Source: Oscillospiraceae bacterium | GTDB taxonomy: Bacteria; Bacillota; Clostridia; Oscillospirales; UBA929 | Length of the DNA stretch: 64,000 bases | Assembly: GCA_031254195.1 (NCBI GenBank) | Contig: JAIRUW010000044.1 | Coordinates: forward strand, 6,208-70,207 | Reading direction: 5' to 3' | Part shown: piece after piece, positions 1 to 64,000 of the stretch | How the letters are laid out: every line of letters starts with the position of its first letter | Numbering within the stretch: position 1 is the first letter of the stretch | Program-made: the position numbers and the translations under genes | Notes under the pieces: generated by a model | What the model was told of the DNA's origin: nothing | The model's database searches: none | Seen by the model: only the letters and a program-made list of their open reading frames with translations

Positions 1-70
1 AGTTCAGACTGGGCACAGCTCCTTGCTCCGTTCAGCGGAGCCTAACGTCCAAAAGGAGGTGTCAACAGCC

Positions 71-370
71 ATGGCAAAAGTCAAAAGCAGGTATGAAACG
101 GTCTTCATCCTCAGCGCTACGCTGAGCGAGGAAGCCACCGCAGCCACCGTAGAGAAGTTCAAAACCCTGATCGAGCAGAACGGTACGATCGGGGAAATCG
201 ACGAGTGGGGCAAACGCCGCCTCGCCTACGAGATCAACGACGAGGCGGAAGGGTATTATATGCTGATCAACTTTGAATCAGACCCCGATTTCCCCGCCGA
301 ACTCGACCGCGTCTACCGCATTACCGAAGGCGTACTGCGCAGCCTGATCATCTGTAAAGACGAAAAATGA
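71..370 (+). CDS. rpsF: 30S ribosomal protein S6
   Basis: ORF 23..370. The internal ATG at 71 is preceded by AAAAGGAGGT (51-60). The translation MAKVKSRYETVFIL...WGKRRLAYEI is S6-like, and the rpsF-ssb-rpsR gene order is canonical. Confidence 0.93.
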   Translation: MAKVKSRYETVFILSATLSEEATAATVEKFKTLIEQNGTIGEIDEWGKRRLAYEINDEAEGYYMLINFESDPDFPAELDRVYRITEGVLRSLIICKDEK

Positions 371-380
371 GGGATAGTCT

Positions 381-839
381 ATGCTGAACAAGATCATCTT
401 AATGGGCCGCCTCACCCGCGAGCCCGAGCTGCGCACCACACAGAACGGCATCAGCGTCGCGAGCTTTACCCTCGCCGTGGAGCGCGACTTCCAGCGCGGC
501 GAGGAGCGGCAGACCGATTTCATCGACATCGTGGCGTGGCGCGGAACCGCCGATTTTGTACACAAATATTTCCGCAAGGGCCAGCTCGTCGCGGTGACAG
601 GCCGCCTCCAGTCCCGCAAGTGGGAGGACAAGGACGGCAACAAACGCACCTCCTTCGAGGTGGTTACTGAGGAAGTGCATTTCGCCGAGAAAAAGCAAGA
701 CTCTCCTAATTACGGCGCGCCGCCGCCCGCCGGGGCGTCCCCGCAGCGCGCGCAACAGGACGAGTCGCCCCCGTTCCGGCTCGACGCTCCCGCCACCTTC
801 GCGGAGCTCGACGACGACGACGGCGAACTGCCCTTTTAA
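381..839 (+). CDS. ssb: single-stranded DNA-binding protein
   Basis: OB-fold N-terminus (MLNKIILMGRLTREPELR...FIDIVAWRGTA), a Pro/Gly/Gln-rich linker and the acidic C-terminal tip DDDDGELPF typical of bacterial SSB. Confidence 0.95.
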   Translation: MLNKIILMGRLTREPELRTTQNGISVASFTLAVERDFQRGEERQTDFIDIVAWRGTADFVHKYFRKGQLVAVTGRLQSRKWEDKDGNKRTSFEVVTEEVHFAEKKQDSPNYGAPPPAGASPQRAQQDESPPFRLDAPATFAELDDDDGELPF

Positions 840-843
840 TATC

Positions 844-963
844 GAGCTGCTCCATCGTCTCGCAGGAAGTCTAAACGACGCCGGAGGGCGAATTCACTTC
901 GCCCGCAAGCGGCAGTTTAGACAACCGACCGCGAGGCGTACATGGAGCGTAACATGAAAGGAG
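844..963 (+). repeat. Element A copy 1: long imperfect hairpin repeat between ssb and rpsR, ending in the rpsR SD
   Basis: Shares GAGCTGCTCCATCG, GAATTCACTTC and GGCGTACATGGAGCGT.ACA..AAAGGAG blocks with 16090-16184. Internal pairings: GTCTAAAC/GTTTAGAC, GGGCGAA/TTCGCCC and GCTCCAT/ATGGAGC. Confidence 0.7.
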
Positions 964-973
964 AATATAACCC

Positions 974-1210
974 ATGGGAACCGACAGAGGCCCCCGCGGG
1001 CGCAAGCGCAGGAAGGTATGCTCCTTCTGCGCCGACCGTGTGGAGCATATTGACTATAAAGACGCCGCCAAGCTGCGCCGTTTCTTATCCGAGCGCGGCA
1101 AGATCCTGCCCCGCCGCATGACCGGCACCTGCGCCGCCCATCAGCGCGAAATGACTTTGGCCATCAAGCGCGCGCGGCATATCGCCCTGCTGCCGTATGT
1201 GACGGAGTAA
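974..1210 (+). CDS. rpsR: 30S ribosomal protein S18
   Basis: The translation ...[64 protein letters not shown] is S18. The SD AAAGGAG lies at 957-963. Confidence 0.95.
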
Positions 1211-1230
1211 AACACAGCGACAATAACGGT

Positions 1231-1258
1231 AAAAGACGCAATTTGCTTGCGTCTTTTT
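1231..1258 (+). terminator. rho-independent terminator after rpsR
   Basis: Stem AAAAGACGCAA (1231-1241) pairs with TTGCGTCTTTT (1247-1257) around the loop TTTGC, and runs into a T tract. Confidence 0.75.
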
Positions 1259-1275
1259 GCTTGACATGCTATACT
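1247..1275 (+). promoter_or_regulatory. candidate sigma-A promoter for queT (TTGCGT-17-TGcTATACT extended -10)
   Basis: -35 TTGCGT at 1247-1252, a 17-nt spacer, then TG at 1267-1268 and TATACT at 1270-1275. Predicts a leader of about 140 nt. Confidence 0.45.
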
Positions 1276-1295
1276 AGAGCAGATTCACCGCCCGT

Positions 1296-1335
1296 GTACT
1301 ATAAATAGCAATCCCCCGCGAGCTATTTATAGTAC
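1296..1335 (+). promoter_or_regulatory. perfect 14-bp inverted repeat (hairpin or operator) in the queT leader; function unknown
   Basis: GTACTATAAATAGC (1296-1309), loop AATCCCCCGCGA, GCTATTTATAGTAC (1322-1335). Confidence 0.5.
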
Positions 1336-1425
1336 GAGCGCAATCTTGGCCGGAGAAGGCTTTGCCTTCGCAGGGCAAGATGGAGCGGCAGGGCGCGCGT
1401 GAATCGTGACAGAAGGGAAGCCTCT

Positions 1426-1914
1426 ATGATTAAGAAGACCGCCTTTTCCGGCATCATCGCCGCTATGTACATAGCCCTTGTGATGGTCACCATACCGACC
1501 TCATTCGGGCTTATGCAGTTTCGCGCCGCCGAGGCGCTGACCCTGCTGCCGTTTTTATTCCCGGAGGCCATCCCGGGGCTGTTTATCGGTTGTCTTCTGA
1601 GCAACATGATTTTCTCCGACCTGGGGCCGCCCGACTGGATATTCGGCTCGTTCGCGACTTTATCCGCCGCAATCGTCACGGCGCGGTGCAAAAACCGCTG
1701 GCTGGCGGCCCTGCCGCCGGTCGTGATAAACGCGGCGGTAATCGGCGTCATGCTCAGCGTCTTATTGCAGCTGGGGATGGCGGCTGTTCCGTTCAGCATC
1801 CTGACCGTCGGGCTGGGGCAGGCTATTGTCTGTTTCGGGCTGGGCGTCCCGTTGATTTATATTTTGGAAAAGGCGGGCTTGCGTGACCGTCTTTCCTTAG
1901 ACCGGAGGATATGA
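1426..1914 (+). CDS. queT: QueT family queuosine-precursor transporter (ECF S-component)
   Basis: ORF 1399..1914; ATG at 1426 lies after GAAGGGAAG. The translation has ...FGLMQFRAAEALTLLPFLFPEAIPGLFIGCLLSNM...GSFATLSAA..., the QueT/COG4708 pattern, and is multi-TM. Confidence 0.85.
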   Translation: MIKKTAFSGIIAAMYIALVMVTIPTSFGLMQFRAAEALTLLPFLFPEAIPGLFIGCLLSNMIFSDLGPPDWIFGSFATLSAAIVTARCKNRWLAALPPVVINAAVIGVMLSVLLQLGMAAVPFSILTVGLGQAIVCFGLGVPLIYILEKAGLRDRLSLDRRI

Positions 1915-1916
1915 TT

Positions 1917-3080
1917 ATGGACAAACACATCGAGACCGCGGCGGCACGCTTCGCCGCACTGATCGCTTCGCAGCTGAAACGCGTCGAGAACATGGCGGCA
2001 CAGCCGGACTTTATCGACTATGCCAAGCTGGACAAGCTGATTATCGGCGTCTGCGGCGGCGACGGCATAGGCCCGTCGATCACCGACGCGGCGCGTTCAC
2101 TTTTGGAAGAGCTGCTGCACGGCGAAGCGGTGGAGTTCCGTGAAATCGCGGGACTGACCATCGAGCGCCGCGCCGAGTGCGGCAAGGCCATCCCCGACGA
2201 TACGCTGGAAGAGCTGAAAGCCTGCCATATTATCCTCAAAGGCCCGACCACCACTCCCCGCGCCGGCGACCCGTGGCCCAACATTGAGTCGGCCAACGTC
2301 GCCATGCGCAAGGAGCTTGACCTTTTCGCCAATGTCCGCCCGGTCAAGGTGCCTATGCAGGGAATCGACTGGGTCTTTTTCCGCGAGAACACCGAGGGCG
2401 CGTATGCTGTCGGCAGCCAAGGCGTCCATGTCACCGACGATCTGGCCATTGACTTCACCGTCACCACCACCGGCGGCACCGAGCGCATCGTCCGCCAATC
2501 GTTTGAGTACGCCAAAAAGACCGGGCGGAAGCGCGTCACCGCCGTAACCAAAGCCAACGTCGTCAAGGCGACCGACGGCAAGTTTCTATCCATCGCCAAG
2601 GAGATCGCGGCGGAATACCCCGATATTGCCTTTGACGATTGGTACATCGACATCATGACGGCAAAGCTCCTCGACGAAAAGCGCCGGAGGGACTTTTCCG
2701 TCTTCGTCCTGCCCAACCTCTACGGCGACATTTTAACCGACGAGGCCGCCGAGTTGCAGGGCGGCGTAGGTACCGCCGGTTCCGCCAACATCGGCAAGCG
2801 GTACGCTATGTTTGAGGCCATCCACGGCTCTGCGCCCCGTATGGTGGAGGAAGGGCGCGCTCCATATGCCGACCCGACTTCGATGCTGCGGGCCTCAGTG
2901 TTGCTGCTGGAACACATCGGACGCGCAGAGAAGGCCCAACTGCTGGAGCGCGCGTTGGACATCTGCGCCATCGAAGAGCGCCGCGTAACCGTCACAGGGC
3001 GCGACACCGGGTGTACCGGGCGGCAGTTCACCGAATATGTGCTGGAGACAGTCGGCAAAATCAAGGGCGGAACGCTATGA
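1917..3080 (+). CDS. isocitrate/isopropylmalate dehydrogenase family protein
   Basis: Contains GVCGGDGIGPSI, ...RENTEGAY... and NLYGDILTDEAAELQGGVGTAGSANIG, motifs of the beta-decarboxylating dehydrogenase family. The ATG at 1917 has better SD spacing (GGAGGA 1904-1909) than the one at 1911. Substrate not assignable. Confidence 0.85.
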   Translation: MDKHIETAAARFAALIASQLKRVENMAAQPDFIDYAKLDKLIIGVCGGDGIGPSITDAARSLLEELLHGEAVEFREIAGLTIERRAECGKAIPDDTLEELKACHIILKGPTTTPRAGDPWPNIESANVAMRKELDLFANVRPVKVPMQGIDWVFFRENTEGAYAVGSQGVHVTDDLAIDFTVTTTGGTERIVRQSFEYAKKTGRKRVTAVTKANVVKATDGKFLSIAKEIAAEYPDIAFDDWYIDIMTAKLLDEKRRRDFSVFVLPNLYGDILTDEAAELQGGVGTAGSANIGKRYAMFEAIHGSAPRMVEEGRAPYADPTSMLRASVLLLEHIGRAEKAQLLERALDICAIEERRVTVTGRDTGCTGRQFTEYVLETVGKIKGGTL

Positions 3081-4180
3081 AACAACGGGCATGGTGTGTT
3101 TTTCTGGCGCTGACACTGCTGTTTTCCATGTCGGCGTCCGGTTTCGCCACGCCCGGAACGAGCAGCAACCCTGTGATCACGTTGCGTTATATCCAAGATG
3201 ACTATCTGCCCTCCATTGGGAACAAAGCCGCCGCCGCCGCCGACAACCGCCTGTCCGAACTATTCTCACACGTACAAGGGCTGTTGGGCGGCAGCGATTT
3301 GCAGCTCAACGAAAAAGCGCTGACGCGCAAGGTCATATCGCGACTAAATCTGCGGGCAGCCTCGCCGGGGTCGGTCACTCTCAAACAAGGCTCGTCGCTG
3401 ACACTGGGGCAAGGCTCCTCCGTCCAATTGGTGTCAGGCGCCGCCGCTTTTGACAGAGGTGTACTGACCGACGCCACCGCGGGGCGGGACGTCGCGCCGA
3501 AAGGCGCGCTGGAAGGAATGCGCCTCTATTTCAGCCTGGCCGCAGAAACAAAGGTCAAGGTCACGGCCGACGCTGTTGTGCAGATCTACGGGACATACCG
3601 TATCACGCCGCCCTATGAAGTCATGTACAAAGACCTCTGCGACGCGCTGATGATGATGGAGATTATCAACACCTATGAGCTGGAGCGCAACACGACGCGG
3701 ATGGAGATGTTCATCATCTTTGTGACCATCCTCGGCGTCAAGCAGGAAGCGTCCGCCTACCCCGGCACACATCCGTTCACAGACGTAGGGTGGGGGCCGG
3801 AATACGTCGCGTATCTATACGACAACGGCCACACCGCCGGCACCGGCGGCGGCCGGTTTTCGCCCAACGACCCCGGTTCGGTGCAGCAGCTGTGCTTTAT
3901 CCTGCTCAAAGCACTGGGGTACAGGGACAGGGTCGATGTCTTCTATGAGACCGCCGTCGCCGACGCGGTGAAATGGGGGCTGTTTTCCCAGCGTGAGGTC
4001 GATATTCTTCTCTCGGAGGAATTTACCCGCGACGCGATGATGTATATGACCTATTACAGCCTGTCCGCGAGGTATAAAGACAGCGGCGAGCGCGTCATTG
4101 ACCGGCTAATTGCGGTCGGACAGGTGAAAAGCGAAGACGCGGCCAAAGCCCACGCGTCGGTGGCGCGGAAGCGGTTTTAG
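3077..4180 (+). CDS. secreted hypothetical protein with a C-terminal SLH-like segment
   Basis: The ATG at 3077 overlaps the upstream stop (ATGA). Signal peptide MKQRAWCVFLALTLLFSMSASGFA. The C-terminal segment FTDVGWGPEYVAYLYDNGHTAGTGGGRFSPNDPGSVQQLCFILLKALGY resembles an S-layer-homology repeat. Confidence 0.7.
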   Translation: MKQRAWCVFLALTLLFSMSASGFATPGTSSNPVITLRYIQDDYLPSIGNKAAAAADNRLSELFSHVQGLLGGSDLQLNEKALTRKVISRLNLRAASPGSVTLKQGSSLTLGQGSSVQLVSGAAAFDRGVLTDATAGRDVAPKGALEGMRLYFSLAAETKVKVTADAVVQIYGTYRITPPYEVMYKDLCDALMMMEIINTYELERNTTRMEMFIIFVTILGVKQEASAYPGTHPFTDVGWGPEYVAYLYDNGHTAGTGGGRFSPNDPGSVQQLCFILLKALGYRDRVDVFYETAVADAVKWGLFSQREVDILLSEEFTRDAMMYMTYYSLSARYKDSGERVIDRLIAVGQVKSEDAAKAHASVARKRF

Positions 4181-4199
4181 ACGGAGGGAAAGAGACGTT

Positions 4200-4724
4200 A
4201 TGAAAAAATGCCTGATCGTCGTAGATTTTCAAAATGATTTTGTAACCGGCCCCCTTGGGTTTCTCGAAGCCGCTGGACTAGAAAAGCATATCATTAAAAA
4301 AATAAAGCAATACCGCAGCAACGGCGATGAGGTACTCTTTACGTTCGATACCCACGAGGAGGATTACTTGCGGACACAGGAAGGCAAAAACCTCCCGGTC
4401 CCCCATTGCCTGCGGGATACGGAAGGCCACAGGCTGTACGGCTGTGTGGCGAATTTGATGCTGGATTCGGACCGGCAGTTTTGCAAAAATACGTTCGGCT
4501 CCGACGAGTTGTATCAATATCTCAAAACAGAGCCGTTTGAGAGCATTGAGCTGGCGGGCCTGGTTTCTAATATTTGCGTCATCGCCAATGCCGTGCTCAC
4601 CAAGACGGCGCAGCCGGAAACGCCTGTTATGGTGGACGCGAAATGTACGGCGAGCTATGACGGCAAACTGCACCGGGCGGCTTTGGATGTGATGGCGGGT
4701 CTGCAAATTCAGGTATTAACATGA
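4200..4724 (+). CDS. pncA: isochorismatase-family cysteine hydrolase, probable nicotinamidase
   Basis: MKKCLIVVDFQNDFV... and a ...LAGLVSNICV... catalytic-Cys context. Translationally coupled to pncB (overlap 4721-4724). Confidence 0.8.
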   Translation: MKKCLIVVDFQNDFVTGPLGFLEAAGLEKHIIKKIKQYRSNGDEVLFTFDTHEEDYLRTQEGKNLPVPHCLRDTEGHRLYGCVANLMLDSDRQFCKNTFGSDELYQYLKTEPFESIELAGLVSNICVIANAVLTKTAQPETPVMVDAKCTASYDGKLHRAALDVMAGLQIQVLT

Positions 4725-6163
4725 ACCTGTCCATGCTCTGTGATTTCTATGAGTTCACCATGAGCAACGGGTATTACAAAAACGGTTTTCATACGAAAAC
4801 CGCTTGTTTTGATGTCTTTTTCCGCTCGGTGCCGGACAAAGGCGGCTTTGCCATTTCGGCGGGGCTGGAACAGGTGATCGAGTATATCCAATCGCTACGG
4901 TATGACGCTGAGATGATAGCGTATCTGCGCTCAAAGGGGCTTTTTGACGAGGGATTTTTGGAGTATCTGAAATCGTTTCGTTTCACAGGGGATATGTACG
5001 CCGTCCCGGAGGGTACGCCCATTTTCCCCAATGAGCCGGTCATGACGGTGAGGGCGCCGGTGATTGAAGCGCAGATGATTGAAACCTTTGTGCTGCTGGC
5101 CCTAAACCATCAGTCCCTGATTGCCACCAAGGCCAACCGAATCGTGAGGGCGGCACAGGGACGCGCCGTTTGGGAGTTTGGCTCCCGGCGGGCGCAAGGC
5201 GCGGAAGGCGCGATATTGGGGGCACGGGCGGCCTATATCGGAGGTTGTGCCGGAACGTCCTGCACATTGAGCGGCGAGAAGTATAACATTCCCGCCGCCG
5301 GGACGATGGCGCATTCCTGGGTGCAGATGTTTAACTCTGAGTACGAAGCCTTCAAAACCTACTGCGAGCTGTACCCAAAACAAACCACCCTGCTTGTGGA
5401 CGCCTACAGCACCTTAAAGAGCGGGGTCCCAAACGCCATCAGAGCCTTTCAGGAGGTTTTGCTGCCGCGGGGGATTTCCGACTGCGCTATACGGCTGGAT
5501 TCGGGCGATATTTCCTATCTGTCCAAGGAGGCGCGCAGGATGTTGGACGAAGCGGGCCTGCACAGCTGCAAGATCGTCGCGTCCAACTCCCTCGATGAGT
5601 TCCTCATCAAAGACCTTCTCATACAGAACGCCAAAGTGGACATTTTCGGCGTGGGCGAGCGGCTGATCACGGCAAAGAGCGACCCGGCGTTCGGCTGCGT
5701 ATACAAGCTGGTCGCCGTGGAAGACGGGCAGAGGAAAATTATCCCTAAAATCAAGGTGAGCGAAAGCCTGTCGAAGATCACCACCCCGCACTATAAGAAG
5801 CTGTACCGGCTTTTCGATAATCAAAGCGGGAAAGCCCTTGCCGATGAGGTATGCGTTTACGACGAGGCCATCGACCACACCAAGCCTCATACCATCTTCG
5901 ACCCGGCCGCCACATGGAAGAGGAAGACGCTGACGGATTTTACCGCGAAAGAATTGCTTGTCCCCGTCTTCCAAGGGGGCGAGCTTGTGTATGACCCGCC
6001 TGGCATTCAGCGGATAAAGGCGTACTGCGCGGAACAGGTGGCTCTGCTTTCGGACGAGGTGAAACGGTTTGAGAACCCGCAGACATATTACGTGGATCTG
6101 TCGCAAAAGCTGTGGGATATACGGCAGCGGCTTCTGGCCGAGACGGCGGGCAGTTTTCTATAA
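4721..6163 (+). CDS. pncB: nicotinate phosphoribosyltransferase
   Basis: 480 aa. LCDFYEFTMSNGYY...FRFTGDMYAVPEGTPIFPNEPVMTVRAP..WEFGSRRAQG..GTMAHSW is an NAPRTase signature. Confidence 0.92.
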   Translation: MNLSMLCDFYEFTMSNGYYKNGFHTKTACFDVFFRSVPDKGGFAISAGLEQVIEYIQSLRYDAEMIAYLRSKGLFDEGFLEYLKSFRFTGDMYAVPEGTPIFPNEPVMTVRAPVIEAQMIETFVLLALNHQSLIATKANRIVRAAQGRAVWEFGSRRAQGAEGAILGARAAYIGGCAGTSCTLSGEKYNIPAAGTMAHSWVQMFNSEYEAFKTYCELYPKQTTLLVDAYSTLKSGVPNAIRAFQEVLLPRGISDCAIRLDSGDISYLSKEARRMLDEAGLHSCKIVASNSLDEFLIKDLLIQNAKVDIFGVGERLITAKSDPAFGCVYKLVAVEDGQRKIIPKIKVSESLSKITTPHYKKLYRLFDNQSGKALADEVCVYDEAIDHTKPHTIFDPAATWKRKTLTDFTAKELLVPVFQGGELVYDPPGIQRIKAYCAEQVALLSDEVKRFENPQTYYVDLSQKLWDIRQRLLAETAGSFL

Positions 6164-6186
6164 TAGGAAATCCGCCGCCGCCTGCG

Positions 6187-6245
6187 AGCGGCCCCCTCCC
6201 CCGTGTCCGCGTTTTCGCGGCTCTTGGGCGAGGGGGCGCTTTTTA
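6187..6245 (+). terminator. two-tier hairpin terminator after pncB
   Basis: GCCCCCTC (6191-6198) pairs with GAGGGGGC (6230-6237). An inner hairpin is CCGCG-TTTT-CGCGG (6207-6220). A T-run follows at 6240-6244. Confidence 0.55.
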
Positions 6246-6359
6246 CCGTTTTTTCCTCTTCGCGGGAATCAGCCCGGTCATATCGTTGGCTGACGCCACA
6301 TGGGCCGGCGTCTCGTCCAGGTGCTTCATCTTGGGGGACTGTGAGTTTTTTCCTTTCAA
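6243..6359 (-). CDS. candidate small protein (38 aa, TTG start)
   Basis: A strong SD GGAAGGAGGG sits 7 nt upstream of TTG (6357-6359). Translation (M)KGKNSQSPKMKHLDETPAHVASANDMTGLIPAKRKKR. No homolog recognised. Confidence 0.35.
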   Translation of the reverse strand: MKGKNSQSPKMKHLDETPAHVASANDMTGLIPAKRKKR

Positions 6360-6409
6360 GTCCTGACCCTCCTTCCCGTTTCGGCTATCTTTTGCCGAAA
6401 ACAGGAAGG

Positions 6410-8278
6410 CTATACGGTCAGCATGTCCCGCCTGCGGTAGAAGATAAACCCGGCGGCAGTCAGGACGGCGGCGAGGGCTGTCAAAACAGCAAGCGGCGCG
6501 AGGGTGATTTCCTCCATGGGCAGCTGCGGGATAAAGGCAAAGGGCGTGATATTCTGTGCCCACTCGGGGAGCAAACCGGGCAGGCGCCCGATAAAGACTA
6601 GGAAGAACGACAGCCCATAGTAACCCCAAATGGCGCCGGACGCCTTGGGCAGCAGCCCCACCAGCAGGACGGTCACGCCAATCATCACCCATATAGCGGG
6701 GAGGTAGACCAGGTTTGCCCGGAGCAGAAAGCCCAGCGTGATGCCGATTTCCGGGGACTCGGCCAATACCGCCGCAGCCGCTGAATAGACTCCCAGTGCA
6801 GTGGCGCACTGCATCAGCACGCTGGAAAGGAAAGCAAGGACGGTAAAGCTCGACAGGTATCCCGCCCGGGACACGGCGCGGGACAGCATATGCTCGGTCC
6901 GGCCTTCCTTCTCCTCGCCCCGCAGCTTCAACGCGGCGATCAGTACCGGGACGATGGCGATGAACGCCATGATGAAGCCGATAGTCGAGACAAACGATTC
7001 CGTCGCAGTATAGTCGGCGCTGACGCCCATAATCTGGCTGTAAAACTCATTCGTCTCCATAAAGCCCTCAAAGGCTTCGGTGCCTAAAATAGAGCCGTAA
7101 GCCGCGCCGATGGCGAATATCCCGACAAACCACGCGATGACGGAGTTGCGCAGCAGACGGAAGGCCAATCCGAAGGGGGACGAAAGCAGTGGGGACGCCT
7201 CTTTGCGCCCCGGGCGGGCGGCGATGAAGCCTTGCCCCAAGTCGCGCACAGTGTTCAGCGCGTAAGCCAAACTCGTTATGACTACCGACACAAGCAAAAC
7301 CACCAGAGACGGCCACAGATAGTTTTCAACAAAGATTTCGGAGCGTTGGATCAACCCCATCGGGCTGATATAAGACAGCGCTTCCATATCGCCGTTCATA
7401 TCTCCGGCGGCGCGCAGCATGTAGATGACGCCCAACGCTAAGACGGACAGGCTTATCGCGCCCCGCGAGGAGGAGGAGAGCTGGCAGAACAGCGCTGCCA
7501 CCGCCGCGAAAAACAGCCCCGATACGCCCAATGCCACGCCGTAGAGCATCGAACCGGCGAACCCCACCCCTTCGACCCCCATTGCGGCAATCCCTAACCC
7601 GGTCAGCAGAGCGAGTATGGTATTGACGATGACCGCTGTGATCATGGAGGCGTTTAGATTCGATAAGCGCCCGACCGGCAGGGAGAGCACGACTTCCCCG
7701 CGCCCTTTTTCCTCGTCGCCGCGCGTGTGCCGCGCAATCAAGAAGATATTCATAATACCGACGGTGATGATGACCCAGAGCAGCATGAAATTGGTGTACA
7801 ACGCGCCGGTATTGTAGCTCAGCTCAAAGGGAACGGCGGCCAGATAATCCTCAAAGCCCCGCATATGCGTTTTATAGGGGTCGTCTTCGTTAAGGCCGTC
7901 CAAATATATGCTGAACCTAGCCATCAGCGCCACGGGGTCGTCCGTATCTCCGCCTTCTTGCGCTGAAAACGTGTTGAAATACTCGGTGTATCGCGGGAAA
8001 GCCGCCTGGTACGTCATTTTGTGCCGCGAAAATTCCTCTATGTCCTTCTCGTCATGCCCAAAAGCCGGGCCTACCATGGCAATCATGGAGGGGTTTTTCA
8101 ACATACCGACGAGGTTCGCCCTTGATTCCACCCCGCCAAACATCTCCCCCAGAGCGGGCACAAGCCCTACCGAAAATAGTACCAAAGCCAGTATCCAGAC
8201 AGCGGATACCACCCGCTCCCGCCGCAGGATGAAGCGGACGAGGCTGCCGGTGTTCGTAAAACTACCCTTCATCCTCAC
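6410..8278 (-). CDS. ABC transporter permease (large ABC-2-type exporter membrane protein)
   Basis: 622 aa with about 12 predicted TM segments in two halves. Overlaps the upstream ATPase gene by 4 nt. Confidence 0.8.
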   Translation of the reverse strand: MRMKGSFTNTGSLVRFILRRERVVSAVWILALVLFSVGLVPALGEMFGGVESRANLVGMLKNPSMIAMVGPAFGHDEKDIEEFSRHKMTYQAAFPRYTEYFNTFSAQEGGDTDDPVALMARFSIYLDGLNEDDPYKTHMRGFEDYLAAVPFELSYNTGALYTNFMLLWVIITVGIMNIFLIARHTRGDEEKGRGEVVLSLPVGRLSNLNASMITAVIVNTILALLTGLGIAAMGVEGVGFAGSMLYGVALGVSGLFFAAVAALFCQLSSSSRGAISLSVLALGVIYMLRAAGDMNGDMEALSYISPMGLIQRSEIFVENYLWPSLVVLLVSVVITSLAYALNTVRDLGQGFIAARPGRKEASPLLSSPFGLAFRLLRNSVIAWFVGIFAIGAAYGSILGTEAFEGFMETNEFYSQIMGVSADYTATESFVSTIGFIMAFIAIVPVLIAALKLRGEEKEGRTEHMLSRAVSRAGYLSSFTVLAFLSSVLMQCATALGVYSAAAAVLAESPEIGITLGFLLRANLVYLPAIWVMIGVTVLLVGLLPKASGAIWGYYGLSFFLVFIGRLPGLLPEWAQNITPFAFIPQLPMEEITLAPLAVLTALAAVLTAAGFIFYRRRDMLTV

Positions 8279-9180
8279 GACCCCCCGTCCCGCGCGTCAG
8301 GCGCGTTGTAATGGCGCATGAACAGGTCCTCCAGCGTGGGAGGCATACTCTCGAGTTTTTTCACCCCAAACTGGGAGATGTGCGAGACAACGCTGCCAAG
8401 CTCGTTGGAATCCACCTGGAAGGATAGGCCGTCCTGCTGCGGGATAACCTCGTGGACGCCTTTGAGCGCCTCAAGCCCTTCGATGGGGCGCTCCGCCGCC
8501 ACATTGATCAGGATACGCGTCAGATGGCGCAGCTCGGCCAATGTGCCCGTCTCGACGATCCTGCCCTCCCGGATGATACCGACGCGGTCGCACAGCCGCT
8601 CAACCTCGCTCAAAATGTGGCTGGAGAGGAAGATGCCCTTGCCGCTGTTTTTGCGCTCCAGCACGCACTCCTGAAAGACCTGCTCCATCAGCGGGTCGAG
8701 GCCGCTGGTCGGCTCGTCGAGGATAAAGAGGTCGGCGTCGGACGCGAAGGCGGCGACAAGAGCCACTTTCTGCCGGTTGCCCTTGGAGTAGGTACGGCAC
8801 TTTTTCGACGGGTCTAAGTCGAACATTTCCAGGAGCTTTTCCCGCTTTTGCCTGTCATGCCGGCCGCGCAAGCGGACAAAGAGGTCGATGACCTCGCCGC
8901 CGGTCAGGTTGGGCCAGAGGTTGACGTCGCCCGGTACATAGGCGATGCGCTTATGGATTTCGACGGCGTCTTTCCACGCGTCCAGCCCAAATACCTTTGC
9001 GCCGCCCTGCGTGGCGTGCAGGATGCCCAGCAGGACACGGATGGTGGTGGTTTTACCCGCCCCGTTGGGGCCGATGTAACCGAAGACTTCACCCTCTTTT
9101 ACTTGCAAGCTGATGTCGTTGAGCGCGGTAAACTGCCCGAATTTCTTGGTCAGGTTTTGGATGTCGAGTGTGTATGTCAT
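8275..9180 (-). CDS. ABC transporter ATP-binding protein
   Basis: Walker A GPNGAGKTT, signature YSKGNRQKV, Walker B LFILDEPTSGLD. Confidence 0.92.
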   Translation of the reverse strand: MTYTLDIQNLTKKFGQFTALNDISLQVKEGEVFGYIGPNGAGKTTTIRVLLGILHATQGGAKVFGLDAWKDAVEIHKRIAYVPGDVNLWPNLTGGEVIDLFVRLRGRHDRQKREKLLEMFDLDPSKKCRTYSKGNRQKVALVAAFASDADLFILDEPTSGLDPLMEQVFQECVLERKNSGKGIFLSSHILSEVERLCDRVGIIREGRIVETGTLAELRHLTRILINVAAERPIEGLEALKGVHEVIPQQDGLSFQVDSNELGSVVSHISQFGVKKLESMPPTLEDLFMRHYNAPDARDGGS

Positions 9181-9830
9181 GATGCTGCCTCCTTATACAA
9201 AATTTGTCTGAACAATTTGAAATACCCGTCGATCTCAGTGAGATATGTGCCGTACTCCTCCTGATAGTCTCCGATGGTTTTGTCTTTGCCGATCTTGCTG
9301 TTGGAATAGCCGAAGAGCGACCATTGGATGATGTTGATGGCCTTTTCGGCATCGACGTCGTCGCGGAAAAGCGACCTGTCCACATTCTCATACAGCCTGC
9401 CCGTCAAATCGGCCTGTACCGCCTGATACATCCCCGAGAACTGATCGGAAGGGTCTTCCCGCTCACGGGTGTAAGCCGCCAGCAAAAAGTCGGACAGATT
9501 GGGGTGCTTATACGCCAAATCCTGCTTGAGCAGGACCATTTGCCTGAGCCGCTCGATGATGTCCCGCTCGGAATAGTTGATGAGGTCAATATACTCCTTG
9601 ACCATTACATCAAAAGCGTACCAGAGCAAAAAACTGTACAGCCCTTCCTTGGTTCCGAAATAATGGAAAAGCAGCCCTTTGGAGATGCCCGCCTCCCGGA
9701 CGATATGGTCGGTGGACGCGTGATGGAAGCCGTTGCGGAATTCTTCCAGCGCGGCGTTGATGATACGGCCGCGTTTCTCCGGTTCCATCGACATGATTTT
9801 ATGTGCCTCAATGTCAATTGGCTGGCTCAT
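9177..9830 (-). CDS. TetR/AcrR family transcriptional regulator
   Basis: HTH RIINAALEEFRNGFHHASTDHIVREAGISKGLLFHYFGTKEGLY. The ATG at 9830 lies 7 nt after AAGGGGGG (alternative TTG at 9848). First gene of the TetR-ATPase-permease operon. Confidence 0.9.
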   Translation of the reverse strand: MSQPIDIEAHKIMSMEPEKRGRIINAALEEFRNGFHHASTDHIVREAGISKGLLFHYFGTKEGLYSFLLWYAFDVMVKEYIDLINYSERDIIERLRQMVLLKQDLAYKHPNLSDFLLAAYTREREDPSDQFSGMYQAVQADLTGRLYENVDRSLFRDDVDAEKAINIIQWSLFGYSNSKIGKDKTIGDYQEEYGTYLTEIDGYFKLFRQILYKEAAS

Positions 9831-9850
9831 GGCATCGCCCCCCTTCAAAA

Positions 9851-9900
9851 TTGACTAATCTGGTCAATTGCAGTATAACACCGCTGACCGGATTAGTCAA
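9851..9900 (-). promoter_or_regulatory. consensus promoter bracketed by two inverted 17-bp operator copies (probable TetR autoregulation site)
   Basis: On the minus strand: TTGACT (9895-9900), 17 nt, TATACT (9872-9877). TTGACTAATCTGGTCAA (9851-9867) recurs inverted at 9884-9900 (TTGACTAATCCGGTCAG). Confidence 0.6.
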
Positions 9901-9919
9901 TATGTATTTCAAAATTTTT

Positions 9920-10141
9920 TTAACTGTCCCCCGCCCGTTTATACAGAGTTTGCAGCCACGCCGTACCCAGCCCCCCCGCCAACAGGACAGAGAAGATGAT
10001 TTCCGGCATGGCGCGGATGACTTGCAAATTATAATATGTATCATATCCGACCGGTCCGAACAGCAGCATGGCCTGACAGAGCAAGAGGACGATGGCGAGC
10101 TTCATGCTGACGAGAGCGGTGTCTTTGGCTTGACGGCACAT
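9920..10141 (-). CDS. candidate small membrane protein (73 aa)
   Basis: SD GAGGTGA lies 7 nt upstream of the ATG at 10141. Two hydrophobic helices (KLAIVLLLCQAMLLFGPV, IIFSVLLAGGLGTAWL). No recognised family. Confidence 0.4.
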   Translation of the reverse strand: MCRQAKDTALVSMKLAIVLLLCQAMLLFGPVGYDTYYNLQVIRAMPEIIFSVLLAGGLGTAWLQTLYKRAGDS

Positions 10142-10203
10142 GTATATATCACCTCAATATATGGTATCGGCGTTCGTTATCTTATACTTTATAGCACAAT
10201 ATA

Positions 10204-10232
10204 TTGACATTTTGCTAAAACTTTGATACACT
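10204..10232 (+). promoter_or_regulatory. candidate promoter of the gcv operon
   Basis: TTGACA (10204-10209), 17 nt, TACACT (10227-10232). The leader to the ATG at 10263 is only about 25 nt. Confidence 0.55.
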
Positions 10233-10262
10233 GCTATTCCACTGGTTTCTAGGAGGGCTTAT

Positions 10263-11267
10263 ATGCGGACGCCGCTTTATCATGAACACCTCGCCGCCGG
10301 CGCGAGGATGACAGATTACCACGGCTGGGAGCTGCCGGCGCAATACGGAGGCATCCTCTCCGAACACGCCGCCGTCCGGCAGCGGGCGGGGATTTTCGAC
10401 GTATCACATATGGGCGAAATCTTGGTCTCCGGCACGGGCGCGCTTGGTTTTTTGCAGATACTGCTGACGCACGACGTGCGCCGCCTGGAAACCAAGCCGT
10501 GGGTTTATTCCCCCATGTGCGGCACGGACGGCGGGACGGTGGACGATGTGATTGTCTGCCGCTATGACGGCGGCTTTCTGCTCTGCGTCAACGCCGCCAA
10601 TACGGAGAAGGACTTTTCCTGGATACGGCAAAACGCCCCTTCCGATGTTACGGTGGAAAACATTTCAGAGCGGTTCGCGCAGATTGCCGTACAGGGGCCG
10701 GACGCGTTTACCCTCTTGGAGAAAGCCGATCTGTCCGCCGTTTTGCTCCAGTCAAACACAGGATATACCGGTGAGCGCGGCTGTGAGCTTTATGTAGCGC
10801 CCGGGGACGCGCCAAAGCTATGGCGGGAGTTGACAGCGGCGGGCGCGGTTCCCTGCGGGCTGGGCGCGCGCGACTTGCTGCGCACCGAAGCGGGGCTGCC
10901 GCTGTACGGGCATGAGCTTTCGGAGGACATCTCCCCCTTAGAGGCGGGGCTTGGCCGTTTTGTATGCTTTGACAAGGGAGATTTCATCGGGCGGGACGCG
11001 CTGCTCAGGCTGCGGGACAGCCCTTCCCGGCGGCGTTTGATTGGCTTGACGATGCAAGGCCGCGCCATCCCAAGGCCGGGGTATGCCGTTTTGGGCGACG
11101 GGATCCCTTGCGGAGCTGTGACGTCGGGCGGCGTCGCGCCCGCGCTTGGATGCAACGTAGCGATGGCGTTTGTTACGAGCGAAGCGGAGAGATATACGAT
11201 CGTCATACGCGGCAAAGAGGAACCCGCGGTTTTGGCGGAACTGCCGTTTTACAGGAGAAGGAAATAA
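10263..11267 (+). CDS. gcvT: glycine cleavage system aminomethyltransferase (T protein), shortened variant
   Basis: RTPLYHEHLAAGARMTDYHGWELPAQY...GIFDVSHMGEI...TGYTGERG...GLGARDLLRTEAGLPLYGHEL. At 334 aa it is shorter than the usual ~360. Confidence 0.88.
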   Translation: MRTPLYHEHLAAGARMTDYHGWELPAQYGGILSEHAAVRQRAGIFDVSHMGEILVSGTGALGFLQILLTHDVRRLETKPWVYSPMCGTDGGTVDDVIVCRYDGGFLLCVNAANTEKDFSWIRQNAPSDVTVENISERFAQIAVQGPDAFTLLEKADLSAVLLQSNTGYTGERGCELYVAPGDAPKLWRELTAAGAVPCGLGARDLLRTEAGLPLYGHELSEDISPLEAGLGRFVCFDKGDFIGRDALLRLRDSPSRRRLIGLTMQGRAIPRPGYAVLGDGIPCGAVTSGGVAPALGCNVAMAFVTSEAERYTIVIRGKEEPAVLAELPFYRRRK

Positions 11268-11305
11268 GTCTTCCCCATTTTAGAGGGAAGGAAGGGGTGC
11301 AAGAT

Positions 11306-11668
11306 ATGCGTTATTATTCCAAGGACCATGAGTGGATCGAAGTCAACGGCGAGACCGGGAAGGTGGGCATCACAGACCACGCGCAGGCGCAACTGGGCGA
11401 ACTTGTTTTCTGCGAGATGGAGCCGCCCGGCACGGTGCTGGCGGCGGGCGATATGGCGGGCGCGGTCGAATCGGTCAAGGCGGCGGCGGACATTCTAACC
11501 CCGGTATCGGGCGAGATCACCGCCGTCAACGACGCGTTAGCGGACGACCCGGTGCCGTTGAATACCGCGCCGGAGGAAAACTGGCTGTTCACCATCCGCC
11601 TGAGCGCCGCCGAGGAACTGGACGCGCTGATGGATGAAGGCGCTTACAAGGTATTTTGCCATGAATAG
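11306..11668 (+). CDS. gcvH: glycine cleavage system H protein
   Basis: The ATG at 11306 follows GGAAGGGGTG. YSKDHEWIEVNGETGKVGITDHAQAQLGELVF...AVESVKAAADILTPVSGEI includes the lipoyl-lysine motif. Confidence 0.92.
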   Translation: MRYYSKDHEWIEVNGETGKVGITDHAQAQLGELVFCEMEPPGTVLAAGDMAGAVESVKAAADILTPVSGEITAVNDALADDPVPLNTAPEENWLFTIRLSAAEELDALMDEGAYKVFCHE

Positions 11669-12938
11669 CTATATCCCGCAGACGACGCGAGAGCAGGAGG
11701 ACATGCTATCCGCGCTGGGGGTCCATAGCATCGGCGAATTGTTTTCCTCCATCCCGCTGCAATGCCGCACCGGCGGCATATCCGGCCTGCCCGCCCCCCT
11801 CTCCGAGGCCGCGCTCCGCCGCCTGCTGGAGGAGGTCGCGTCACAGAACGACACACACGAGCCGCTATTTATCGGCGCGGGGCTGTATGACCACTATGTC
11901 CCGGCGGCGGTGGACGCGCTGTGCTCCCTACCGGAGTTCGTCACGGCCTACACGCCGTACCAGCCGGAGGTCAGCCAAGGCACCTTGACGGCCATTTTTG
12001 AATTTCAGACGGCCATCTGCCGCCTTACCGGGCTGGACGTCTCCAACGCTTCGATGTATGACGCCGCCACCGCCGCCTGCGAGGCGATGATGCTGTCGGC
12101 GGCGCAGACGCGGCGCAAGGCGGTATATGTCACCGCCGCCACCCACCCGCACATCCGCGAGACGCTGGCGGCTTACGCCCGCTTCAACGGCTTGACGCTC
12201 CTCACTGTCCCGTTCGACGGGCGCGGCCAGGCGGCGCTTGACGGGACGCTTGACGGCGCGGCCTGCCTGATTGCGCAGTCGCCCAACTTCTTCGGCGTCA
12301 TTGAGCCTATGCGTTCCCTGGCGGAGGCCGCCTCGCGGGCGGGCGCCGTGCCCGTCGCTGTCTGTGACCCGCTGTCATTGGGGCTGCTGGAAAGCCCGGG
12401 CGAATGCGGCTTTGACATCGCCGTGGGCGAATGCCAGCCGCTCGGCTCTTATATCTCGTTCGGCGGCCCCCACGCCGGGTATTTTTCCGCGAGGGAGAGT
12501 TTTATGCGCCGGATACCGGGGCGTATCGCCGGGGAAACGGTTGAATTGAACGGGGACAAGCGCGGGTTTGTGCTGACGCTGCAAGCGCGGGAACAGCATA
12601 TCCGCCGTGAAAAGGCCACCTCCAACATCTGCTCCAACGCCGCGCTGTCGGCTTTGCGGGCCAATGTGTACCTCTCCCTGTTGGGGCCGCAGGGGCTGCG
12701 GGAAACCGCTTCACTGTGCGTCCGCAAGGCGGCGTATCTGCGGGGGTTGCTGGAGGAGCACGGGATCAAGCCCCTGTTCGACGCGCCGTATTTCAGGGAG
12801 TTCGCCGTTGACGCGGATTTGCCGGGCGCGTTTTCGCTCAAAGATCCGTTCGGCTCGCTGATTGCCGTAACGGAAAAGAGGACCAAGGAAGAGATCGACA
12901 GGTTTGTCAAGCACGCGGTAAGGGGGTACAGACATTGA
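11661..12938 (+). CDS. gcvPA: glycine dehydrogenase (decarboxylating) subunit 1
   Basis: MNSYIPQTTREQEDMLSALG...TAYTPYQPEVSQGTL...REQHIRREKATSNICSN. The start overlaps the gcvH stop. Confidence 0.9.
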   Translation: MNSYIPQTTREQEDMLSALGVHSIGELFSSIPLQCRTGGISGLPAPLSEAALRRLLEEVASQNDTHEPLFIGAGLYDHYVPAAVDALCSLPEFVTAYTPYQPEVSQGTLTAIFEFQTAICRLTGLDVSNASMYDAATAACEAMMLSAAQTRRKAVYVTAATHPHIRETLAAYARFNGLTLLTVPFDGRGQAALDGTLDGAACLIAQSPNFFGVIEPMRSLAEAASRAGAVPVAVCDPLSLGLLESPGECGFDIAVGECQPLGSYISFGGPHAGYFSARESFMRRIPGRIAGETVELNGDKRGFVLTLQAREQHIRREKATSNICSNAALSALRANVYLSLLGPQGLRETASLCVRKAAYLRGLLEEHGIKPLFDAPYFREFAVDADLPGAFSLKDPFGSLIAVTEKRTKEEIDRFVKHAVRGYRH

Positions 12939-14368
12939 CGGTTTATGAAAAATCCGTACCGGGGCGGCTCGGCTTCATCCCCGAAGAGTGCGATGTGCCG
13001 GAGGCTGCGCTGGGAGGTATCGTCGGGGAGAATCTGCGGAAATCGCCGCCCGCGTTACCCGAAATTGCGGAGATCGACGTCGTGCGTCACTATACCGCGC
13101 TGGCCAAGATGAATTTCGGCGTGGACACCGGCTTCTACCCGCTCGGCTCCTGTACGATGAAGTACAACCCCAAAATCAATGAACAGCTTGCCGCCCTGCC
13201 GGGCTTTGCCCTCGCGCATCCAATGCTGCCGGACGAAAAAATACAGGGCTGCCTTCGCCTGATGGCGGAGCTGGAGATGATGCTGCGCGCTATATGCGAT
13301 ATGGGCGCTTTCACCTTACAGCCCGCGGCGGGGGCGCACGGCGAGCTGGCCGGGCTGATGATCTTCGCGGCATATTTCCAAAAGCGCGGCGAACAGAACC
13401 GCAGCGTCATCCTCATCCCCGATTCGGCGCACGGCACAAACCCCGCGTCGGCAGCGCAGACAGGCTTTACTGTCCGCACCGTGCCGTCCGGCCCGGACGG
13501 GCTGGTTTCTCCCGCATCCCTTGAGAAGATTGTGGCGGAGACGGGAGACAGGCTGGCCGGGTTGATGCTCACCAATCCCAATACGCTGGGGCTGTTTGAA
13601 AAACATATCCCCGCCATTGCCGAAATCATCCACAGCGCGGGCGGGCTTCTGTATTACGACGGGGCCAACCTCAACGCCATTATGGGGCATACATCGCCCG
13701 GCGCGATGGGGTTTGACGTCGTCCATCTCAACCTGCACAAGACTTTTTCCACGCCGCACGGCGGCGGCGGTCCCGGCGCGGGCCCCGTCGGCGTGACGAA
13801 AACGCTGATGCCCTTTTTGCCAGGGCCTAGGGCCATATGGGACGGAGAGCAGTACCGCTCCGTACCGGCGGGGGAGGACAGCATCGGGCGGGTGCGGTCA
13901 TATTTCGGCAATTTCGGCGTACTGGTTCGCGCTTACTGCTATATCCGCTCGCTGGGCGGCAAGGGGTTGAAGAGCGCGTCCGAAACCGCCGTGCTGAACG
14001 CCAACTGGATGCTATCGAAGCTGTCCGGCGCTTATCACGCGCCGTTTGGGGAGTGCTGTATGCACGAGTTTGTACTGTCGGCGGCGCTGCTCAAGGACAA
14101 GACCGGCGTGACGGCGATGGACATTGCCAAGGGGCTAATCGACCGGGGCTTTCACCCGCCGACCGTCTATTTCCCCGCCATCGTCAAAGAAGGCATGATG
14201 ATCGAACCGACCGAAACGGAGTCGGCCGAGACGCTGGACGCGTTCGTGTCGGCGATGCTGGAACTTACATACGCCGACCCTGAAGCGCTAAAAAGCGCGC
14301 CGCACAACGCTCCTGTGGGGAGGCTGGACGAGGTGAAAGCGGCGCGCGAGCCGGTGGTGAAGCGGTGA
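12935..14368 (+). CDS. gcvPB: glycine dehydrogenase (decarboxylating) subunit 2
   Basis: TTG start (TTGA overlap with gcvPA) after AAGGGGG. ...GSCTMKYNPK...DSAHGTNPASA...NLHKTFSTPHGGGGPG includes the PLP-lysine motif. Confidence 0.9.
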   Translation: MTVYEKSVPGRLGFIPEECDVPEAALGGIVGENLRKSPPALPEIAEIDVVRHYTALAKMNFGVDTGFYPLGSCTMKYNPKINEQLAALPGFALAHPMLPDEKIQGCLRLMAELEMMLRAICDMGAFTLQPAAGAHGELAGLMIFAAYFQKRGEQNRSVILIPDSAHGTNPASAAQTGFTVRTVPSGPDGLVSPASLEKIVAETGDRLAGLMLTNPNTLGLFEKHIPAIAEIIHSAGGLLYYDGANLNAIMGHTSPGAMGFDVVHLNLHKTFSTPHGGGGPGAGPVGVTKTLMPFLPGPRAIWDGEQYRSVPAGEDSIGRVRSYFGNFGVLVRAYCYIRSLGGKGLKSASETAVLNANWMLSKLSGAYHAPFGECCMHEFVLSAALLKDKTGVTAMDIAKGLIDRGFHPPTVYFPAIVKEGMMIEPTETESAETLDAFVSAMLELTYADPEALKSAPHNAPVGRLDEVKAAREPVVKR

Positions 14369-16200
14369 ACAGCGTCAAGTGGGCGTTGCAATGGGCGGGG
14401 CGGCAAAAATGGCGGCTTTACGCCGGGTTCGGCATGTCGTTTTTGTTTGTGGGGCTGTTGATGGCCGAGCCGTTCTTTTTTAGGCGGATCATCGACGACG
14501 TATTGCTGGGCGGCGACCATGACGCTTTAATCCCGCTGCTGGCCGGAGCGTTCGGCGTCGGCCTCTGCTTCATGGCGATTAAATATGCCTCCAACATATC
14601 CTGGGAAATATTGTCGCAGGAGATCGTGCGCGGGATGCGGCGCGATCTCTTCTCGCGCATTGTCTCCCAGTCGCCGGATTTTTTCAGGCGAAACGCGGCG
14701 GGCGACCTGATTACCAAGGGCACCGGCGATGTGGACATCGTAAGGCACTTTATCTGCTGGGTTCTGCCCAGTATGATTGAGAGCTTTATGATGGCGGCGG
14801 CGACGCTGGTCATTTTTCTGATTATCGACCCGCTGTATGCGTTATGCCTGTTTGTCATCACGCCAATTGCGGCGGCGCTGGGCTTTAGGCTGGGCAAACG
14901 GATGCGCCCGGCGCACGGGGCGGTGCGGGAGCAGCGGGCCGCGCTGTCTACCGCCGTCAACGAAAACATAAACGGCATCCGCGTCGTCAAGGCGTTCTGC
15001 CGTGAGCCGTTCGAGACGGACAAGTTCACCCGCGAGAACGAGCTTTACCGCGACGCGCAGCTGACGGTCAACAAGACATGGCTCCGCTACGCCCCTCTGA
15101 TTGAGTCAGCGTCGCAGTTTCTGAGCGTCATCAACCTGGTGGTGGGCGGCATCATGGTCATCTCGGGACGGGTCACGCTGGGGCAGATGCAGATCTTCCT
15201 GTCGCTGGCGTGGGCGCTCAACCAGCCGATCGTCAACATGGGCACGCTGATCAACGACGCGCAGCGCTTCTTTGCTTCCACCGAAAAACTGATAGAGCTG
15301 TATTATTGGCGCAACGCCGTCCAAAGCCCGGAAAACCCCACCGAGCATACGGACATCCGCGGCGATATATCGTTCAAGGACGTCTCTTTAAGCCTCGGCG
15401 GCACGGACATCCTAAAAGACATCAACATCGAGATACCGGCCGGCGCCACCGTCGGGTTTATGGGCCCCACCGGTTCGGGCAAGACGGTTCTGGCCTCCCT
15501 GATACCGCGCTTTGCCGGCGTGACGCGGGGCGCGGTGCTGGTGGACGGCGTCAACGTTGAGCATTACAAGCTGGACGTCCTGCGCGGCGCCGTGGGCATG
15601 ACGATGCAGGACGTTTTCCTCTTTTCCGCGTCGGTGGAGGACAACATCGTCTACGGGGAACCGGACGCCGATATGGGGCGTGTCCGGCAGGCCGCCACGG
15701 CCGCCGACGCCGACCGCTTTGTATCCGGCCTGCCCGAAGGGTATAGGACCATCGTGGGGGAACGCGGCACGGGGCTTTCCGGCGGGCAGAAGCAGCGCAT
15801 TTCCTTAGCGCGCGCCTTGCTGCCCGGCCCTTCGATCCTGATTTTGGACGACACCACCAGCGCTGTGGACATGGAGACGGAAAAGGAGATACAAAAACAG
15901 CTCCGCGCCCTGCCCCGCCGCGCCACCACCCTCATCATCGCGCAGCGGGTCTCCTCCATCCGCCACGCCGACCGTATCTATATCTTAGAAGACGGGCGCG
16001 TCTCCGAGGAGGGGACGCATGAGGAGCTGATGGCTAGGAAGGGATATTACTATCAAACATACCTGCTCCAACAGGGCCAGTGGGAGAAAGAGCTGCTCCA
16101 TCGCCGGGCAGAGAGCGGAAGCGGGAATTCACTTCCCGCTTCCGAGAGCGCCCGCACGGCGTACATGGAGCGTGACAAAGGAGGTCGGGGGGATGGCTGA
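14365..16200 (+). CDS. ABC exporter, fused permease/ATP-binding subunit A (heterodimeric type)
   Basis: GTG start overlapping the gcvPB stop (GTGA). A six-TM domain is followed by Walker A GPTGSGKT, LSGGQKQRISLARAL and ILILDD. About 35 C-terminal residues are read through Element A copy 2. Confidence 0.88.
   Translation: MNSVKWALQWAGRQKWRLYAGFGMSFLFVGLLMAEPFFFRRIIDDVLLGGDHDALIPLLAGAFGVGLCFMAIKYASNISWEILSQEIVRGMRRDLFSRIVSQSPDFFRRNAAGDLITKGTGDVDIVRHFICWVLPSMIESFMMAAATLVIFLIIDPLYALCLFVITPIAAALGFRLGKRMRPAHGAVREQRAALSTAVNENINGIRVVKAFCREPFETDKFTRENELYRDAQLTVNKTWLRYAPLIESASQFLSVINLVVGGIMVISGRVTLGQMQIFLSLAWALNQPIVNMGTLINDAQRFFASTEKLIELYYWRNAVQSPENPTEHTDIRGDISFKDVSLSLGGTDILKDINIEIPAGATVGFMGPTGSGKTVLASLIPRFAGVTRGAVLVDGVNVEHYKLDVLRGAVGMTMQDVFLFSASVEDNIVYGEPDADMGRVRQAATAADADRFVSGLPEGYRTIVGERGTGLSGGQKQRISLARALLPGPSILILDDTTSAVDMETEKEIQKQLRALPRRATTLIIAQRVSSIRHADRIYILEDGRVSEEGTHEELMARKGYYYQTYLLQQGQWEKELLHRRAESGSGNSLPASESARTAYMERDKGGRGDG
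16090..16184 (+). repeat. Element A copy 2 (inside the 3' end of ABC-A, ending in the ABC-B SD)
   Basis: Has the same three conserved blocks as 844-963. Its own stem is CGGAAGCGGGAA/TTCCCGCTTCCG around the TTCAC loop. Confidence 0.7.
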
Positions 16201-17989
16201 CAAGCGCCGCAACACCTTCAATGTGGACGAGGAGCTGGACGCCCCGTTCGACTGGAAGCATCTGTCCCGGGCGATGGGGTATATCAAGCGTTATAAAAGC
16301 AACTTCATTAAGGTGTTTTTCATCAGCGTCCTCGCCATCCTGCTCTCCCTGCTCACCCCCCTGCTCACCATGCTGGTCATTGACAGCTATATACCACAAA
16401 AGGACATCGCCCGTATCGCCGCCGCCGGTGCGATTTTCATCGTCATCAGCGTAGCCATCGTTATATGCAACCGTGCTCGCTCGCGTCTGAACGCGGTGAC
16501 CGGGCAGTATATCATCGCCGAAATGCGCGCCGACCTGTTCGCCCACCTGCAAAAGCTGCCGTTTGACTACTACGACAGCCGTCCCGCCGGGAAGATATTG
16601 GTGCGCGTGGTCAACTATGTCAATACTGTCGCGGACTTTCTATCGTCCGGGCTGATTAACTTTGTCATCGAGCCGCTGTCAATGGTATTTATCGTCCTGT
16701 ACGCCGCGATATTCGTATCGTGGAGGCTAACGCTCGTTATGTTGTGCGGGCTTCCGCTGTTTGCGCTGTATATCTTCATCATCAAGGCCAAACAGCGCCG
16801 CGCGTGGCAGATGTTTTCCAACAAGCAATCCAACATGACGGCTTATCTGGCCGAAAACGTCAACGGCGTGCGCGTAACGCAGGCGTTTTCCCGCGAGGCG
16901 GTCAATGAGGAGGTCATGCAGGGGCTTTTAGACGACAACCGCCGCACATGGATGAAGGCTGTCTACCTCACCCACAGCATGTGGCCGGTCACGGCGGTGC
17001 TGGCGCGCCTGGTCACGGCGGCGATCTACATTGCCGGCGTTTCCGCGCTGAGCGGGGCGTCCGACGCGCTGAGCGTCGGCGTCGTCATCGCTATGGCGGG
17101 CTACGCCTCGCGGTTCTGGGGACCCCTGCAAAACCTGGGCAACCTCTATAACAGCCTGATCAACACCGTCGCTTATTTGGAGCGCATCTTTCAGGTACTG
17201 GACGAGCCGGTCACCGTTACCGACAGCGAGGGCGCGTATGAGCTGCCGGTGATACAAGGCAACGTCACCTTTTTGGATGTGACATTTGCTTACGAGCCGG
17301 GCGTCCCGGTGCTGAAAGGCGTGACGTTCGAGGCGCTGGAGGGCGAGTCCATAGCGCTGGTGGGGCCGACCGGGGCGGGCAAATCGACGATCATCAATCT
17401 GCTCTCCCGCTTCTATAACCTCTCCGGCGGCACGGTCTACGTAGACGGGCACGACATCAACGAGGTAACCCTCCCCTCTCTGCGCCGCCAGATGGGCATC
17501 ATGCTTCAGGACACCTTCATCTTCTCCGGCAGTATCATCGAGAATATCCGCTACGGGCGGCTGGACGCCACCGACGCGGAGTGCATTGAAGCCGCGAGGG
17601 CGGTCTTTGCCGATGAGTTCATCGAACGGTTGCCCAAGGGGTACTACACCCCGGTCAACGAACGGGGCGAGGGGCTTTCGGCGGGGCAGAAACAGCTCAT
17701 TTCGTTCGCCCGCACCCTGCTCAGCGACCCGCGTATCCTGATTCTGGACGAGGCCACCTCCAGCATCGACACCAACACCGAACGGCTGGTACAGGAGGGC
17801 ATAGCCCGTCTGCTGGTGGGGCGCACCTCGTTTATCGTCGCCCACCGGCTGTCCACCATCCGCAACTGCTCGAAGATACTCTATATCGACGGCGGGAACA
17901 TCGCGGAGATGGGCAGCCATGATGAACTGATGGTTATGAAAGGCCAATATTACAGACTGTATATGTCGCAAAGCGGGGAAGGACTATAA
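16193..17989 (+). CDS. ABC exporter, fused permease/ATP-binding subunit B
   Basis: The ATG at 16193 lies 8 nt after AAAGGAGG. Walker A GPTGAGKST, LSAGQKQLISFARTL, ILILDEATSSID. Confidence 0.88.
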   Translation: MADKRRNTFNVDEELDAPFDWKHLSRAMGYIKRYKSNFIKVFFISVLAILLSLLTPLLTMLVIDSYIPQKDIARIAAAGAIFIVISVAIVICNRARSRLNAVTGQYIIAEMRADLFAHLQKLPFDYYDSRPAGKILVRVVNYVNTVADFLSSGLINFVIEPLSMVFIVLYAAIFVSWRLTLVMLCGLPLFALYIFIIKAKQRRAWQMFSNKQSNMTAYLAENVNGVRVTQAFSREAVNEEVMQGLLDDNRRTWMKAVYLTHSMWPVTAVLARLVTAAIYIAGVSALSGASDALSVGVVIAMAGYASRFWGPLQNLGNLYNSLINTVAYLERIFQVLDEPVTVTDSEGAYELPVIQGNVTFLDVTFAYEPGVPVLKGVTFEALEGESIALVGPTGAGKSTIINLLSRFYNLSGGTVYVDGHDINEVTLPSLRRQMGIMLQDTFIFSGSIIENIRYGRLDATDAECIEAARAVFADEFIERLPKGYYTPVNERGEGLSAGQKQLISFARTLLSDPRILILDEATSSIDTNTERLVQEGIARLLVGRTSFIVAHRLSTIRNCSKILYIDGGNIAEMGSHDELMVMKGQYYRLYMSQSGEGL

Positions 17990-18969
17990 TGAGGGAATGG
18001 GATTTTGGCGGAATCGTCCGCGCGTTGCGGGAAAAGCACGGCTGGACGCAGGAGGAGCTTGCGGACAGGTTGGGTTGCTCGCTCTCCTATGTTTCTAAAA
18101 TAGAAAACGGGAGTAGGCAGCCTTCTTATTCTGTAGTGGAACATATCCTGCAAAAGCTGGGGGAAAATTCGCAGGATTATTCTCCCCTCCTCGTTAATGC
18201 AGATGAAAGATACGGATATTCTGTAAAAACAAGACTAGAACAACTGCATAGGCAAGAGGATTATGTAGAAATGCGCCGGTTGGTTGCGGACGCCGAGGGT
18301 AAAAAGCCGTTTACCTCCGGCTTATTCCGGCAGGTTTTGTTATTCTATCAGGTGATGACGGATGAACATGTTGAGAAGGAAGAGCGACTGGAACGGTTAA
18401 TGGAGGCTATTGGTATCACCGTTAAAGATTTTAACGCGGAGAAACTCAGTGTTTCTGTTTTCTCATACACCGAGATCATTATCATCGATGAGATTGCCAA
18501 TGCGTATCATTGCCTCGGGGACAGTGAAAAAGCCGTACAGATTATGTACGGCTTGAAGGCAAGCCTGGACAGGAACTATGTGGATAAATGGGAACAATCG
18601 CGTACATACCCGACTTTGCTGTTTAATCTCTCGGTATACCTTGGGGCGCTTGAACGCAACGATGAAATGTACGATGCTTGCGTGGAGGCAAAGAGGTGGG
18701 CTGTACGATACAATAACACGCGGGCATTGCCGAGTATCTTAGCGACTATCGCGCATTGTAAGTTCCTGAAAGGGGATTACATTGGTATGACGGATGAACT
18801 ACTGCAAGCCTACATGTCGGCGCGGGCGATGGAAAAGTATAGACTGGCAACCCGGATTTCTAAGGTATCAAAAGAGCGCTACGGTATTGATCTTGAAGTA
18901 ACATTTCCCGAAATAATGGTGAAATTTAGTAAATTTCCCGATCATACGGATTGTCAAGCGGCTGAATAG
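17989..18969 (+). CDS. XRE-type HTH + helical-repeat (TPR-like) regulator, RNPP/Rgg/PlcR-like
   Basis: N-terminal HTH LREKHGWTQEELADRLGCSLSYVSKIENGSRQPS, followed by ~250 aa of amphipathic helical repeats. The ATG overlaps the ABC-B stop (TAATG). AT-richer than the upstream genes. Confidence 0.8.
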   Translation: MREWDFGGIVRALREKHGWTQEELADRLGCSLSYVSKIENGSRQPSYSVVEHILQKLGENSQDYSPLLVNADERYGYSVKTRLEQLHRQEDYVEMRRLVADAEGKKPFTSGLFRQVLLFYQVMTDEHVEKEERLERLMEAIGITVKDFNAEKLSVSVFSYTEIIIIDEIANAYHCLGDSEKAVQIMYGLKASLDRNYVDKWEQSRTYPTLLFNLSVYLGALERNDEMYDACVEAKRWAVRYNNTRALPSILATIAHCKFLKGDYIGMTDELLQAYMSARAMEKYRLATRISKVSKERYGIDLEVTFPEIMVKFSKFPDHTDCQAAE

Positions 18970-19066
18970 GCATGGGAATCTTTCCCTTCGCGGCATACAC
19001 CGGGGCGGCAAACAGACAGACCGCAAGAACAGCGGCGGACAGGAGCGCGGTGAATCTTTTTAACAT
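18926..19066 (-). CDS. candidate secreted pro-peptide (46 aa), possible signalling-peptide precursor
   Basis: The ATG at 19066 lies 9 nt after AAGGAGG. Translation MLKRFTALLSAAVLAVCLFAAPVYA/AKGKIPMPIQPLDNPYDREIY has a Sec-type signal with an A-x-A site. The 3' 44 nt are antisense to the regulator's 3' end. Confidence 0.5.
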   Translation of the reverse strand: MLKRFTALLSAAVLAVCLFAAPVYAAKGKIPMPIQPLDNPYDREIY

Positions 19067-19129
19067 AGGGGCCATCCTCCTTGGCAATATTTTCATATAG
19101 TATACTATACATCGAGGCGGTTGTGTATG

Positions 19130-19173
19130 CACTAAATTGAAGTATTTTTACAGGAAAATCTTTCAATTTAGTG
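19130..19173. promoter_or_regulatory. perfect 12-bp inverted repeat (candidate operator) between divergent promoters
   Basis: CACTAAATTGAA (19130-19141), 20 nt, TTCAATTTAGTG (19162-19173). Flanked by minus-strand TATAGT (19104-19109) and plus-strand TCGACA-17-TATAGT (19176-19204). Confidence 0.55.
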
Positions 19174-19269
19174 AATCGACAATTTTCGACAGGCGTGGTA
19201 TAGTCTAATAAACGAGTAAGCGCGGCCGGCTTGCCCGGAATATAGAAAGCTAAAGAGGGGTCTTCAATA

Positions 19270-19536
19270 GTGTTTAGCAGATTGAAAAGCGCAGCGAAAA
19301 TATTTTTATCGATCGGCATGATTGCTCTTATCCTTGCTTTGTACGTCTTTTTTCGTGATAGTGCTTTCGAGCAGTCAATTATATTTAGCAATCCAAAATA
19401 TGTTAGGGATGTTATTATCTTCGTCGTTCTTTTCATTATTTTCGTTGCTTGCACATGCACATCCATCTCTCTAAGGGTAGCACACAAGGAACTGACAGAG
19501 TATTACATTTTACAAAAGGAAAATGATAAACGGTAG
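19270..19536 (+). CDS. small membrane protein (88 aa, GTG start), hypothetical
   Basis: SD AAAGAGGGG upstream. Three hydrophobic segments. AT-rich codon usage unlike the flanks. Confidence 0.5.
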   Translation: MFSRLKSAAKIFLSIGMIALILALYVFFRDSAFEQSIIFSNPKYVRDVIIFVVLFIIFVACTCTSISLRVAHKELTEYYILQKENDKR

Positions 19537-19570
19537 CAAGCATAGAGCATGGGAAAGAGGAGGAGGCGTC

Positions 19571-20089
19571 ATGAGAAAAAACCACATTGCTATAATCGCC
19601 GTATGTATAGCGGCAGCTATAGTGTGCGGCGGAATAGCCGGCAGTTTCAGAATTGCGCTTGCCTTATCGGGCCTTCATGCCGACTATATGGAGGTTGACG
19701 CAGATTTTGACGCCAACGGCAAGCAGATCAAAATATTATGGGTTTACTCGGAAGAGCCTGCATGGGCGTACATGCAGAGAAACGTCTTCGGAATTTGGTC
19801 GGTAGAGTATACTGGGATACGTGCTATCAGTTGGCTGAAGCCCGTTGGGATGCGGCGTTTTTCAGCGCGTGAAAATCCGATAACCGAGTTTGAAAGCCAC
19901 GTGTATTACTACGGCAATGACGCAACCATGCTGATTGATCCTTATAAGCTCGCGTTACCGCATAATGTGCATATAAATGTACGGCAAGCCGGAAAGGAAT
20001 ATTGGATACATTGGATCTCCTTTTTAGGAGAAGAGCCTTCTGGCATCAATATACGCCAGCTGCTTTTAGACGCAGGGTTTATTTCTTAA
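19571..20089 (+). CDS. membrane-anchored hypothetical protein (172 aa)
   Basis: The ATG at 19571 follows GAGGAGGAGG. N-terminal TM anchor IAIIAVCIAAAIVCGGIAG followed by a soluble domain. No recognised family. Confidence 0.6.
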   Translation: MRKNHIAIIAVCIAAAIVCGGIAGSFRIALALSGLHADYMEVDADFDANGKQIKILWVYSEEPAWAYMQRNVFGIWSVEYTGIRAISWLKPVGMRRFSARENPITEFESHVYYYGNDATMLIDPYKLALPHNVHINVRQAGKEYWIHWISFLGEEPSGINIRQLLLDAGFIS

Positions 20090-20125
20090 GGACATTGCTT
20101 TCTCCCCCGGCATGGTGTATACTCT

Positions 20126-20731
20126 TTGAGGCGGCTTGAAGGGGGTGACGGATTGTCTTGCGGTTTTTGTCCGCTTTTCGACAGAATCGATGAGCTTATG
20201 CAACAAAAAAAACACGTTTCCGTTGCGATTGACGGCAACAGCGCGGCGGGCAAATCCTCCCTCGCCGAGTTACTGCGGTCAAGATACCATTGCAATGTGA
20301 TTTCCATGGACGATTTTTTTCTCCAGCCATTCCAAAGGACGCCGGACAGACTTGCCGAGCCGGGCGGGAACATAGACTATGAGAGGTTTGGCGCAGAGGT
20401 CATCCCGCCGCTGGAAACAGGCGGAGCTATTTCCTATCAAGTATACGACTGCCAGATTGGGAAGCTGTCCCGCACAATCCAGGCCGCGCCTCGTCCGCTC
20501 TGTGTTATCGAGGGTGTATACAGCTTGCATCCGCGCTTCATCGACAGCTACGACATAAAGGTCTGTTTGTGCGTTGACGCAGAAGAACAGCGCCGCCGGC
20601 TATTGGAACGAAACCCGGAGCGGTATGACAGGTTTATCAACGAGTGGATACCCATGGAAAACCGGTATTTCGAGGCATTTCAAATTTTTGCAAAATGCGA
20701 TGTGACATTCAACACAAGCGCCAACAATTAA
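20126..20731 (+). CDS. uridine-kinase-like P-loop kinase (start uncertain: TTG 20126 or TTG 20153)
   Basis: VAIDGNSAAGKSSLAELL P-loop, and ...VIEGVYSLHP...VDAEEQRRRLLERN..., the Udk/PRK-family layout. Confidence 0.7.
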   Translation: MRRLEGGDGLSCGFCPLFDRIDELMQQKKHVSVAIDGNSAAGKSSLAELLRSRYHCNVISMDDFFLQPFQRTPDRLAEPGGNIDYERFGAEVIPPLETGGAISYQVYDCQIGKLSRTIQAAPRPLCVIEGVYSLHPRFIDSYDIKVCLCVDAEEQRRRLLERNPERYDRFINEWIPMENRYFEAFQIFAKCDVTFNTSANN

Positions 20732-20744
20732 GGGAGAATGATTT

Positions 20745-21293
20745 ATGAACGCAACCACCAGAGTTAAAAGCCGCAAGAGCCTAAAGAACCTGACCGCTTC
20801 CGGGGTATGCCTCGCGCTGTGTATGCTCCTGCCGTTCCTGACAGGCCAGATTCCCCAAATCGGGAACGCGCTCAGCCCCATGCACATCCCTGTCTTGATC
20901 TGCGGCTTTATCGCAGGCCCGTTTTATGCCGCCGTCATTGGGCTTGCCGCGCCGCCCCTGCGTTTTGCCCTGTTCACCACACCGCCGATGCCCATGGGGA
21001 TCGCCATGAGCTTCGAGCTGATGGTATACGGGCTTGTCGTAGGGCTGCTGTATAAGTGGCTCCCCAAAAAGAATGCGTATATCTATATATCGCTGATCAT
21101 CTCCATGATAGCAGGACGCGTGGTATGGGGCATTGCCCGCCTGCTCCTGCTGGGCGTAGCCGATCTTCCGTTCACTTGGGAACTGTTTATCTCGGGAGCG
21201 CTTTTGAACGCGATTCCGGGGATTATCCTGCATATCGCGATCATCCCCGTCATTATTATGGCGTTAAAGAGGACGAAAGCCATCGCGGAGTGA
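20745..21293 (+). CDS. ECF transporter S-component (substrate unknown)
   Basis: SD AAGGGAG. Six-TM small protein with ...LPFLTGQIP...LSPMHIPVLICGFIAGP.., typical of ECF substrate-capture subunits. Confidence 0.7.
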   Translation: MNATTRVKSRKSLKNLTASGVCLALCMLLPFLTGQIPQIGNALSPMHIPVLICGFIAGPFYAAVIGLAAPPLRFALFTTPPMPMGIAMSFELMVYGLVVGLLYKWLPKKNAYIYISLIISMIAGRVVWGIARLLLLGVADLPFTWELFISGALLNAIPGIILHIAIIPVIIMALKRTKAIAE

Positions 21294-21308
21294 AGGATAC
21301 CCTTCAGT

Positions 21309-21863
21309 CTACCCTACATACGTCACTTTTCCCCTGTCCAATTCATGCGGCTCTTTCCCGCTCTTAGCCGTCCCGGCCAGCACGGCGATACCGAACCGGT
21401 AACCGTCGGGGAAGCGCATACGCTCTTTGAAGCTGTTTCCGCGCGCGCCGGACAACGGTATATCTGCCATACCGCAAATTACACTGCCAAGCCCGAGGGA
21501 ATGGGCGGCGAGGGAGATATTCTGGCTGACAATACCACAGTCCATAGCGGCCCAGTCTGAGCCGTCACACGCCACCATCACCATGCAGGGCGCGTTGTAA
21601 AAGACCTTCCCGCCCCGTGACAGGATGCGTTCATAACCGGACTTATCCTCAGCTTTGGAAAGGATGTCCATGCACTCGGCGTCCATCTCCTCTATCAGGG
21701 CTTTGTCTGTGACCATGATGATGTGCCAAGGCTGGCGGTTCATAGCGCTGGGCGACGCGAGCGACGCGTCCGCCAGAGCTTCGAGTTGCCCCCTTGTGAG
21801 CGGCGTGTCCGCGAAATCGCGGCAGGAGTAACGCTCCATGATGGTTTTCAGTGTCTCGTTCAT
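21309..21863 (-). CDS. nitroreductase family protein
   Basis: The ATG at 21863 follows AGGAGG. MNETLKTIMERYSCRDFADTPLT...SAMNRQPWHIIMV...FYNAP is the nitroreductase fold signature. Confidence 0.85.
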   Translation of the reverse strand: MNETLKTIMERYSCRDFADTPLTRGQLEALADASLASPSAMNRQPWHIIMVTDKALIEEMDAECMDILSKAEDKSGYERILSRGGKVFYNAPCMVMVACDGSDWAAMDCGIVSQNISLAAHSLGLGSVICGMADIPLSGARGNSFKERMRFPDGYRFGIAVLAGTAKSGKEPHELDRGKVTYVG

Positions 21864-21897
21864 TTTGATAATCCTCCTATTCAATAAAACTCTCGTC

Positions 21898-21937
21898 CGC
21901 CGGGTGCGGCGCAAGGTGACATACGTTTCGCAAATTA
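21898..21937. repeat. Element B partial copy (in the nitroreductase 5' leader)
   Basis: About 80% identical over ~40 nt to 34234-34274. Shared blocks are GCCGGGTG, GCAAGGTGACA and GTTTCGCAA at the same spacing. Confidence 0.5.
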
Positions 21938-22072
21938 CTTAATTACAGAAGACAGTATAACAGACATGCTGCGGTACCGTCAACAGCGCCTTGCAAACCG
22001 CCGGGAAGAACCGGTTATCTTCCCAGTTATAGCGAAATTTGCACTATTTATACAAAATCCATAATATGTTGT

Positions 22073-22100
22073 TTGACATTGCGCACATTCGTGTTATACT
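22073..22100 (+). promoter_or_regulatory. candidate promoter of hybrid kinase HK1
   Basis: TTGACA (22073-22078), 16 nt, TGtTATACT (TATACT at 22095-22100). Confidence 0.5.
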
Positions 22101-22171
22101 GATTGTTAAGGCAAACAAGAAGGGGTTTTCATACGCTTTTGGGGAGAAAGTAAAACGAATGGAGGCTTACA

Positions 22172-26920
<4,749 letters not shown>

Positions 26921-26940
26921 ATGGCGACTGTACCAAGTCA

Positions 26941-28014
26941 TTATATTAGGACTTTCTCTACGGTAATATGATAGGATTCGACATCATTATTAAGGTCAAT
27001 GAAGCATTCGTCGGGCTGTTCCGGGGTAGGTTCGAGCTTGATCAGCGGACGGATCAGATTGTCCTCATGGTGCTTAAACACGATGCCTTTCCGCCCGTTT
27101 GACAAAAGAACTTGTACACCCAGCGGGAAAGGCGCGATTTTTTTGGTAAAGCTCTTTACCAGCTCGGCGCCGAAGGCCTGTCCCGCGTTTCCGAGGATAT
27201 ACTCATACGCTTCCGTGACCGGATGGGCCTTTCGGTATGGTCTGTTTGATGTGAAGGCGTCGTAGATGTCGGAAATTGATATAATCTGGGCGTTCAACGG
27301 GATTTCGGCTCCTTTTCTGCCGAAAGGATAACCGCCGCCGTCAAACCTCTCATGGTGCTGGATGATGGGAGCTATGACCGAGCTTGGGAAGAAATATCTC
27401 AGCTTTAATTGATCAACGCCTATTGCCGTATGTGTTTTGATGACCTCATATTCATCCGCTGTCAGTTTGCCGGGCTTATCAAGAATCTCTTTGTCTATAA
27501 ACAGATTCCCGAGATCATGCAGCATAGCCGACAACGCCAGCTTATACAACTGGTCACGGTTGAGATCGAAACCCATGCCTATAACACAGGACAACACGCA
27601 CACATTGATGGAATGCTGGTATGTATACGCGTCATATCCTTTCATATCAATGATGTTGATGATGACAGAGCCTGAGCCGGTAATCTCGTCGATCACTTGG
27701 TTCAGGACTTCCAGCACATCCTTTACGGCTTCGCTGAAGAGGACGGCTTTTTTCTTTGCCGCGGCGGTCATGAGCTTGCGAACCGATTTTCCGGCTTTGC
27801 TCCGGGTTTCAGGCGAGATGACATTTTCAATATCGAGGCCTTCGGAAAACGCGTCTTCTATATACAGGCCCATATATCCCAAATATTTCAATTTTGCGAT
27901 GACAGGCGCCGTCAAAGCCAGCCCCGATTGGATCAAAAGATACCCGGTCTGCCCATAAAACGGCTTGCCGATAATCATGCCTTCTTTCAAATCATTAACG
28001 GAAATAAAACGCAT
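26941..28014 (-). CDS. HD-GYP domain protein (probable c-di-GMP phosphodiesterase)
   Basis: HSINVCVL...AMLHDLG...HHERFDGGGYP...ISDIYDAFTSNRPYRKA. No receiver domain at the N-terminus. Confidence 0.88.
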   Translation of the reverse strand: MRFISVNDLKEGMIIGKPFYGQTGYLLIQSGLALTAPVIAKLKYLGYMGLYIEDAFSEGLDIENVISPETRSKAGKSVRKLMTAAAKKKAVLFSEAVKDVLEVLNQVIDEITGSGSVIINIIDMKGYDAYTYQHSINVCVLSCVIGMGFDLNRDQLYKLALSAMLHDLGNLFIDKEILDKPGKLTADEYEVIKTHTAIGVDQLKLRYFFPSSVIAPIIQHHERFDGGGYPFGRKGAEIPLNAQIISISDIYDAFTSNRPYRKAHPVTEAYEYILGNAGQAFGAELVKSFTKKIAPFPLGVQVLLSNGRKGIVFKHHEDNLIRPLIKLEPTPEQPDECFIDLNNDVESYHITVEKVLI

Positions 28015-28143
28015 TTATCCTCCCCCCCTTTGCCTCTCTGTCAGCAGTTTCTCCGTCGCGACGGCCCTCACATAGCATTATATCACCAGATTATGATACT
28101 TTCAATATGAGAATTAAAAATAGCAAATATAGGGGGTTAATGT

Positions 28144-31050
28144 ATGCTGTCAGGCAGTGCTCAGGATTCTATAGCGCAAGACGTGATACAATATCGGCAG
28201 GTAAACGACGCGCTGGGCGTCGCGCATTGGGATATGATTGTCATCGATGGAGATACGGCAAATCCAGCCAGTAAGGTTACCTGGTCTGTGAAATTCCGGC
28301 AAATGCTTGGCTTTTCGTCGGAGGAGGATTTCCCCAACAACATCACCAGCTGGACCGGCCGTCTGCACCCCAGCGACCACGACAGGGTCATGTCAGCCAT
28401 AACATTGCATATAAACGACCGCACCGGGCAGACGCCGTATGACTTGGAATACCGTCTGATGTCCAAAACCGGCGGCTATAAGTATGTTCGCGCGTTAGGC
28501 GCTACCATGCGGGACGGCGAGGGCGTGCCGTTATGGGTGGCCGGGATATTGGAGGACATCACCGACAAAAAGCAGATGCGGGAACAGATGAGGGAAACGG
28601 AAGATAGGATGCAGCTCATGCTGAAAGCCGCCCCCTTTGTCGTCTCCATGTGGAACAGGAATCTGACCCCCATCGATTGCTCGCTGGACACGGCCAATGT
28701 TTTCGGGTTTACGAGTAAGCAGGAATTTTTGGATAGATTCGTGGCTTTGGCGCCTGCCGTCCAGCCGGACGGCAGGCTGACGGCGGATGTGTCGGAGGAG
28801 GCTTTCCGCGCGGCGTTTGAAACGGGGTTCCACCGGTATGAGTATTGGCACTACACAACAGGCGGCGACTTGATCCCGCTCGACGTCCCGCTTATCCGCA
28901 TCCGGTATAAGGATGGCTTCGCCGTCGTGGCATACGCGCGCGACTTGCGAGAGCAGAAGGCGATGACGGCAAGGATCGAGCGGCAGAATAAGCTGCTGGA
29001 CACGCTGAATCAAACGGCGACAACCCTTCTGTCCGTCCATGACGGAGTGTCCTTTGAAGATTCTTTGCTTGAAAGCATGGGCCTGATTGGGCGATGCGTG
29101 GACGTAGACCGTGTCCTGATCTGGCAGAATGACGACAACAGCGGTCCCGCTTTCAATATTCTCAGATATAGCTGGCTCAGCGACATCGGCAAACAGTACA
29201 CAGCCGTCCCGGCCGGCCTGAGCCTCCCTAGCGGCGGCGTCCCTGAATGGTTGGATGCGCTCGCGCGGGGTGAGTGTGTCAACAGCGTGATCAGCGAGAT
29301 ATCGCCGGACGGGCATACGGTCATGAGCCGCTATGAGATTAAATCCGTTACAATGATCCCGCTATTTTGGCAGGATCGGTATTGGGGCTTTATCAGCCTT
29401 GACGACTGCCGCCAAGAGCGCATTTTTTCCAAGGAAGACTTGGATATACTGCGTTCCGCCGGCTTGATGATCGTCAATGCCCTGCTGCACCATGTTATGA
29501 TAGAGAGCGTCCATGCCGCCAACGAGGCGAAAAGCAGTTTCCTTGCCAATATGAGCCATGAGATGCGGACGCCGCTCAACGCGATCATCGGGATGACGGC
29601 AATCGGCAAAGGGGCGCGGGATATTAACGAGATGCAATACGCGCTCGGCAAAATCGAGGACGCGTCGGCCAATCTGCTCAATGTCATCAACGACGTATTG
29701 GATATGTCTAAAATAGAGGCCAACAAACTGGAGCTGTCGCCCGCGGAGTTCAACATTGAGTGGATGCTGCAAAGGGTGGTTTCGGTCGTCAATTTCCGCA
29801 TGAACGAAAAGCGGCAAATATTTGATGCCCACGTGGACGTCAAGGTTCCGCATTTCATCATTGGCGACGACCAGCGGCTGGCGCAGGTCGTCACCAACTT
29901 ACTCGCCAACGCGAGCAAGTTCACTCCGCCAAACGGCAGTATACACCTTGCCGTATCTCTGGCGGGAGAGCTGGACGGGCTTTGCACACTGCGGTTTGAA
30001 GTGACCGACAGCGGAATCGGCATATCGAAAGAACAGCAGGAAAACCTGTTTCACGCGTTTTCACAGGCGGAAAGCGGGATTAGCCGAACATATGGGGGCA
30101 CCGGCCTCGGGCTTGCGCTGTGCAAACGCATTGTCGAGCTGATGGACGGCGAGATTCGGGTCGAATCGGAGAGCGGTCAAGGGGCAAGGTTTATCTTCAC
30201 CATCAAAGCCGTTCGCGGCAAGCGGCGCCTCTTGTCATTGCTCAGTCCCGTCGTTAAAGGAGAAGAGCTGCATATACTGGCTGTTGACGACGATGAGTTC
30301 ATGCGGGAATACATCAAGGGAGTCTTTAAGCATGTCGGCATCCGGTGCAGCGTGGCGTCCGACGCCGCCGAAGCCCTCAGGATGATCGAGGAAAACGGCG
30401 ATTATGACCTGTATTTCATCGACTGGCTTATGCCCGGAATGAACGGCATAGAGCTAACCAAGCACATCAAAGCGCGGGAGAGAAGCAAAAAGTCTTTTGT
30501 GGTGCTGTTTTCCGGCGACTGGATGGTCATCAAGCAGGAAGCGTTTAAGGCGGGCGTGGACAAATATATGCTAAAGCCATTGTTCTCCACGGCCATCATT
30601 GAATGCGTCAACGAATGTCTCGATGTCGAAAGCGCCCGTCAGGGCGAGTCGTTTATGGAGGCGGCGCACGGCCAGTTCGCGGGGAAGAGACTATTGATCG
30701 TCGAGGATATAGAGATCAACAGGGAAATTGTCATATTGCTGCTGAACGGCACGGGGATCGAGATTGACGAGGCCGAAAATGGGCTCGAAGCGGTTGAAAT
30801 GATCGAAGCCTGCCCCGGAAAGTATGACCTTGTGTTCATGGACATGCAAATGCCAATAATGGACGGGCTGGAAGCCACGCGGCGCATCCGCGCCCTGCCC
30901 GCGGTGAAAGCACTGCCTATCATCGCCATGACGGCGAACATCTTTAAGGAAGACATCGACAAATGCTTCGCCGCCGGGATGGACGGCCATCTCGGCAAGC
31001 CGCTGGATATGAACGATATGCTGGCGATACTGCGTAAATATTTGCTGTGA
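28144..31050 (+). CDS. hybrid sensor histidine kinase HK2 (PAS-PAS-GAF-HisKA-HATPase-REC-REC), cytoplasmic
   Basis: 968 aa with no TM segment. H-box ANMSHEMRTPLNAIIGM. GGTGLGLALCKRIVELMDG. Two receivers (ILAVDDDEF...FIDWLMPGMNG and LIVEDIEINREI...VFMDMQMPIMDG). Confidence 0.9.
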   Translation: MLSGSAQDSIAQDVIQYRQVNDALGVAHWDMIVIDGDTANPASKVTWSVKFRQMLGFSSEEDFPNNITSWTGRLHPSDHDRVMSAITLHINDRTGQTPYDLEYRLMSKTGGYKYVRALGATMRDGEGVPLWVAGILEDITDKKQMREQMRETEDRMQLMLKAAPFVVSMWNRNLTPIDCSLDTANVFGFTSKQEFLDRFVALAPAVQPDGRLTADVSEEAFRAAFETGFHRYEYWHYTTGGDLIPLDVPLIRIRYKDGFAVVAYARDLREQKAMTARIERQNKLLDTLNQTATTLLSVHDGVSFEDSLLESMGLIGRCVDVDRVLIWQNDDNSGPAFNILRYSWLSDIGKQYTAVPAGLSLPSGGVPEWLDALARGECVNSVISEISPDGHTVMSRYEIKSVTMIPLFWQDRYWGFISLDDCRQERIFSKEDLDILRSAGLMIVNALLHHVMIESVHAANEAKSSFLANMSHEMRTPLNAIIGMTAIGKGARDINEMQYALGKIEDASANLLNVINDVLDMSKIEANKLELSPAEFNIEWMLQRVVSVVNFRMNEKRQIFDAHVDVKVPHFIIGDDQRLAQVVTNLLANASKFTPPNGSIHLAVSLAGELDGLCTLRFEVTDSGIGISKEQQENLFHAFSQAESGISRTYGGTGLGLALCKRIVELMDGEIRVESESGQGARFIFTIKAVRGKRRLLSLLSPVVKGEELHILAVDDDEFMREYIKGVFKHVGIRCSVASDAAEALRMIEENGDYDLYFIDWLMPGMNGIELTKHIKARERSKKSFVVLFSGDWMVIKQEAFKAGVDKYMLKPLFSTAIIECVNECLDVESARQGESFMEAAHGQFAGKRLLIVEDIEINREIVILLLNGTGIEIDEAENGLEAVEMIEACPGKYDLVFMDMQMPIMDGLEATRRIRALPAVKALPIIAMTANIFKEDIDKCFAAGMDGHLGKPLDMNDMLAILRKYLL

Positions 31051-31075
31051 CGACCCTCCGCCTCCTTGAAAATGG

Positions 31076-31104
31076 TTGAAAACGCGCGCGGGCTGTGATA
31101 TACT
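31076..31104 (+). promoter_or_regulatory. candidate promoter of the bPH/SLATT-like gene pair
   Basis: TTGAAA (31076-31081), 17 nt, TATACT (31099-31104). Confidence 0.5.
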
Positions 31105-31189
31105 GGATGCAATATTATTATTTTGCTGCGCTTTCACGTGGGGCAGCGGATATAAGGCAGGAATTATAGTATGGACAGGAGGCTGTGCT

Positions 31190-31588
31190 ATGAAATTCAA
31201 ATCAAAGATTGATTGGTGGGTTCACTTGGTTGTTTGGTTAGTTATATTCATGTCCGTTTGGCCACTTGCGTTTTATTTACGCGACAGTGTAACTGCAGCC
31301 TTAGTCGTGTCTTGCACCATGCTTGTGGCAGATGTACTTCTTGTATTGCCAATTTATTTTGTTACATTCTATACTTTCAGTAACACAGCACTTCACATCC
31401 GATGTGGTTTAATAGCCATAAAAGTAAAATACAAGGATATTAAGAGCATATACGAAACTCGGGATCCTTCGGCTTCACTCGGACTATCGCTTGATAGAAT
31501 ATCAATAAATTATTCTAAAGGGGAGGTTCTTATCTCGCCAAAGAACAAGCAGGAGTTTATGAGATTGCTAAAACAGCGAATGGAATAA
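31190..31588 (+). CDS. membrane protein with a bacterial PH (bPH/DUF1200-like) domain
   Basis: The ATG at 31190 follows AGGAGG. Two N-terminal TM helices, then ...YTFSNTALHIRCGLIAIKVKYKDIKSIYETRDPSASLGLSLDRISINYSKGEVLISPKNKQEFMRLL, the bPH pattern. AT-rich. Confidence 0.65.
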   Translation: MKFKSKIDWWVHLVVWLVIFMSVWPLAFYLRDSVTAALVVSCTMLVADVLLVLPIYFVTFYTFSNTALHIRCGLIAIKVKYKDIKSIYETRDPSASLGLSLDRISINYSKGEVLISPKNKQEFMRLLKQRME

Positions 31589-31719
31589 GCAGTGAATCTA
31601 CAAACATCGCGAGTATAGCCCGCTGATGGAAATCAGCACACACCGGATTAACCTGATATGTGCGCATACGGGAGCACGGAAAATCCCCCGTAAATCTTAC
31701 TATACGAGGAGATTATGTT

Positions 31720-32340
31720 ATGAACGGAGAAGAAAATATCATCAACGCGTGGATATATGGAATTATAGCATATTCGATTATAGCGCTAGGAACACTTGTC
31801 CCTGTGCTGAAAGCATTATTGGAGAAACCAAAGATAGAGCTTGTGGGAGAAACATTTGGATCGTCCACAATTTTTTCCAAAGGCGCTAAGCAAAGGCTTA
31901 TTTCACACTACTCCCGAATAGAAAAATCATTGATTGACTGGACGCAAAAGACCAAACTATATAAACGGCTTCATTATTACTGCTTAATATGGACAATCCC
32001 CATTGCTATACTTACCCCCATGCTTTTGCAAGCTATTGGCGAAAATTCGTACTCAAAATGGTTTTTGACCATAATGACAACTCATGCCGCTATCCTTATA
32101 GCGTTGCACGAAGCGTTTAAGGTTGAAAGCAACTATAAAACTTACAGAGTAGGCGGAGCGAACTTTTTTGACCTGTACAGAAGACTGCTGGATTATCCTA
32201 AGTCGTTGGGAGAGACTGAGGAGGAGCAATTATACAAATATTTTTCATTGGTTGAGGACTTAAAGAAAAATGTTAGGGCGCAGGAGACAGAGAATATTCC
32301 GGCCGCCTCAAACCGTAAGGGTGCAGAACAACAAGAATGA
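31720..32340 (+). CDS. SLATT/DUF4231-like membrane protein (pattern-level call)
   Basis: The ATG at 31720 follows GAGGAG. ...RIEKSLIDWTQKTKLYKRLHYYCLIWTIPIAILTPMLL...WFLTIMTTHAAILIALHEAFKVESNYKTYRVGGANFFDLYRRLL... matches the helix / 2-TM hairpin / W..yR layout of DUF4231/SLATT. AT-rich. Confidence 0.5.
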   Translation: MNGEENIINAWIYGIIAYSIIALGTLVPVLKALLEKPKIELVGETFGSSTIFSKGAKQRLISHYSRIEKSLIDWTQKTKLYKRLHYYCLIWTIPIAILTPMLLQAIGENSYSKWFLTIMTTHAAILIALHEAFKVESNYKTYRVGGANFFDLYRRLLDYPKSLGETEEEQLYKYFSLVEDLKKNVRAQETENIPAASNRKGAEQQE

Positions 32341-32448
32341 TTGCACCTAATCCATCATCTATCGCAAACCTTTACCGGTCGGCGCCGTTTTGATACCGCT
32401 TACCTGTCTTTATCCACGTGTTGCGGATTAGCCCTTGCGCAAAATTTG

Positions 32449-32487
32449 CCCCCCTGATAGTATGGCTGTACATACTACACAGGGGGG
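32449..32487 (+). promoter_or_regulatory. hairpin pairing a C6 tract with the G6 Shine-Dalgarno of the downstream ABC gene
   Basis: CCCCCCTGATAGTATG (32449-32464) pairs with CATACTACACAGGGGGG (32471-32487). The GTG start is at 32494. A TTGCGC-17-TAGTAT promoter (32435-32463) overlaps the 5' arm. Confidence 0.45.
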
Positions 32488-32493
32488 CTGTTT

Positions 32494-34152
32494 GTGAAAC
32501 AGACATCCAAAAACGAATATGGCCTTGGCTGGATTTCTCAAAAAACCAAAGGCACACGGCTTCAACTTTCGCTGTATACCTTCTTCATCCTCTGCGGCGC
32601 GGGCATCGAGCTGTCGATCGCGTTTTTCCTCAAAACCTTCATCGACATTGCCACGGGCGACGTGGACGCGTCGCTGCTGCGCGTCGGGCTGCTTGCGGGC
32701 GCGGTCATTGCTGTGGGCGGCATCATATACCTGCTCAACTCAATCCTCTCAAAATGGATATATGGTAAAATAGAGCGCAACTTGAGGACAGAACTCATGG
32801 ATGTGATTTTCTCAAGGCGCATGGCGGACATCTCTAAGCAGCATACAGGGGAGCTTTTGACAAAACTGACCGTTGACATTCAAGCCGTCAGCACCTGTTT
32901 CACCAACATCATCAGCAATATGGTGGGCGGGGCCGCTTCCGCCATCGTCGCCACAGCCGCGCTGTTTTTCCTCAACTGGAAAATGGCGGTCATCATGCTC
33001 GTCCTTACACCGGTTTTGATGCTTGTGATGGGGATACTGACGCCCTTTATCCAAAAAGCGAGCACGGTAGATAAGGAAAACGACGAAAAAAATCGTAGCA
33101 TGATGCAGGAGAACCTCAGCAGGATCATGCTGATCAAGGCGTACTTTATGAAGGGGAAAACGATTGAAAAGGTCAAAGACCTCTATGCCCATAAAATGAA
33201 AAGCGGCATAAAGCTGGGCGTATGGGAAGGGCTTACGATGTTCTCGGGAATGCTGGTGGCAAACGCGATGTTCATGGTCGCCATCGGCGTCGGCGCGTAT
33301 TTCGTCTTGCAGGGCGAAACTACGCTCGGAAGCCTTATCGCCATCGTTCAACTTCTCAATTACATCGTAAATCCGGTCTCAAGGTTTTCCCAAACAATTT
33401 CGCAGGTCAGCCAAGCAATAGCCTCATCAGGCAGGATTGGCGCGATTTACAGCCTTCCCGCGGACAAAGAGGCGGTAATGACGGACTCGGTCGACGCCGT
33501 GGAATTGGTCGCCGAGAATCTGAGCTTCTCGTATAACGGCGACGACAACATACTTATGAATATAAACGCGTCATTTGCAAAGGGACATATTACAGGAATC
33601 GCGGGAAAGAGCGGGAGCGGAAAAAGTACCTTACTAAAGCTCCTGATCGGGCTGTATACACCCCGGCAGGGAACGGTTGTCTTGAATCACGCCGCCGGCA
33701 CTCTGGACGAAATCACGCCGCAAGTAGCCTATGTCCCCCCTGTTGATTACCTGTTTTCGGGGACGGTGGCGGAGAACATCATCATGTCGGAAAATGAGCC
33801 CCGGTTGGAGGAGCTGAAAGCCGCGTCGTCCAGGGCGAATATTCTCGATTTCATTCAGTCCTTGCCGGACGGGTTTGACACGCCGATTGGGGAAAGCGGC
33901 GGAACCGTGTCAAGCGGCCAGGCGCAAAGGCTGGCCATCGCGCGGGCCATCTATAAAAAATCTCCCATCATTGTCTTCGACGAGCCTACCGCGAACCTTG
34001 ACGCCGATTCTATCGATGTATTCCAATCGGCGGTCAGGCAGCTCGCCAAGGATAAAATCTGTATCATCGTTACCCATGACATATCCACGATTACCGTTTG
34101 CGATAAGGTGTACCTCCTCGAAGAAGGATGTGTCAGAGAGAAAGGGGCCTGA
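32494..34152 (+). CDS. ABC exporter, fused permease/ATP-binding protein
   Basis: 552 aa, GTG start. TM domain followed by Walker A GKSGSGKST, VSSGQAQRLAIARAI and IIVFDEPTANLD. Confidence 0.88.
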   Translation: MKQTSKNEYGLGWISQKTKGTRLQLSLYTFFILCGAGIELSIAFFLKTFIDIATGDVDASLLRVGLLAGAVIAVGGIIYLLNSILSKWIYGKIERNLRTELMDVIFSRRMADISKQHTGELLTKLTVDIQAVSTCFTNIISNMVGGAASAIVATAALFFLNWKMAVIMLVLTPVLMLVMGILTPFIQKASTVDKENDEKNRSMMQENLSRIMLIKAYFMKGKTIEKVKDLYAHKMKSGIKLGVWEGLTMFSGMLVANAMFMVAIGVGAYFVLQGETTLGSLIAIVQLLNYIVNPVSRFSQTISQVSQAIASSGRIGAIYSLPADKEAVMTDSVDAVELVAENLSFSYNGDDNILMNINASFAKGHITGIAGKSGSGKSTLLKLLIGLYTPRQGTVVLNHAAGTLDEITPQVAYVPPVDYLFSGTVAENIIMSENEPRLEELKAASSRANILDFIQSLPDGFDTPIGESGGTVSSGQAQRLAIARAIYKKSPIIVFDEPTANLDADSIDVFQSAVRQLAKDKICIIVTHDISTITVCDKVYLLEEGCVREKGA

Positions 34153-34155
34153 GCG

Positions 34156-34274
34156 CTTGCATAACCCGGCAGGTCGCGGAACACCCCGTCGCTCTAGCGA
34201 GTTTACGAGCGTAAGCAGAGGGGTTTCCGCGACCTGCCGGGTGTGATGCAAGGTGACACCAGTTTCGCAAGATT
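34156..34274. repeat. Element B full copy: ~100-nt hairpin between convergent ABC and HK3 genes (probable bidirectional terminator) plus a conserved 3' tail
   Basis: TTCCGCGACCTGCCGGG is perfectly complementary to CCCGGCAGGTCGCGGAA (17 bp), extended by GCATAAC/GTGTGATGC. The tail GCAAGGTGACACCAGTTTCGCAAGATT recurs at 21911-21937. Confidence 0.6.
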
Positions 34275-34276
34275 GT

Positions 34277-36805
34277 TTATTCGGGGAAGACTGTCAGCAA
34301 ATACCTGTGCAGTGCTTTTAAGTTTTCGCAGAACTCCGGGAAAAGTTCGGCACAGGTTTCCACTTCTCTGTTCTTCGCCGCCGCCTCCAATTTGAACGCC
34401 GTTTCACTCAGCCTCATAGCCCCGATGGTCGCCAGCATGGATTTCATGGCGTGAACGGCGATGGCGAACTGCCCGATGTTCCTTTCCTTTATATATGCCG
34501 TCATTTTATCGCATTCATCAATGAGCTTGCTGTTAAACAGCTCCAGCGCTTCGCGGTACAGCTCCTCTATCCCCGAAACGCGGCTCATGCCGATTTCAGC
34601 GTTTATATCCCCGGATTGGCTCACGGCGTCTAAAAAGCTGCTGCCCGTGTTTGCCTGCACCGGCGTTTCCTTTGATACCTTCCTTTCAACAGCCTCCTCC
34701 ACGGATTCCAAGCCGTTTTCCTTCCTCTTTATCTTTTCCTCCGGGAGCCATTTCTCCAAAACCGTGCTCAGTTCTCCCATGCTGATCGGTTTGCTAACAA
34801 AGGCGTTAAACCCTTTGGAAAGGAACATCTCCTTAGCCCCTTGGACCGCGTTGGCCGTCAGCGCGACAATAGGGATACGGCGGTATTTTTCGCCGAGCTT
34901 GCGTATCTCGGCCGCAGCCTCCACGCCGTCCATCTCCGGCATCATATGATCCATAAAAATAATATCGAAATCTTCGCGCTGCACGATCTTTATCGCGTCA
35001 GCGCCGGAGGCGACCATTTTCGGCTCGATCAGATGCAGCCGCAGCAAGCCCTGCGCCACCCGGAGATTGAAGCTGTTGTCGTCAACGACCAGAACTTTGG
35101 CGTCCGGCGCGTATAGGGCGCGCTCCTTCGCCGCATCTTTGCTGTATTTCACGCCGGCTTTGCTGCCCTCCACGATCGGAATCGTGATGGTAAAGACCGT
35201 CCACATCCCATACTCGCTATCGACCGTAATGGTTCCGCCCATCATTTCTACAAAGGATTTGCTGATGGCAAGCCCCAAGCCCGTTCCGACGATGCTTCTG
35301 TTTTTACTTTTGTCGGCTTGTGAGAAAGCGTCGAACAGGCCGGACAGAGCCTCTTTGCGGATACCCCGGCCGGTATCCATGACCGCAAAGGCAAGCATCC
35401 CCTTATCGGGTTCGGCTGTAATCCTGAGCTTAATGCTTCCTTTTTCGGTGAACTTAACGGCGTTTCCGCAGATATTGGTCAGAATCTGCCTCAGCCTTAT
35501 ATCATCCCCAAACAGATATTCCGGCAGTTCCCCTTCGTGTTCGAGCGTGAACTCCAGCCCCTTGTTCTGCGCCATAAAGCCAAACATTGACTTTAGATTA
35601 TCCACAAAGGCGCGAAAATCATAATCGACCGGGCTGAGCTCCATCCGTCCCGCCTCGATCTTCGACATATCCAATATGTCGTTGATGATGCCCAGCAGCG
35701 ATTGCGCCGAAGCGCTGATGTCCTTGACTTGCCCCATCTGCCGCTCGCTCAGCGGTTCGTTGAGCAGCAATCCCGACATGCCGATGATGGCGTTCATCGG
35801 CGTCCTGATCTCATGGGACATATTGGCAAGAAACTCGCTCTTTGACCGCGACTGCGCCTCCGCTTCTTCTTTTAGTATCGCCACTTCCTCAAATGGCTTC
35901 TTAATGAACCTTGAGGCGATGATCGCGAATGCGATATTGAGCAAAATGCTTATGAGGCCGACCAAAAGCAGCCCCCTGTCCACATCCCTGACCGGGCTTT
36001 CGGTAAGCGGCGCCACGATTCCAAGGGCCCACCCCTCTTCCGAGCCAGATATGGGCCTGTAGGCGCATATCCGGGGAATCCCGGACATGGAGTAAAACCC
36101 GATCCCCCTGTTGCCCTCGATTAGGTGGCTGATGACGCCCGCCAACTCTTTATACTCCGGTTCATCCTGCGCCCTGATGATGAAATTCTGGCGACTCTGC
36201 ACCCATTCCTCACGGGCATTGGCGATTACGTAGCCTTCGTTATCGTCAATAAAAATATGCCCCGATTCCCAAATCGTATAAGCGTTTGTCAAATTACTGA
36301 AATACAGGCCGTGGATTGTAAGCACCAAAATACGGCCCGGTATGTCGTGCATGGGGGCCGCTAAATAAAACATGACCCCATTCTCGGTGGGGATGGTGGA
36401 TGTAAAGGACATCGTTCCCAAAACAGCCCTCTGGATATAGGGATCATCCAGCAAACTCGGGCCGGCCGGGAAGTCCCCCGCCGAAGCGACGATCTCCGCG
36501 TCGTTATCAAAAACCGCCATCCCGATAAATACCGGGTACTCTGCTCCCTGCGCTTCCAAGACGTCAGGCCATGTGTCCTGCTCATAGTGCATCAGGTGAT
36601 GGGCAACCAGGTTCGCTTGCAGCCTCAGCAGCTTCAGCTCGGTGCTGATAAACTGGTCCGCTATATCGGCCACCACCAGCATATCGGCCTCAATGTACTG
36701 GTCGATATTCGTTCTTACATACCCGGTACCCGCCATGATGCTGAACAGGATAATGAGAAAGTTAGTGGAAACGATCACAAGGATTGCCCTGACCTGTATT
36801 TTCAT
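34277..36805 (-). CDS. hybrid sensor histidine kinase HK3 (TM, Cache-like extracellular domain, TM, HisKA, HATPase, REC, HPt)
   Basis: 842 aa. H-box [35 protein letters not shown]. Receiver [10 protein letters not shown]...[13 protein letters not shown]-terminal HPt-like segment [17 protein letters not shown]. Confidence 0.9.
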
Positions 36806-36903
36806 ATTTACTCCTCACTCCATCCTAAATACCAAGTATAACACTCTTCCCTCACGATGGCAACTCCGCCGCGTGAAATCGTTTGCGTCATGCCGCCCCT
36901 TGT

Positions 36904-39654
36904 TTAGAGCATATAATGACGCATTTTATCCAGCAGTTTATCCATATCAACCGGTTTGCCGACATGGTCGTCCATGCCCGCCGCGAGACAGGCCTCTATA
37001 TCGTCCTTAAACACATTCGCGGTCACCGCTATAATGGGCAGCTTGGCGCCACTCAAGGCGGGCAGGTCGCGTATACGACGCGTCGCTTCCAACCCGTCCA
37101 TTTTGGGCATCTGTATGTCCATAAGCACAATGTCATACCCCTTGGGATCCGATGCGACCATATCCAGCGCTTCCTGGCCGTTTTCGGCGCAATCGATGCT
37201 TATACTCGTGTCCTCTAAAAGCGCGATTAGTATGTCACGGTTGATTTCTATGTCTTCGGCAAGCAGCAGCCTCTTCCCCGCAAACTCGCCGCCCGCCGCG
37301 CCGTCTGTATCCGTCTCCGCGTTTTCACTTCCGCCGTCGCCTTGCCCCTTGCCGCGCAGCACTGTTACCGTAAAGATAAACCGCGCTCCCTTGCCAAGTT
37401 CCGATTCGACCCACATCCGGCCGCCCATAAGGCGGACGATTCTCTCAGCAATGGGGAGTCCTAATCCCGTACCGCCGTAGTCGCGGCTCGTTCCGCTTTC
37501 GACCTGCTCGAACGCCAAAAACAATGCTTCCTGTTTTTCAGGGGAAATGCCAATACCGTTGTCAGCCACTTCGATACGCAGCTCACAGTGTCCGTCAGCC
37601 TCTCCCGCCAAAGACGCGCTCAGCCGGATTATGCCTTCTTCTTGCGTAAATTTCACCGCGTTAGACAGCAGATTGGTTATGACCTGCGCCAAACGCTGTC
37701 CGTCTCCCACAACATAGGCCGGCACGCCGTCATCCACGCTTACGGTCAGAGTCTGCCGTTTCTCATCCACGCGGAATTGAGCGATCGTTGCGATCGTTTG
37801 CAGCATCTTCTCAAAATGGAACTCAGCGGCAGCGAGTTCAAATTTGTTTGCCTCAATTTTCGCCATATCAAGTATATCGCTTATCAATCCCAGCAGATGG
37901 GAGGATGCGTCTTCGATCTTATCCAAAGCGCTGTTTTTCTCCTCCGCTCTCTCCGCTTTTTTGCCTATAGCCGTCATGCCGATGATTGCGTTCATCGGCG
38001 TCCGCATTTCGTGGCTCATAGTGGACAGAAAATCACCTTTCGCCTTGCTCGCGGCTTCCGCTTGCGTAAGCGCCGTTTCCAGCCGGCTGGAGGTCTCGCG
38101 GATATTTAAGACCATCTCGTTACGGACAAAAGCGTAAGCGAGTTGAAGGCTCGCGGAACACATGATTGTTACTTCCGATTCCGTGAAAATCCGCTCCTTG
38201 TGGCAGTCGTCAAACCCGACAAAGCCCCAGAACTGATCTTCAATAAATACCGGCGTCACCAAAATAGACAATATCCCGCTCGGGGTCAAGTGATCCTGTA
38301 CCAGCTGTGACATATCGCGCACCAAGCCGTTGATGACTCCCCCGTCCGACAGTGTTTCCTTCCATCCGGGCACAACATCGTCATAGCTATACATAGTGCC
38401 GTCGGCGAACATGGTCTGTTGCGGAGACCATTCAAACACCTGAGAGCAGAAGAGCGCCCCCTCGACCGTATGGTTCTTCCAAAGATACACGCAGTCAACG
38501 CCCACGACCCCGGCTATGATCTCCATGCTCTGATGCAATTGGTCCTCGAAGGAATCCATGTCCGAGTTGAGCAGCAAAGAAGCGGAGCGGTTTACCGCCT
38601 GAAGCAGGTTATCCCAGTAAACTGTCCGCGTTATATCCCTTATGATGACAACTTTGCAGAGCGCGTCTTGAAACTTGTCCTTCTCCACAATCAGCAGCAT
38701 GATGCAGGTCCTGACGCCGGAAGGCGTTAGCACCGACACCTTCTTATTCTCAAAGTTGTCGTTGTAATCAGACTGCTCCAGCGCTTTCCCGTCTAAAAAA
38801 ATCAGCTCGGAGATGTTCTTGCCGGCGCTGTTTTCTCCTAACAGCTCCAGAGCGGCATTGTTCTCAAGGCATATCGTGTTATGTTGGTCGAGCACAAGGG
38901 TCGGAATCGTTACGGACTTAAAAATATACTCCGCGACGTTGGGTACTGTGATACTCAAGGTCTTGTTGGTCCTCATCGAAATAAAAAGATGCAGGGAGGC
39001 GGGAAAAAGGAGGACCGACACGAGGGGCGGGACTGTGCCGTCCGTAAAAGACGGGATAAAGAAATCCGTCACAAACCCAGCCGGGGCAAGCAAAAAGGTC
39101 AGAAGGACAAACATAAACTGCTGCCTGCGCTGGCGCTTGCTCTCCGACGCGCGCCACCATCTGATGTGCGTGGTAAAGACGCCGATGCACAGCACAAAGA
39201 CAAACACCGCCATCGCCCTGAAAACCCAGCTGTTGGAATAGGAAAACTGCATACCGTATGGCGTTTCGATAAATACGACGTCCGAAGAGGCGATACATAC
39301 CGCGGAAATGATGACGGTTATCGCGATAAACGCCCATCTGACCATATGTTTGACAGCTTTACTCTTGATCGTGATCATATTGGACGCAAACCGGATCCAA
39401 ACCGGAAGAAACAAAAAATAAGACGTAAAGCCGGCCGCCCAGCATATCCGCACCAGCTTCTCGTTCTCGGCGATGGTCATCAAACCGTAAAAAAAGCTGG
39501 ACAGGACAACGCATATGACGGCGATCAGGTATTCCCGCCGCAGTCTGGACTTGGAATCGCTTACGATTGTGACTATGGAAGTATACACATAGCCCAGGCT
39601 TGTCAGGAAAAACAGCAGCGCGATAAGATAAGCCGCGTTTATCTCAGCAAACAT
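36904..39654 (-). CDS. hybrid sensor histidine kinase HK4 (multi-TM N-terminal sensor, PAS, GAF, HisKA, HATPase, REC)
   Basis: The ATG at 39654 follows GGAGG. About 7 TM helices. H-box [36 protein letters not shown]. Receiver LLAEDIEINRDI...VLMDIQMPKMDG. The C-terminal ~450 aa is paralogous to HK1 and HK2. Confidence 0.9.
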   Translation of the reverse strand: MFAEINAAYLIALLFFLTSLGYVYTSIVTIVSDSKSRLRREYLIAVICVVLSSFFYGLMTIAENEKLVRICWAAGFTSYFLFLPVWIRFASNMITIKSKAVKHMVRWAFIAITVIISAVCIASSDVVFIETPYGMQFSYSNSWVFRAMAVFVFVLCIGVFTTHIRWWRASESKRQRRQQFMFVLLTFLLAPAGFVTDFFIPSFTDGTVPPLVSVLLFPASLHLFISMRTNKTLSITVPNVAEYIFKSVTIPTLVLDQHNTICLENNAALELLGENSAGKNISELIFLDGKALEQSDYNDNFENKKVSVLTPSGVRTCIMLLIVEKDKFQDALCKVVIIRDITRTVYWDNLLQAVNRSASLLLNSDMDSFEDQLHQSMEIIAGVVGVDCVYLWKNHTVEGALFCSQVFEWSPQQTMFADGTMYSYDDVVPGWKETLSDGGVINGLVRDMSQLVQDHLTPSGILSILVTPVFIEDQFWGFVGFDDCHKERIFTESEVTIMCSASLQLAYAFVRNEMVLNIRETSSRLETALTQAEAASKAKGDFLSTMSHEMRTPMNAIIGMTAIGKKAERAEEKNSALDKIEDASSHLLGLISDILDMAKIEANKFELAAAEFHFEKMLQTIATIAQFRVDEKRQTLTVSVDDGVPAYVVGDGQRLAQVITNLLSNAVKFTQEEGIIRLSASLAGEADGHCELRIEVADNGIGISPEKQEALFLAFEQVESGTSRDYGGTGLGLPIAERIVRLMGGRMWVESELGKGARFIFTVTVLRGKGQGDGGSENAETDTDGAAGGEFAGKRLLLAEDIEINRDILIALLEDTSISIDCAENGQEALDMVASDPKGYDIVLMDIQMPKMDGLEATRRIRDLPALSGAKLPIIAVTANVFKDDIEACLAAGMDDHVGKPVDMDKLLDKMRHYML

Positions 39655-39687
39655 GCGCGGGAAACCTCCTAATGTCAAATATAATAC

Positions 39688-39716
39688 AGTATAGCACACA
39701 TTTGCTCATACGTCCA
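39688..39716 (-). promoter_or_regulatory. candidate extended -10 promoter of HK4
   Basis: On the minus strand: TGGACG, 17 nt, TGCTATACT (TATACT = complement of 39688-39693). Confidence 0.4.
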
Positions 39717-40020
39717 CCATCCCCGCGCGGCTATGATGAAACCCTGCCGGATAAATATGACAGATGAGGCTGACGCGTACGCATGGACTCATTGCAGCGA
39801 AATATTCACTAATGTAAAATAAATGTTGACAAGTGATAAAACATACGATATCCTGCATTTGGCATTTCAATAAGTGTCGCCGGAGGAATGTCATCCTCAA
39901 TAAGATTCTACGGAGGTACCTCCGCCCAAATTAATGCCTTGGGTTGGCTCGGCCATACATCAAATAGCAGCTCGATTATGCGCGCATATGGCTTGTCTGG
40001 CGCCTACACGCTAACCAGTA

Positions 40021-40050
40021 TTGACAAACGACATGTAACCCAACTATATA
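40021..40050 (+). promoter_or_regulatory. candidate promoter of the lipoprotein gene at 40072
   Basis: TTGACA (40021-40026), 18 nt, TATATA(AT) (40045-40052). Confidence 0.5.
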
Positions 40051-40071
40051 ATTAACGGGAGGATTTTCACT

Positions 40072-40971
40072 ATGATACGGAAAGCATCATTATTCGTTGC
40101 AATAACACTCATCATCGTAACCATTGCGGGCTGTAAATCGGACGATGGAAATGTTGAGGTTTTTAGCTCGCAGGCTACGGTGCGTCAGCACTCATTTCAA
40201 GAAATTGTTGAAATGAGCAACTGCGTTGTTGTCGCAAGTTTTGTTTCCAGCAAAATTACCGACAGGGGACGTGTGGAGAGTGCATTTAACGTAATAGAAG
40301 TGTTGCGTGGAGAGGTTTCTGAAAAAACAATTTATTTGACCGAAGCAAAAGGCTATTCTACAGTATTAGATTCAGAGTATAGTTATGAGACTGGGAATAC
40401 CGCTTATGAGCCTAAAAAGCAGTACATTCTCATCATGAGAAGAAGTGATTCGCTGTTTTATGATTATCCGCAACAGGTTTTACTGGCTGGGATTTTCATT
40501 CCAGTAGATGACATTGGCAAAAGCACGATGTACGGCGCATCACTGTCAGAGATGACAGGAGTAGAAAGCGCAGACGATATAAAATCAATCATTCGTACCG
40601 CAAAAGGCCCTGCCGATGAAGGACAAAGGTATACGACCGCAATAGATTTCCCAACAATCATTGACGAGTCGGACTATGTACTGGAAGTAAGAATTAGAGG
40701 CTTGTATGTGGAAGGAATAACCGGCAACTCGAACACATACTTTTGCAAAATACTTGACACAATTAAAGGCCGTAATATTAATACAATTGAAGAAAGCGAC
40801 GAAATTCTAGTGTCACTAATTAAGGATAGTGTTGTGGTTGGAGAAACATATATCTTAATGATTAACAGTGTGGGTGAAGATAGTGTCATATATACACAGT
40901 CTTCCAAAAACAGTGTTATTTCAATTAAAGACAATGAAGCAGTTAAGGAAATAGAGGCAATATTGAAGTGA
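40072..40971 (+). CDS. hypothetical lipoprotein with an internally duplicated domain
   Basis: Lipobox IVTIAGC. Two similar ~120-aa halves. Strongly AT-rich relative to the neighbours. SD GGGAGGA. Confidence 0.7.
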   Translation: MIRKASLFVAITLIIVTIAGCKSDDGNVEVFSSQATVRQHSFQEIVEMSNCVVVASFVSSKITDRGRVESAFNVIEVLRGEVSEKTIYLTEAKGYSTVLDSEYSYETGNTAYEPKKQYILIMRRSDSLFYDYPQQVLLAGIFIPVDDIGKSTMYGASLSEMTGVESADDIKSIIRTAKGPADEGQRYTTAIDFPTIIDESDYVLEVRIRGLYVEGITGNSNTYFCKILDTIKGRNINTIEESDEILVSLIKDSVVVGETYILMINSVGEDSVIYTQSSKNSVISIKDNEAVKEIEAILK

Positions 40972-40984
40972 TTAATCTATAATG

Positions 40985-41017
40985 AAAAAATGGGGCGGGT
41001 GATACTCGCCCCATTTC
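40985..41017 (+). terminator. hairpin terminator after the lipoprotein gene
   Basis: TGGGGCG (40991-40997) pairs with CGCCCCA (41007-41013). Flanked by an A-run and ATTT; the T-tract is weak. Confidence 0.5.
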
Positions 41018-41156
41018 CCGTTATGAGAGGGACTGTCAAGAGTTTTGTGCTAATGCCTATTGGCTGTGATTTCTGTTTGACTTTGCGCCCTGTATGGTAT
41101 AGACTATTGTATTAGTCACATAAGAGCGGATAAGCCGCAGATTAGGAGGATACTAT

Positions 41157-41669
41157 ATGGGATGCAGCTGTTCGGAAAAACAGCTTTCCGCGCCCGGGGT
41201 GGATACGGCTTTACTGGAGCCGTACCTCAGCCAGTACGCGGATAAGGAGGGCAGCCTAATATCGGTTTTGCAGAAGGCGCAGGAAATATACGGCTGGCTG
41301 CCGTCCGGCCTTTTGCTGTATATTGCCCGCCGTATGGGCGTACCGCCCGCCAAGGTCATTGGTGTGGTCACGTTTTACACGCAGTTCCGAACCAAACCGG
41401 TGGGGAAACACCTCATCCTGCTCTGCCAAGGCACGGCCTGCCATGTAAACGGCTCGCCCGCCATCGAGGAGGCCGTCCGGGAGCATTTAGGCGTGGAAGA
41501 GGGCGAAATTTCGGCAAACGGGCTGTTTACATACAACAATGTGGCCTGTCTCGGCTGTTGCAGCCTCGCCCCGGCCATGATGATCGGGGAGAGTACCTAC
41601 GGCGGCCTGACCAAGGAGAAAGCGGTCAAGATACTCAAAGAAATTGAGCGGGAGGATACTGCCGGATGA
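41157..41669 (+). CDS. NuoE/HydC-like [2Fe-2S] subunit (StnA-like)
   Basis: SD AGGAGG. ...VTFYTQFRTKPVGKHLILLCQGTACHVNGS...VACLGCCSLAPAM is the thioredoxin-like 2Fe-2S pattern of NuoE. Confidence 0.88.
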   Translation: MGCSCSEKQLSAPGVDTALLEPYLSQYADKEGSLISVLQKAQEIYGWLPSGLLLYIARRMGVPPAKVIGVVTFYTQFRTKPVGKHLILLCQGTACHVNGSPAIEEAVREHLGVEEGEISANGLFTYNNVACLGCCSLAPAMMIGESTYGGLTKEKAVKILKEIEREDTAG

Positions 41670-43381
41670 GGGTTACTGTTGGGAAAGGAAGCTGCGGCAT
41701 TGCCGCCGGCGCCGCCGGTGTGTCTGATATGCTGGAACAAGGAAACTGCCCGGTTACAGTGACCGGCTGTATCGGCATGTGTTACCTTGAGCCGATTGTT
41801 GAAGCGGACGGCAAGACCTTTGTCAGGGTGGACGAAAAGGCCGCGGAGGAGATCATTAAATTTACCCGTGGTGAGCAAAACGACGCGGAACGGCACCTTA
41901 TATCGCAGGAAGACCTAGACAGCCTGAACGCGCAGGTCCGCGTCGCCCTGCGAAACTGCGGCGTCATCGACCCTGAGAATATCGGCGAATACATTGAAAA
42001 AGACGGATACCGGGCCATTCAAAAGTGCCTGAACGAGCTCACGCCGGAGCAGGTCATCGAAGAGATGAAGGCTTCCGGCATCGGCGGGCGCGGCGGCGCG
42101 GGCTTCCCGACATGGTTCAAGTGGAACGCGGCCCGCAGTTCGCCGGGCGATAAGAAATATGTCATCTGCAACGCCGACGAGGGCGACCCCGGGGCGTTTA
42201 TGGACCGCGCCCTCATTGAGGGCGACCCCCACGCGGTGATCGAGGGGATGATGATCGCCGCCTACGCCATCGGCTCGGACGAAGGCATCGTATACGTACG
42301 CGCCGAGTACCCGCTGGCGATCATACGGCTGGAACAGGCGCTGCAACAAGCCCGCGACAAGGGTTATCTGGGCAAAAACATCTTCGGGGGCGATTTTTCT
42401 TTTGACATACGCATCAAAGCGGGCGCGGGCGCGTTCGTGTGCGGCGAGGAAACGGCGCTGATCGCTTCGCTGGAAGGCGAGCGGGGTATGCCGCGCCTGA
42501 AACCCCCCTTCCCCGCCCAAAAGGGCTATTGGAAAAGGCCCAGCAATATCAACAATGTGGAAACCTATGCCAATGTGCCGTGGATCATCCGCAACGGCGG
42601 CGCAGCTTTCTCCGCCATGGGGACGGAAAACTCTAAGGGGACAAAGGTGTTCGCTCTGACCGGGAAGATCAATAAAGGCGGCTTGGTCGAAGTCCCGATG
42701 GGCCAGACCATCCGCGATGTCGTCTTTGGCCCCGGCGGCGGCATCAAGGGCGGCAAAGCGTTTAAGGCAGTGCAGATGGGCGGGCCGTCCGGGGGCTGTA
42801 TCCCGGAGGGGTTGGCCGATACGCAGATAGACTATAAGACGCTGGCCGCCACCGGCGCGATCATGGGGTCCGGCGGCATGGTGGTCATGGACGAGACCAC
42901 CTGTATGGTGGACATCGCCCGCTTTTTCCTGGACTTCACCTGCAAAGAGAGCTGCGGAAAATGCACCCAGTGCCGCATTGGCAACCGCAGGATGCTGGAG
43001 ATTTTGGAGCGCATATGCGAAGGGGAAGGCCGCGAGGGGGATATAGAGCTGCTGGAAGAGCTTGCGAAGCAGATACAGGCCGGTTCGCTGTGCCAGCTTG
43101 GGATAACGGCGCCCAACCCCGTGCTGACCACGCTTAAATATTTCCGCAACGAATATGAAGACCATATCAACAACAAAAAGTGTACCGCGCGCCAATGCAA
43201 ACCGCTGCTGACCTATACGATCAGCGATAAATGCTCCGGCTGTACCCTGTGCGCGAAAAAGTGTCCGGTCGGCGCAATCGGCGGCGAGGTCAAGAAACTG
43301 CATGTCATAGACATGAATACATGTATTAAGTGTGGAAAATGCGCCGAAGTTTGCCGGTTTGGCGCGGTGGAGGTAGAGTAG
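41666..43381 (+). CDS. NuoF/HydB-like NADH-binding FMN/Fe-S subunit (StnB-like)
   Basis: GGRGGAGFPT (NADH/FMN site), ...ICNADEGDPGAFMDR, ESCGKCTQCRIG, C-terminal 2x CxxCxxCxxxCP ferredoxin motifs, and an N-terminal 2Fe-2S-like module. Confidence 0.88.
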   Translation: MRVTVGKGSCGIAAGAAGVSDMLEQGNCPVTVTGCIGMCYLEPIVEADGKTFVRVDEKAAEEIIKFTRGEQNDAERHLISQEDLDSLNAQVRVALRNCGVIDPENIGEYIEKDGYRAIQKCLNELTPEQVIEEMKASGIGGRGGAGFPTWFKWNAARSSPGDKKYVICNADEGDPGAFMDRALIEGDPHAVIEGMMIAAYAIGSDEGIVYVRAEYPLAIIRLEQALQQARDKGYLGKNIFGGDFSFDIRIKAGAGAFVCGEETALIASLEGERGMPRLKPPFPAQKGYWKRPSNINNVETYANVPWIIRNGGAAFSAMGTENSKGTKVFALTGKINKGGLVEVPMGQTIRDVVFGPGGGIKGGKAFKAVQMGGPSGGCIPEGLADTQIDYKTLAATGAIMGSGGMVVMDETTCMVDIARFFLDFTCKESCGKCTQCRIGNRRMLEILERICEGEGREGDIELLEELAKQIQAGSLCQLGITAPNPVLTTLKYFRNEYEDHINNKKCTARQCKPLLTYTISDKCSGCTLCAKKCPVGAIGGEVKKLHVIDMNTCIKCGKCAEVCRFGAVEVE

Positions 43382-45421
43382 ATGAGTGAGATTAGACTGA
43401 CTATAAACGGACGCGAGGTCACCGGCAAAGAGGGGCAGACCATCCTCGAAGTCGCCCGCGCCCATGGCATCGGTATCCCCACCCTTTGCCATGACGAACA
43501 GGTGGAAATGGTCGGCTCCTGCGGGATCTGCGTGGTCGAGGCCGAAGGCAGCCCGAGACTGCTGCGCTCCTGCTCCATCATGGCCGCGAACGGCATGGCC
43601 ATCCATACCGATACCGAGCGCATCCGCCAGAGCCGCAAGACGACGCTGGAGCTGCTGCTCTCAGACCACACCGGCGACTGCCGCGCGCCGTGTACCCTCG
43701 CCTGCCCGGCGCAGACCGACTGCCAGGGCTATGTAGGGTTGGTTGCCAACGGCGAATACGAAAAAGCCTATAAGCTGATTATGGAAAAAATGCCGCTGCC
43801 CGCTTCGATCGGCCGGGTTTGCCCGCACCCCTGTGAGGACGCCTGCCGCCGCGAGCTGGTGGAGGAACCGGTCTCCATCATGGCTCTGAAGCAATTTATA
43901 GCCGACCAAAACCCCGCGTTTACCGCTAAGGCCGGCCCGGCCACCGGAAAGAAAACCGCGATCATCGGCGGCGGCCCGGGCGGACTGACGGCGGCATATT
44001 TCCTGCGGGCGCACGGTCACGGGGTCACCGTATTTGACGCGATGCCGCAGATGGGCGGTATGCTGCGCTACGGCATCCCGGAATACCGTCTGCCGAAGGC
44101 GGTATTGCAAAAAGAGATCGACTTGATTGGGAGTATGGGCACCGAATATCGCAACAACGTCAAAATCGGGCGTGAACTATCACTCGATAGCTTGCGTAAA
44201 GACTACGACGCTGTCATCATCGCCGCCGGGGCGTGGACAAGCGTCTCACTACGCTGTCCCGGCGAGGAACTGGACGGCGTGCTAGGCGGTATAGACTTTC
44301 TGCGGGAGATTGACCTGAACGACCCTGTTTTCAAAGGACACAAGGTCGCTGTGGTCGGCGGCGGCAATACCGCGATGGACGCCTGCCGCACCGCCGTACG
44401 CTTGGGCGCGGACGCGGTGTACAACATTTACCGCCGGACAAAAAACGAAATGCCGGCGGAAGAGATCGAGATCACCGAGGCGGAAGAAGAGGGCGTCATC
44501 TTCAAGAACCTGACCAACCCCATCGAAGTCATCGGCGAGAATGGCAAGGTTAAGGCGGTCCGCCTCCAAATCATGGAGCTGGGCGAGCCAGACGCATCCG
44601 GGCGGCGCAGTCCGGTGGCTATACCGGGCAAAGAGGAGACGATAGAGGTAGATTTTGTCATCGTCGCCATCGGTCAGAAGCTGAATCCCCTTGGCCTGGA
44701 AGACGTCACGCTGACAAAGTGGGGGACGATTGCCGCCGATGAGCACACCTACCTTACCAACTTAGACGGCGTTTTCGCCATAGGCGACGCGACCAACGAC
44801 GGCGCGGGCATCGCTATCACCGCGATTGGAGAGGCTAAGCGAGCCGCCGACATGGCAGACAGGTACCTGAACGGCGAAACGCTTACAACCCAAGCGCCGT
44901 ACCTGGTAAAGACAGATAAAACAGCGGAGGATTTTGCCGGAACGGAGCGATCATCCCGCGCGAAAATGCCGCACCGTTCCCCCAGCGAGCGCCGGGGAGA
45001 CTTTGGGGAGATCAATCTGGGCTTTTCCGAAGAGGAGGCGAAGCGGGAGGCCTCGCGCTGTCTGGAATGCGGTTGCTTGGACTACTTTGACTGCAAGCTG
45101 ATCGACTACGCCAACCAATACGCCGTGCAGCCGGAGAAGTACACCGGTAAAGTCCACTGCCGCGCCGTGGAGGACGACATCCCGGGCGTTACCCGCAACC
45201 CGGATAAGTGCATCCTGTGCGGCTTGTGCGTCCGCGTCTGTGACGAAGTGGCGGAAGCGGGAGTCTTGGGCTTTGTCAACCGCGGATTCGATACGGTTGT
45301 ACTGCCCGCCGGGAATTGTGAGGAATGCGGCGATTGCGGCAAGTGCGCCGATATCTGCCCGACCGGCGCGCTGATTCTGAAAACGCCGGGAAAGAAGCAA
45401 ATTCCGCTGCAAAATCAATAA
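43382..45421 (+). CDS. fusion of NuoG/HydA-N-terminal Fe-S domains with a GltD/NfnB-like NADPH flavoenzyme (StnC-like); no H-cluster
   Basis: N-terminal 2Fe-2S (GSCGICVVE) and HTGDC..C. GltD-like VCPHPCEDACRR, IIGGGPGGLTAAYFL, VVGGGNTAMD. C-terminal CILCGLCVRVCD and CGDCGKCADICP. No hydrogenase H-cluster motifs seen. Confidence 0.8.
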   Translation: MSEIRLTINGREVTGKEGQTILEVARAHGIGIPTLCHDEQVEMVGSCGICVVEAEGSPRLLRSCSIMAANGMAIHTDTERIRQSRKTTLELLLSDHTGDCRAPCTLACPAQTDCQGYVGLVANGEYEKAYKLIMEKMPLPASIGRVCPHPCEDACRRELVEEPVSIMALKQFIADQNPAFTAKAGPATGKKTAIIGGGPGGLTAAYFLRAHGHGVTVFDAMPQMGGMLRYGIPEYRLPKAVLQKEIDLIGSMGTEYRNNVKIGRELSLDSLRKDYDAVIIAAGAWTSVSLRCPGEELDGVLGGIDFLREIDLNDPVFKGHKVAVVGGGNTAMDACRTAVRLGADAVYNIYRRTKNEMPAEEIEITEAEEEGVIFKNLTNPIEVIGENGKVKAVRLQIMELGEPDASGRRSPVAIPGKEETIEVDFVIVAIGQKLNPLGLEDVTLTKWGTIAADEHTYLTNLDGVFAIGDATNDGAGIAITAIGEAKRAADMADRYLNGETLTTQAPYLVKTDKTAEDFAGTERSSRAKMPHRSPSERRGDFGEINLGFSEEEAKREASRCLECGCLDYFDCKLIDYANQYAVQPEKYTGKVHCRAVEDDIPGVTRNPDKCILCGLCVRVCDEVAEAGVLGFVNRGFDTVVLPAGNCEECGDCGKCADICPTGALILKTPGKKQIPLQNQ

Positions 45422-45449
45422 TCCTTAATAAAAATCTATGAATCCCCCC

Positions 45450-45478
45450 TTGCCAAAGTACAAGCGTTCTGGTAGAAT
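45450..45478 (+). promoter_or_regulatory. candidate uvrB promoter with a LexA-box-like spacer
   Basis: TTGCCA (45450-45455), 17 nt, TAGAAT (45473-45478). The spacer contains GTACAAGCGTTC, one mismatch from GAAC-N4-GTTC. Confidence 0.5.
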
Positions 45479-45507
45479 GATTGTATGCGACAAGGGGGGA
45501 TGTATGC

Positions 45508-47475
45508 GTGCCGGAGTTTGAAGTCGTCAGCCCGTACCGGCCGGCCGGCGACCAGCCCAAGGCAATCGGCCTGCTGGCAAGCGGCATAGAAAACGGGCTG
45601 ACCGAGCAGACGCTGCTGGGCGTCACCGGCTCGGGCAAAACCTTCACAATGGCCAAGGTCATCGAACAGGTACGCCGCCCGGCACTGGTATTGGCGCACA
45701 ACAAAACGCTGGCGGCGCAGCTCTGCGCCGAATTAAAAGAATATTTTCCCAACAATGCCGTGGAGTATTTTGTCTCTTACTTTGACTATTATCAGCCGGA
45801 AGCCTATATCCCGCACACCGACACCTATATCGAAAAAGACAGCCGTATCAACGACGAAATCGAGCGCCTGCGCCACAGCGCCACATCCTCTTTGGCCGAG
45901 CGGCGGGATGTGGTGGTGGTGTCGTCGGTGTCGTGCATTTACAGCCTCGGCAACCCCATCGACTATAAGACGATGATCGTCTCCCTCCGCCCCGGTATGG
46001 AGATGAAGCGCAACGACCTGCTAAAGAAACTCGTCTCCATCCGTTACAGCCGCAACGATGTGGCGTTTGAGCGCAACATGTTCCGGGTGCGCGGCGATAC
46101 AGTGGAAATTTTCCCGGCATACTGGAACGATAAGGCTGTCCGCGTGGAGTTTTTCGGCGACGAGATCGACCGCGTCTCCGAGGTGGACGTTGTGACTGGA
46201 ACGCCGCGCAACGTCTTGAGCCACGCGGCCATTTACCCCGCGTCGCACTATATGACCGACCCCAAGACGACGGAGGAGGCCCTGCGCGAGATCGAAGACG
46301 AGCTTTGGGAGCGCGTCAAGGAGTTTGAGGACAACAACCAGCTCTTAGAGGCACAGCGGATCAAGCAGCGCACATTATATGACATCGAATCCATACGCGA
46401 GCTGGGCATCTGCTCCGGTATCGAGAATTATTCGCGGGTGATGGCCCGCCGCCCGCCCGGTGCGGTGCCGTTTACCCTGCTGGACTATTTCCCCGAGGAT
46501 TTCGTGCTGTTCATAGATGAATCACACGTTTCCATACCGCAGGTGCGCGGCATGTACCACGGCGACCGCTCCCGCAAGGCGACGCTGATCGATTACGGCT
46601 TCCGCCTGCCGTCGGCGTTTGACAACCGCCCGCTCAATTTCGCCGAGTTTTGCGACAAGCTCAATCAGATCGTATATGTTTCCGCGACGCCCGCGCCGTA
46701 TGAGCGCGAACGCAGCGGGCAGATTGTCGAGCAGGTCATACGCCCGACCGGGCTGGTAGACCCGGAGGTGATGGTGCGCCCTGTCAAAGGGCAGATCGAC
46801 GATCTGCTGGGAGAGATCAACGAACGCGCCGAGCGCAAAGAGCGGACGCTGGTCACCACGCTGACCAAAAAAATGGCGGAGGACTTAACGGCGCATTTCC
46901 AGCGGCTGGGCGTCAAAGTGCGGTACCTGCACCACAAGATTGACACACTGGAGCGCGTGGAGCTGATACGCGACCTGCGGCTAGGCGTCTTTGATGTGCT
47001 GGTGGGCATCAATCTGCTGCGCGAGGGTATCGATCTGCCCGAAGTCAGCCTTGTCGCCATCCTGGACGCCGACAAAGAGGGGTTTTTGCGCAGTGAAACG
47101 TCCCTAATCCAAATCATCGGGCGGGCGGCGCGCAACGCCGAAGGGCGCGTTATCCTCTACGCCGACAGCATCACACCTTCTATGCGCCGCGCCATCGACG
47201 AGACCAACCGCCGCCGCGCGCTGCAAGTGGCGTTCAACGAGGAGCACGGCATCGTGCCGAAGACCATCATCAAAAAGGTCGGCGACGCGCCGGAAATCTC
47301 GCAAAAGGTCAGCTTGGACGGCAAAAGGAAAGCGGACGGCAAGCCGATGACCGAGAAGGAACGGCTGGAGCTGCTGAGAAAGCTCGAGACAGAGATGAAA
47401 AAAGCCGCGCAGATGCTGGAGTTCGAGTACGCCGCTTTGCTGCGTGACCAGATCATCAAGCTGAAGGGGTCGTAA
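45508..47475 (+). CDS. uvrB: excinuclease ABC subunit B
   Basis: The GTG at 45508 follows [27 protein letters not shown]...[12 protein letters not shown]...YYQPEAYIP... and a C-terminal UVR motif [10 protein letters not shown]. Confidence 0.95.
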
Positions 47476-47476
47476 A

Positions 47477-48265
47477 ATGGTTAACAGAAATGACATCATT
47501 GTAAAATTGCAGGAAGCCCTAGAGCCTCTGCCGTATATCCGCGCGTTCTGGCTGGAAGGCGCGGACGCCCTCGGCACGGTTGACGCGTACAGCGATATTG
47601 ACTTTTGGGCTGACGTTGAGGACGAGTGTGAAGAGCAGGCGTATGAAGCTGTGGAAAACGCTTTGTCCGCGCTCGCCGCAATAGACTACAAGCACATCAT
47701 GCGGCATGGCCACCCTAAGATTCGTCAGCGAGTCTATCATCTGGCCGGAACGAGTGAATATCTGATGATAGATTTCTGCTGGCAGCTTCACAGCCGCCCG
47801 AAGGATGAATATGCTTTCTATGAAAACAACCGCGTGGAAGCGGCGAAAGTCCTTTTCGACAAAGACGGTCTCATCCGGTATAAGCCGCTTGACCTTTCGG
47901 ATTTTGTAAGCAGCGGCAAATCTCGTCTGGACGAAGCGAAATACCACAGAACACAGCATATGCGTGTGGATAAATATATCCGCCGCGGTCAATATCTTGA
48001 AGCGTACGCCTATTATAACCGCTATGTCCTTGAACCGCTGATCGACTTGCTCCGGCTTATCTATACGCCGGCCCACGCGGATTATTATCTGATCCACATA
48101 TCAAGCCATATTCCTACAGCCGAAAGGGAAAAGCTCGAATATTTCGCGCGGATTGGTTCTCTAGAGGATATGGCGGATAAAATACCGCAGGCGGGCCAAT
48201 GGTTTGATGACCTTCTTCAAAACGGATATAGCGGAGGTACGTCATGCGAAATTCAATCTATGTAA
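47477..48265 (+). CDS. nucleotidyltransferase-domain protein (ANT(6)/Lnu-like architecture, function unproven)
   Basis: NTase motif [20 protein letters not shown] followed by a helical C-terminal domain. Sits between uvrB and uvrA and overlaps the uvrA start by 22 nt. Confidence 0.6.
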
Positions 48266-51072
48266 AAGGCGCGAGGGAGCACAACCTCAAAAACATCGAC
48301 GTCGAGATCCCGCGGGACAAGCTGGTCGTGCTGACCGGCCTGTCCGGCTCGGGCAAAAGCTCGCTCGCGTTCGACACCATCTATGCCGAAGGGCAGCGTC
48401 GCTACGTGGAGAGCCTGTCGGCTTACGCGCGGCAGTTTTTGGGGCAGATGGAGAAGCCTGACGTCGATTACATCGACGGCCTGTCTCCCGCCATATCCAT
48501 TGACCAAAAAACGACCAGCAAAAACCCTCGCTCAACGGTCGGGACGGTCACCGAAATCTACGACTACCTCCGCCTGCTTTGGGCGCGTGTGGGCATCCCG
48601 CACTGCCCGCGCTGCGGAAAGGTCATCCACCAGCAGACCATCGACCAGATCATCGACCAGGTCATGGCCCTGCCGCAGTCGTCACGCATCCAGGTGCTTG
48701 CGCCGGTGGTGCGGGCGCGGAAGGGCGAGTATACAAAGGTATTCACCGACGCGCGGAAAAGCGGCTTCACCCGCGTCCGCGTAGACGGGAGCATGTATGA
48801 TTTGACCGAGACGATCACGCTGGACAAGAACAAGAAGCACAGCATCGAGATCGTCATCGACCGCCTTGTGATAAAATCCGACATCCAGCAGCGGCTGACC
48901 GACTCGGTGGAGATTGCGGCGGGGTTGTCCGGCGGTCTGCTCATCATCGACGTTGGCCCAGGCGAGCGCGAGCTGCTCTTTTCCCAGAACTACGCCTGCG
49001 ACGACTGCGGCGTCTCGATAGAGGAGCTGTCGCCACGGATGTTCTCGTTCAACAATCCCTACGGCTCCTGCCCCAAGTGCATGGGCCTGGGCGCGCACCT
49101 GAAGGTGGACCCCGACCGCCTCATCCCCGACATGTCCCTCTCGCTCAAGGACGGCGCGGTCGTCGCCGCCGGCTGGAACGGCTCCGACGACAACTCCATC
49201 GCCCGGATGTATTTCGGCGGCCTGGCCAAACGCTACGGCTTCTCGCTGGACACGCCGGTGCGCGACCTGCCCGAAGAGGCGCTGGACGCGCTGATGTACG
49301 GCACCAAAGGGGTCAAGCTGGAACTGCCGTACATCAAGGCCAACGGGCAGACTGCCATCCACCGCCACGCCTTTGAGGGGCTGGTCAATAACCTCGAGCG
49401 CCGTTACCGCGACACCCAGTCCGACGGCTCGCGCCAGCACATCGAGGAGATGATGTCGCCTGTGCCCTGCCCCGAATGCAAGGGCAAACGGCTGAAAAAG
49501 GAGAGTCTGTCCGTCTCCGTCGGCGGGCTGGACATTTCCGATTATACGCAAAAATCGGTCACCGACGCGCTGGCGTTTTGGGACACGGTGGAGTTTACAC
49601 AGCAAGAGAACCTAATCGCCGGCCGTATCCTGAAAGAGATACGCGAGCGGCTTGGTTTCCTGCGCTCCGTAGGATTGGAATACCTCACCCTTTCGCGGCA
49701 GTCTGGCAGTCTGTCCGGCGGCGAGAGCCAGCGGATACGGCTGGCTACCCAGATCGGCTCGTCCCTGATGGGCGTGCTGTACATCCTTGACGAGCCGTCG
49801 ATCGGGCTGCACCAACGGGACAACAAGAAACTGCTGGCGACGCTCAAACGCTTGCGTGACCTCGGCAACACGCTTTTGGTCGTCGAGCACGACGAAGAGA
49901 CAATGCTGGCGGCCGACTATATCGTAGACATAGGCCCCGGCGCGGGTGTCTGCGGCGGGGAAGTCATCTGCGCCGGGACGCTGGAGGAGGTCAAGGCCTG
50001 CGACAAGTCGGTCACAGGGCAGTATCTGTCCGGCAAACAGGCCGTACCTATCCCCGCCGAACGGCGCAAAGGCAGCGGCAAAAAGCTGACGGTGCGCGGC
50101 GCGCGGGAAAACAACCTCAAAAACATCGACGTTTCCATCCCGCTCGGCTGCTGTACCTGTATCACCGGTGTGTCCGGCTCGGGCAAAAGCTCGCTGGTCA
50201 ACCACATCCTCTACAAGGCCCTCGCCGGTTCCTTGAACCGCGCCCGCACCCGTCCCGGCGCGCACGACGGGATAGACGGGCTGGATAACCTCGACAAGGT
50301 CATCGACATCGACCAGTCGCCGATCGGGCGGACGCCCCGCTCCAATCCGGCGACCTATACCGGGTTGTTCACCGACATCCGCGACCTGTTCGCCTCCACG
50401 CCGGACGCTAAGATACGGGGCTACGGCCCCGGGCGCTTCTCGTTCAACACACGCGGCGGGCGCTGTGAGGCTTGCGCCGGCGACGGCCTGATCAAGATAG
50501 AGATGCACTTCCTGCCCGACATCTATATCCCCTGCGACGTATGCAAGGGCAAACGCTACAACCGCGAAACGCTGGAAGTGCGGTACAAGACCAAGAATAT
50601 CCATGAGATTCTGGACATGACCTGCGACGAGGCGCTGGAGTTCTTCTCCCCCATCCCCCGCCTGCACAGGAAGATCAAAACACTTTGTGAGGTGGGGCTG
50701 GGCTATATTAAGCTGGGACAGCCCTCGACCACGCTGTCCGGCGGTGAGGCCCAGCGCATCAAGCTGGCGACCGAGCTCTCGCGGCGCGGTACCGGCAGCA
50801 CGATCTATATCCTCGACGAGCCGACCACCGGCCTGCACACCGCCGACACGCACCGCCTGATCGAAGTGCTGGGGAGGCTGGTGGACGGCGGCAACACGGT
50901 GCTGGTCATTGAGCACAACCTTGAGGTCATCAAGACCGCCGACTGGGTCATCGACCTCGGCCCCGAAGGCGGGAACGGCGGCGGCGAGATTGTGGCGCAG
51001 GGCACGCCGGAGGAAGTGGCGGCGTGTGAGACGTCGTATACAGGGTATTTTTTGAAAGAGGCGCTGAAATGA
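48244..51072 (+). CDS. uvrA: excinuclease ABC subunit A
   Basis: [44 protein letters not shown]..., a second ATPase [10 protein letters not shown], zinc-finger Cys pairs. 942 aa. Confidence 0.96.
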
Positions 51073-51986
51073 GAGTAAAGAGCATAATGGCGCTGTTTTT
51101 GTGTGTGACGCTGCTGCTGTCATCGTGTGTTGAAGCCACGCTTAATTACAGAAGTTTGAGAGACGGGCAGAGCGATAGCGCTGGCAATGATGCCAAGGTC
51201 TGGACAGAGGACGACACGAAAAAATTGGCTCACGCCGCGTATAGGCAGGTTGCGGACAGCCTCCGGTTCGCGCCGGACAAGGATGCCCGATATTCCATTG
51301 ATTTTTACACCACGGTGATTACTGAGTCGGAGGAAAACTACACGAGCCAAGACGGATATTTAGCGGTTGTTTCCGAGGGTGGCGTCGAACAGTTATTATA
51401 CCACAATCAAATATTTTCGGAGATTTCCGGGCGGGAAGAGTACTTATTGCTTGATATTGAATATGACGGAAAAAGACTTTTTTATGCTAGGGATGACATG
51501 GGCTCCTATATCGAGTTGCTTTTGGGCAGCCGGGGTGTTTTATTTCTGGACGTTGACCATTACGACGAAAGCAGACCCCGCAGTGAAGTGCCCACGGATA
51601 TGGATACCCTCCTAGGCGAACTTCGGGAGCGGGTTGTCGAAACGGTCAGCCTACCGTCTTTTCAGCTGGAGTCAGTCAAAGAGGCGGAGCGCTTCGACCC
51701 GTATGGCTATGAGTTTTACCTTACGGTCGACGGTTCAGCTTTGAGGGATTATGTATGGGAAGTAGCGGGTGAGGTGGTGAAAGGTGCCGGCGGCAGACGT
51801 TCCGACATGACAATCCACGACGTATATATAGAACTTGAAATAAACGACCTCGGATACATGGAATATCTATCCATAGACACATCAGTTGATGTCAATAACT
51901 CAGAGGGCACGACAAGCATAATAATTCAAGCGGAATTTTGGGCTACAGCTCACGGCCCTGACATTGAGATTGAAGTGTCGTACTAA
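51069..51986 (+). CDS. hypothetical lipoprotein
   Basis: ATGA overlap with the uvrA stop. Lipobox LLLSSC. No recognised domain. Confidence 0.65.
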
Positions 51987-52013
51987 ATAGTAAATTTAAT
52001 TCACGTCGTTCTC

Positions 52014-52042
52014 TTGACAAATATGATTTATCATGCTATAGT
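52014..52042 (+). promoter_or_regulatory. candidate promoter (TTGACA-17-TGcTATAGT)
   Basis: TTGACA at 52014-52019 and TATAGT at 52037-52042, preceded by TGc. Confidence 0.6.
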
Positions 52043-52083
52043 GAAACAAATACGGCAAATCACCAACGGGGAGGAGGGGAAGT

Positions 52084-52950
52084 TTGTTGAAATACAAGTC
52101 TTTTTGGGCATTGCTCATATGTATGCTGTTCGTATTGACGGCATGCGCCCCGGACAGTGGCGGGGCAGACACCGAACCAAGCCCAGGCGCGAATGCGCAA
52201 GGGGAAATACCGGTTACCCCGGACGCCTCCATCGACGCACCTGAGAATACACCGTATGAACCGGAACTGACGGACGCCGCCAAGAGCGAAGCGTTTGACG
52301 CGTATGTAAAATTGATGGAACAAATATCCCCCGCCCCGGGTGCGGATATGCAACTCGATATGGACATTGAGATGGATATTATCGTCGAAGCTGGCGGTGA
52401 AATTATTTCGATGCCGGTGACCGGGAACTATAAAATCATTGCCGAGGGTGAAGATTTTAGAGTTGCAATGGTGATGGACATGGGATTGCTAGGCGGCGTG
52501 ACGGAGATGTTCTATGACGGCGAAACGCTCTATTTTGCATTAAACGGCGTGGAGATAGATTTAGCCGCGCTGGGCATAGATGCGGATGAGTTGCTGACCG
52601 AGCAAATGGCTAGCGCGGTGAATTTACCGGACTTTGGAGCAGACGCGATCAAATCCGTTGAGACAGAGTCGGCGCTCGGCGTCCGCCGCACCGTTCTCGT
52701 GCTTGACGGAAATATGTTTGCCGACTACGCTCTTGCGGCGGCGGGAGGCACAGTAGGCGATCTGGGTGATATGGAACTAAGCATTGAGGACATGGTCTTG
52801 GAGTTTACTGCCGACTTCGACGGCAATCTAACGTCATTCGGCATTTTTATGGTCATGGAGATGACGGCTGCGGGCGAGCATATGAAGATGGAAATGGACA
52901 TGAGATACACCATCAACAGTATCGGCGACGGCGTTGTGATCGCCGCGTAG
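52084..52950 (+). CDS. hypothetical lipoprotein (TTG start)
   Basis: SD GGGGAGGAGGGGA. Lipobox FVLTAC. Acidic, Met-rich mature protein. No recognised domain. Confidence 0.65.
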   Translation: MLKYKSFWALLICMLFVLTACAPDSGGADTEPSPGANAQGEIPVTPDASIDAPENTPYEPELTDAAKSEAFDAYVKLMEQISPAPGADMQLDMDIEMDIIVEAGGEIISMPVTGNYKIIAEGEDFRVAMVMDMGLLGGVTEMFYDGETLYFALNGVEIDLAALGIDADELLTEQMASAVNLPDFGADAIKSVETESALGVRRTVLVLDGNMFADYALAAAGGTVGDLGDMELSIEDMVLEFTADFDGNLTSFGIFMVMEMTAAGEHMKMEMDMRYTINSIGDGVVIAA

Positions 52951-52964
52951 CAATCCTTACAATT

Positions 52965-53125
<161 letters not shown>

Positions 53126-53147
53126 AACGGCATAGAAGTATGCTTTC

Positions 53148-53185
53148 ACGCCCCCAAACTTATTGTTTGGGGGCGTTTATATATT
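53148..53185 (+). terminator. riboswitch expression-platform terminator
   Basis: ACGCCCCCAAAC (53148-53159) pairs with TTTGGGGGCGT (53166-53176). Followed by TTATATATT. Confidence 0.75.
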
Positions 53186-53209
53186 AAATTATATGAGGAG
53201 CTGATCACA

Positions 53210-53884
53210 TTGAAAACCCGTACGCATAAACTCGTTGTCCTCGCAATGATCGGAGCATTGGCCTATATCCTGATGTATTTCCTTCGCATTCCGGTCATGC
53301 CGGTGCCGCCTTATCTCAAGTATGACCCCAAAGACGTCGTCATCGTCATCGCCGGGTTCCTGTACGGCCCCTTGTCCGTGGTTGCCGTGTCCGCACTTGT
53401 CTCTGTTATCGAGATGTTTACAGTCAGTGAAACGGGCTATATCGGCTTTTTGATGAATGTCTTGGCGACATGCTCTTTTGCTTGCCCCGCCGCCGCCATA
53501 TACAAATGGAAGCGCACCTTATCAAGCGCGGTATATGGGCTTGCGATCGGCGCGCTGCTGGCAACCGGCGTCATGCTTTTATGGAATTATGTTATGACGC
53601 CCATTTATCTCGGCGTACCGCGCGCCGCTGTTGCGGCATCGCTGATTCCTGTTTTCCTGCCGTATAATCTGTTAAAGACAGGCCTCAACGCGAGCTTCGC
53701 CGTGCTCCTCTACAAGCCGGTGCGGTTAGCTCTCACACAGGCGCGTTTGATTCCTGTCCCGAGTATATCTCCTATCGGGGAGACTGAGCGCAAGGTAAGG
53801 TTTCATCCGGGACTGCTTGCCGTATCGGTTGTTGTGATAGTAACATGTGTTTTGTTGATATTGGCGTGGAATGGGAGGATTTAA
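53210..53884 (+). CDS. ribU: riboflavin ECF transporter S-component
   Basis: The TTG at 53210 lies 6 nt after GAGGAG. A multi-TM protein directly downstream of the FMN riboswitch. The longer ORF from 53123 would include riboswitch and terminator sequence. Confidence 0.8.
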   Translation: MKTRTHKLVVLAMIGALAYILMYFLRIPVMPVPPYLKYDPKDVVIVIAGFLYGPLSVVAVSALVSVIEMFTVSETGYIGFLMNVLATCSFACPAAAIYKWKRTLSSAVYGLAIGALLATGVMLLWNYVMTPIYLGVPRAAVAASLIPVFLPYNLLKTGLNASFAVLLYKPVRLALTQARLIPVPSISPIGETERKVRFHPGLLAVSVVVIVTCVLLILAWNGRI

Positions 53885-54088
53885 GCGTTTCTCTTGTGCA
53901 AACCGTTATCACGTGATATACTATGGTTAACATAATACCACGCGAACCAACGGTACCGCCGCCGCATAGCATAGCATACGGGGTGATGGCTATGTTGTTG
54001 ACTTGCATCGCGGCGGTACTCTGCGCCTATGGCGCTGTCATGGCTCTCTGGGCGTTTTTCGGGCGCTGGCTTGGCGTCCCGCTGACCG

Positions 54089-56329
54089 TTGGAAAGCCTG
54101 ATTGGCTGGAGCTGGTTTACAAAGGGGTGTCGGACGACGGACGAGATATTAGAGGGAGTCATACAGGCGGTCGTCTACGCTAACGAGGAAACGGGCTGGG
54201 CGGTGCTGCGCGTGGGCTGTGAGGACGGCTCCCTGCACACCGCCGTGGGGCATATCCCCAGTCCCGCGCCGGGTGAAACGATCTCCGCGCGTGGGCGCTG
54301 GACACAGCATCCGGCGCACGGGACGCAGTTTACCGTGCGGTCGGCGGACCGCCTCCTGCCGTCGGATGCCTCTGCCATCTTAGAATACCTCGCCTCCGGC
54401 ATCATCCAGGGAGTCGGGCGGGCCACGGCGCGCCTGTTGGTGGAGCGCTTCGGCAATGAGACGCTGGATGTCATGGAACATCACCCACAGCGTTTGAGCG
54501 AGGTGCGCGGTATCACGCCTAAGCGCGCCGAGTCCATCGGGGCGCTGTTCGCCCGTCAAACCGCCCTCCGCCGCCTGATGGAGCTGATGGTGCGGCATGA
54601 GCTGTCGCCCGCGTATGCGGCCGAGCTGGCCAAACGGTTTGGTCCCGACGCGGCCGGCCAGCTGCGCGACGACCCGTATGTTTTGCTTTACGAGCCGTTT
54701 TCCGCGCCTTTTTCACAGGTGGACAGGCTTGCCGGGACGCTGGATGTGGGCGATAGGGACACTGTCCGTCTTAAAGCTGGATTATTATACGAATTGTATT
54801 ACAACCTTGACCAAGGCCATGTCTACCTCCCGCGTGAAAAACTTATCCCCGCCGCCGCCGAACTGCTGGAAGTGGAGGAAGACCCGTTGGAGGACGCGCT
54901 TCAGGATCTGTTCTGCGAGGGCAGGGTGGTGGCGCGCGGCGACGGCCCGGTCTACTTGACACATCTGTACGACGCCGAACGCAATGTCGCTGAGTTCATC
55001 CAAAGCCGTTCGGCGCAGGTTTTGCCCCCTCCGCGCGACATAGACGGTATCATAGGCAGGATCGAGGCGGAGCTGTCCATCCGCTATGCCGACTCACAGA
55101 AGAACGCCATCGTCATGGCGGCGGAACGCAGCCTGATGGTACTGACCGGCGGCCCCGGTACTGGAAAGACTACGACAGTACGCGGCCTGCTGCGGCTGTT
55201 TGACTGGATGGGGCTGAAGGTATTGCTGGCCGCGCCGACCGGGCGCGCCGCCAAACGGATGAGTGAGCTGTGCGGGCGCGAGGCTTCGACCATCCACCGC
55301 CTGCTGGAATTCGGCTACGACCCGGCTAAAGGAACTATGCGGTTCCAGCGTGACGAGGAAAACCCGCTCAACGCCGATGTGGTGGTGCTGGACGAGGTCT
55401 CGATGGTGGATATCCTGCTGATGGACTGCGTAGCCCGCGCTATACCGGAGGACGCGCGGCTGGTGCTGGTAGGCGACCCCGACCAGCTTCCGGCCGTGGG
55501 GCCGGGGACGGTTTTGGAAGACGTCCTCAGCGGCGGCGGTACGCCCGCTGTGCGCCTGACCGAAATTTTCCGCCAGGCCGCCGAGAGCCGCATCGTCACC
55601 GGGGCGCACAGCGTCAACCGGGGCGAGCTGCCCGCTTTGCAGAACGACAATCAAAAGGATTTGTTCTTCTTACGCCGCCGTGACATGCTGTCGGCGGTGG
55701 AGACGATCAAAGAACTCTGCGCGACCCGCCTACCGGACAAGCTCGGCATAGAACTGGAGCAGATACAGGTGCTTACACCCACAAGACGCGGGCCTTGCGG
55801 CACTATCAGCCTCAACAAGGCGCTGCAAGAGACGCTGAACCCGGCGGCGGAACACAAGCTGGAAAAGCGGTTTGGCGAGTTTCTATACCGCGAGGGCGAC
55901 CGCGTCATGCAAGTGCGCAACAATTACGACCTGATCTGGCGGCAGGACGGCACGGCGCAGGCGGGCATGGGCATCTTCAACGGCGAGATCGGCGTCATCG
56001 CCGAGATCGACCTCAAAGGGTCGCTGCTGACCGTCCGCTACGACGACAGGCTGGCCGAGTACCCGTTCGACGCCCTCGGCGAGCTGGAGCCGGCCTACGC
56101 GCTAACGGTGCATAAGGCGCAGGGAAGCGAGTACAGGGCGGTGGTGCTGGCCGCCATGCCGGGGCCGCAGAAGCTGATGACGCGGCGGGTGCTGTACACC
56201 GCCATCACAAGGGCACGGGACTGGCTGATTATGGTCGGGCAGGACGACGTGGTGGCCGCCATGGTGCAAAACGACAAACGCCTTCGGCGTTACAGCGGGC
56301 TTAAAGGGTTGTTGGAGACTAACGAGTGA
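54089..56329 (+). CDS. recD2: RecD2-type SF1B DNA helicase (start uncertain, TTG 54089)
   Basis: N-terminal LEGVIQAVVYANEETGWAVLRV, HhH region, Walker A LTGGPGTGKTT, ...VVLDEVSMVD..., and C-terminal YALTVHKAQGSEY. Confidence 0.9.
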   Translation: MESLIGWSWFTKGCRTTDEILEGVIQAVVYANEETGWAVLRVGCEDGSLHTAVGHIPSPAPGETISARGRWTQHPAHGTQFTVRSADRLLPSDASAILEYLASGIIQGVGRATARLLVERFGNETLDVMEHHPQRLSEVRGITPKRAESIGALFARQTALRRLMELMVRHELSPAYAAELAKRFGPDAAGQLRDDPYVLLYEPFSAPFSQVDRLAGTLDVGDRDTVRLKAGLLYELYYNLDQGHVYLPREKLIPAAAELLEVEEDPLEDALQDLFCEGRVVARGDGPVYLTHLYDAERNVAEFIQSRSAQVLPPPRDIDGIIGRIEAELSIRYADSQKNAIVMAAERSLMVLTGGPGTGKTTTVRGLLRLFDWMGLKVLLAAPTGRAAKRMSELCGREASTIHRLLEFGYDPAKGTMRFQRDEENPLNADVVVLDEVSMVDILLMDCVARAIPEDARLVLVGDPDQLPAVGPGTVLEDVLSGGGTPAVRLTEIFRQAAESRIVTGAHSVNRGELPALQNDNQKDLFFLRRRDMLSAVETIKELCATRLPDKLGIELEQIQVLTPTRRGPCGTISLNKALQETLNPAAEHKLEKRFGEFLYREGDRVMQVRNNYDLIWRQDGTAQAGMGIFNGEIGVIAEIDLKGSLLTVRYDDRLAEYPFDALGELEPAYALTVHKAQGSEYRAVVLAAMPGPQKLMTRRVLYTAITRARDWLIMVGQDDVVAAMVQNDKRLRRYSGLKGLLETNE

Positions 56330-56341
56330 GACACTGGTGGT

Positions 56342-56860
56342 TTGTTAAGGCAGGAGATGAAAACGAGAGAGGATTGGATTTTGTTGACAACAGATATTAA
56401 CAGAGTGCGTAAGGGAAGAATGATTTTCCTTGTTTTAGCCGTGCTCGGCACGATCTGGGTGGTGGTTCTTGCACTATCTGTATACAGAAGTGTTTTAATT
56501 TCTGTTTTTTTTGCTTACTATTTTATGGCTATAAGTGGAGAACCTACCTGGCTTGCTCAACAGCTTTTTATGGTAACCGCACCTTTTTTGCAGACAGCGT
56601 TATTTATTTTCATGTATTTCGGGAAGGGCTGGGCAAGGGTCACATTAACAGTATATTTCGGCCTTCACGCGCTTGTTGGGGCCTTTTGGGCCTATATTGC
56701 TTGGGTTTCGGCTGCAATGAGGACCCACTCATTTGTGTTACTTTTTATTAGTTTTGTCTTTTGCTTAGTGAGTTTTTTGATATTAGCCAACAGCGATACC
56801 CTCGGAGAATATATATCCGCGCGAAAAGAAAAACGCCGTACGGGAAGCAAAGCCTCATGA
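56342..56860 (+). CDS. hypothetical multi-TM membrane protein (start uncertain)
   Basis: Four to five hydrophobic helices. AT-rich compared with recD2 and comFC. Stop overlaps the comFC start (ATGA). Confidence 0.55.
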   Translation: MLRQEMKTREDWILLTTDINRVRKGRMIFLVLAVLGTIWVVVLALSVYRSVLISVFFAYYFMAISGEPTWLAQQLFMVTAPFLQTALFIFMYFGKGWARVTLTVYFGLHALVGAFWAYIAWVSAAMRTHSFVLLFISFVFCLVSFLILANSDTLGEYISARKEKRRTGSKAS

Positions 56861-57465
56861 GCCGTTCCGTTTTAGAGTTCCTCCTCCCAAAACTCTGCGC
56901 GTTTTGCCGCCGCCCGGACCGGGACGGGCTGTGTGCGGACTGTCAGGGCAAGCTGCCGTGGCGGGCGCCGCCGGACGCGGGCGGGGTGATCGCGCCGCTG
57001 TATTACCGGGATATAGTGCGGTTCTCACTGCATAGATATAAGTTCCGGGGAGTTTCGGGGTACGCGGATGTGTTTGGGATGCTGATGGCACAGGCGGTAA
57101 GCGATTCGCGCGTGGAGGCGGAAGTTGCCACATGGGTGCCGTGCAGTTTTTTCCGCCGGTGGGCGCGCGGGTATGACCAGAGCGAAAGGCTGGCCCGTGC
57201 CGTGGCGAAGTATTTGGGGCTATCGGCTGATAAACTGCTCGCCAAACAACGCCATGCCAAATCGCAGACGAAGATGTCCGGCGATGAGATGCGTCGGGAA
57301 AATGTACGGGGCGCGTTTAAGGTGTTGCAAAACCCGGCGGGAAAGCGTATACTTTTGATTGACGACATCTACACCTCCGGCGCAACGCTGGACGAGTGCC
57401 GAAGCGTCCTCCTGTCCGCCGGGGCGGAAGAGGTCATTTGCTGCGCGGCCGCGTCACGCCGATAA
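56857..57465 (+). CDS. comFC: ComF family protein (phosphoribosyltransferase-type)
   Basis: N-terminal Cys pairs (CAFC...CADC) and a PRTase motif ILLIDDIYTSGATLDEC. Confidence 0.85.
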   Translation: MSRSVLEFLLPKLCAFCRRPDRDGLCADCQGKLPWRAPPDAGGVIAPLYYRDIVRFSLHRYKFRGVSGYADVFGMLMAQAVSDSRVEAEVATWVPCSFFRRWARGYDQSERLARAVAKYLGLSADKLLAKQRHAKSQTKMSGDEMRRENVRGAFKVLQNPAGKRILLIDDIYTSGATLDECRSVLLSAGAEEVICCAAASRR

Positions 57466-57485
57466 ATCAAAGGAGGATCATCCCT

Positions 57486-58682
57486 ATGAACAGCGCTTAT
57501 TCTCATAGAATGGGTTCCGGGGCCGTTCAAATCTTCGGACCAGACGGGCAGCCCGCAGTCAGCCGCGAGGTCACGGTCAAGCAAATAACGGGCGATGTTT
57601 TATTCGGCTGCGCCGGGTTTGAGACAGTGCAGCTTGTCAGCGGAGAATGGGAGGGCGAGGAGAAAGTTTGCGCCGGAATACGGGTTGAAAAGATGCTGGA
57701 TCTGTTCAACGCCATAACACTCCCGTTTTACTGGGGGCGGTTCGAGCCGGAACGCGGCAAACCGGACACAGCGCGGCTGATGAACGCCGCCAAATGGCTG
57801 CGCGAGCAAGGTTGCTCTGTCAAAGGCCACCCGCTTTGCTGGCACACGGTCACGGCCCCGTGGCTGTTGGATCTGTCCGACGAGGAAATTCTAGCGGTGC
57901 AGCTTGAGCGGATCAAGCGCGATGTGGTGGAGTTTGAGGGCGTCATCGACATGTGGGATGTCATCAATGAGGTCGTCATCATGCCGGTCTTCGACCGCTA
58001 TGACAACGGCATCACCCGTATCTGCAAACGGGAAGGGCGCGTCGGGCTGGTGAGAAAGGTATTCGCCGAGGCGAAAGCGGCCAACCCTAACGCGACCCTG
58101 CTGATCAACGACTTCAACATGAGCGAGGACTACAGCAATCTAATCGAGGAGCTGCTGGCGGCGGAGATCCCGATCAGCGCGATCGGGCTGCAATCGCATA
58201 TGCACCAAGGCTGCTGGAGCCGTGAAAAAACAGAGGAGGTCTTGGAACGATTTGAGCGTTTCGGCCTGCCCCTGCATTTCACCGAGATCAACCTGGTGTC
58301 CGGGGAGATCATGCCCAAGCACATCGTTGACCTCAACGACTTTGCGCCGGACGAGTGGCTGTCCACACCGGAGGGTGAGGCCAGGCAGGCGGAGGAGGTC
58401 GCGGCATTCTATTCGCTGCTGTTCCAATGCCCGCTGGTTGAGGCTGTCACATACTGGAGTTTTACAGACGGCGGCTGGCTCAATGCCCCGGCCGGGCTGA
58501 TGACAAAGGACGCGCGGGTGAAACCGGCGTATGACGCTCTATATCAGTTGATAAAGAACGAGTGGCGCACACCGAACCTTCGTGTTATCACCGATGAATA
58601 CGGCTATGCTGAGGTCAGCGGGTTCCGGGGCGGCTATGTCGCGGAATTTGACGGCGGGAGTATGGAGTTTTCCATCGGCTGA
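57486..58682 (+). CDS. glycoside hydrolase family 10-like protein (endo-1,4-beta-xylanase), no signal peptide
   Basis: SD AGGAGG. ...KGHPLCWH...MWDVINEV...LINDFN...GLQSHM...HFTEINL... matches the GH10 catalytic-Glu contexts (INE and TEI). Confidence 0.8.
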   Translation: MNSAYSHRMGSGAVQIFGPDGQPAVSREVTVKQITGDVLFGCAGFETVQLVSGEWEGEEKVCAGIRVEKMLDLFNAITLPFYWGRFEPERGKPDTARLMNAAKWLREQGCSVKGHPLCWHTVTAPWLLDLSDEEILAVQLERIKRDVVEFEGVIDMWDVINEVVIMPVFDRYDNGITRICKREGRVGLVRKVFAEAKAANPNATLLINDFNMSEDYSNLIEELLAAEIPISAIGLQSHMHQGCWSREKTEEVLERFERFGLPLHFTEINLVSGEIMPKHIVDLNDFAPDEWLSTPEGEARQAEEVAAFYSLLFQCPLVEAVTYWSFTDGGWLNAPAGLMTKDARVKPAYDALYQLIKNEWRTPNLRVITDEYGYAEVSGFRGGYVAEFDGGSMEFSIG

Positions 58683-59884
58683 ACCAAATGGTATCCGCGC
58701 CCCAACAGCGCGGCGCACGTTGCCTCGATGTGTTCTTGATTGCGTGTCTCCACCTCGACCGATACCGCCGTTTGCCCTAGCGCAACAGTCGGCGCGAGAC
58801 GGTCATGCGAGACGGACAGGACGTTTACGCCTTGCCCGGCCAGCAGATCGAGCAGCTTGGACAGGTGCCCCGGCCGGTCGGCGATGTATGTGCTGAGCCG
58901 CGCGCGGCGGCCGGAGTTCATCAGCCCCTTTTCGATGATGCGCTCCAATATATTTACATCTATGTTGCCGCCTGTGACCACAGCCACCGTCGGGCCGCCG
59001 GCGGCCAGTTCCGGGGTTGCCATCAGCGCGGCCAGCGGAACGGCGCCCGCGCCCTCGACAAGCATTTTTGTACGTTCCAGCATCGCTAAAATCGCCGCCG
59101 CTATATCTGCGTCCGATACGGTGATGATCTCGTCCAGATAATGGCGGCACAGTTTATATGTCAAATCCCCCGGTGACTTGACGGCAACGCCGTCGGCAAT
59201 GGTTTGGCATTTCGTGAGCTTGACCGGTTTGCCCGCTTCAAACGACGCAAGCATTGACGCGGCGTTTTCCGGCTCCACCCCGACCACGCGTACGCCGGGC
59301 CGCGTTTCCTTGATGGCAAGCGCCACGCCCGCCGCAAGCCCGCCGCCGCCGATGGGCACGAGCACTGTCTTCACATCGGGGCGGTCCTGTACGATCTCCA
59401 GCCCGACCGTCCCCTGCCCTGCGATGACGAACGGGTCATCAAAGGCGTGGATGAATACCATACCGCGCTCCTTTTGGAGCCTGAATGCGTAGCTTTGCGC
59501 CGCGCTGAACGAATCGCCGTGCAGGATGGCCTCCGCGCCATACGCGCGGGTGGCTTCCAGCTTGGAGATTGGCGCGCCCTCCGGCATAACGACGCTGGAG
59601 CGTATCCCGAGTTCCCGCGCCGCCAGCGCTACGCCCTGAGCATGGTTGCCGGCTGAGGCGCAGATCACGCCACAGGCGCTCTCCTCCCTGTCCATCTGCC
59701 GCATACGGTTATAGGCCCCCCGAACCTTAAAGGAGCCGGTGCGTTGGAGGTTTTCGGCTTTGAGCAGGACTTCGTTGTTCACGCCGAACACGGATGAGGA
59801 CGCGGGCAGCAGGTCGGTACGGCGGGCAAAGCCTTTCAGCGCCTGCTGCGCGTCGAAAATCATCGAAAGCGTTACCGGCCGCAT
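58634..59884 (-). CDS. ilvA: threonine ammonia-lyase (threonine dehydratase) with a C-terminal ACT-like domain
   Basis: SD GGAGGG. PLP-lysine motif TGSFKVRGAYN, then ASAGNHAQGVA and PIGGGGL. The 3' end overlaps the convergent GH10 gene by 49 nt. Confidence 0.88.
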   Translation of the reverse strand: MRPVTLSMIFDAQQALKGFARRTDLLPASSSVFGVNNEVLLKAENLQRTGSFKVRGAYNRMRQMDREESACGVICASAGNHAQGVALAARELGIRSSVVMPEGAPISKLEATRAYGAEAILHGDSFSAAQSYAFRLQKERGMVFIHAFDDPFVIAGQGTVGLEIVQDRPDVKTVLVPIGGGGLAAGVALAIKETRPGVRVVGVEPENAASMLASFEAGKPVKLTKCQTIADGVAVKSPGDLTYKLCRHYLDEIITVSDADIAAAILAMLERTKMLVEGAGAVPLAALMATPELAAGGPTVAVVTGGNIDVNILERIIEKGLMNSGRRARLSTYIADRPGHLSKLLDLLAGQGVNVLSVSHDRLAPTVALGQTAVSVEVETRNQEHIEATCAALLGRGYHLVQPMENSILPPSNSAT

Positions 59885-60705
59885 TTTTCAACCCTCCAGA
59901 GCCAGTCTTTGACCATTTGCCGAAAAAGAGGCTCATTGTCAAGCTGCAGGTTGTGCCCCGCGCAGTCCAGCGCGGCGAATGTGGCTCTTGGAAACCGTTC
60001 CACAAGCTCATAGGGCTTTTGATAACCGACGGCATGATCCTGCCGTCCGGTCAGGATACACGAGGGTTTGTCAAAAGTCATCGTCCTTAACGCTTTTTCC
60101 ATATCGGGGTGATACTCGCCTTTGTAATTATGATTCAAGTGTTCCCAGTCTGCCATGCGGACCGCAGGAAGAATATCCCTTTTATACTTTGCGAATATTT
60201 CAGGAGTGGCGATGGCGGCCATATCCAAAAAAGATGTCGCGTCCGGGTCGTTTTCAGCCGAAGCCCATGACTCGTTGCGCCATAGCACCTGATGTTTTGG
60301 AAGGCATTCCGGCCTGTTTACGGCGTCAAACGAGTCGGTCAGCGGGCAGAGCAGAAACAAACCGTCGATCCTTTGCCTCATCTCATGGATTAGACCCAGC
60401 GACACATACCCGCCGTAAGACTCACCCACGAGCAGGAAGTTGCTGTCCCCAATGACGATACCTACGAACTCTCGCAGAAGCTCGATCATTGTATCGGAAT
60501 TTTTCATCCAGTCCGCCGCCGGAGTTTTGCCCATACCGGGCATATCGATATAGATTCTGCGGTAATCCTGCGTTTGCTCAAAAACCGGCTCAAAGCAGCC
60601 GCTCATCAGACGGTGGTCAACCGACCAGCCGTGAATGAACAGCACAGGGCGTCCTTCGCCATAATCCTCATAATAGACCGGAATGCCGCGAATAGTACAT
60701 AGCAT
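59872..60705 (-). CDS. alpha/beta hydrolase
   Basis: PVLFIHGWSVDH and nucleophile elbow LVGESYGG. SD AAGGGGGGG. Confidence 0.8.
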   Translation of the reverse strand: MLCTIRGIPVYYEDYGEGRPVLFIHGWSVDHRLMSGCFEPVFEQTQDYRRIYIDMPGMGKTPAADWMKNSDTMIELLREFVGIVIGDSNFLLVGESYGGYVSLGLIHEMRQRIDGLFLLCPLTDSFDAVNRPECLPKHQVLWRNESWASAENDPDATSFLDMAAIATPEIFAKYKRDILPAVRMADWEHLNHNYKGEYHPDMEKALRTMTFDKPSCILTGRQDHAVGYQKPYELVERFPRATFAALDCAGHNLQLDNEPLFRQMVKDWLWRVEKCGR

Positions 60706-60761
60706 AGTGTCCCCCCCTTGTCATTGATTATAACATACGTTCGAAAAGGAGGCAATCCCCT

Positions 60762-61442
60762 ATGAAGGTTTTATTGCTCTGCGATGACTACTGGCACCCC
60801 GGCCAAGTGCCGGCTGACGGCGTCGTGCCGCTCAAAGACAAGGGCTTCGAGTTTACCATTATCCGTGATGCCGGCGAATTTTGCCCGGATATGCTCAAGG
60901 ATTACCCCGTTGTCCTGCTGAGCAAGAGCGGCGAAATTTCGCAGACGGAGAAAGACAGCTGGAAGACCGAGGCAGTACAGCAAGCCTTTGTCGATTATGT
61001 GGAAAGCGGCGGCGGGCTGCTGGGCGTCCATAATGCCACCGTCGCCGGGGAGCGTACCCGGACGCTTGATACCCTGCTGGGCTGCCGCTTCCTCTACCAT
61101 CCGCAGGACTGCCCGGTCACGGTGCAGCCGGTCAAGCCTCACCCGGTCACCGAAGGAGTGGGGATATTCTGCGAGGTGGACGAGCATTACCGGCTGGAGA
61201 TTTTGCGTGACGATGTGGATATTTTGATGGCGTCGTACTCCCCGCCGCAGGGAGACGAGGCGAAGTATCAGGAAAACCCGTATCACAACAGTCCGGCCTG
61301 GGTCTGTCCGGCGGGTTATGTGCGCACACAGGGCAAAGGGCGCGTCTGCGTCCTCATGCCGGGGCACCATTTAGCGGTCTGGCATAATCCGCAGTATCAG
61401 CGGGTTCTGGAAAATGCCTTGCGGTGGTGCGCGGGACAATAA
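60762..61442 (+). CDS. ThuA-like (class I glutamine-amidotransferase-like fold) protein
   Basis: MKVLLLCDDYWHPG...GGGLLGVHNA...HYRLE... is the layout of ThuA-domain proteins (pattern-level call). Confidence 0.6.
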   Translation: MKVLLLCDDYWHPGQVPADGVVPLKDKGFEFTIIRDAGEFCPDMLKDYPVVLLSKSGEISQTEKDSWKTEAVQQAFVDYVESGGGLLGVHNATVAGERTRTLDTLLGCRFLYHPQDCPVTVQPVKPHPVTEGVGIFCEVDEHYRLEILRDDVDILMASYSPPQGDEAKYQENPYHNSPAWVCPAGYVRTQGKGRVCVLMPGHHLAVWHNPQYQRVLENALRWCAGQ

Positions 61443-61491
61443 AGAACGGCTATACCCTCTTCGTCATATAATGGCGCAGGGGGGTGGCAGT

Positions 61492-62169
61492 ATGAACAGG
61501 ATGGATATTGTCAAGTCGTTGGAGTATTCAACGGCGGCTTACCGCGACATCCAGCCGTACACGCCTCACACCTGTACCGCTATGGTCGACAGCAAGCCGT
61601 CGGGGGTGCAGTATTTTCTGCGAAAGAACAAGGATACCCTCTGGATTACCTTCCGTGGGTCAGATTCACCGAGAGATTGGAAGACAAACTTCACTTTTTG
61701 GAAAAAAACCATCCCCTATGACAATACCGCGACAAAGATACGCGTACATACGGGATTCCTCAACGCGTATAAATCCCCTTCTGTCCGAGACCTGATTTTG
61801 GCGGAGGCCGCCCGGGATGTACGCACGATCAAGATTACCGGGCATTCGCTGGGCGCGGCGCTGGCCGTCCTTTGCGCCGTGGATGTGCAGTATAACCGCC
61901 CCGACGCGGACATCGAGGTCGTCCTGTTCGGCTGCCCCCGCGTCGGCAACAGAGCTTTCGCGCTGTCATACAACAAGCGCGTGGACAAGACGCTGCGGGT
62001 CGAGTATGGCAATGATGTCGTCACAAAAGTGCCTCCGGCGGCTTTCGGCTTCAGGCATGTAGGGGCCAAACTGCATATCGGCCCGCCGCGCCTTCCGCTG
62101 GTCGTCTGCGCAAACGACCATTACCCGCATCGGTATTACTCCGGGCTGCTGAAAAAAATCATCCTCTAG
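61492..62169 (+). CDS. class 3 lipase family protein
   Basis: ...LWITFRGSDSPRDWKTNF...VHTGFLNAY...ITGHSLGAALAVL (GHSLG nucleophile elbow). The ATG at 61492 follows GGGGGGTGG. Confidence 0.8.
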   Translation: MNRMDIVKSLEYSTAAYRDIQPYTPHTCTAMVDSKPSGVQYFLRKNKDTLWITFRGSDSPRDWKTNFTFWKKTIPYDNTATKIRVHTGFLNAYKSPSVRDLILAEAARDVRTIKITGHSLGAALAVLCAVDVQYNRPDADIEVVLFGCPRVGNRAFALSYNKRVDKTLRVEYGNDVVTKVPPAAFGFRHVGAKLHIGPPRLPLVVCANDHYPHRYYSGLLKKIIL

Positions 62170-62235
62170 CCCTTGCGTTTTCTTGGGCGGTCTGTTATAG
62201 TAGGCGGAAATACCTAAAAAGAAGGTGACCCCGCC

Positions 62236-63039
62236 ATGCAAGACGCCGTCCAAACCGTGCGCGATTTTTACAATCAAAATCCCGAAACAGAATACAACCG
62301 TATCGCAGGCCGTCCCGAGTTCATGCTGACTTGTCGGTATATCGACCGATACATTCAGCTCGGCGACACTGTTTTGGATATCGGCGGCGGGCCGGGGCGG
62401 TATGCGCTCTATCTCGCCCAAAAGGGCTGTGATGTTACATTAATCGACCTCTCCGAGGAGAACGCGGCTTTCGCCGCCTCACGGGCGCGGGACGAAAAGC
62501 TCCCTCTAAAAGCCATGCAGGGCGACGCGCGGGAGGCGGACAAGCTGTTGGGCGGTTTGTTCGACCATGTACTGCTGATGGGGCCGCTCTATCATCTGTT
62601 AGAGGAAGCCGACCGAATCAAAGCGGTCAGCGCGGCCTTGCGTCTGCTTAAACCGGGCGGGCTGCTGTTCACGTCGTTTATCAGCATGGGCGGCGGGCTG
62701 GTCTATTTGTTGCGGGAGATGCCGGAACTGGTCATTCACCCGGATGAGGAACGCTTCCTTATTCCGCTCATTGAAGGCAAAAGCTATGGCGGCGCCGCGT
62801 TCACACAGGCGTTTTTTATTAGCCAAAACGAAGTCCTGCCGTTTATGGCACGGTTTCCGCTGGAGAAACTGCATCTGTTTGGTCAGGAGAGCATCCTTGC
62901 CCCCAATGAACACAACGTCATGAAGCAGCCACCGGAGGTTATCGCGGCATGGCTCGACCTTGCGGAGAAAATGTGCGAACGGGAAGAGTATTTGAGCTGG
63001 TCGGAACACCTGATGTACATAGGACGAAAAACGCAATGA
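62236..63039 (+). CDS. class I SAM-dependent methyltransferase
   Basis: Motif I VLDIGGGPGRYALYLA, followed by DLSEEN and LLMGPLYHL. Confidence 0.8.
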   Translation: MQDAVQTVRDFYNQNPETEYNRIAGRPEFMLTCRYIDRYIQLGDTVLDIGGGPGRYALYLAQKGCDVTLIDLSEENAAFAASRARDEKLPLKAMQGDAREADKLLGGLFDHVLLMGPLYHLLEEADRIKAVSAALRLLKPGGLLFTSFISMGGGLVYLLREMPELVIHPDEERFLIPLIEGKSYGGAAFTQAFFISQNEVLPFMARFPLEKLHLFGQESILAPNEHNVMKQPPEVIAAWLDLAEKMCEREEYLSWSEHLMYIGRKTQ

Positions 63040-63629
63040 GACTGCGAAGGCGCAAAAATCAAACCGCCCGCATGGAGAAGGCCGCCGATTGGCTGATTTC
63101 TGAATGGCAGGGAAAAACGGACCGCCTACTTGTCGAATTGGGTTGCGGGATGGGACGTTTTGCCTGTGAAACGGCGGAGGCCAACCCCGATGTGACCGTG
63201 TTGGGGCTAGAGCGTGTCCCCGAGGCCATCTTGATTGGTATGGAATATGCCCAGCAAAAAGGGCTTTGTAATGTCCGTTTTATCCTCGGTGATGTGATTG
63301 AACTTGACAAAATGTTCGCACCGGGCGAGATCGACGAGCTTTATATCCACTTCTGCGACCCGTGGCCGCATTGGAAGCAAGCCCCCCGCCGCCTCGTGGC
63401 GCGGAATTTCCTCCGGCTCTACCGCCCGCTGCTCGCGCTAGGCGGAACATTGCGGTTCAAGACCGACAACGCGCCGCTGTTCGCGTTTGCGCAAAAGGAG
63501 CTTGCCGCCGAGGGCTGGACGGTAACGCATTGCGACCCCAACAGTCCGCCGGAGGCGGTGATGACCGATTATGAAGCAAAGTTCCGGGCGCGGGGGGTTG
63601 CGATCGGGGCCTTGACAGCGGCGCCATAA
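63036..63629 (+). CDS. trmB: tRNA (guanine-N7)-methyltransferase
   Basis: ATGA overlap with the upstream stop. LVELGCGMGRF...LYIHFCDPWPHWKQAPRRL...FKTDN...MTDYEAKF is the TrmB signature. Confidence 0.88.
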   Translation: MRLRRRKNQTARMEKAADWLISEWQGKTDRLLVELGCGMGRFACETAEANPDVTVLGLERVPEAILIGMEYAQQKGLCNVRFILGDVIELDKMFAPGEIDELYIHFCDPWPHWKQAPRRLVARNFLRLYRPLLALGGTLRFKTDNAPLFAFAQKELAAEGWTVTHCDPNSPPEAVMTDYEAKFRARGVAIGALTAAP

Positions 63630-63640
63630 TATGTTATTGT
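63612..63640 (+). promoter_or_regulatory. candidate promoter for the erm leader
   Basis: TTGACA (63612-63617), 17 nt, TATTGT (63635-63640). Lies in the last codons of trmB. Confidence 0.4.
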
Positions 63641-63671
63641 CAGTATGTTAAGCATCATAAAAAGGAAGGTC

Positions 63672-63707
63672 ATGCACCTCATGGGTACAATTCGGATTCG
63701 CAAATAA
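63672..63707 (+). CDS. 11-codon leader peptide ORF (MHLMGTIRIRK)
   Basis: SD AAGGAAGG lies 3 nt upstream of the ATG at 63672 (12 nt upstream of the in-frame ATG at 63681). The stop TAA at 63705-63707 is 1 nt before the terminator's 5' arm. Contains an R-I-R (+x+) motif. Confidence 0.5.
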   Translation: MHLMGTIRIRK

Positions 63708-63708
63708 A

Positions 63709-63754
63709 GCGTACTGAACAGCTAACCGATAGCTTTTTTCAGTACGCCTTTTTA
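63709..63754 (+). terminator. attenuator terminator hairpin between the leader ORF and the erm-like gene
   Basis: GCGTACTGAA (63709-63718) pairs with TTCAGTACGC (63738-63747). Inner pairing AGCT/AGCT. Followed by CTTTTTA. Confidence 0.6.
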
Positions 63755-63785
63755 TGTCCGAATTTGTGCATAGGGGTGTATTTTT

Positions 63786-64000
63786 GTGTCTAAATACAGT
63801 ATTTCGCAAAATTTCCTGACGAGTTCCGTTACCATCAAAAGACTGCTGCGCCTGACCTCCATCAGCGCGGACGACCATGTCGTTGAAATAGGTGCGGGCA
63901 AAGGGCATATCACAAGGGAGCTTCTCAAAATCTGCGGCTCGGTCAGCGCCTACGAAATCGATCGCAAGCTGTGCGGGCGGCTGCGGGACAAGCTGGGCGA
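63786..64000 (+). CDS. Erm-family 23S rRNA (adenine-N6)-methyltransferase, 5' partial (runs off the window)
   Basis: GTG at 63786 after AGGGGTG. My translation is VSKYSISQNFLTSSVTIKRLLRLTSISADDHVVEIGAGKGHITRELLKICGSVSAYEIDRKLCGRLRDKLG. YSQNFLTS and EIGxGKGHxT are Erm-like rather than KsgA-like (GxGxLT). Not in the ORF track because there is no stop in the window. Confidence 0.75.
   Translation, partial: MSKYSISQNFLTSSVTIKRLLRLTSISADDHVVEIGAGKGHITRELLKICGSVSAYEIDRKLCGRLRDKLG

Follow-up and report, generated by a model that had tools for sequence, protein, structure and literature searches.

A family of footed hairpin repeats, probably of REP/MITE type, in uncultured termite-gut Oscillospiraceae

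The hairpin repeat located between ssb and rpsR in an uncultured termite-gut Oscillospiraceae bacterium most likely belongs to a previously undescribed REP/MITE-like family of non-coding, footed hairpin repeats that is dispersed in a clade of these bacteria. The stretch of DNA that was analysed, here called the window, comprises 64,000 nucleotides of contig JAIRUW010000044.1 and contains four copies (W1 to W4), all on the plus strand. A first-pass annotation of the window had proposed a repeat family with conserved ends and apical loop and compensating stems, which is borne out by additional copies, empty orthologous sites and covariation, and had offered both a structured RNA and a REP/BIME/MITE-like palindromic family as its identity. 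The latter fits better and a dedicated regulatory RNA less well, since the copies are multiple and occupy non-orthologous sites, their presence is variable, collapsed derivatives and an in-frame copy in a coding tail exist, the two strands are of nearly equal stability, and no family in Rfam matches the element. The absence of a MITE-like target duplication and of the GTAG or CGTC tag of REPs, in turn, places the family in neither of the named groups.

The two founding copies are W1, a full-length copy of 111 nt in the ssb/rpsR spacer at 844–954 (101.9 bits, E 5.8e-22), and W2, a full-length copy of 88 nt at 16090–16177 (82.5 bits). They have three blocks in common, in the same order and in the places originally given for them, namely GAGCTGCTCCATCG (844–857 and 16090–16103), GAATTCACTTC (890–900 and 16125–16135) and GGCGTACATGGAGCGT-R-ACA, in which GGCGTACATGGAGCGT occupies 935–950 and 16158–16173. 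With up to two mismatches, GAGCTGCTCCATCG has four matches in the window against 0.61 expected, a number reached in none of 100 shuffles; the 11-mer GAATTCACTTC by itself is at chance level, as 34 of 100 shuffles give two matches. Both copies indeed fold into a single long hairpin, with energies of −55.2 kcal/mol for W1 (z −5.4) and −47.2 kcal/mol for W2 (z −3.8). In W1, the 5′ foot GAGC (844–847) and the 3′ foot GTAACA (949–954) lie outside a basal helix of 849–855 with 942–948, which is separated by the bulge TAC (939–941) from a second helix of 856–863 with 931–938, and an apical stem of 886–892 with 898–904 closes the loop TTCAC (893–897). The corresponding parts of W2 are the basal helix of 16095–16101 with 16165–16171, the bulge TAC at 16162–16164, a perfect apical stem of 12 bp formed by 16116–16127 and 16133–16144 around the loop TTCAC (16128–16132), and the 3′ foot GTGACA at 16172–16177. 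The parts between the blocks had been considered unrelated, but some homology exists: in the outer and the middle stem the two copies align column for column, with several two-sided changes.

The exact limits of the unit bear on its relation to the neighbouring genes. W1 begins 4 nt after the ssb stop codon TAA (837–839), an example of the closeness to stop codons that recurs in the family, and is followed by the rpsR Shine-Dalgarno sequence AAAGGAG at 957–963 on the plus strand. This AAAGGAG, and the AAGGAGG next to W2, had been counted as part of the element; they belong to the ancestral flank and the unit stops at GTRACA, at 954 and 16177, respectively. Relatives that are free of the element keep AAAGGAG or AAGGAGA at an equal distance from the rpsR ATG, and the Shine-Dalgarno sequence next to the element is incidental. 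The second copy, originally placed at an intergenic junction between two ABC transporter genes, is located within the open reading frame 14365–16200, which reads through it in frame, within the part that encodes the C-terminal tail of ABC-A; on its 3′ side it adjoins the GGAGG Shine-Dalgarno sequence and the overlapping ATG (16194) of ABC-B.

The covariance-model search for more copies that had been suggested earlier yielded two further ones in the window. The model R1 was built from seven copies, with W3 and W4 left out, and recovered both despite their absence from its training set. W3 is a diverged copy of 108 nt at 34151–34258 (41.9 bits, E 1.2e-7 with R1) that begins within the TGA stop codon (34150–34152) of an ABC gene at 32494–34152 and takes up most of the spacer to a convergent histidine-kinase-like ORF at 34277–36805 on the minus strand. 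Its feet are GAGC (34151–34154) and GTGACA (34253–34258), the basal helix pairs CTTGCAT (34156–34162) with ATGCAAG (34246–34252), and the copy folds with −68.1 kcal/mol. W4, a diverged copy of 135 nt with two interior hairpins at 1277–1411 (34.9 bits, E 5.3e-6 with R1), lies between the end of rpsR and the QueT gene (ATG at 1426). It has the feet GAGC (1277–1280) and GTGACA (1406–1411), a basal helix of GATTCAC (1282–1288) with GTGAATC (1399–1405), the bulge CGC (1396–1398) and a second helix of 1289–1293 with 1391–1395. With a second covariance model the scores were 82.2 bits for W3 and 47.8 bits for W4, and the same model run with filters off returned no further credible copies. Nothing comparable was found with R1 on the minus strand of the window, and weak model matches with E values of 0.06–0.9 (window positions 23246–23318, 14033–14092 and 10284–10313, and 10666–10743 of the relative's locus L018) fall in coding sequence and were set aside as chance.

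Pattern and mismatch searches of loci fetched from relatives revealed six further copies in three related termite-gut Oscillospiraceae genomes. Three of these are found in the metagenome-assembled genome Cx337_bin19 (loci L015 and L021): the full copy C1 (L015 6595–6705), situated in the apical region of the hairpin in the rpsF leader, the 40-nt copy C2 (L015 363–402), which fills the whole TAA...ATG spacer before miaA, and the 34-nt copy C3 (L015 8293–8326), directly 3′ of a thioredoxin stop codon. The genome Nt197P3bin64 contains N1 (L023 6006–6136), a copy of 131 nt with two interior hairpins on the minus strand, as are its genes, which begins 2 nt past the stop codon of a cotF-like gene and ends about 75 nt before the next start codon. 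The remaining two are S157 (L157 4072–4183), located in the ssb/rpsR spacer with an interior unlike that of W1, and a 5′ half copy at position 2891 of L157, directly 3′ of a stop codon. In scans of contig collections by the end patterns, true members were found only in two related metagenome-assembled genomes. The exact 20-mer of the 3′ block had no match in the genome contig collection, which lacks the source genome, and a degenerate 3′ block had six, of which two, L023 and L021 (identical with the L015 contig), are real and the other four, from Marinobacter, Bacteroidaceae and Mesorhizobium, are attributed to chance. The same applies to 13 matches of a two-block pattern in metagenome contigs, all of them in coding sequence and none forming a hairpin, and to viral contigs, where among five 3′-block matches and the listed 5′-block matches no locus has both ends as a hairpin.

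The abundance of the family in the source can be judged from Logan contigs of the source metagenome (X1), which were aligned to the four window copies. Other contigs match the window over exactly 16090–16177 and depart from it on either side, and contigs of this metagenome break inside element copies. The depth over W2 is 45–60 against 10.7 in its flanks, over the interior of W3 83–88 against about 11, and over the 3′ end of W4 about 85 against about 10–12; the resulting ratios are 4–8-fold over W2, W3 and W4 and about 2.6-fold over the 5′ part of W1. This implies some 20 or more copy-equivalents at the depth of the source genome, possibly from more than one genome. Judged by metagenome depth only, the copy number thus appears modest, in the tens and not the hundreds. 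The copies of the family are 34–135 nt long, and none contains an open reading frame.

All members follow a common layout, in which the 5′ GAGC and one free base are followed by a 7-bp basal helix, a second helix of the form CGYC.../...GGCG that is offset by a bulge of about 3 nt on the 3′ arm, and the 3′ foot GUGACA, which reads GUAACA in W1. While the feet are constant across the copies, the sequence of the basal helix varies: it is GCUCCAU/AUGGAGC in W1, W2 and N1, GCCCCAU/AUGGGGC in S157, CUUGCAU/AUGCAAG in W3 and GAUUCAC/GUGAAUC in W4, with close variants that carry one or two extra changes in C1, C2 and C3. In an alignment of nine copies 91.7% of the cells pair and 11 of the 17 modelled pairs show two-sided change, figures that come from a small sample and an alignment fitted to the model. 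None of 500 shuffles reached these values, and slid controls were only 32–50% paired. Covariation in a palindrome can also arise without selection, by template switching from arm to arm during replication, a process known as quasi-palindrome mutagenesis. Summed over the nine copies, the sense strand folds with −420 and the antisense strand with −406 kcal/mol; the sense fold is slightly better in eight of the nine, and G-U pairs number 18 in sense and nine in antisense.

The interior of the element is modular and is either absent (forms of 34–46 nt), a single long hairpin that is often capped by a AAUUCACUU loop, or a pair of hairpins, and the full-length copies accordingly range from 88 to 135 nt. 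By their interiors the copies can be divided into the subfamilies W1/C1, W2, W3/S157 together with a copy from X1, and W4/N1 with the two-hairpin layout and the sequence CGCCCGTGT in common, besides the interior-less forms C2, C3, a W3-type copy in X1 and a W4-type copy in the relatives' contigs designated X2. Three of the subfamilies, W1/C1, W3/S157 and W4/N1, each have members in at least two species, and these occupy different loci. The loop AAUUCACUU is borne on differing closing stems, GGGCGAA/TTCGCCC in W1 and GCGGGAA/TTCCCGC in W2, and two X2 copies with outer stems of the W3 type present it over GGGCAAA/TTTGCCC and GGGAAAA/TTTACCC.

Comparison with close relatives reveals that the sites are non-orthologous and that the presence of the element differs between them. 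In the nearest relatives, whose RpsR proteins are 92–95% identical, the spacer is 18–33 nt long and consists of the stop codon, a few bases, AAAGGAG and the ATG; the element is missing from this spacer in L015, L016, L017, L018, L019 and L156. In the X2 close relative the same spacer holds GAGC/GTGACA only, a collapsed allele of the form that slippage from the GAGC foot to the GAGC at the end of the 3′ arm would produce, and another X2 contig lacks W3, with the joint 34155>34277. The site of W2 is empty in X3 (joint 16085>16194). Orthologues of ABC-A are about 580 residues long and end in ...QQGxWxGGxxVG, and the window protein has 611 residues, with KELLHRRAESGSGNSLPASESARTAYMERDK between QWE and GGRGDG; because the orthologues lack those residues, W2 can be recognised as an insertion that added about 31 codons in frame to the C-terminal tail. 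A programmed bypass of W2 was also considered and is superfluous, as the insertion is in frame and free of stop codons. The same tail position holds other small hairpins in L027 and L156, and their differing identity indicates a permissive site.

The placement of the copies relative to genes is partly uniform and partly diverse. Co-orientation with transcription, noted initially for the founding pair, holds for all ten copies with readable neighbouring genes, and about nine of 12 copies begin at −2 to +4 nt relative to a stop codon, where two of the 12 are known by their X1 left flanks only. Such near-stop starts are seen in W1, W3, C2, C3, N1, S157 and the L157 half copy, and also in X1 and X3 flanks. 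The left flanks are almost always A/T-rich (TAA, overlapping TAG, AAA or AAT). Two other traits of the founding pair do not extend to the family. The unit does not as a rule end in the Shine-Dalgarno sequence of a downstream gene, as N1 with its distant start codon demonstrates, and it does not consistently lie between two co-transcribed genes, as W3 is flanked by convergent ones; moreover, W4 and C1 are located in 5′ leaders and W2 inside an open reading frame, and one X2 copy adjoins a divergent gene start. The rpsF-ssb-rpsR surroundings are occupied by W1, W4, C1, C3, S157 and the L157 half copy. W1 and W4, half of the window copies, bracket rpsR in direct orientation; the clustering at this operon in the relatives is biased, since their loci were fetched around it. 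Around 75% of the window ORFs lie on the plus strand, and the GC skew is positive on the sense strand of the element at all four loci, a value confounded by gene orientation and uninformative at the scale of the window.

No consistent target-site duplication emerged when the flanks of at least ten copies were compared: a duplication AAA...AAA is possible at W2 and N1, and there is nothing consistent at W1, W3, W4, C1, C2, C3 and S157. Scans for terminator-like structures in window positions 1–2000 and 33500–35000 did not flag W1, W4 or W3, and no copy has a T-run 3′ of GTGACA, as read directly from the sequence for W2 and the relatives' copies. A transposase was found neither in the 20 window ORFs scanned against Pfam nor in the gene lists of the relatives' fetched loci, an integrase was not among the scanned window ORFs, and a RAYT or PF01797-type gene was detected neither in these ORFs nor in the fetched loci, which come from incomplete genomes. 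The end blocks of the element occur in the window only in short copies, and no insertion sequence with the same ends was found there. At gathering thresholds no Rfam family matches the element, in agreement with the initial view that it is not a named one; the sole matches are an FMN riboswitch at 52964–53128 and a tRNA in L015, and permissive E-values around W1 and W2 give only sub-threshold, miRNA-like noise.

Several known repeat classes share features with the family. Rickettsia palindromic elements are palindromic repeats inserted in frame in protein-coding genes, and W2 is similarly placed in frame in a coding gene, whose protein gains about 31 residues and stays intact; however, only one of about ten fully read copies is intragenic, and in a terminal tail, the sequences are unrelated and the host clade is another one. 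REPs carry an unpaired tag, GT[AG]G or CGTC, at the foot of a variable palindrome (PMC3733652, PMC6006769), are mostly found past the 3′ end of an ORF, where the adjacent genes are unidirectional or convergent, and may occur in frame within genes (PMC3733652, PMC6006769), and REPs and REPINs are mobilised by RAYT/TnpA-REP proteins (PMC3733652, PMC6006769, PMC3116915). The present element resembles them in having a short conserved unpaired tag under a G+C-rich palindrome whose stem differs by class, in the size of its minimal forms (34–46 nt, about that of the high-copy REPs, which are palindromes of 20–40 nt), and in lying mostly just downstream of ORFs, co-transcribed, with occasional in-frame copies and no target duplication; 'double-foot' forms are likewise known among REPs. 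It differs in that its feet, GAGC and GUGACA, are neither GT[AG]G nor CGTC and are not mutual reverse complements, that full copies, with their modular interior and conserved apical loop, reach 88–135 nt, and that the copy number looks like tens and the scanned ORFs and loci contain no RAYT gene, whereas the alternating orientation of BIMEs and REPINs contrasts with the uniform one seen here.

MITEs such as Correia/NEMIS, RUP, BOX and ERIC/IRU are also shorter than 200 bp, devoid of an ORF and able to form one long hairpin (PMC3184786), and occur in multiple copies in intergenic regions that are transcribed, in some cases joined to the 3′ end of an ORF, with internal indel variants; repeats of MITE type can indeed lengthen ORF 3′ ends (PMC3184786). 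Unlike these, the present family displays neither a consistent target-site duplication nor, in the window, a cognate insertion sequence with the same ends, is strictly sense-oriented, and its terminal inverted repeat covaries within one genome (GCTCCAT, CTTGCAT and GATTCAC). Finally, the ends of IS200/IS605 elements and their ORF-less derivatives are recognised strand-specifically as a hairpin plus a short single-stranded sequence and leave no target duplication (PMC6006769, PMC2775950), which are the traits that the element family would need. Their two ends, however, are two different subterminal hairpins and insert beside a fixed tetra- or pentanucleotide, whereas here one hairpin is formed from both ends and the 5′ flank is merely A/T-rich.

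The features that sit least comfortably with a REP/MITE-like repeat are that no mobilising enzyme was found in the scanned ORFs and loci, that the sense uniformity is stronger than most REP/MITE families are reported to show and would suit a function at the RNA level as well, that the loop AAUUCACUU is kept over changed stems in W1, W2 and two X2 variants, that rpsR is flanked by half of the window copies, a clustering that random insertion does not predict, and that there is a slight G-U excess on the sense strand along with a modest copy number. Part of this would be accommodated by a functional cis-acting RNA module, in which a protein or nuclease binds the feet, the bulge and the AAUUCACUU loop and sets the stability or processing of operon mRNA, with spread being secondary. 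Such a module, which is the less likely candidate, would account for the sense orientation of all copies with a readable context, for unpaired feet that stay fixed while the helices covary, for the conserved loop above altered stems, for the slightly better sense fold in eight of nine copies with its 18 against nine G-U pairs, and for the enrichment at the highly expressed rpsF-ssb-rpsR operon, to which the sampling of relatives is biased. It is difficult to reconcile, however, with sites that differ between close relatives, with the many copies that lack the entire interior including the loop, and with the unrelated nature of the genes served, which encode ribosomal proteins, ABC exporters, QueT, a cotF-like protein, MiaA and thioredoxin; the antisense fold is almost equally stable, the covariation may stem from template switching without selection, and the module would have no relative in Rfam. 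A narrower role in translational coupling, where the basal helix pairs an anti-Shine-Dalgarno CUCC with a Shine-Dalgarno GGAG and is melted by the ribosome terminating upstream, would agree with the GGAG in the 3′ arm of W1, W2, C1, C2, C3 and N1, with the start of most copies 0–4 nt after a stop codon and with the C2 copy, which spans the full TAA...ATG spacer and has GGAG 8 nt before the miaA ATG. Yet the Shine-Dalgarno-like bases are replaced and the pairing kept in S157 (GGGG), W3 (GCAAG) and W4 (GAAUC), a separate ancestral Shine-Dalgarno sequence follows W1 and W2, W3 has no co-directional downstream gene, and W4 and C1 lie in leaders without an upstream cistron, all of which renders coupling very improbable. 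Sequestration of the Shine-Dalgarno sequence as the function of the family is contradicted by W3, W4 and S157 and is tenable only for individual co-opted copies, of which L015 363–402 is an example.

At the DNA level, the repeats could be passive palindromes without a dedicated enzyme, which multiply by ectopic recombination, gene conversion or hairpin-templated replication errors and decay by slippage. The failure to find either a transposase or a target duplication, the frequency of collapsed forms, among which the X2 ssb/rpsR allele fits a deletion between GAGC direct repeats, and the about equal stability of the hairpin on both strands are all in line with this idea, but it appears rather improbable given that the feet are conserved in at least four subfamilies and in four genomes despite the turnover of the helices, that many copies share exact unit boundaries, and that the subfamilies W1/C1, W3/S157 and W4/N1 recur at different loci in two or more species. 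The conserved ends, the bulged extrahelical position and a variable apex able to branch, as in N1 and W4, are also reminiscent of attC-type structure-specific recombination sites, or of another site-specific system, that bound mobile gene cassettes; the length of 34–135 nt overlaps that of attC sites, copies come immediately after stop codons, and W1 and W4 enclose rpsR in direct orientation. The ends GAGCUG... and ...GUGACA are nevertheless unlike R″ RYYYAAC and R′ GTTRRRY and mutually non-complementary, the flanking genes are core housekeeping genes in conserved synteny and not cassettes, the scanned window ORFs include no integrase and W2 is intragenic, so an attC-type identity is to be regarded as extremely unlikely. 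Three other resemblances were dismissed: in GUACAUGGA, compared with the CsrA binding consensus, the GGA is part of a helix, lies outside any loop and is not conserved; the likeness to domain V of group II introns (GAGC... and CGUAC) fails in pairing register and 3′ end; and a K-turn lacks the tandem G-A pairs after the bulge.

For the favoured REP/MITE-like family, the observations can be brought together in a model in which the element has spread in trans, in the past or at present, by means of an enzyme that would read the structure and the two short feet on a single DNA strand; the model enzymes would be of the HUH/Y1 type that acts on REPs and IS200/IS605 ends. Single-strand recognition of structure plus feet would explain the covarying helices, the fixed feet and the uniform orientation together, and the fixed feet and covarying helices themselves suggest such HUH/Y1-like recognition of structure and short single-stranded motifs. 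Selection would then spare only insertions that do no harm, namely those in leaders, in disordered protein tails or in the few A/T-rich bases that separate a stop codon from the ribosome-binding site after it. As every copy is transcribed in sense, each full-length one adds a very stable hairpin of −47 to −68 kcal/mol to the mRNA, which, as a predicted consequence of co-transcription, probably acts as a barrier to 3′ exonucleases. In copies whose helix starts 3–9 nt past a stop codon, the terminating ribosome would have to open it, and E. coli REPs near stop codons have been reported to interfere with termination. In the miaA spacer (L015 363–402), the GGAG of the 3′ arm appears, from its position in the sequence, to have been co-opted as the only Shine-Dalgarno sequence of miaA. 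A bolder and decidedly tentative extension of the model is that the family represents a new class of footed hairpins, GAGC-N-helix ... bulge-helix-GUGACA, with a modular apex and the AAUUCACUU loop, read strand-specifically either by an HUH-type ssDNA enzyme with a non-GTAG guide or by an RNA-binding protein or nuclease, and that it may have been domesticated as a sense mRNA module after the stop codons of highly expressed operons, where it would set segmental stability, termination-coupled unfolding and some downstream ribosome-binding sites.

Small palindromic repeats are well studied in Proteobacteria and barely charted in uncultured gut Clostridia, for which the family provides a clean example with fixed single-stranded feet, helix covariation within a genome, modular interiors and collapsed derivatives, and includes an in-frame copy in a transporter tail and a copy that now seems to supply a ribosome-binding site. 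In practical terms, the repeats can give rise to annotation artefacts, for instance spurious small ORFs and C-terminal extensions, and they fragment assemblies, as seen from the X1 contigs that break within copies. Should there be a cognate enzyme or a factor that binds the element, the feet would offer a precise handle for finding it, and the strict sense orientation together with the closeness to stop codons makes the family a good test case for distinguishing selfish spread from co-option at the RNA level.

The palindrome of W1, the element copy in the ssb/rpsR spacer, is bracketed by a 4-nt direct repeat GAGC, formed by the foot at window positions 844-847 and the end of the 3′ arm at 945-948. 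The exact slipped product, GAGCGTGACA, is present in a close relative on a contig from metagenome run X2, where it is followed by an unrelated small hairpin, CCAAGC-ATAC-GCTTGG. At the start of the same operon, a conserved leader of the form AGCTCCTTG-hairpin-...GTCCAAAAGGAGG lies 5′ of rpsF (window 1-60; L015 6560-6727 and L016 about 335-390 in related termite-gut genomes). The leader, for which there was no Rfam call, is probably of the S6:S18 type, and in L015 a full element copy stands in place of its hairpin loop.

At the other end of the operon, a hairpin 3′ of rpsR, AAAGACGCAA...TTGCGTCTTTTT (window 1228-1258), looks like the rpsF-ssb-rpsR terminator; it was not flagged by a simple terminator scan. 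Beyond it follows TGCTATACT, an extended -10-like motif immediately upstream of W4, the copy in the leader of the QueT gene (PF06177). No preQ1 riboswitch is detectable for this gene within window 1277-1425, and the leader is instead taken up by W4. A 2595-nt contig from the source metagenome run X1 carries another copy, with an interior of the W3/S157 type, named after a window copy and one in a relative. There a second gene with an SSB-like tail, ...GGMKLPF*, is followed by TAATAAA and the element, so that the copy at the equivalent place belongs either to a paralogue or to another strain.

Elsewhere in the window, an FMN riboswitch (RF00050, 102.6 bits) lies on the plus strand at 52964-53128, upstream of the ORF 53123-53884. 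Segments 25760-26893 and 29518-31044 are paralogous at 72-80% identity and sit within two large ORFs, 22172-26920 and 28144-31050. One relative encodes a large serine recombinase with Resolvase, Recombinase and Zn_ribbon domains (L018 18008-19588; L019 17742-19322), and no element copies were found there in 42 kb.

Some of the relatives also contain another, smaller repeat, in which CTAC comes directly after GGGCGAA-N5-TTCGCCC. It lies 3′ of rpsR in two of them (L016 1447-1471; L017 1263-1287). Hairpins related to it form in-frame insertions in the ABC-A tail, at the same position as the in-frame window copy W2, as a tandem pair in L027 (3660-3725) and together with one motif arm (TTCGCCCCTGC) in L156 (about 11715-11765). 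Its arms are shared with the apical stem of W1, and on the opposite strand the smaller repeat matches the canonical REP layout of GTAG plus a palindrome.

Follow-up and report, generated by a model that had tools for sequence, protein, structure and literature searches.

Erm enzymes are N6-methyltransferases of 23S rRNA A2058, and an erm class is defined by 80% amino acid identity. In ermC and ermB, a ribosome stalled on the leader exposes the erm ribosome-binding site (RBS) (PMC5418344). The ErmDL/ErmKL leader of Bacillus erm(D)/erm(K) arrests the ribosome at Arg6-Leu7-Arg8 in the +x+ geometry, where the P site holds residue x and the A site Arg (PMC8298421), and ermK, as summarized in a review, is controlled at an intrinsic terminator (Kwak 1991, through PMC5418344). 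An RLR sequence is a signature of macrolide resistance leaders, and in Listeria the rli80 region of hflXr (lmo0762) carries an RLR small open reading frame (ORF) 5' of the resistance gene, with control exerted at an intrinsic terminator (PMC6310831). The +x+ motif alone is insufficient for arrest, because upstream residues can abolish it (PMC12583479). In the streptococcal mef/msr operon, the ribosome stalled on msrDL directly obstructs a Rho-independent terminator, and no antiterminator is involved (bioRxiv 10.1101/2021.11.29.470318).

The locus described here lies at the end of the window, the whole 64,000-nt stretch of DNA that was analyzed. Judged from its sequence and from that of its relatives, it probably comprises a chromosomal erm-family gene with its own promoter, controlled by a combined transcriptional and translational attenuator with a +x+ (ErmDL-type) arrest peptide.

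Organization of the locus

The features of the locus, in order along the window, are as follows.

63036..63629, + strand: trmB (tRNA m7G46 methyltransferase), the upstream neighbor; NCBIfam TIGR00091, Pfam Methyltransf_4
63612..63640, + strand: predicted sigma-70-type promoter for the leader-erm transcript; TTGACA, 17 nt, TG-n-TATTGT
63662..63669, + strand: leader Shine-Dalgarno (SD) sequence, AAGGAAGG; unpaired in the predicted fold
63672..63707, + strand: leader ORF, MHLMGTIRIRK-stop; ATG at 63672, TAA at 63705-63707; a similar ORF is kept in 66 distinct relatives
63672..63680, + strand: 5' strand of predicted helix P1, anti-SD segment AUGCACCUC; pairs with the erm SD region
63685..63697, + strand: 5' strand of predicted helix P2, GUACAAUUCGGAU; leader codons G-T-I-R-I
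63693..63701, + strand: Arg8-Ile9-Arg10 codons CGG AUU CGC, putative +x+ macrolide/ketolide arrest motif, from conservation and with the stall geometry of PMC8298421
63709..63754, + strand: intrinsic-terminator-like hairpin (P3); 10-bp outer and 5-bp inner stem at 63709-63747, then CUUUUUA at 63748-63754
63756..63769, + strand: 3' strand of predicted helix P2, GUCCGAAUUUGUGC; in the spacer past the terminator, complementary to the leader I-R-I codons
63772..63781, + strand: erm SD AGGGGUG (63772-63778) plus 3 nt; 63773-63781 is the 3' strand of predicted helix P1
63786..64000, + strand: Erm-family rRNA adenine N6-methyltransferase gene, first 71 codons; GTG start, cut by the window end

Each sequence feature that the initial annotation had listed was found in place. 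The promoter has a -35 hexamer TTGACA at 63612-63617 and a -10 hexamer TATTGT at 63635-63640, with TG ahead of the -10. It is the sole promoter-like site in 62000-64000, which is without significance on its own because chance predicts 1.1 sites per 2 kb there. Of 66 related loci, 55 have a promoter-like site at a similar distance, with the -10 hexamer a median of 37 nt ahead of the leader start. Transcription in the window would start near 63647. A longer in-frame ORF from ATG 63645 (MLSIIKRKVMHLMGTIRIRK) was rejected as the leader; it begins at approximately this predicted transcription start and has no counterpart in relatives. The second in-frame ATG within the leader, at 63681 (MGTIRIRK), is the start common to most relatives.

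A short ORF ending in hydrophobic-R-hydrophobic-R-(x)-stop occurs once in the 64 kb, in addition to a trivial match on the other strand at the window edge. The 154-nt leader region folds with a z score of -5.9 relative to 200 dinucleotide shuffles. No Rfam family reached its gathering score in the leader region, where only sub-threshold chance matches were obtained (MAT2A_C, 32.4 bits with a gathering score of 47, and miRNA models); the sole Rfam match at threshold over the whole window is an FMN riboswitch located elsewhere.

Identity and genomic context of the erm gene

The window ORF matches Pfam RrnaAD (PF00398) over residues 3-70 (65 bits) and contains the motifs YSISQNFLTS and EIGAGKGHIT, both of which are invariant in relatives. 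The initial annotation had read these 71 codons as Erm rather than KsgA, and this is upheld both by the fragment, which scores 77.8 bits with NCBIfam Erm23S_rRNA_broad versus 59.5 bits with ksgA, and by the full-length relatives, which group with Erm models and structures. Eight full-length relatives score 201 to 249 bits with the Erm model (cut-off, 212) and 113 to 130 bits with ksgA (cut-off, 171), and their alignments to the Erm model span positions 2-244, including the C-terminal domain. Five of the eight pass the Erm equivalog cut-off, and the other three are slightly below it (201, 207, and 211.3 bits). Among solved structures, the best match of the full-length relatives is ErmC' (1e-36, 129 bits), followed by Erm(38), ErmE, and ErmB, while KsgA/Dim1 structures reach 1e-16 and 64 bits at best. 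Several relatives are named "23S ribosomal RNA methyltransferase Erm" by NCBI, which is a generic name only. We infer that the window gene encodes an Erm-type methylase, which would methylate A2058 and confer MLS-B resistance.

Relatives from GTDB genomes and JGI metagenomes are 50 to 78% identical over the window fragment, with none above 78%; a word-indexed protein search with the 71-residue query returned only two fragments. With the full-length relatives, the hidden Markov models (HMMs) of named classes gave at best 136 to 157 bits against cut-offs of 475 to 600, in a comparison that covered plasmid-borne genes and the classes that have an HMM, which chromosomal ones such as ErmD/K and Erm(34) lack. 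The nearest plasmid-borne named class is Erm(Q), with 43.8% identity over 92% of a full-length relative, and Erm(G) is 50% identical over the 70 N-terminal residues of the window ORF. By these comparisons, the gene family is outside any named class. It is common in uncultured gut Clostridia.

Upstream of the locus, a methyltransferase gene precedes trmB, its stop codon overlapping the trmB ATG (ATGA, 63036-63039), and the trmB product scores 116.8 bits with TIGR00091 (cut-off, 112.65). The gene order methyltransferase-trmB-leader-erm is common to L084 and L085; L084 is the closest syntenic relative, and the C terminus of its erm is scrambled by a frameshift. In the window and in three relatives, the surroundings of the erm genes are housekeeping genes and mobile-element genes are absent, which agrees with the chromosomal, non-mobile setting claimed earlier. 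A mobile-element context is ruled out over the sequence covered, as no transposase or integrase was found in the approximately 16 kb upstream of the window erm or around the three relatives.

Conservation of the leader peptide

The whole arrangement recurs 5' of approximately 75 of 86 related genes, while approximately 10 of the 86 are without a leader. Leader conservation in relatives carrying the gene, on which the reading of the locus had been made to depend beforehand, was found in 66 distinct loci; these are phylogenetically related, and the locus counts given here are hence not counts of independent events. The leader ORF in these loci has 6 to 11 codons and ends in I-R-I/L-R-(K)-stop, the stop codon being TAA in 57 of 66. 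The second Arg is kept in all 66 loci and the first in 65, where it is encoded by CGT (22 loci), CGG (22), CGC (15), AGG (4), AGA (1), and CGA (1), so that all but one of the 66 distinct relatives have R-x-R in the leader, with synonymous turnover of its codons. The residue between the two is Ile in 52 loci and Leu in 9, and some relatives have M-R-L-R (L004, L104, and L111). The leader of Clostridium (Pseudoclostridium) thermosuccinogenes (L164; assembly GCA_002896995.1) reads MYGIFRIRK. SD-to-start spacing is long in many relatives, at 12 to 13 nt.

By this codon pattern, in which Arg is kept through CGN/AGR changes, the leader peptide is under protein-level selection. Like described +x+ leaders, the window leader is a short ORF with its own SD directly 5' of an erm-type gene, with Arg-x-Arg inside; the resemblance to ErmDL pointed out in the initial annotation is present in the form of R8-I9-R10.

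Putative terminator hairpin and predicted position of a stalled ribosome

The hairpin starts 1 nt past the leader stop in the window and 0 to 5 nt past it across the family. Its outer stem is formed by GCGUACUGAA (63709-63718) and UUCAGUACGC (63738-63747). It was not called as a terminator by the scan tool, only because its loop exceeds the 8-nt limit of that tool. As a hairpin with a U-tract, it is conserved in relatives with compensatory changes in the stem. Such changes were seen in 7 of 7 basal pairs in a MAFFT and RNAalifold analysis of 60 leader regions, and in 13 of 14 stem pairs. The covariation score of the stem is 0.495, compared to 0.251 for shuffles, none of 500 of which scored as high, and to no more than 0.173 with the partners slid. 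At least 5 U are found in the 9 nt past the stem in 57 of 65 loci, and the U-tract is poor in 8 of 65.

For a ribosome arrested at the motif, Ile9 (63696-63698) is the predicted P-site residue and Arg10 the predicted A-site residue. The distance from the P-site codon to the first G:C pair of the stem is 12.25 ± 1.44 nt across the family, and the first stem base of the window is at +13. Spacers are longer where the leader lacks the extra codon (2.5 versus 0.9 nt; p = 5e-5). With a P-site-to-stem distance of 12 ± 1.4 nt, a stalled ribosome would therefore abut the base of the terminator rather than cover its 5' arm. The covering of the 5' arm had been part of the initial annotation and does not hold, as the stem begins at +13 and the ribosome would sit flush with the hairpin base, over the A-rich K-stop tract. 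Only 0 to 3 bp of the stem would be reached by the stalled ribosome. During normal termination at the stop codon, the ribosome would extend further into the stem (6 to 11 nt from the last sense codon), and the proposed on/off logic would therefore depend on kinetics.

A search for an antiterminator competing for the 5' arm of the terminator gave weak, unconserved pairings only. The minimum free energy (MFE) of the nascent RNA was -13.1 kcal/mol versus -21.8 kcal/mol for the hairpin; a strong upstream competitor was not seen, an exclusion that is not rigorous. As in msrDL, a terminator in reach of the predicted stalled ribosome lies between the leader and the resistance gene, with no antiterminator seen.

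Predicted pairing of the leader with the erm ribosome-binding site

Two long-range helices are predicted to join the leader to the erm RBS. In P1, the anti-SD of the leader start, UACACCUC, pairs with the erm SD, in a region where GAGGTGTATTTTT-start is near-invariant across the family. In the window, P2 has 13 bp and a duplex energy of -16.1 kcal/mol. RNAalifold with the 60 MAFFT-aligned leader regions recovered the terminator stem only; a 20-sequence subset gained P1 and missed P2 because the spacer was misaligned, and searching that alignment column by column for P2 gave no useful signal, the sequence being AT-rich. P1 and P2 were accordingly assessed as alignment-free duplexes, with each strand paired with its own partner and with those of other loci. 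For both helices, the cognate strands form the stronger duplexes (permutation p < 1e-4). P1, with 8 pairs and 92.5% of cells paired, has -12.9 kcal/mol for cognate versus -11.2 kcal/mol for non-cognate duplexes (0/10000 permutations as good), and P2 across the family has -10.4 versus -6.5 kcal/mol (0/10000 permutations as good). At the wobble position of the first Arg codon, the P2 partner base changes in step (G-C in 19 loci, U-A in 11, and C-G in 9). Both helices are present in essentially all leader-bearing loci, and the anti-SD is conserved though mostly non-coding, upstream of the family-typical start. The predicted, covarying structure is nested, with 1:4 enclosing 2:3.

The transcription attenuation design of the initial annotation stands as far as the terminator is concerned, which is conserved. 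The largest conserved structure, which had been overlooked, is a long-range helix in which the erm RBS is predicted to pair with the start of the leader and its I-R-I codons, and the design is therefore not purely transcriptional. Masking the stall footprint lowers the modelled opening energy of the window erm RBS from 17.6 to 7.8 kcal/mol; the family-wide drop is only 2.9 kcal/mol. P1 still forms behind a ribosome masked from -15 to +13 in the thermodynamic model, where the unpaired probability of the SD is 0.07 free and 0.08 stalled. With P1 kept in the equilibrium model and a modest average gain in opening, RBS release is a putative step.

Proposed mechanism and alternative explanations

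In the proposed mechanism, P1, P2, and, at the tip, the P3 terminator make up a single long nested rod, of which the leader RNA is the 5' strand. When the drug is absent, the ribosome would complete the leader and depart, and most transcripts would stop at the terminator; in those that read through, P1 and P2 would close and hide the erm RBS. When a macrolide is bound in the tunnel, the ribosome would arrest while Ile occupies the P site and Arg the A site. Its leading edge would then cover the A-rich K-stop tract and lie flush with the terminator at the first G:C pair. A ribosome so placed would make it harder for the hairpin to form fully at the RNA polymerase and would thus allow read-through. 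The same arrested ribosome would occupy the 5' strand of P2, leaving only the weaker P1, and the erm RBS would therefore open more easily, allowing the methylase to be made. Drug-dependent arrest, read-through, and RBS opening are all steps that we infer from the arrangement.

Control might instead be by translational attenuation only, with a stalled ribosome melting P2 and freeing the erm RBS and with the hairpin acting as a clamp or RNA stability element that joins the two rod strands, rather than as a regulated terminator. ErmBL, ErmCL, and ErmDL have been described as translational attenuators (bioRxiv 10.1101/2021.11.29.470318), P1 and P2 occur in nearly every leader-bearing locus, a minority of loci have a poor U-tract (8/65), and a ribosome stalled at RxR does not cover the hairpin. 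We nevertheless consider this design unlikely, given that 57 of 65 loci retain a GC-rich stem with 5 or more U in the next 9 nt, that RBS opening gains little across the family in the model, and that the stall-to-stem distance of about 12 to 13 nt is held by compensating spacer length, which would be needless for a mere clamp. Conversely, pure transcription attenuation by occlusion of the terminator, as initially proposed, would make the complementarity to the erm SD incidental. That P1 and P2 covary with their own partners, that the anti-SD is conserved in mostly non-coding sequence 5' of the family-typical start, and that downstream bases compensate for changes at the wobble position of the first Arg codon make this improbable in our view, even though the terminator features, the stall-site geometry, and the msrDL precedent would fit it.

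The gene might also have no part in macrolide resistance and be an Erm-like housekeeping methyltransferase of rRNA or another RNA, with a leader that senses translation stress or the supply of Arg-tRNA. Three of eight relatives fall under the Erm equivalog cut-off, the nearest named class is only 44% identical, and the genes are located among housekeeping genes. We hold this to be very improbable: the relatives are far closer to Erm than to KsgA and match across the whole Erm model, R-x-R is a known drug arrest motif, and the leader has just two Arg codons split by Ile, whereas amino acid attenuators have codon runs. It is scarcely credible that the small ORF is untranslated and conserved through RNA structure alone. 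Its nucleotides do form the 5' strand of a conserved helix, and the SD-to-start spacing of 12 to 13 nt in many relatives would suit such a reading, but Arg survives CGN-to-AGR switches, the second Arg codon is often in an internal loop, an SD is present upstream of the ORF, and start, frame, and stop (TAA in 57/66) are kept despite a length range of 6 to 11 codons.

Whether the relatives represent an unnamed, undescribed class of chromosomal erm genes across uncultured gut, rumen, and termite gut Clostridia (Oscillospiraceae and Christensenellales) and the culturable Clostridium thermosuccinogenes, with a single-rod dual attenuator, is in our judgment evenly balanced. In such a rod, the I-R-I-R leader of 6 to 11 codons would serve as drug sensor, as the RBS-sequestering 5' strand, and as a spacer that places the ribosome, and the stalled ribosome would be set exactly at the foot of the terminator with no alternative hairpin involved.

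Implications

If functional, the locus would be an intrinsic determinant of inducible MLS-B resistance, from a class that the catalogue of named erm genes does not contain. It would be carried by many Clostridia, both commensal and environmental. Resistome surveys would miss it or label it generically, and its inducibility would conceal it in phenotypic tests. The approximately 66 natural variants of a very short +x+ peptide (hydrophobic-I-R-I/L-R) are a comparative set for the question of arrest context, and the stall-to-terminator spacing of 12 to 13 nt offers a compact system in which interference between ribosome and RNA polymerase at a terminator is testable. Erm enzymes, RLR leaders, transcriptional and translational attenuation, direct terminator occlusion (msrDL), and chromosomal inducible erm genes (ermD/ermK) are already established, and the arrangement is therefore neat rather than surprising to a specialist.

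Comparison with known systems

Erm(Q) of Clostridium perfringens and Erm(G) are both far below 80% identity to this family. An R-x-R leader is absent from the upstream region of erm(Q), and erm(G) loci (L047) have an IFVI-type leader, unlike the I-R-I-R leader found here. The rli80 element of Listeria differs from the present arrangement in its anti-antiterminator, antiterminator, and terminator, in its 14-codon ORF, and in the resistance gene controlled.

With ermC and ermB, the present locus would share exposure of the erm RBS through a leader-stalled ribosome. Those systems re-pair tandem hairpins, from 1:2 plus 3:4 to 2:3, with IFVI- or ErmBL-type peptides. No conserved alternative pairing was found in the leader region of this family, and instead of mutually exclusive hairpins, the pairing is nested, 1:4 around 2:3. 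Despite this different build, the RBS may be freed here as in ermC-type attenuators.

Like msrDL-msrD, the locus has a very short leader and a terminator that would be obstructed directly by the stalled ribosome. On MsrDL (MYLIFM), the ribosome stalls at the stop codon because release factors are blocked, whereas the motif here is of the +x+ elongation arrest type. The gene regulated by msrDL encodes an ABC-F protein; here it is an erm gene, and an additional RBS-sequestering helix is predicted.

The erm(D)/erm(K) systems are likewise chromosomal erm genes with a short leader and an Arg-x-Arg motif; ermD and ermK are inducible, as the present gene would be. In contrast to those leaders, I-R-I-R is found here at the extreme C terminus of an ORF of 6 to 11 codons and is followed by (K)-stop and the hairpin. 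Where erm(D)/erm(K) have alternative antiterminator and terminator hairpins, the predicted structure here is one nested rod.

Genomic setting of the erm-like gene

A reading of positions 62400 to 64000 confirmed each element named in the initial annotation: a promoter, a leader open reading frame (ORF), a hairpin followed by CUUUUUA, and a GTG ORF with its own Shine-Dalgarno (SD) sequence and the motifs YSISQNFLTS and EIGAGKGHIT.

63036-63629, + strand: trmB, the gene upstream of the leader (profile matches)
63612-63640, + strand: promoter TTGACA-17-TATTGT, with TG preceding the -10 hexamer
63662-63669, + strand: leader SD, AAGGAAGG
63672-63707, + strand: leader ORF of 11 codons (MHLMGTIRIRK), from ATG to TAA
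63709-63718 with 63738-63747, + strand: hairpin of a 10-bp outer stem and an inner 5-bp stem, then CUUUUUA
63786 to the window end, + strand: erm-like ORF of 71 codons from GTG, preceded by the SD AGGGGUG

The hairpin begins 1 nt past the leader stop codon. The promoter is the only such site in a 2-kb scan, but about one is expected from shuffled sequence, so it carries no weight by itself. The 154-nt leader region folds far more stably than its shuffles (z = -5.9), and the leader ORF is the one place in the 64 kb where a start codon opens an ORF ending hydrophobic-R-hydrophobic-R-(x)-stop; the only other match, at the window edge, is trivial. The start of trmB overlaps the stop of the preceding S-adenosylmethionine (SAM)-methyltransferase gene (ATGA, 63036-63039), which suggests translational coupling within one operon; a separate promoter downstream of this operon serves the erm leader.

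The 16 kb upstream of erm encode UvrA, RecD2, an ECF transporter S component, a GH10 xylanase, a PLP enzyme, hydrolases, ThuA, a lipase, a methyltransferase, and TrmB. No mobile-element genes were found in these 16 kb or around the erm-like genes of three relatives on long contigs, which lie in three differing housekeeping contexts, in agreement with the non-mobile chromosomal setting proposed at the outset. An FMN riboswitch (RF00050, 102.6 bits, 52964-53128, + strand) lies directly upstream of an ORF (53123-53884; Pfam ECF_trnsprt) that probably encodes a RibU-type riboflavin transporter. The GH10 xylanase (57396-58682) and the record names of the nearest relatives (L004, L008, L010, L011, and L038), which resemble those used in termite-gut work, point to a probable source among fibre-degrading gut Clostridia.

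Identity of the erm-like gene

The 71-residue fragment matches Pfam RrnaAD (65 bits), and in NCBIfam the broad Erm equivalog ranks first with 77.8 bits (64 of 244 model positions aligned), versus 59.5 bits for ksgA. Neither an exact database record of the window TrmB protein nor, in scans covering GTDB (a single genome for each species) and JGI metagenomes, the remainder of the window gene was found. Relatives from these scans have at most 78% identity; at the threshold of at least 53% they occupy about 50 loci in genomes and about 35 in metagenomes. Their hosts are Oscillospiraceae, Christensenellaceae, and other Clostridia, many of them metagenome-assembled genomes whose isolate names presumably reflect termite-gut, rumen, and gut studies.

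The relatives' proteins have 246 to 276 residues. Eight full-length relatives score 201 to 249 bits with the Erm model (cutoff, 212; reached by five and narrowly missed by three) and only 113 to 130 bits with the ksgA model (cutoff, 171), and none of the named erm class HMMs came near its own cutoff for these eight. Among solved structures, ErmC' ranks first (1e-36), followed by Erm(38), ErmE, and ErmB (about 1e-28), with KsgA/Dim1 at 1e-16 or worse. With a full-length relative as the query, more than 1,000 database proteins were matched at an E value of ≤1e-20, several of them named "23S ribosomal RNA methyltransferase Erm" by NCBI; the nearest plasmid-borne gene is erm(Q), with 43.8% identity. 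The family is thus Erm-like rather than KsgA-like, as had been proposed for the window ORF, and lies outside the named classes. Assignment of the window gene to this putative Erm family is based on its first 71 residues and on synteny with two relatives, L084 and L085, which share its gene order methyltransferase-trmB-leader-erm.

In L084 (1904-2641), the closest syntenic relative, the last ~65 residues of the Erm-like ORF are Arg/Pro/Ala-rich nonsense, likely a frameshift caused by assembly error or marking a pseudogene. On the low-coverage ENA contig L001 (9880-10654), the leader-hairpin-erm unit lies between groEL and lon; its gene is split into calls of 57 and 169 residues and one missing A shifts the leader, both of which look like sequencing indels. 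The erm(Q) gene of Clostridium perfringens plasmid NZ_CP102307.1 (L163) is preceded by a 9-codon ORF, MKKFKNIFV (454-483), whose I-F-V ending recalls leaders of the IFVI class; erm(Q) is followed by an hflX gene (1510-1914), possibly of the resistance type, HflXr.

Conservation of the leader peptide

The leader arrangement is near-universal upstream of the relatives' erm-like genes. Loss of the leader ORF in relatives had been named as grounds for rejecting the proposal; instead, it was found at 66 distinct loci, with 6 to 11 codons (mostly 8 or 9) and a fixed ending pattern.

Table. Composition of the leader ending (66 loci)
Position -1: I in 47
First Arg: 65/66; CGT 22, CGG 22, CGC 15, AGG 4, AGA 1, CGA 1
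Middle residue (x): I in 52, L in 9
Second Arg: 66/66; CGC 36, CGT 23, AGG 3, CGG 2, CGA 1, AGA 1
After second Arg: stop 32, Lys 27, other residue 7; TAA as stop 57/66

Retention of Arg across CGN-to-AGR switches, together with that of start, frame, and stop, argues for translation of the leader and selection on its peptide. The start common to most relatives is the second ATG of the window (63681, MGTIRIRK), and the first (MHLM...) has counterparts in few lineages only. A promoter-like site precedes the leader start at 55 of 66 loci, at a median distance of 37 nt. About 10 relatives (L006, L008, L033, L036, L098, L106 to L108, L110, and L117) have no leader and may be constitutive or differently regulated variants; they also do not have the RNA rod described below, and some (L033) retain a GAGGTGTATTTTT-ATG ribosome-binding site.

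Leader RNA structure

The predicted window fold is a single nested rod of three helices, with identical nesting predicted in relatives, among them the culturable Clostridium thermosuccinogenes (leader MYGIFRIRK), one of the three long-contig relatives.

63672-63680 with 63773-63781: P1, AUGCACCUC with GGGGUGUAU, the 3' strand including the erm SD
63685-63697 (codons G-T-I-R-I) with 63756-63769: P2, GUACAAUUCGGAU with GUCCGAAUUUGUGC
Rod tip: P3, the terminator hairpin

The terminator-like hairpin of the initial annotation was borne out. RNAalifold recovered its basal stem from 60 leaders, with compensatory changes in 7/7 pairs, and in an alignment of 20 sequences double changes affect 13 of the 14 stem pairs, with a covariation score of 0.495, versus 0.251 for shuffles (0/500 as high) and ≤0.173 with the partners slid. 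At least 5 U's follow within 9 nt of the stem at 57 of 65 loci, with a run of at least 4 at 46 loci.

P1 was likewise recovered by RNAalifold (8 pairs; 92.5% of cells paired; variation mostly G-U). Beyond the SD core it covaries (UA/UA, CA/UG, AA/UU, GC/GC), and the anti-SD segment pairs better with its own SD region (-12.9 kcal/mol) than with those of other loci (-11.2 kcal/mol; 0/10000 permutations). Because this segment lies in between, the leader SD is 12 to 16 nt from the shared ATG in many relatives (L010, L014, L019, L020, L022, and others); the distance is 7 to 8 nt in other relatives, and the window is one of a few lineages with an additional in-frame ATG nearer the SD. P2 could not be aligned by MAFFT and was examined with an alignment-free duplex test, in which leaders paired with their own spacers at -10.4 kcal/mol versus -6.5 kcal/mol with those of other loci (0/10000 permutations). 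The first Arg codon varies synonymously at its third base, and the P2 partner base matches it (G-C 19, U-A 11, C-G 9, G-U/U-G 7), so that leader nucleotides are doubly constrained, by peptide and by helix. The conserved hairpin fits the transcription attenuation originally proposed, but the design is probably not purely transcriptional, since the P1/P2 pairing over the erm SD had been overlooked.

Spacing and proposed mechanism

The predicted P-site codon begins 9 to 15 nt before the first G:C pair of the stem at 65 loci (mean, 12.25; standard deviation, 1.44), and 12 to 13 nt before it at 43 of them. The spacer is longer where leaders stop directly after the second Arg than where there is an extra codon (2.5 versus 0.9 nt; Mann-Whitney P = 5e-5), so that the stem is positioned more strictly relative to the stall site than to the stop codon. 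Since the mRNA footprint of a ribosome extends to roughly +12 to +15 relative to the P site, a ribosome arrested on R-I-R would sit flush with the hairpin foot, over the A-rich K-stop tract, which can pair with the U-tract. It would thus abut the hairpin, contrary to the earlier suggestion that it would cover the 5' terminator arm. The stretch from the leader stop codon to the stem is too short for an antiterminator, and an upstream search gave only weak competitors.

From the observed parts, conservation, covariation, and spacing, we infer the following dynamics. In the absence of drug, the leader would be translated and the ribosome would depart, most transcripts would end at the terminator, and read-through RNA would hide the erm ribosome-binding site by closing P1 and P2. 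With a macrolide bound in the tunnel, the ribosome would arrest with Ile in the P site and Arg in the A site, keep the base of the hairpin from closing fully at the polymerase, and so permit read-through; it would also occupy the P2 strand, leaving P1 as the sole guard of the SD. Modelling tempers this release step: P1 persists in predictions that mask -15 to +13 relative to the P site, and the opening energy of the ribosome-binding site drops on family average from 16.6 to 13.7 kcal/mol, and in the window from 17.6 to 7.8 kcal/mol, in a model that leaves out ribosome sterics and kinetics. Because normal termination brings the ribosome deeper into the stem than stalling does, the off state would depend on fast release.

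Comparison with known systems

Full-text literature searches found no description of this erm-like family or its leader; the principles behind the system are all already known. R-x-R is a +x+ arrest motif for macrolides and ketolides, and combined transcriptional and translational control has precedents, with ermK described in this way. The same is indicated for VmlR by the title of Takada et al. 2022, listed among the references of bioRxiv 10.1101/2021.11.29.470318. On msrDL, a ribosome stalled on a 6-codon leader directly obstructs a Rho-independent terminator (bioRxiv 10.1101/2021.11.29.470318). RLR has been described as a signature of macrolide-resistance leader peptides (PMC6310831), and arrest is context dependent, as changes upstream of RLR can abolish it (PMC12583479). 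On ErmDL, the ribosome halts with Leu7 in the P site, unable to add Arg8 (PMC8298421); the leaders of the present family likewise carry R-x-R, and for R-I-R the stall is predicted at Ile(P)/Arg(A) in place of Leu7(P)/Arg8.
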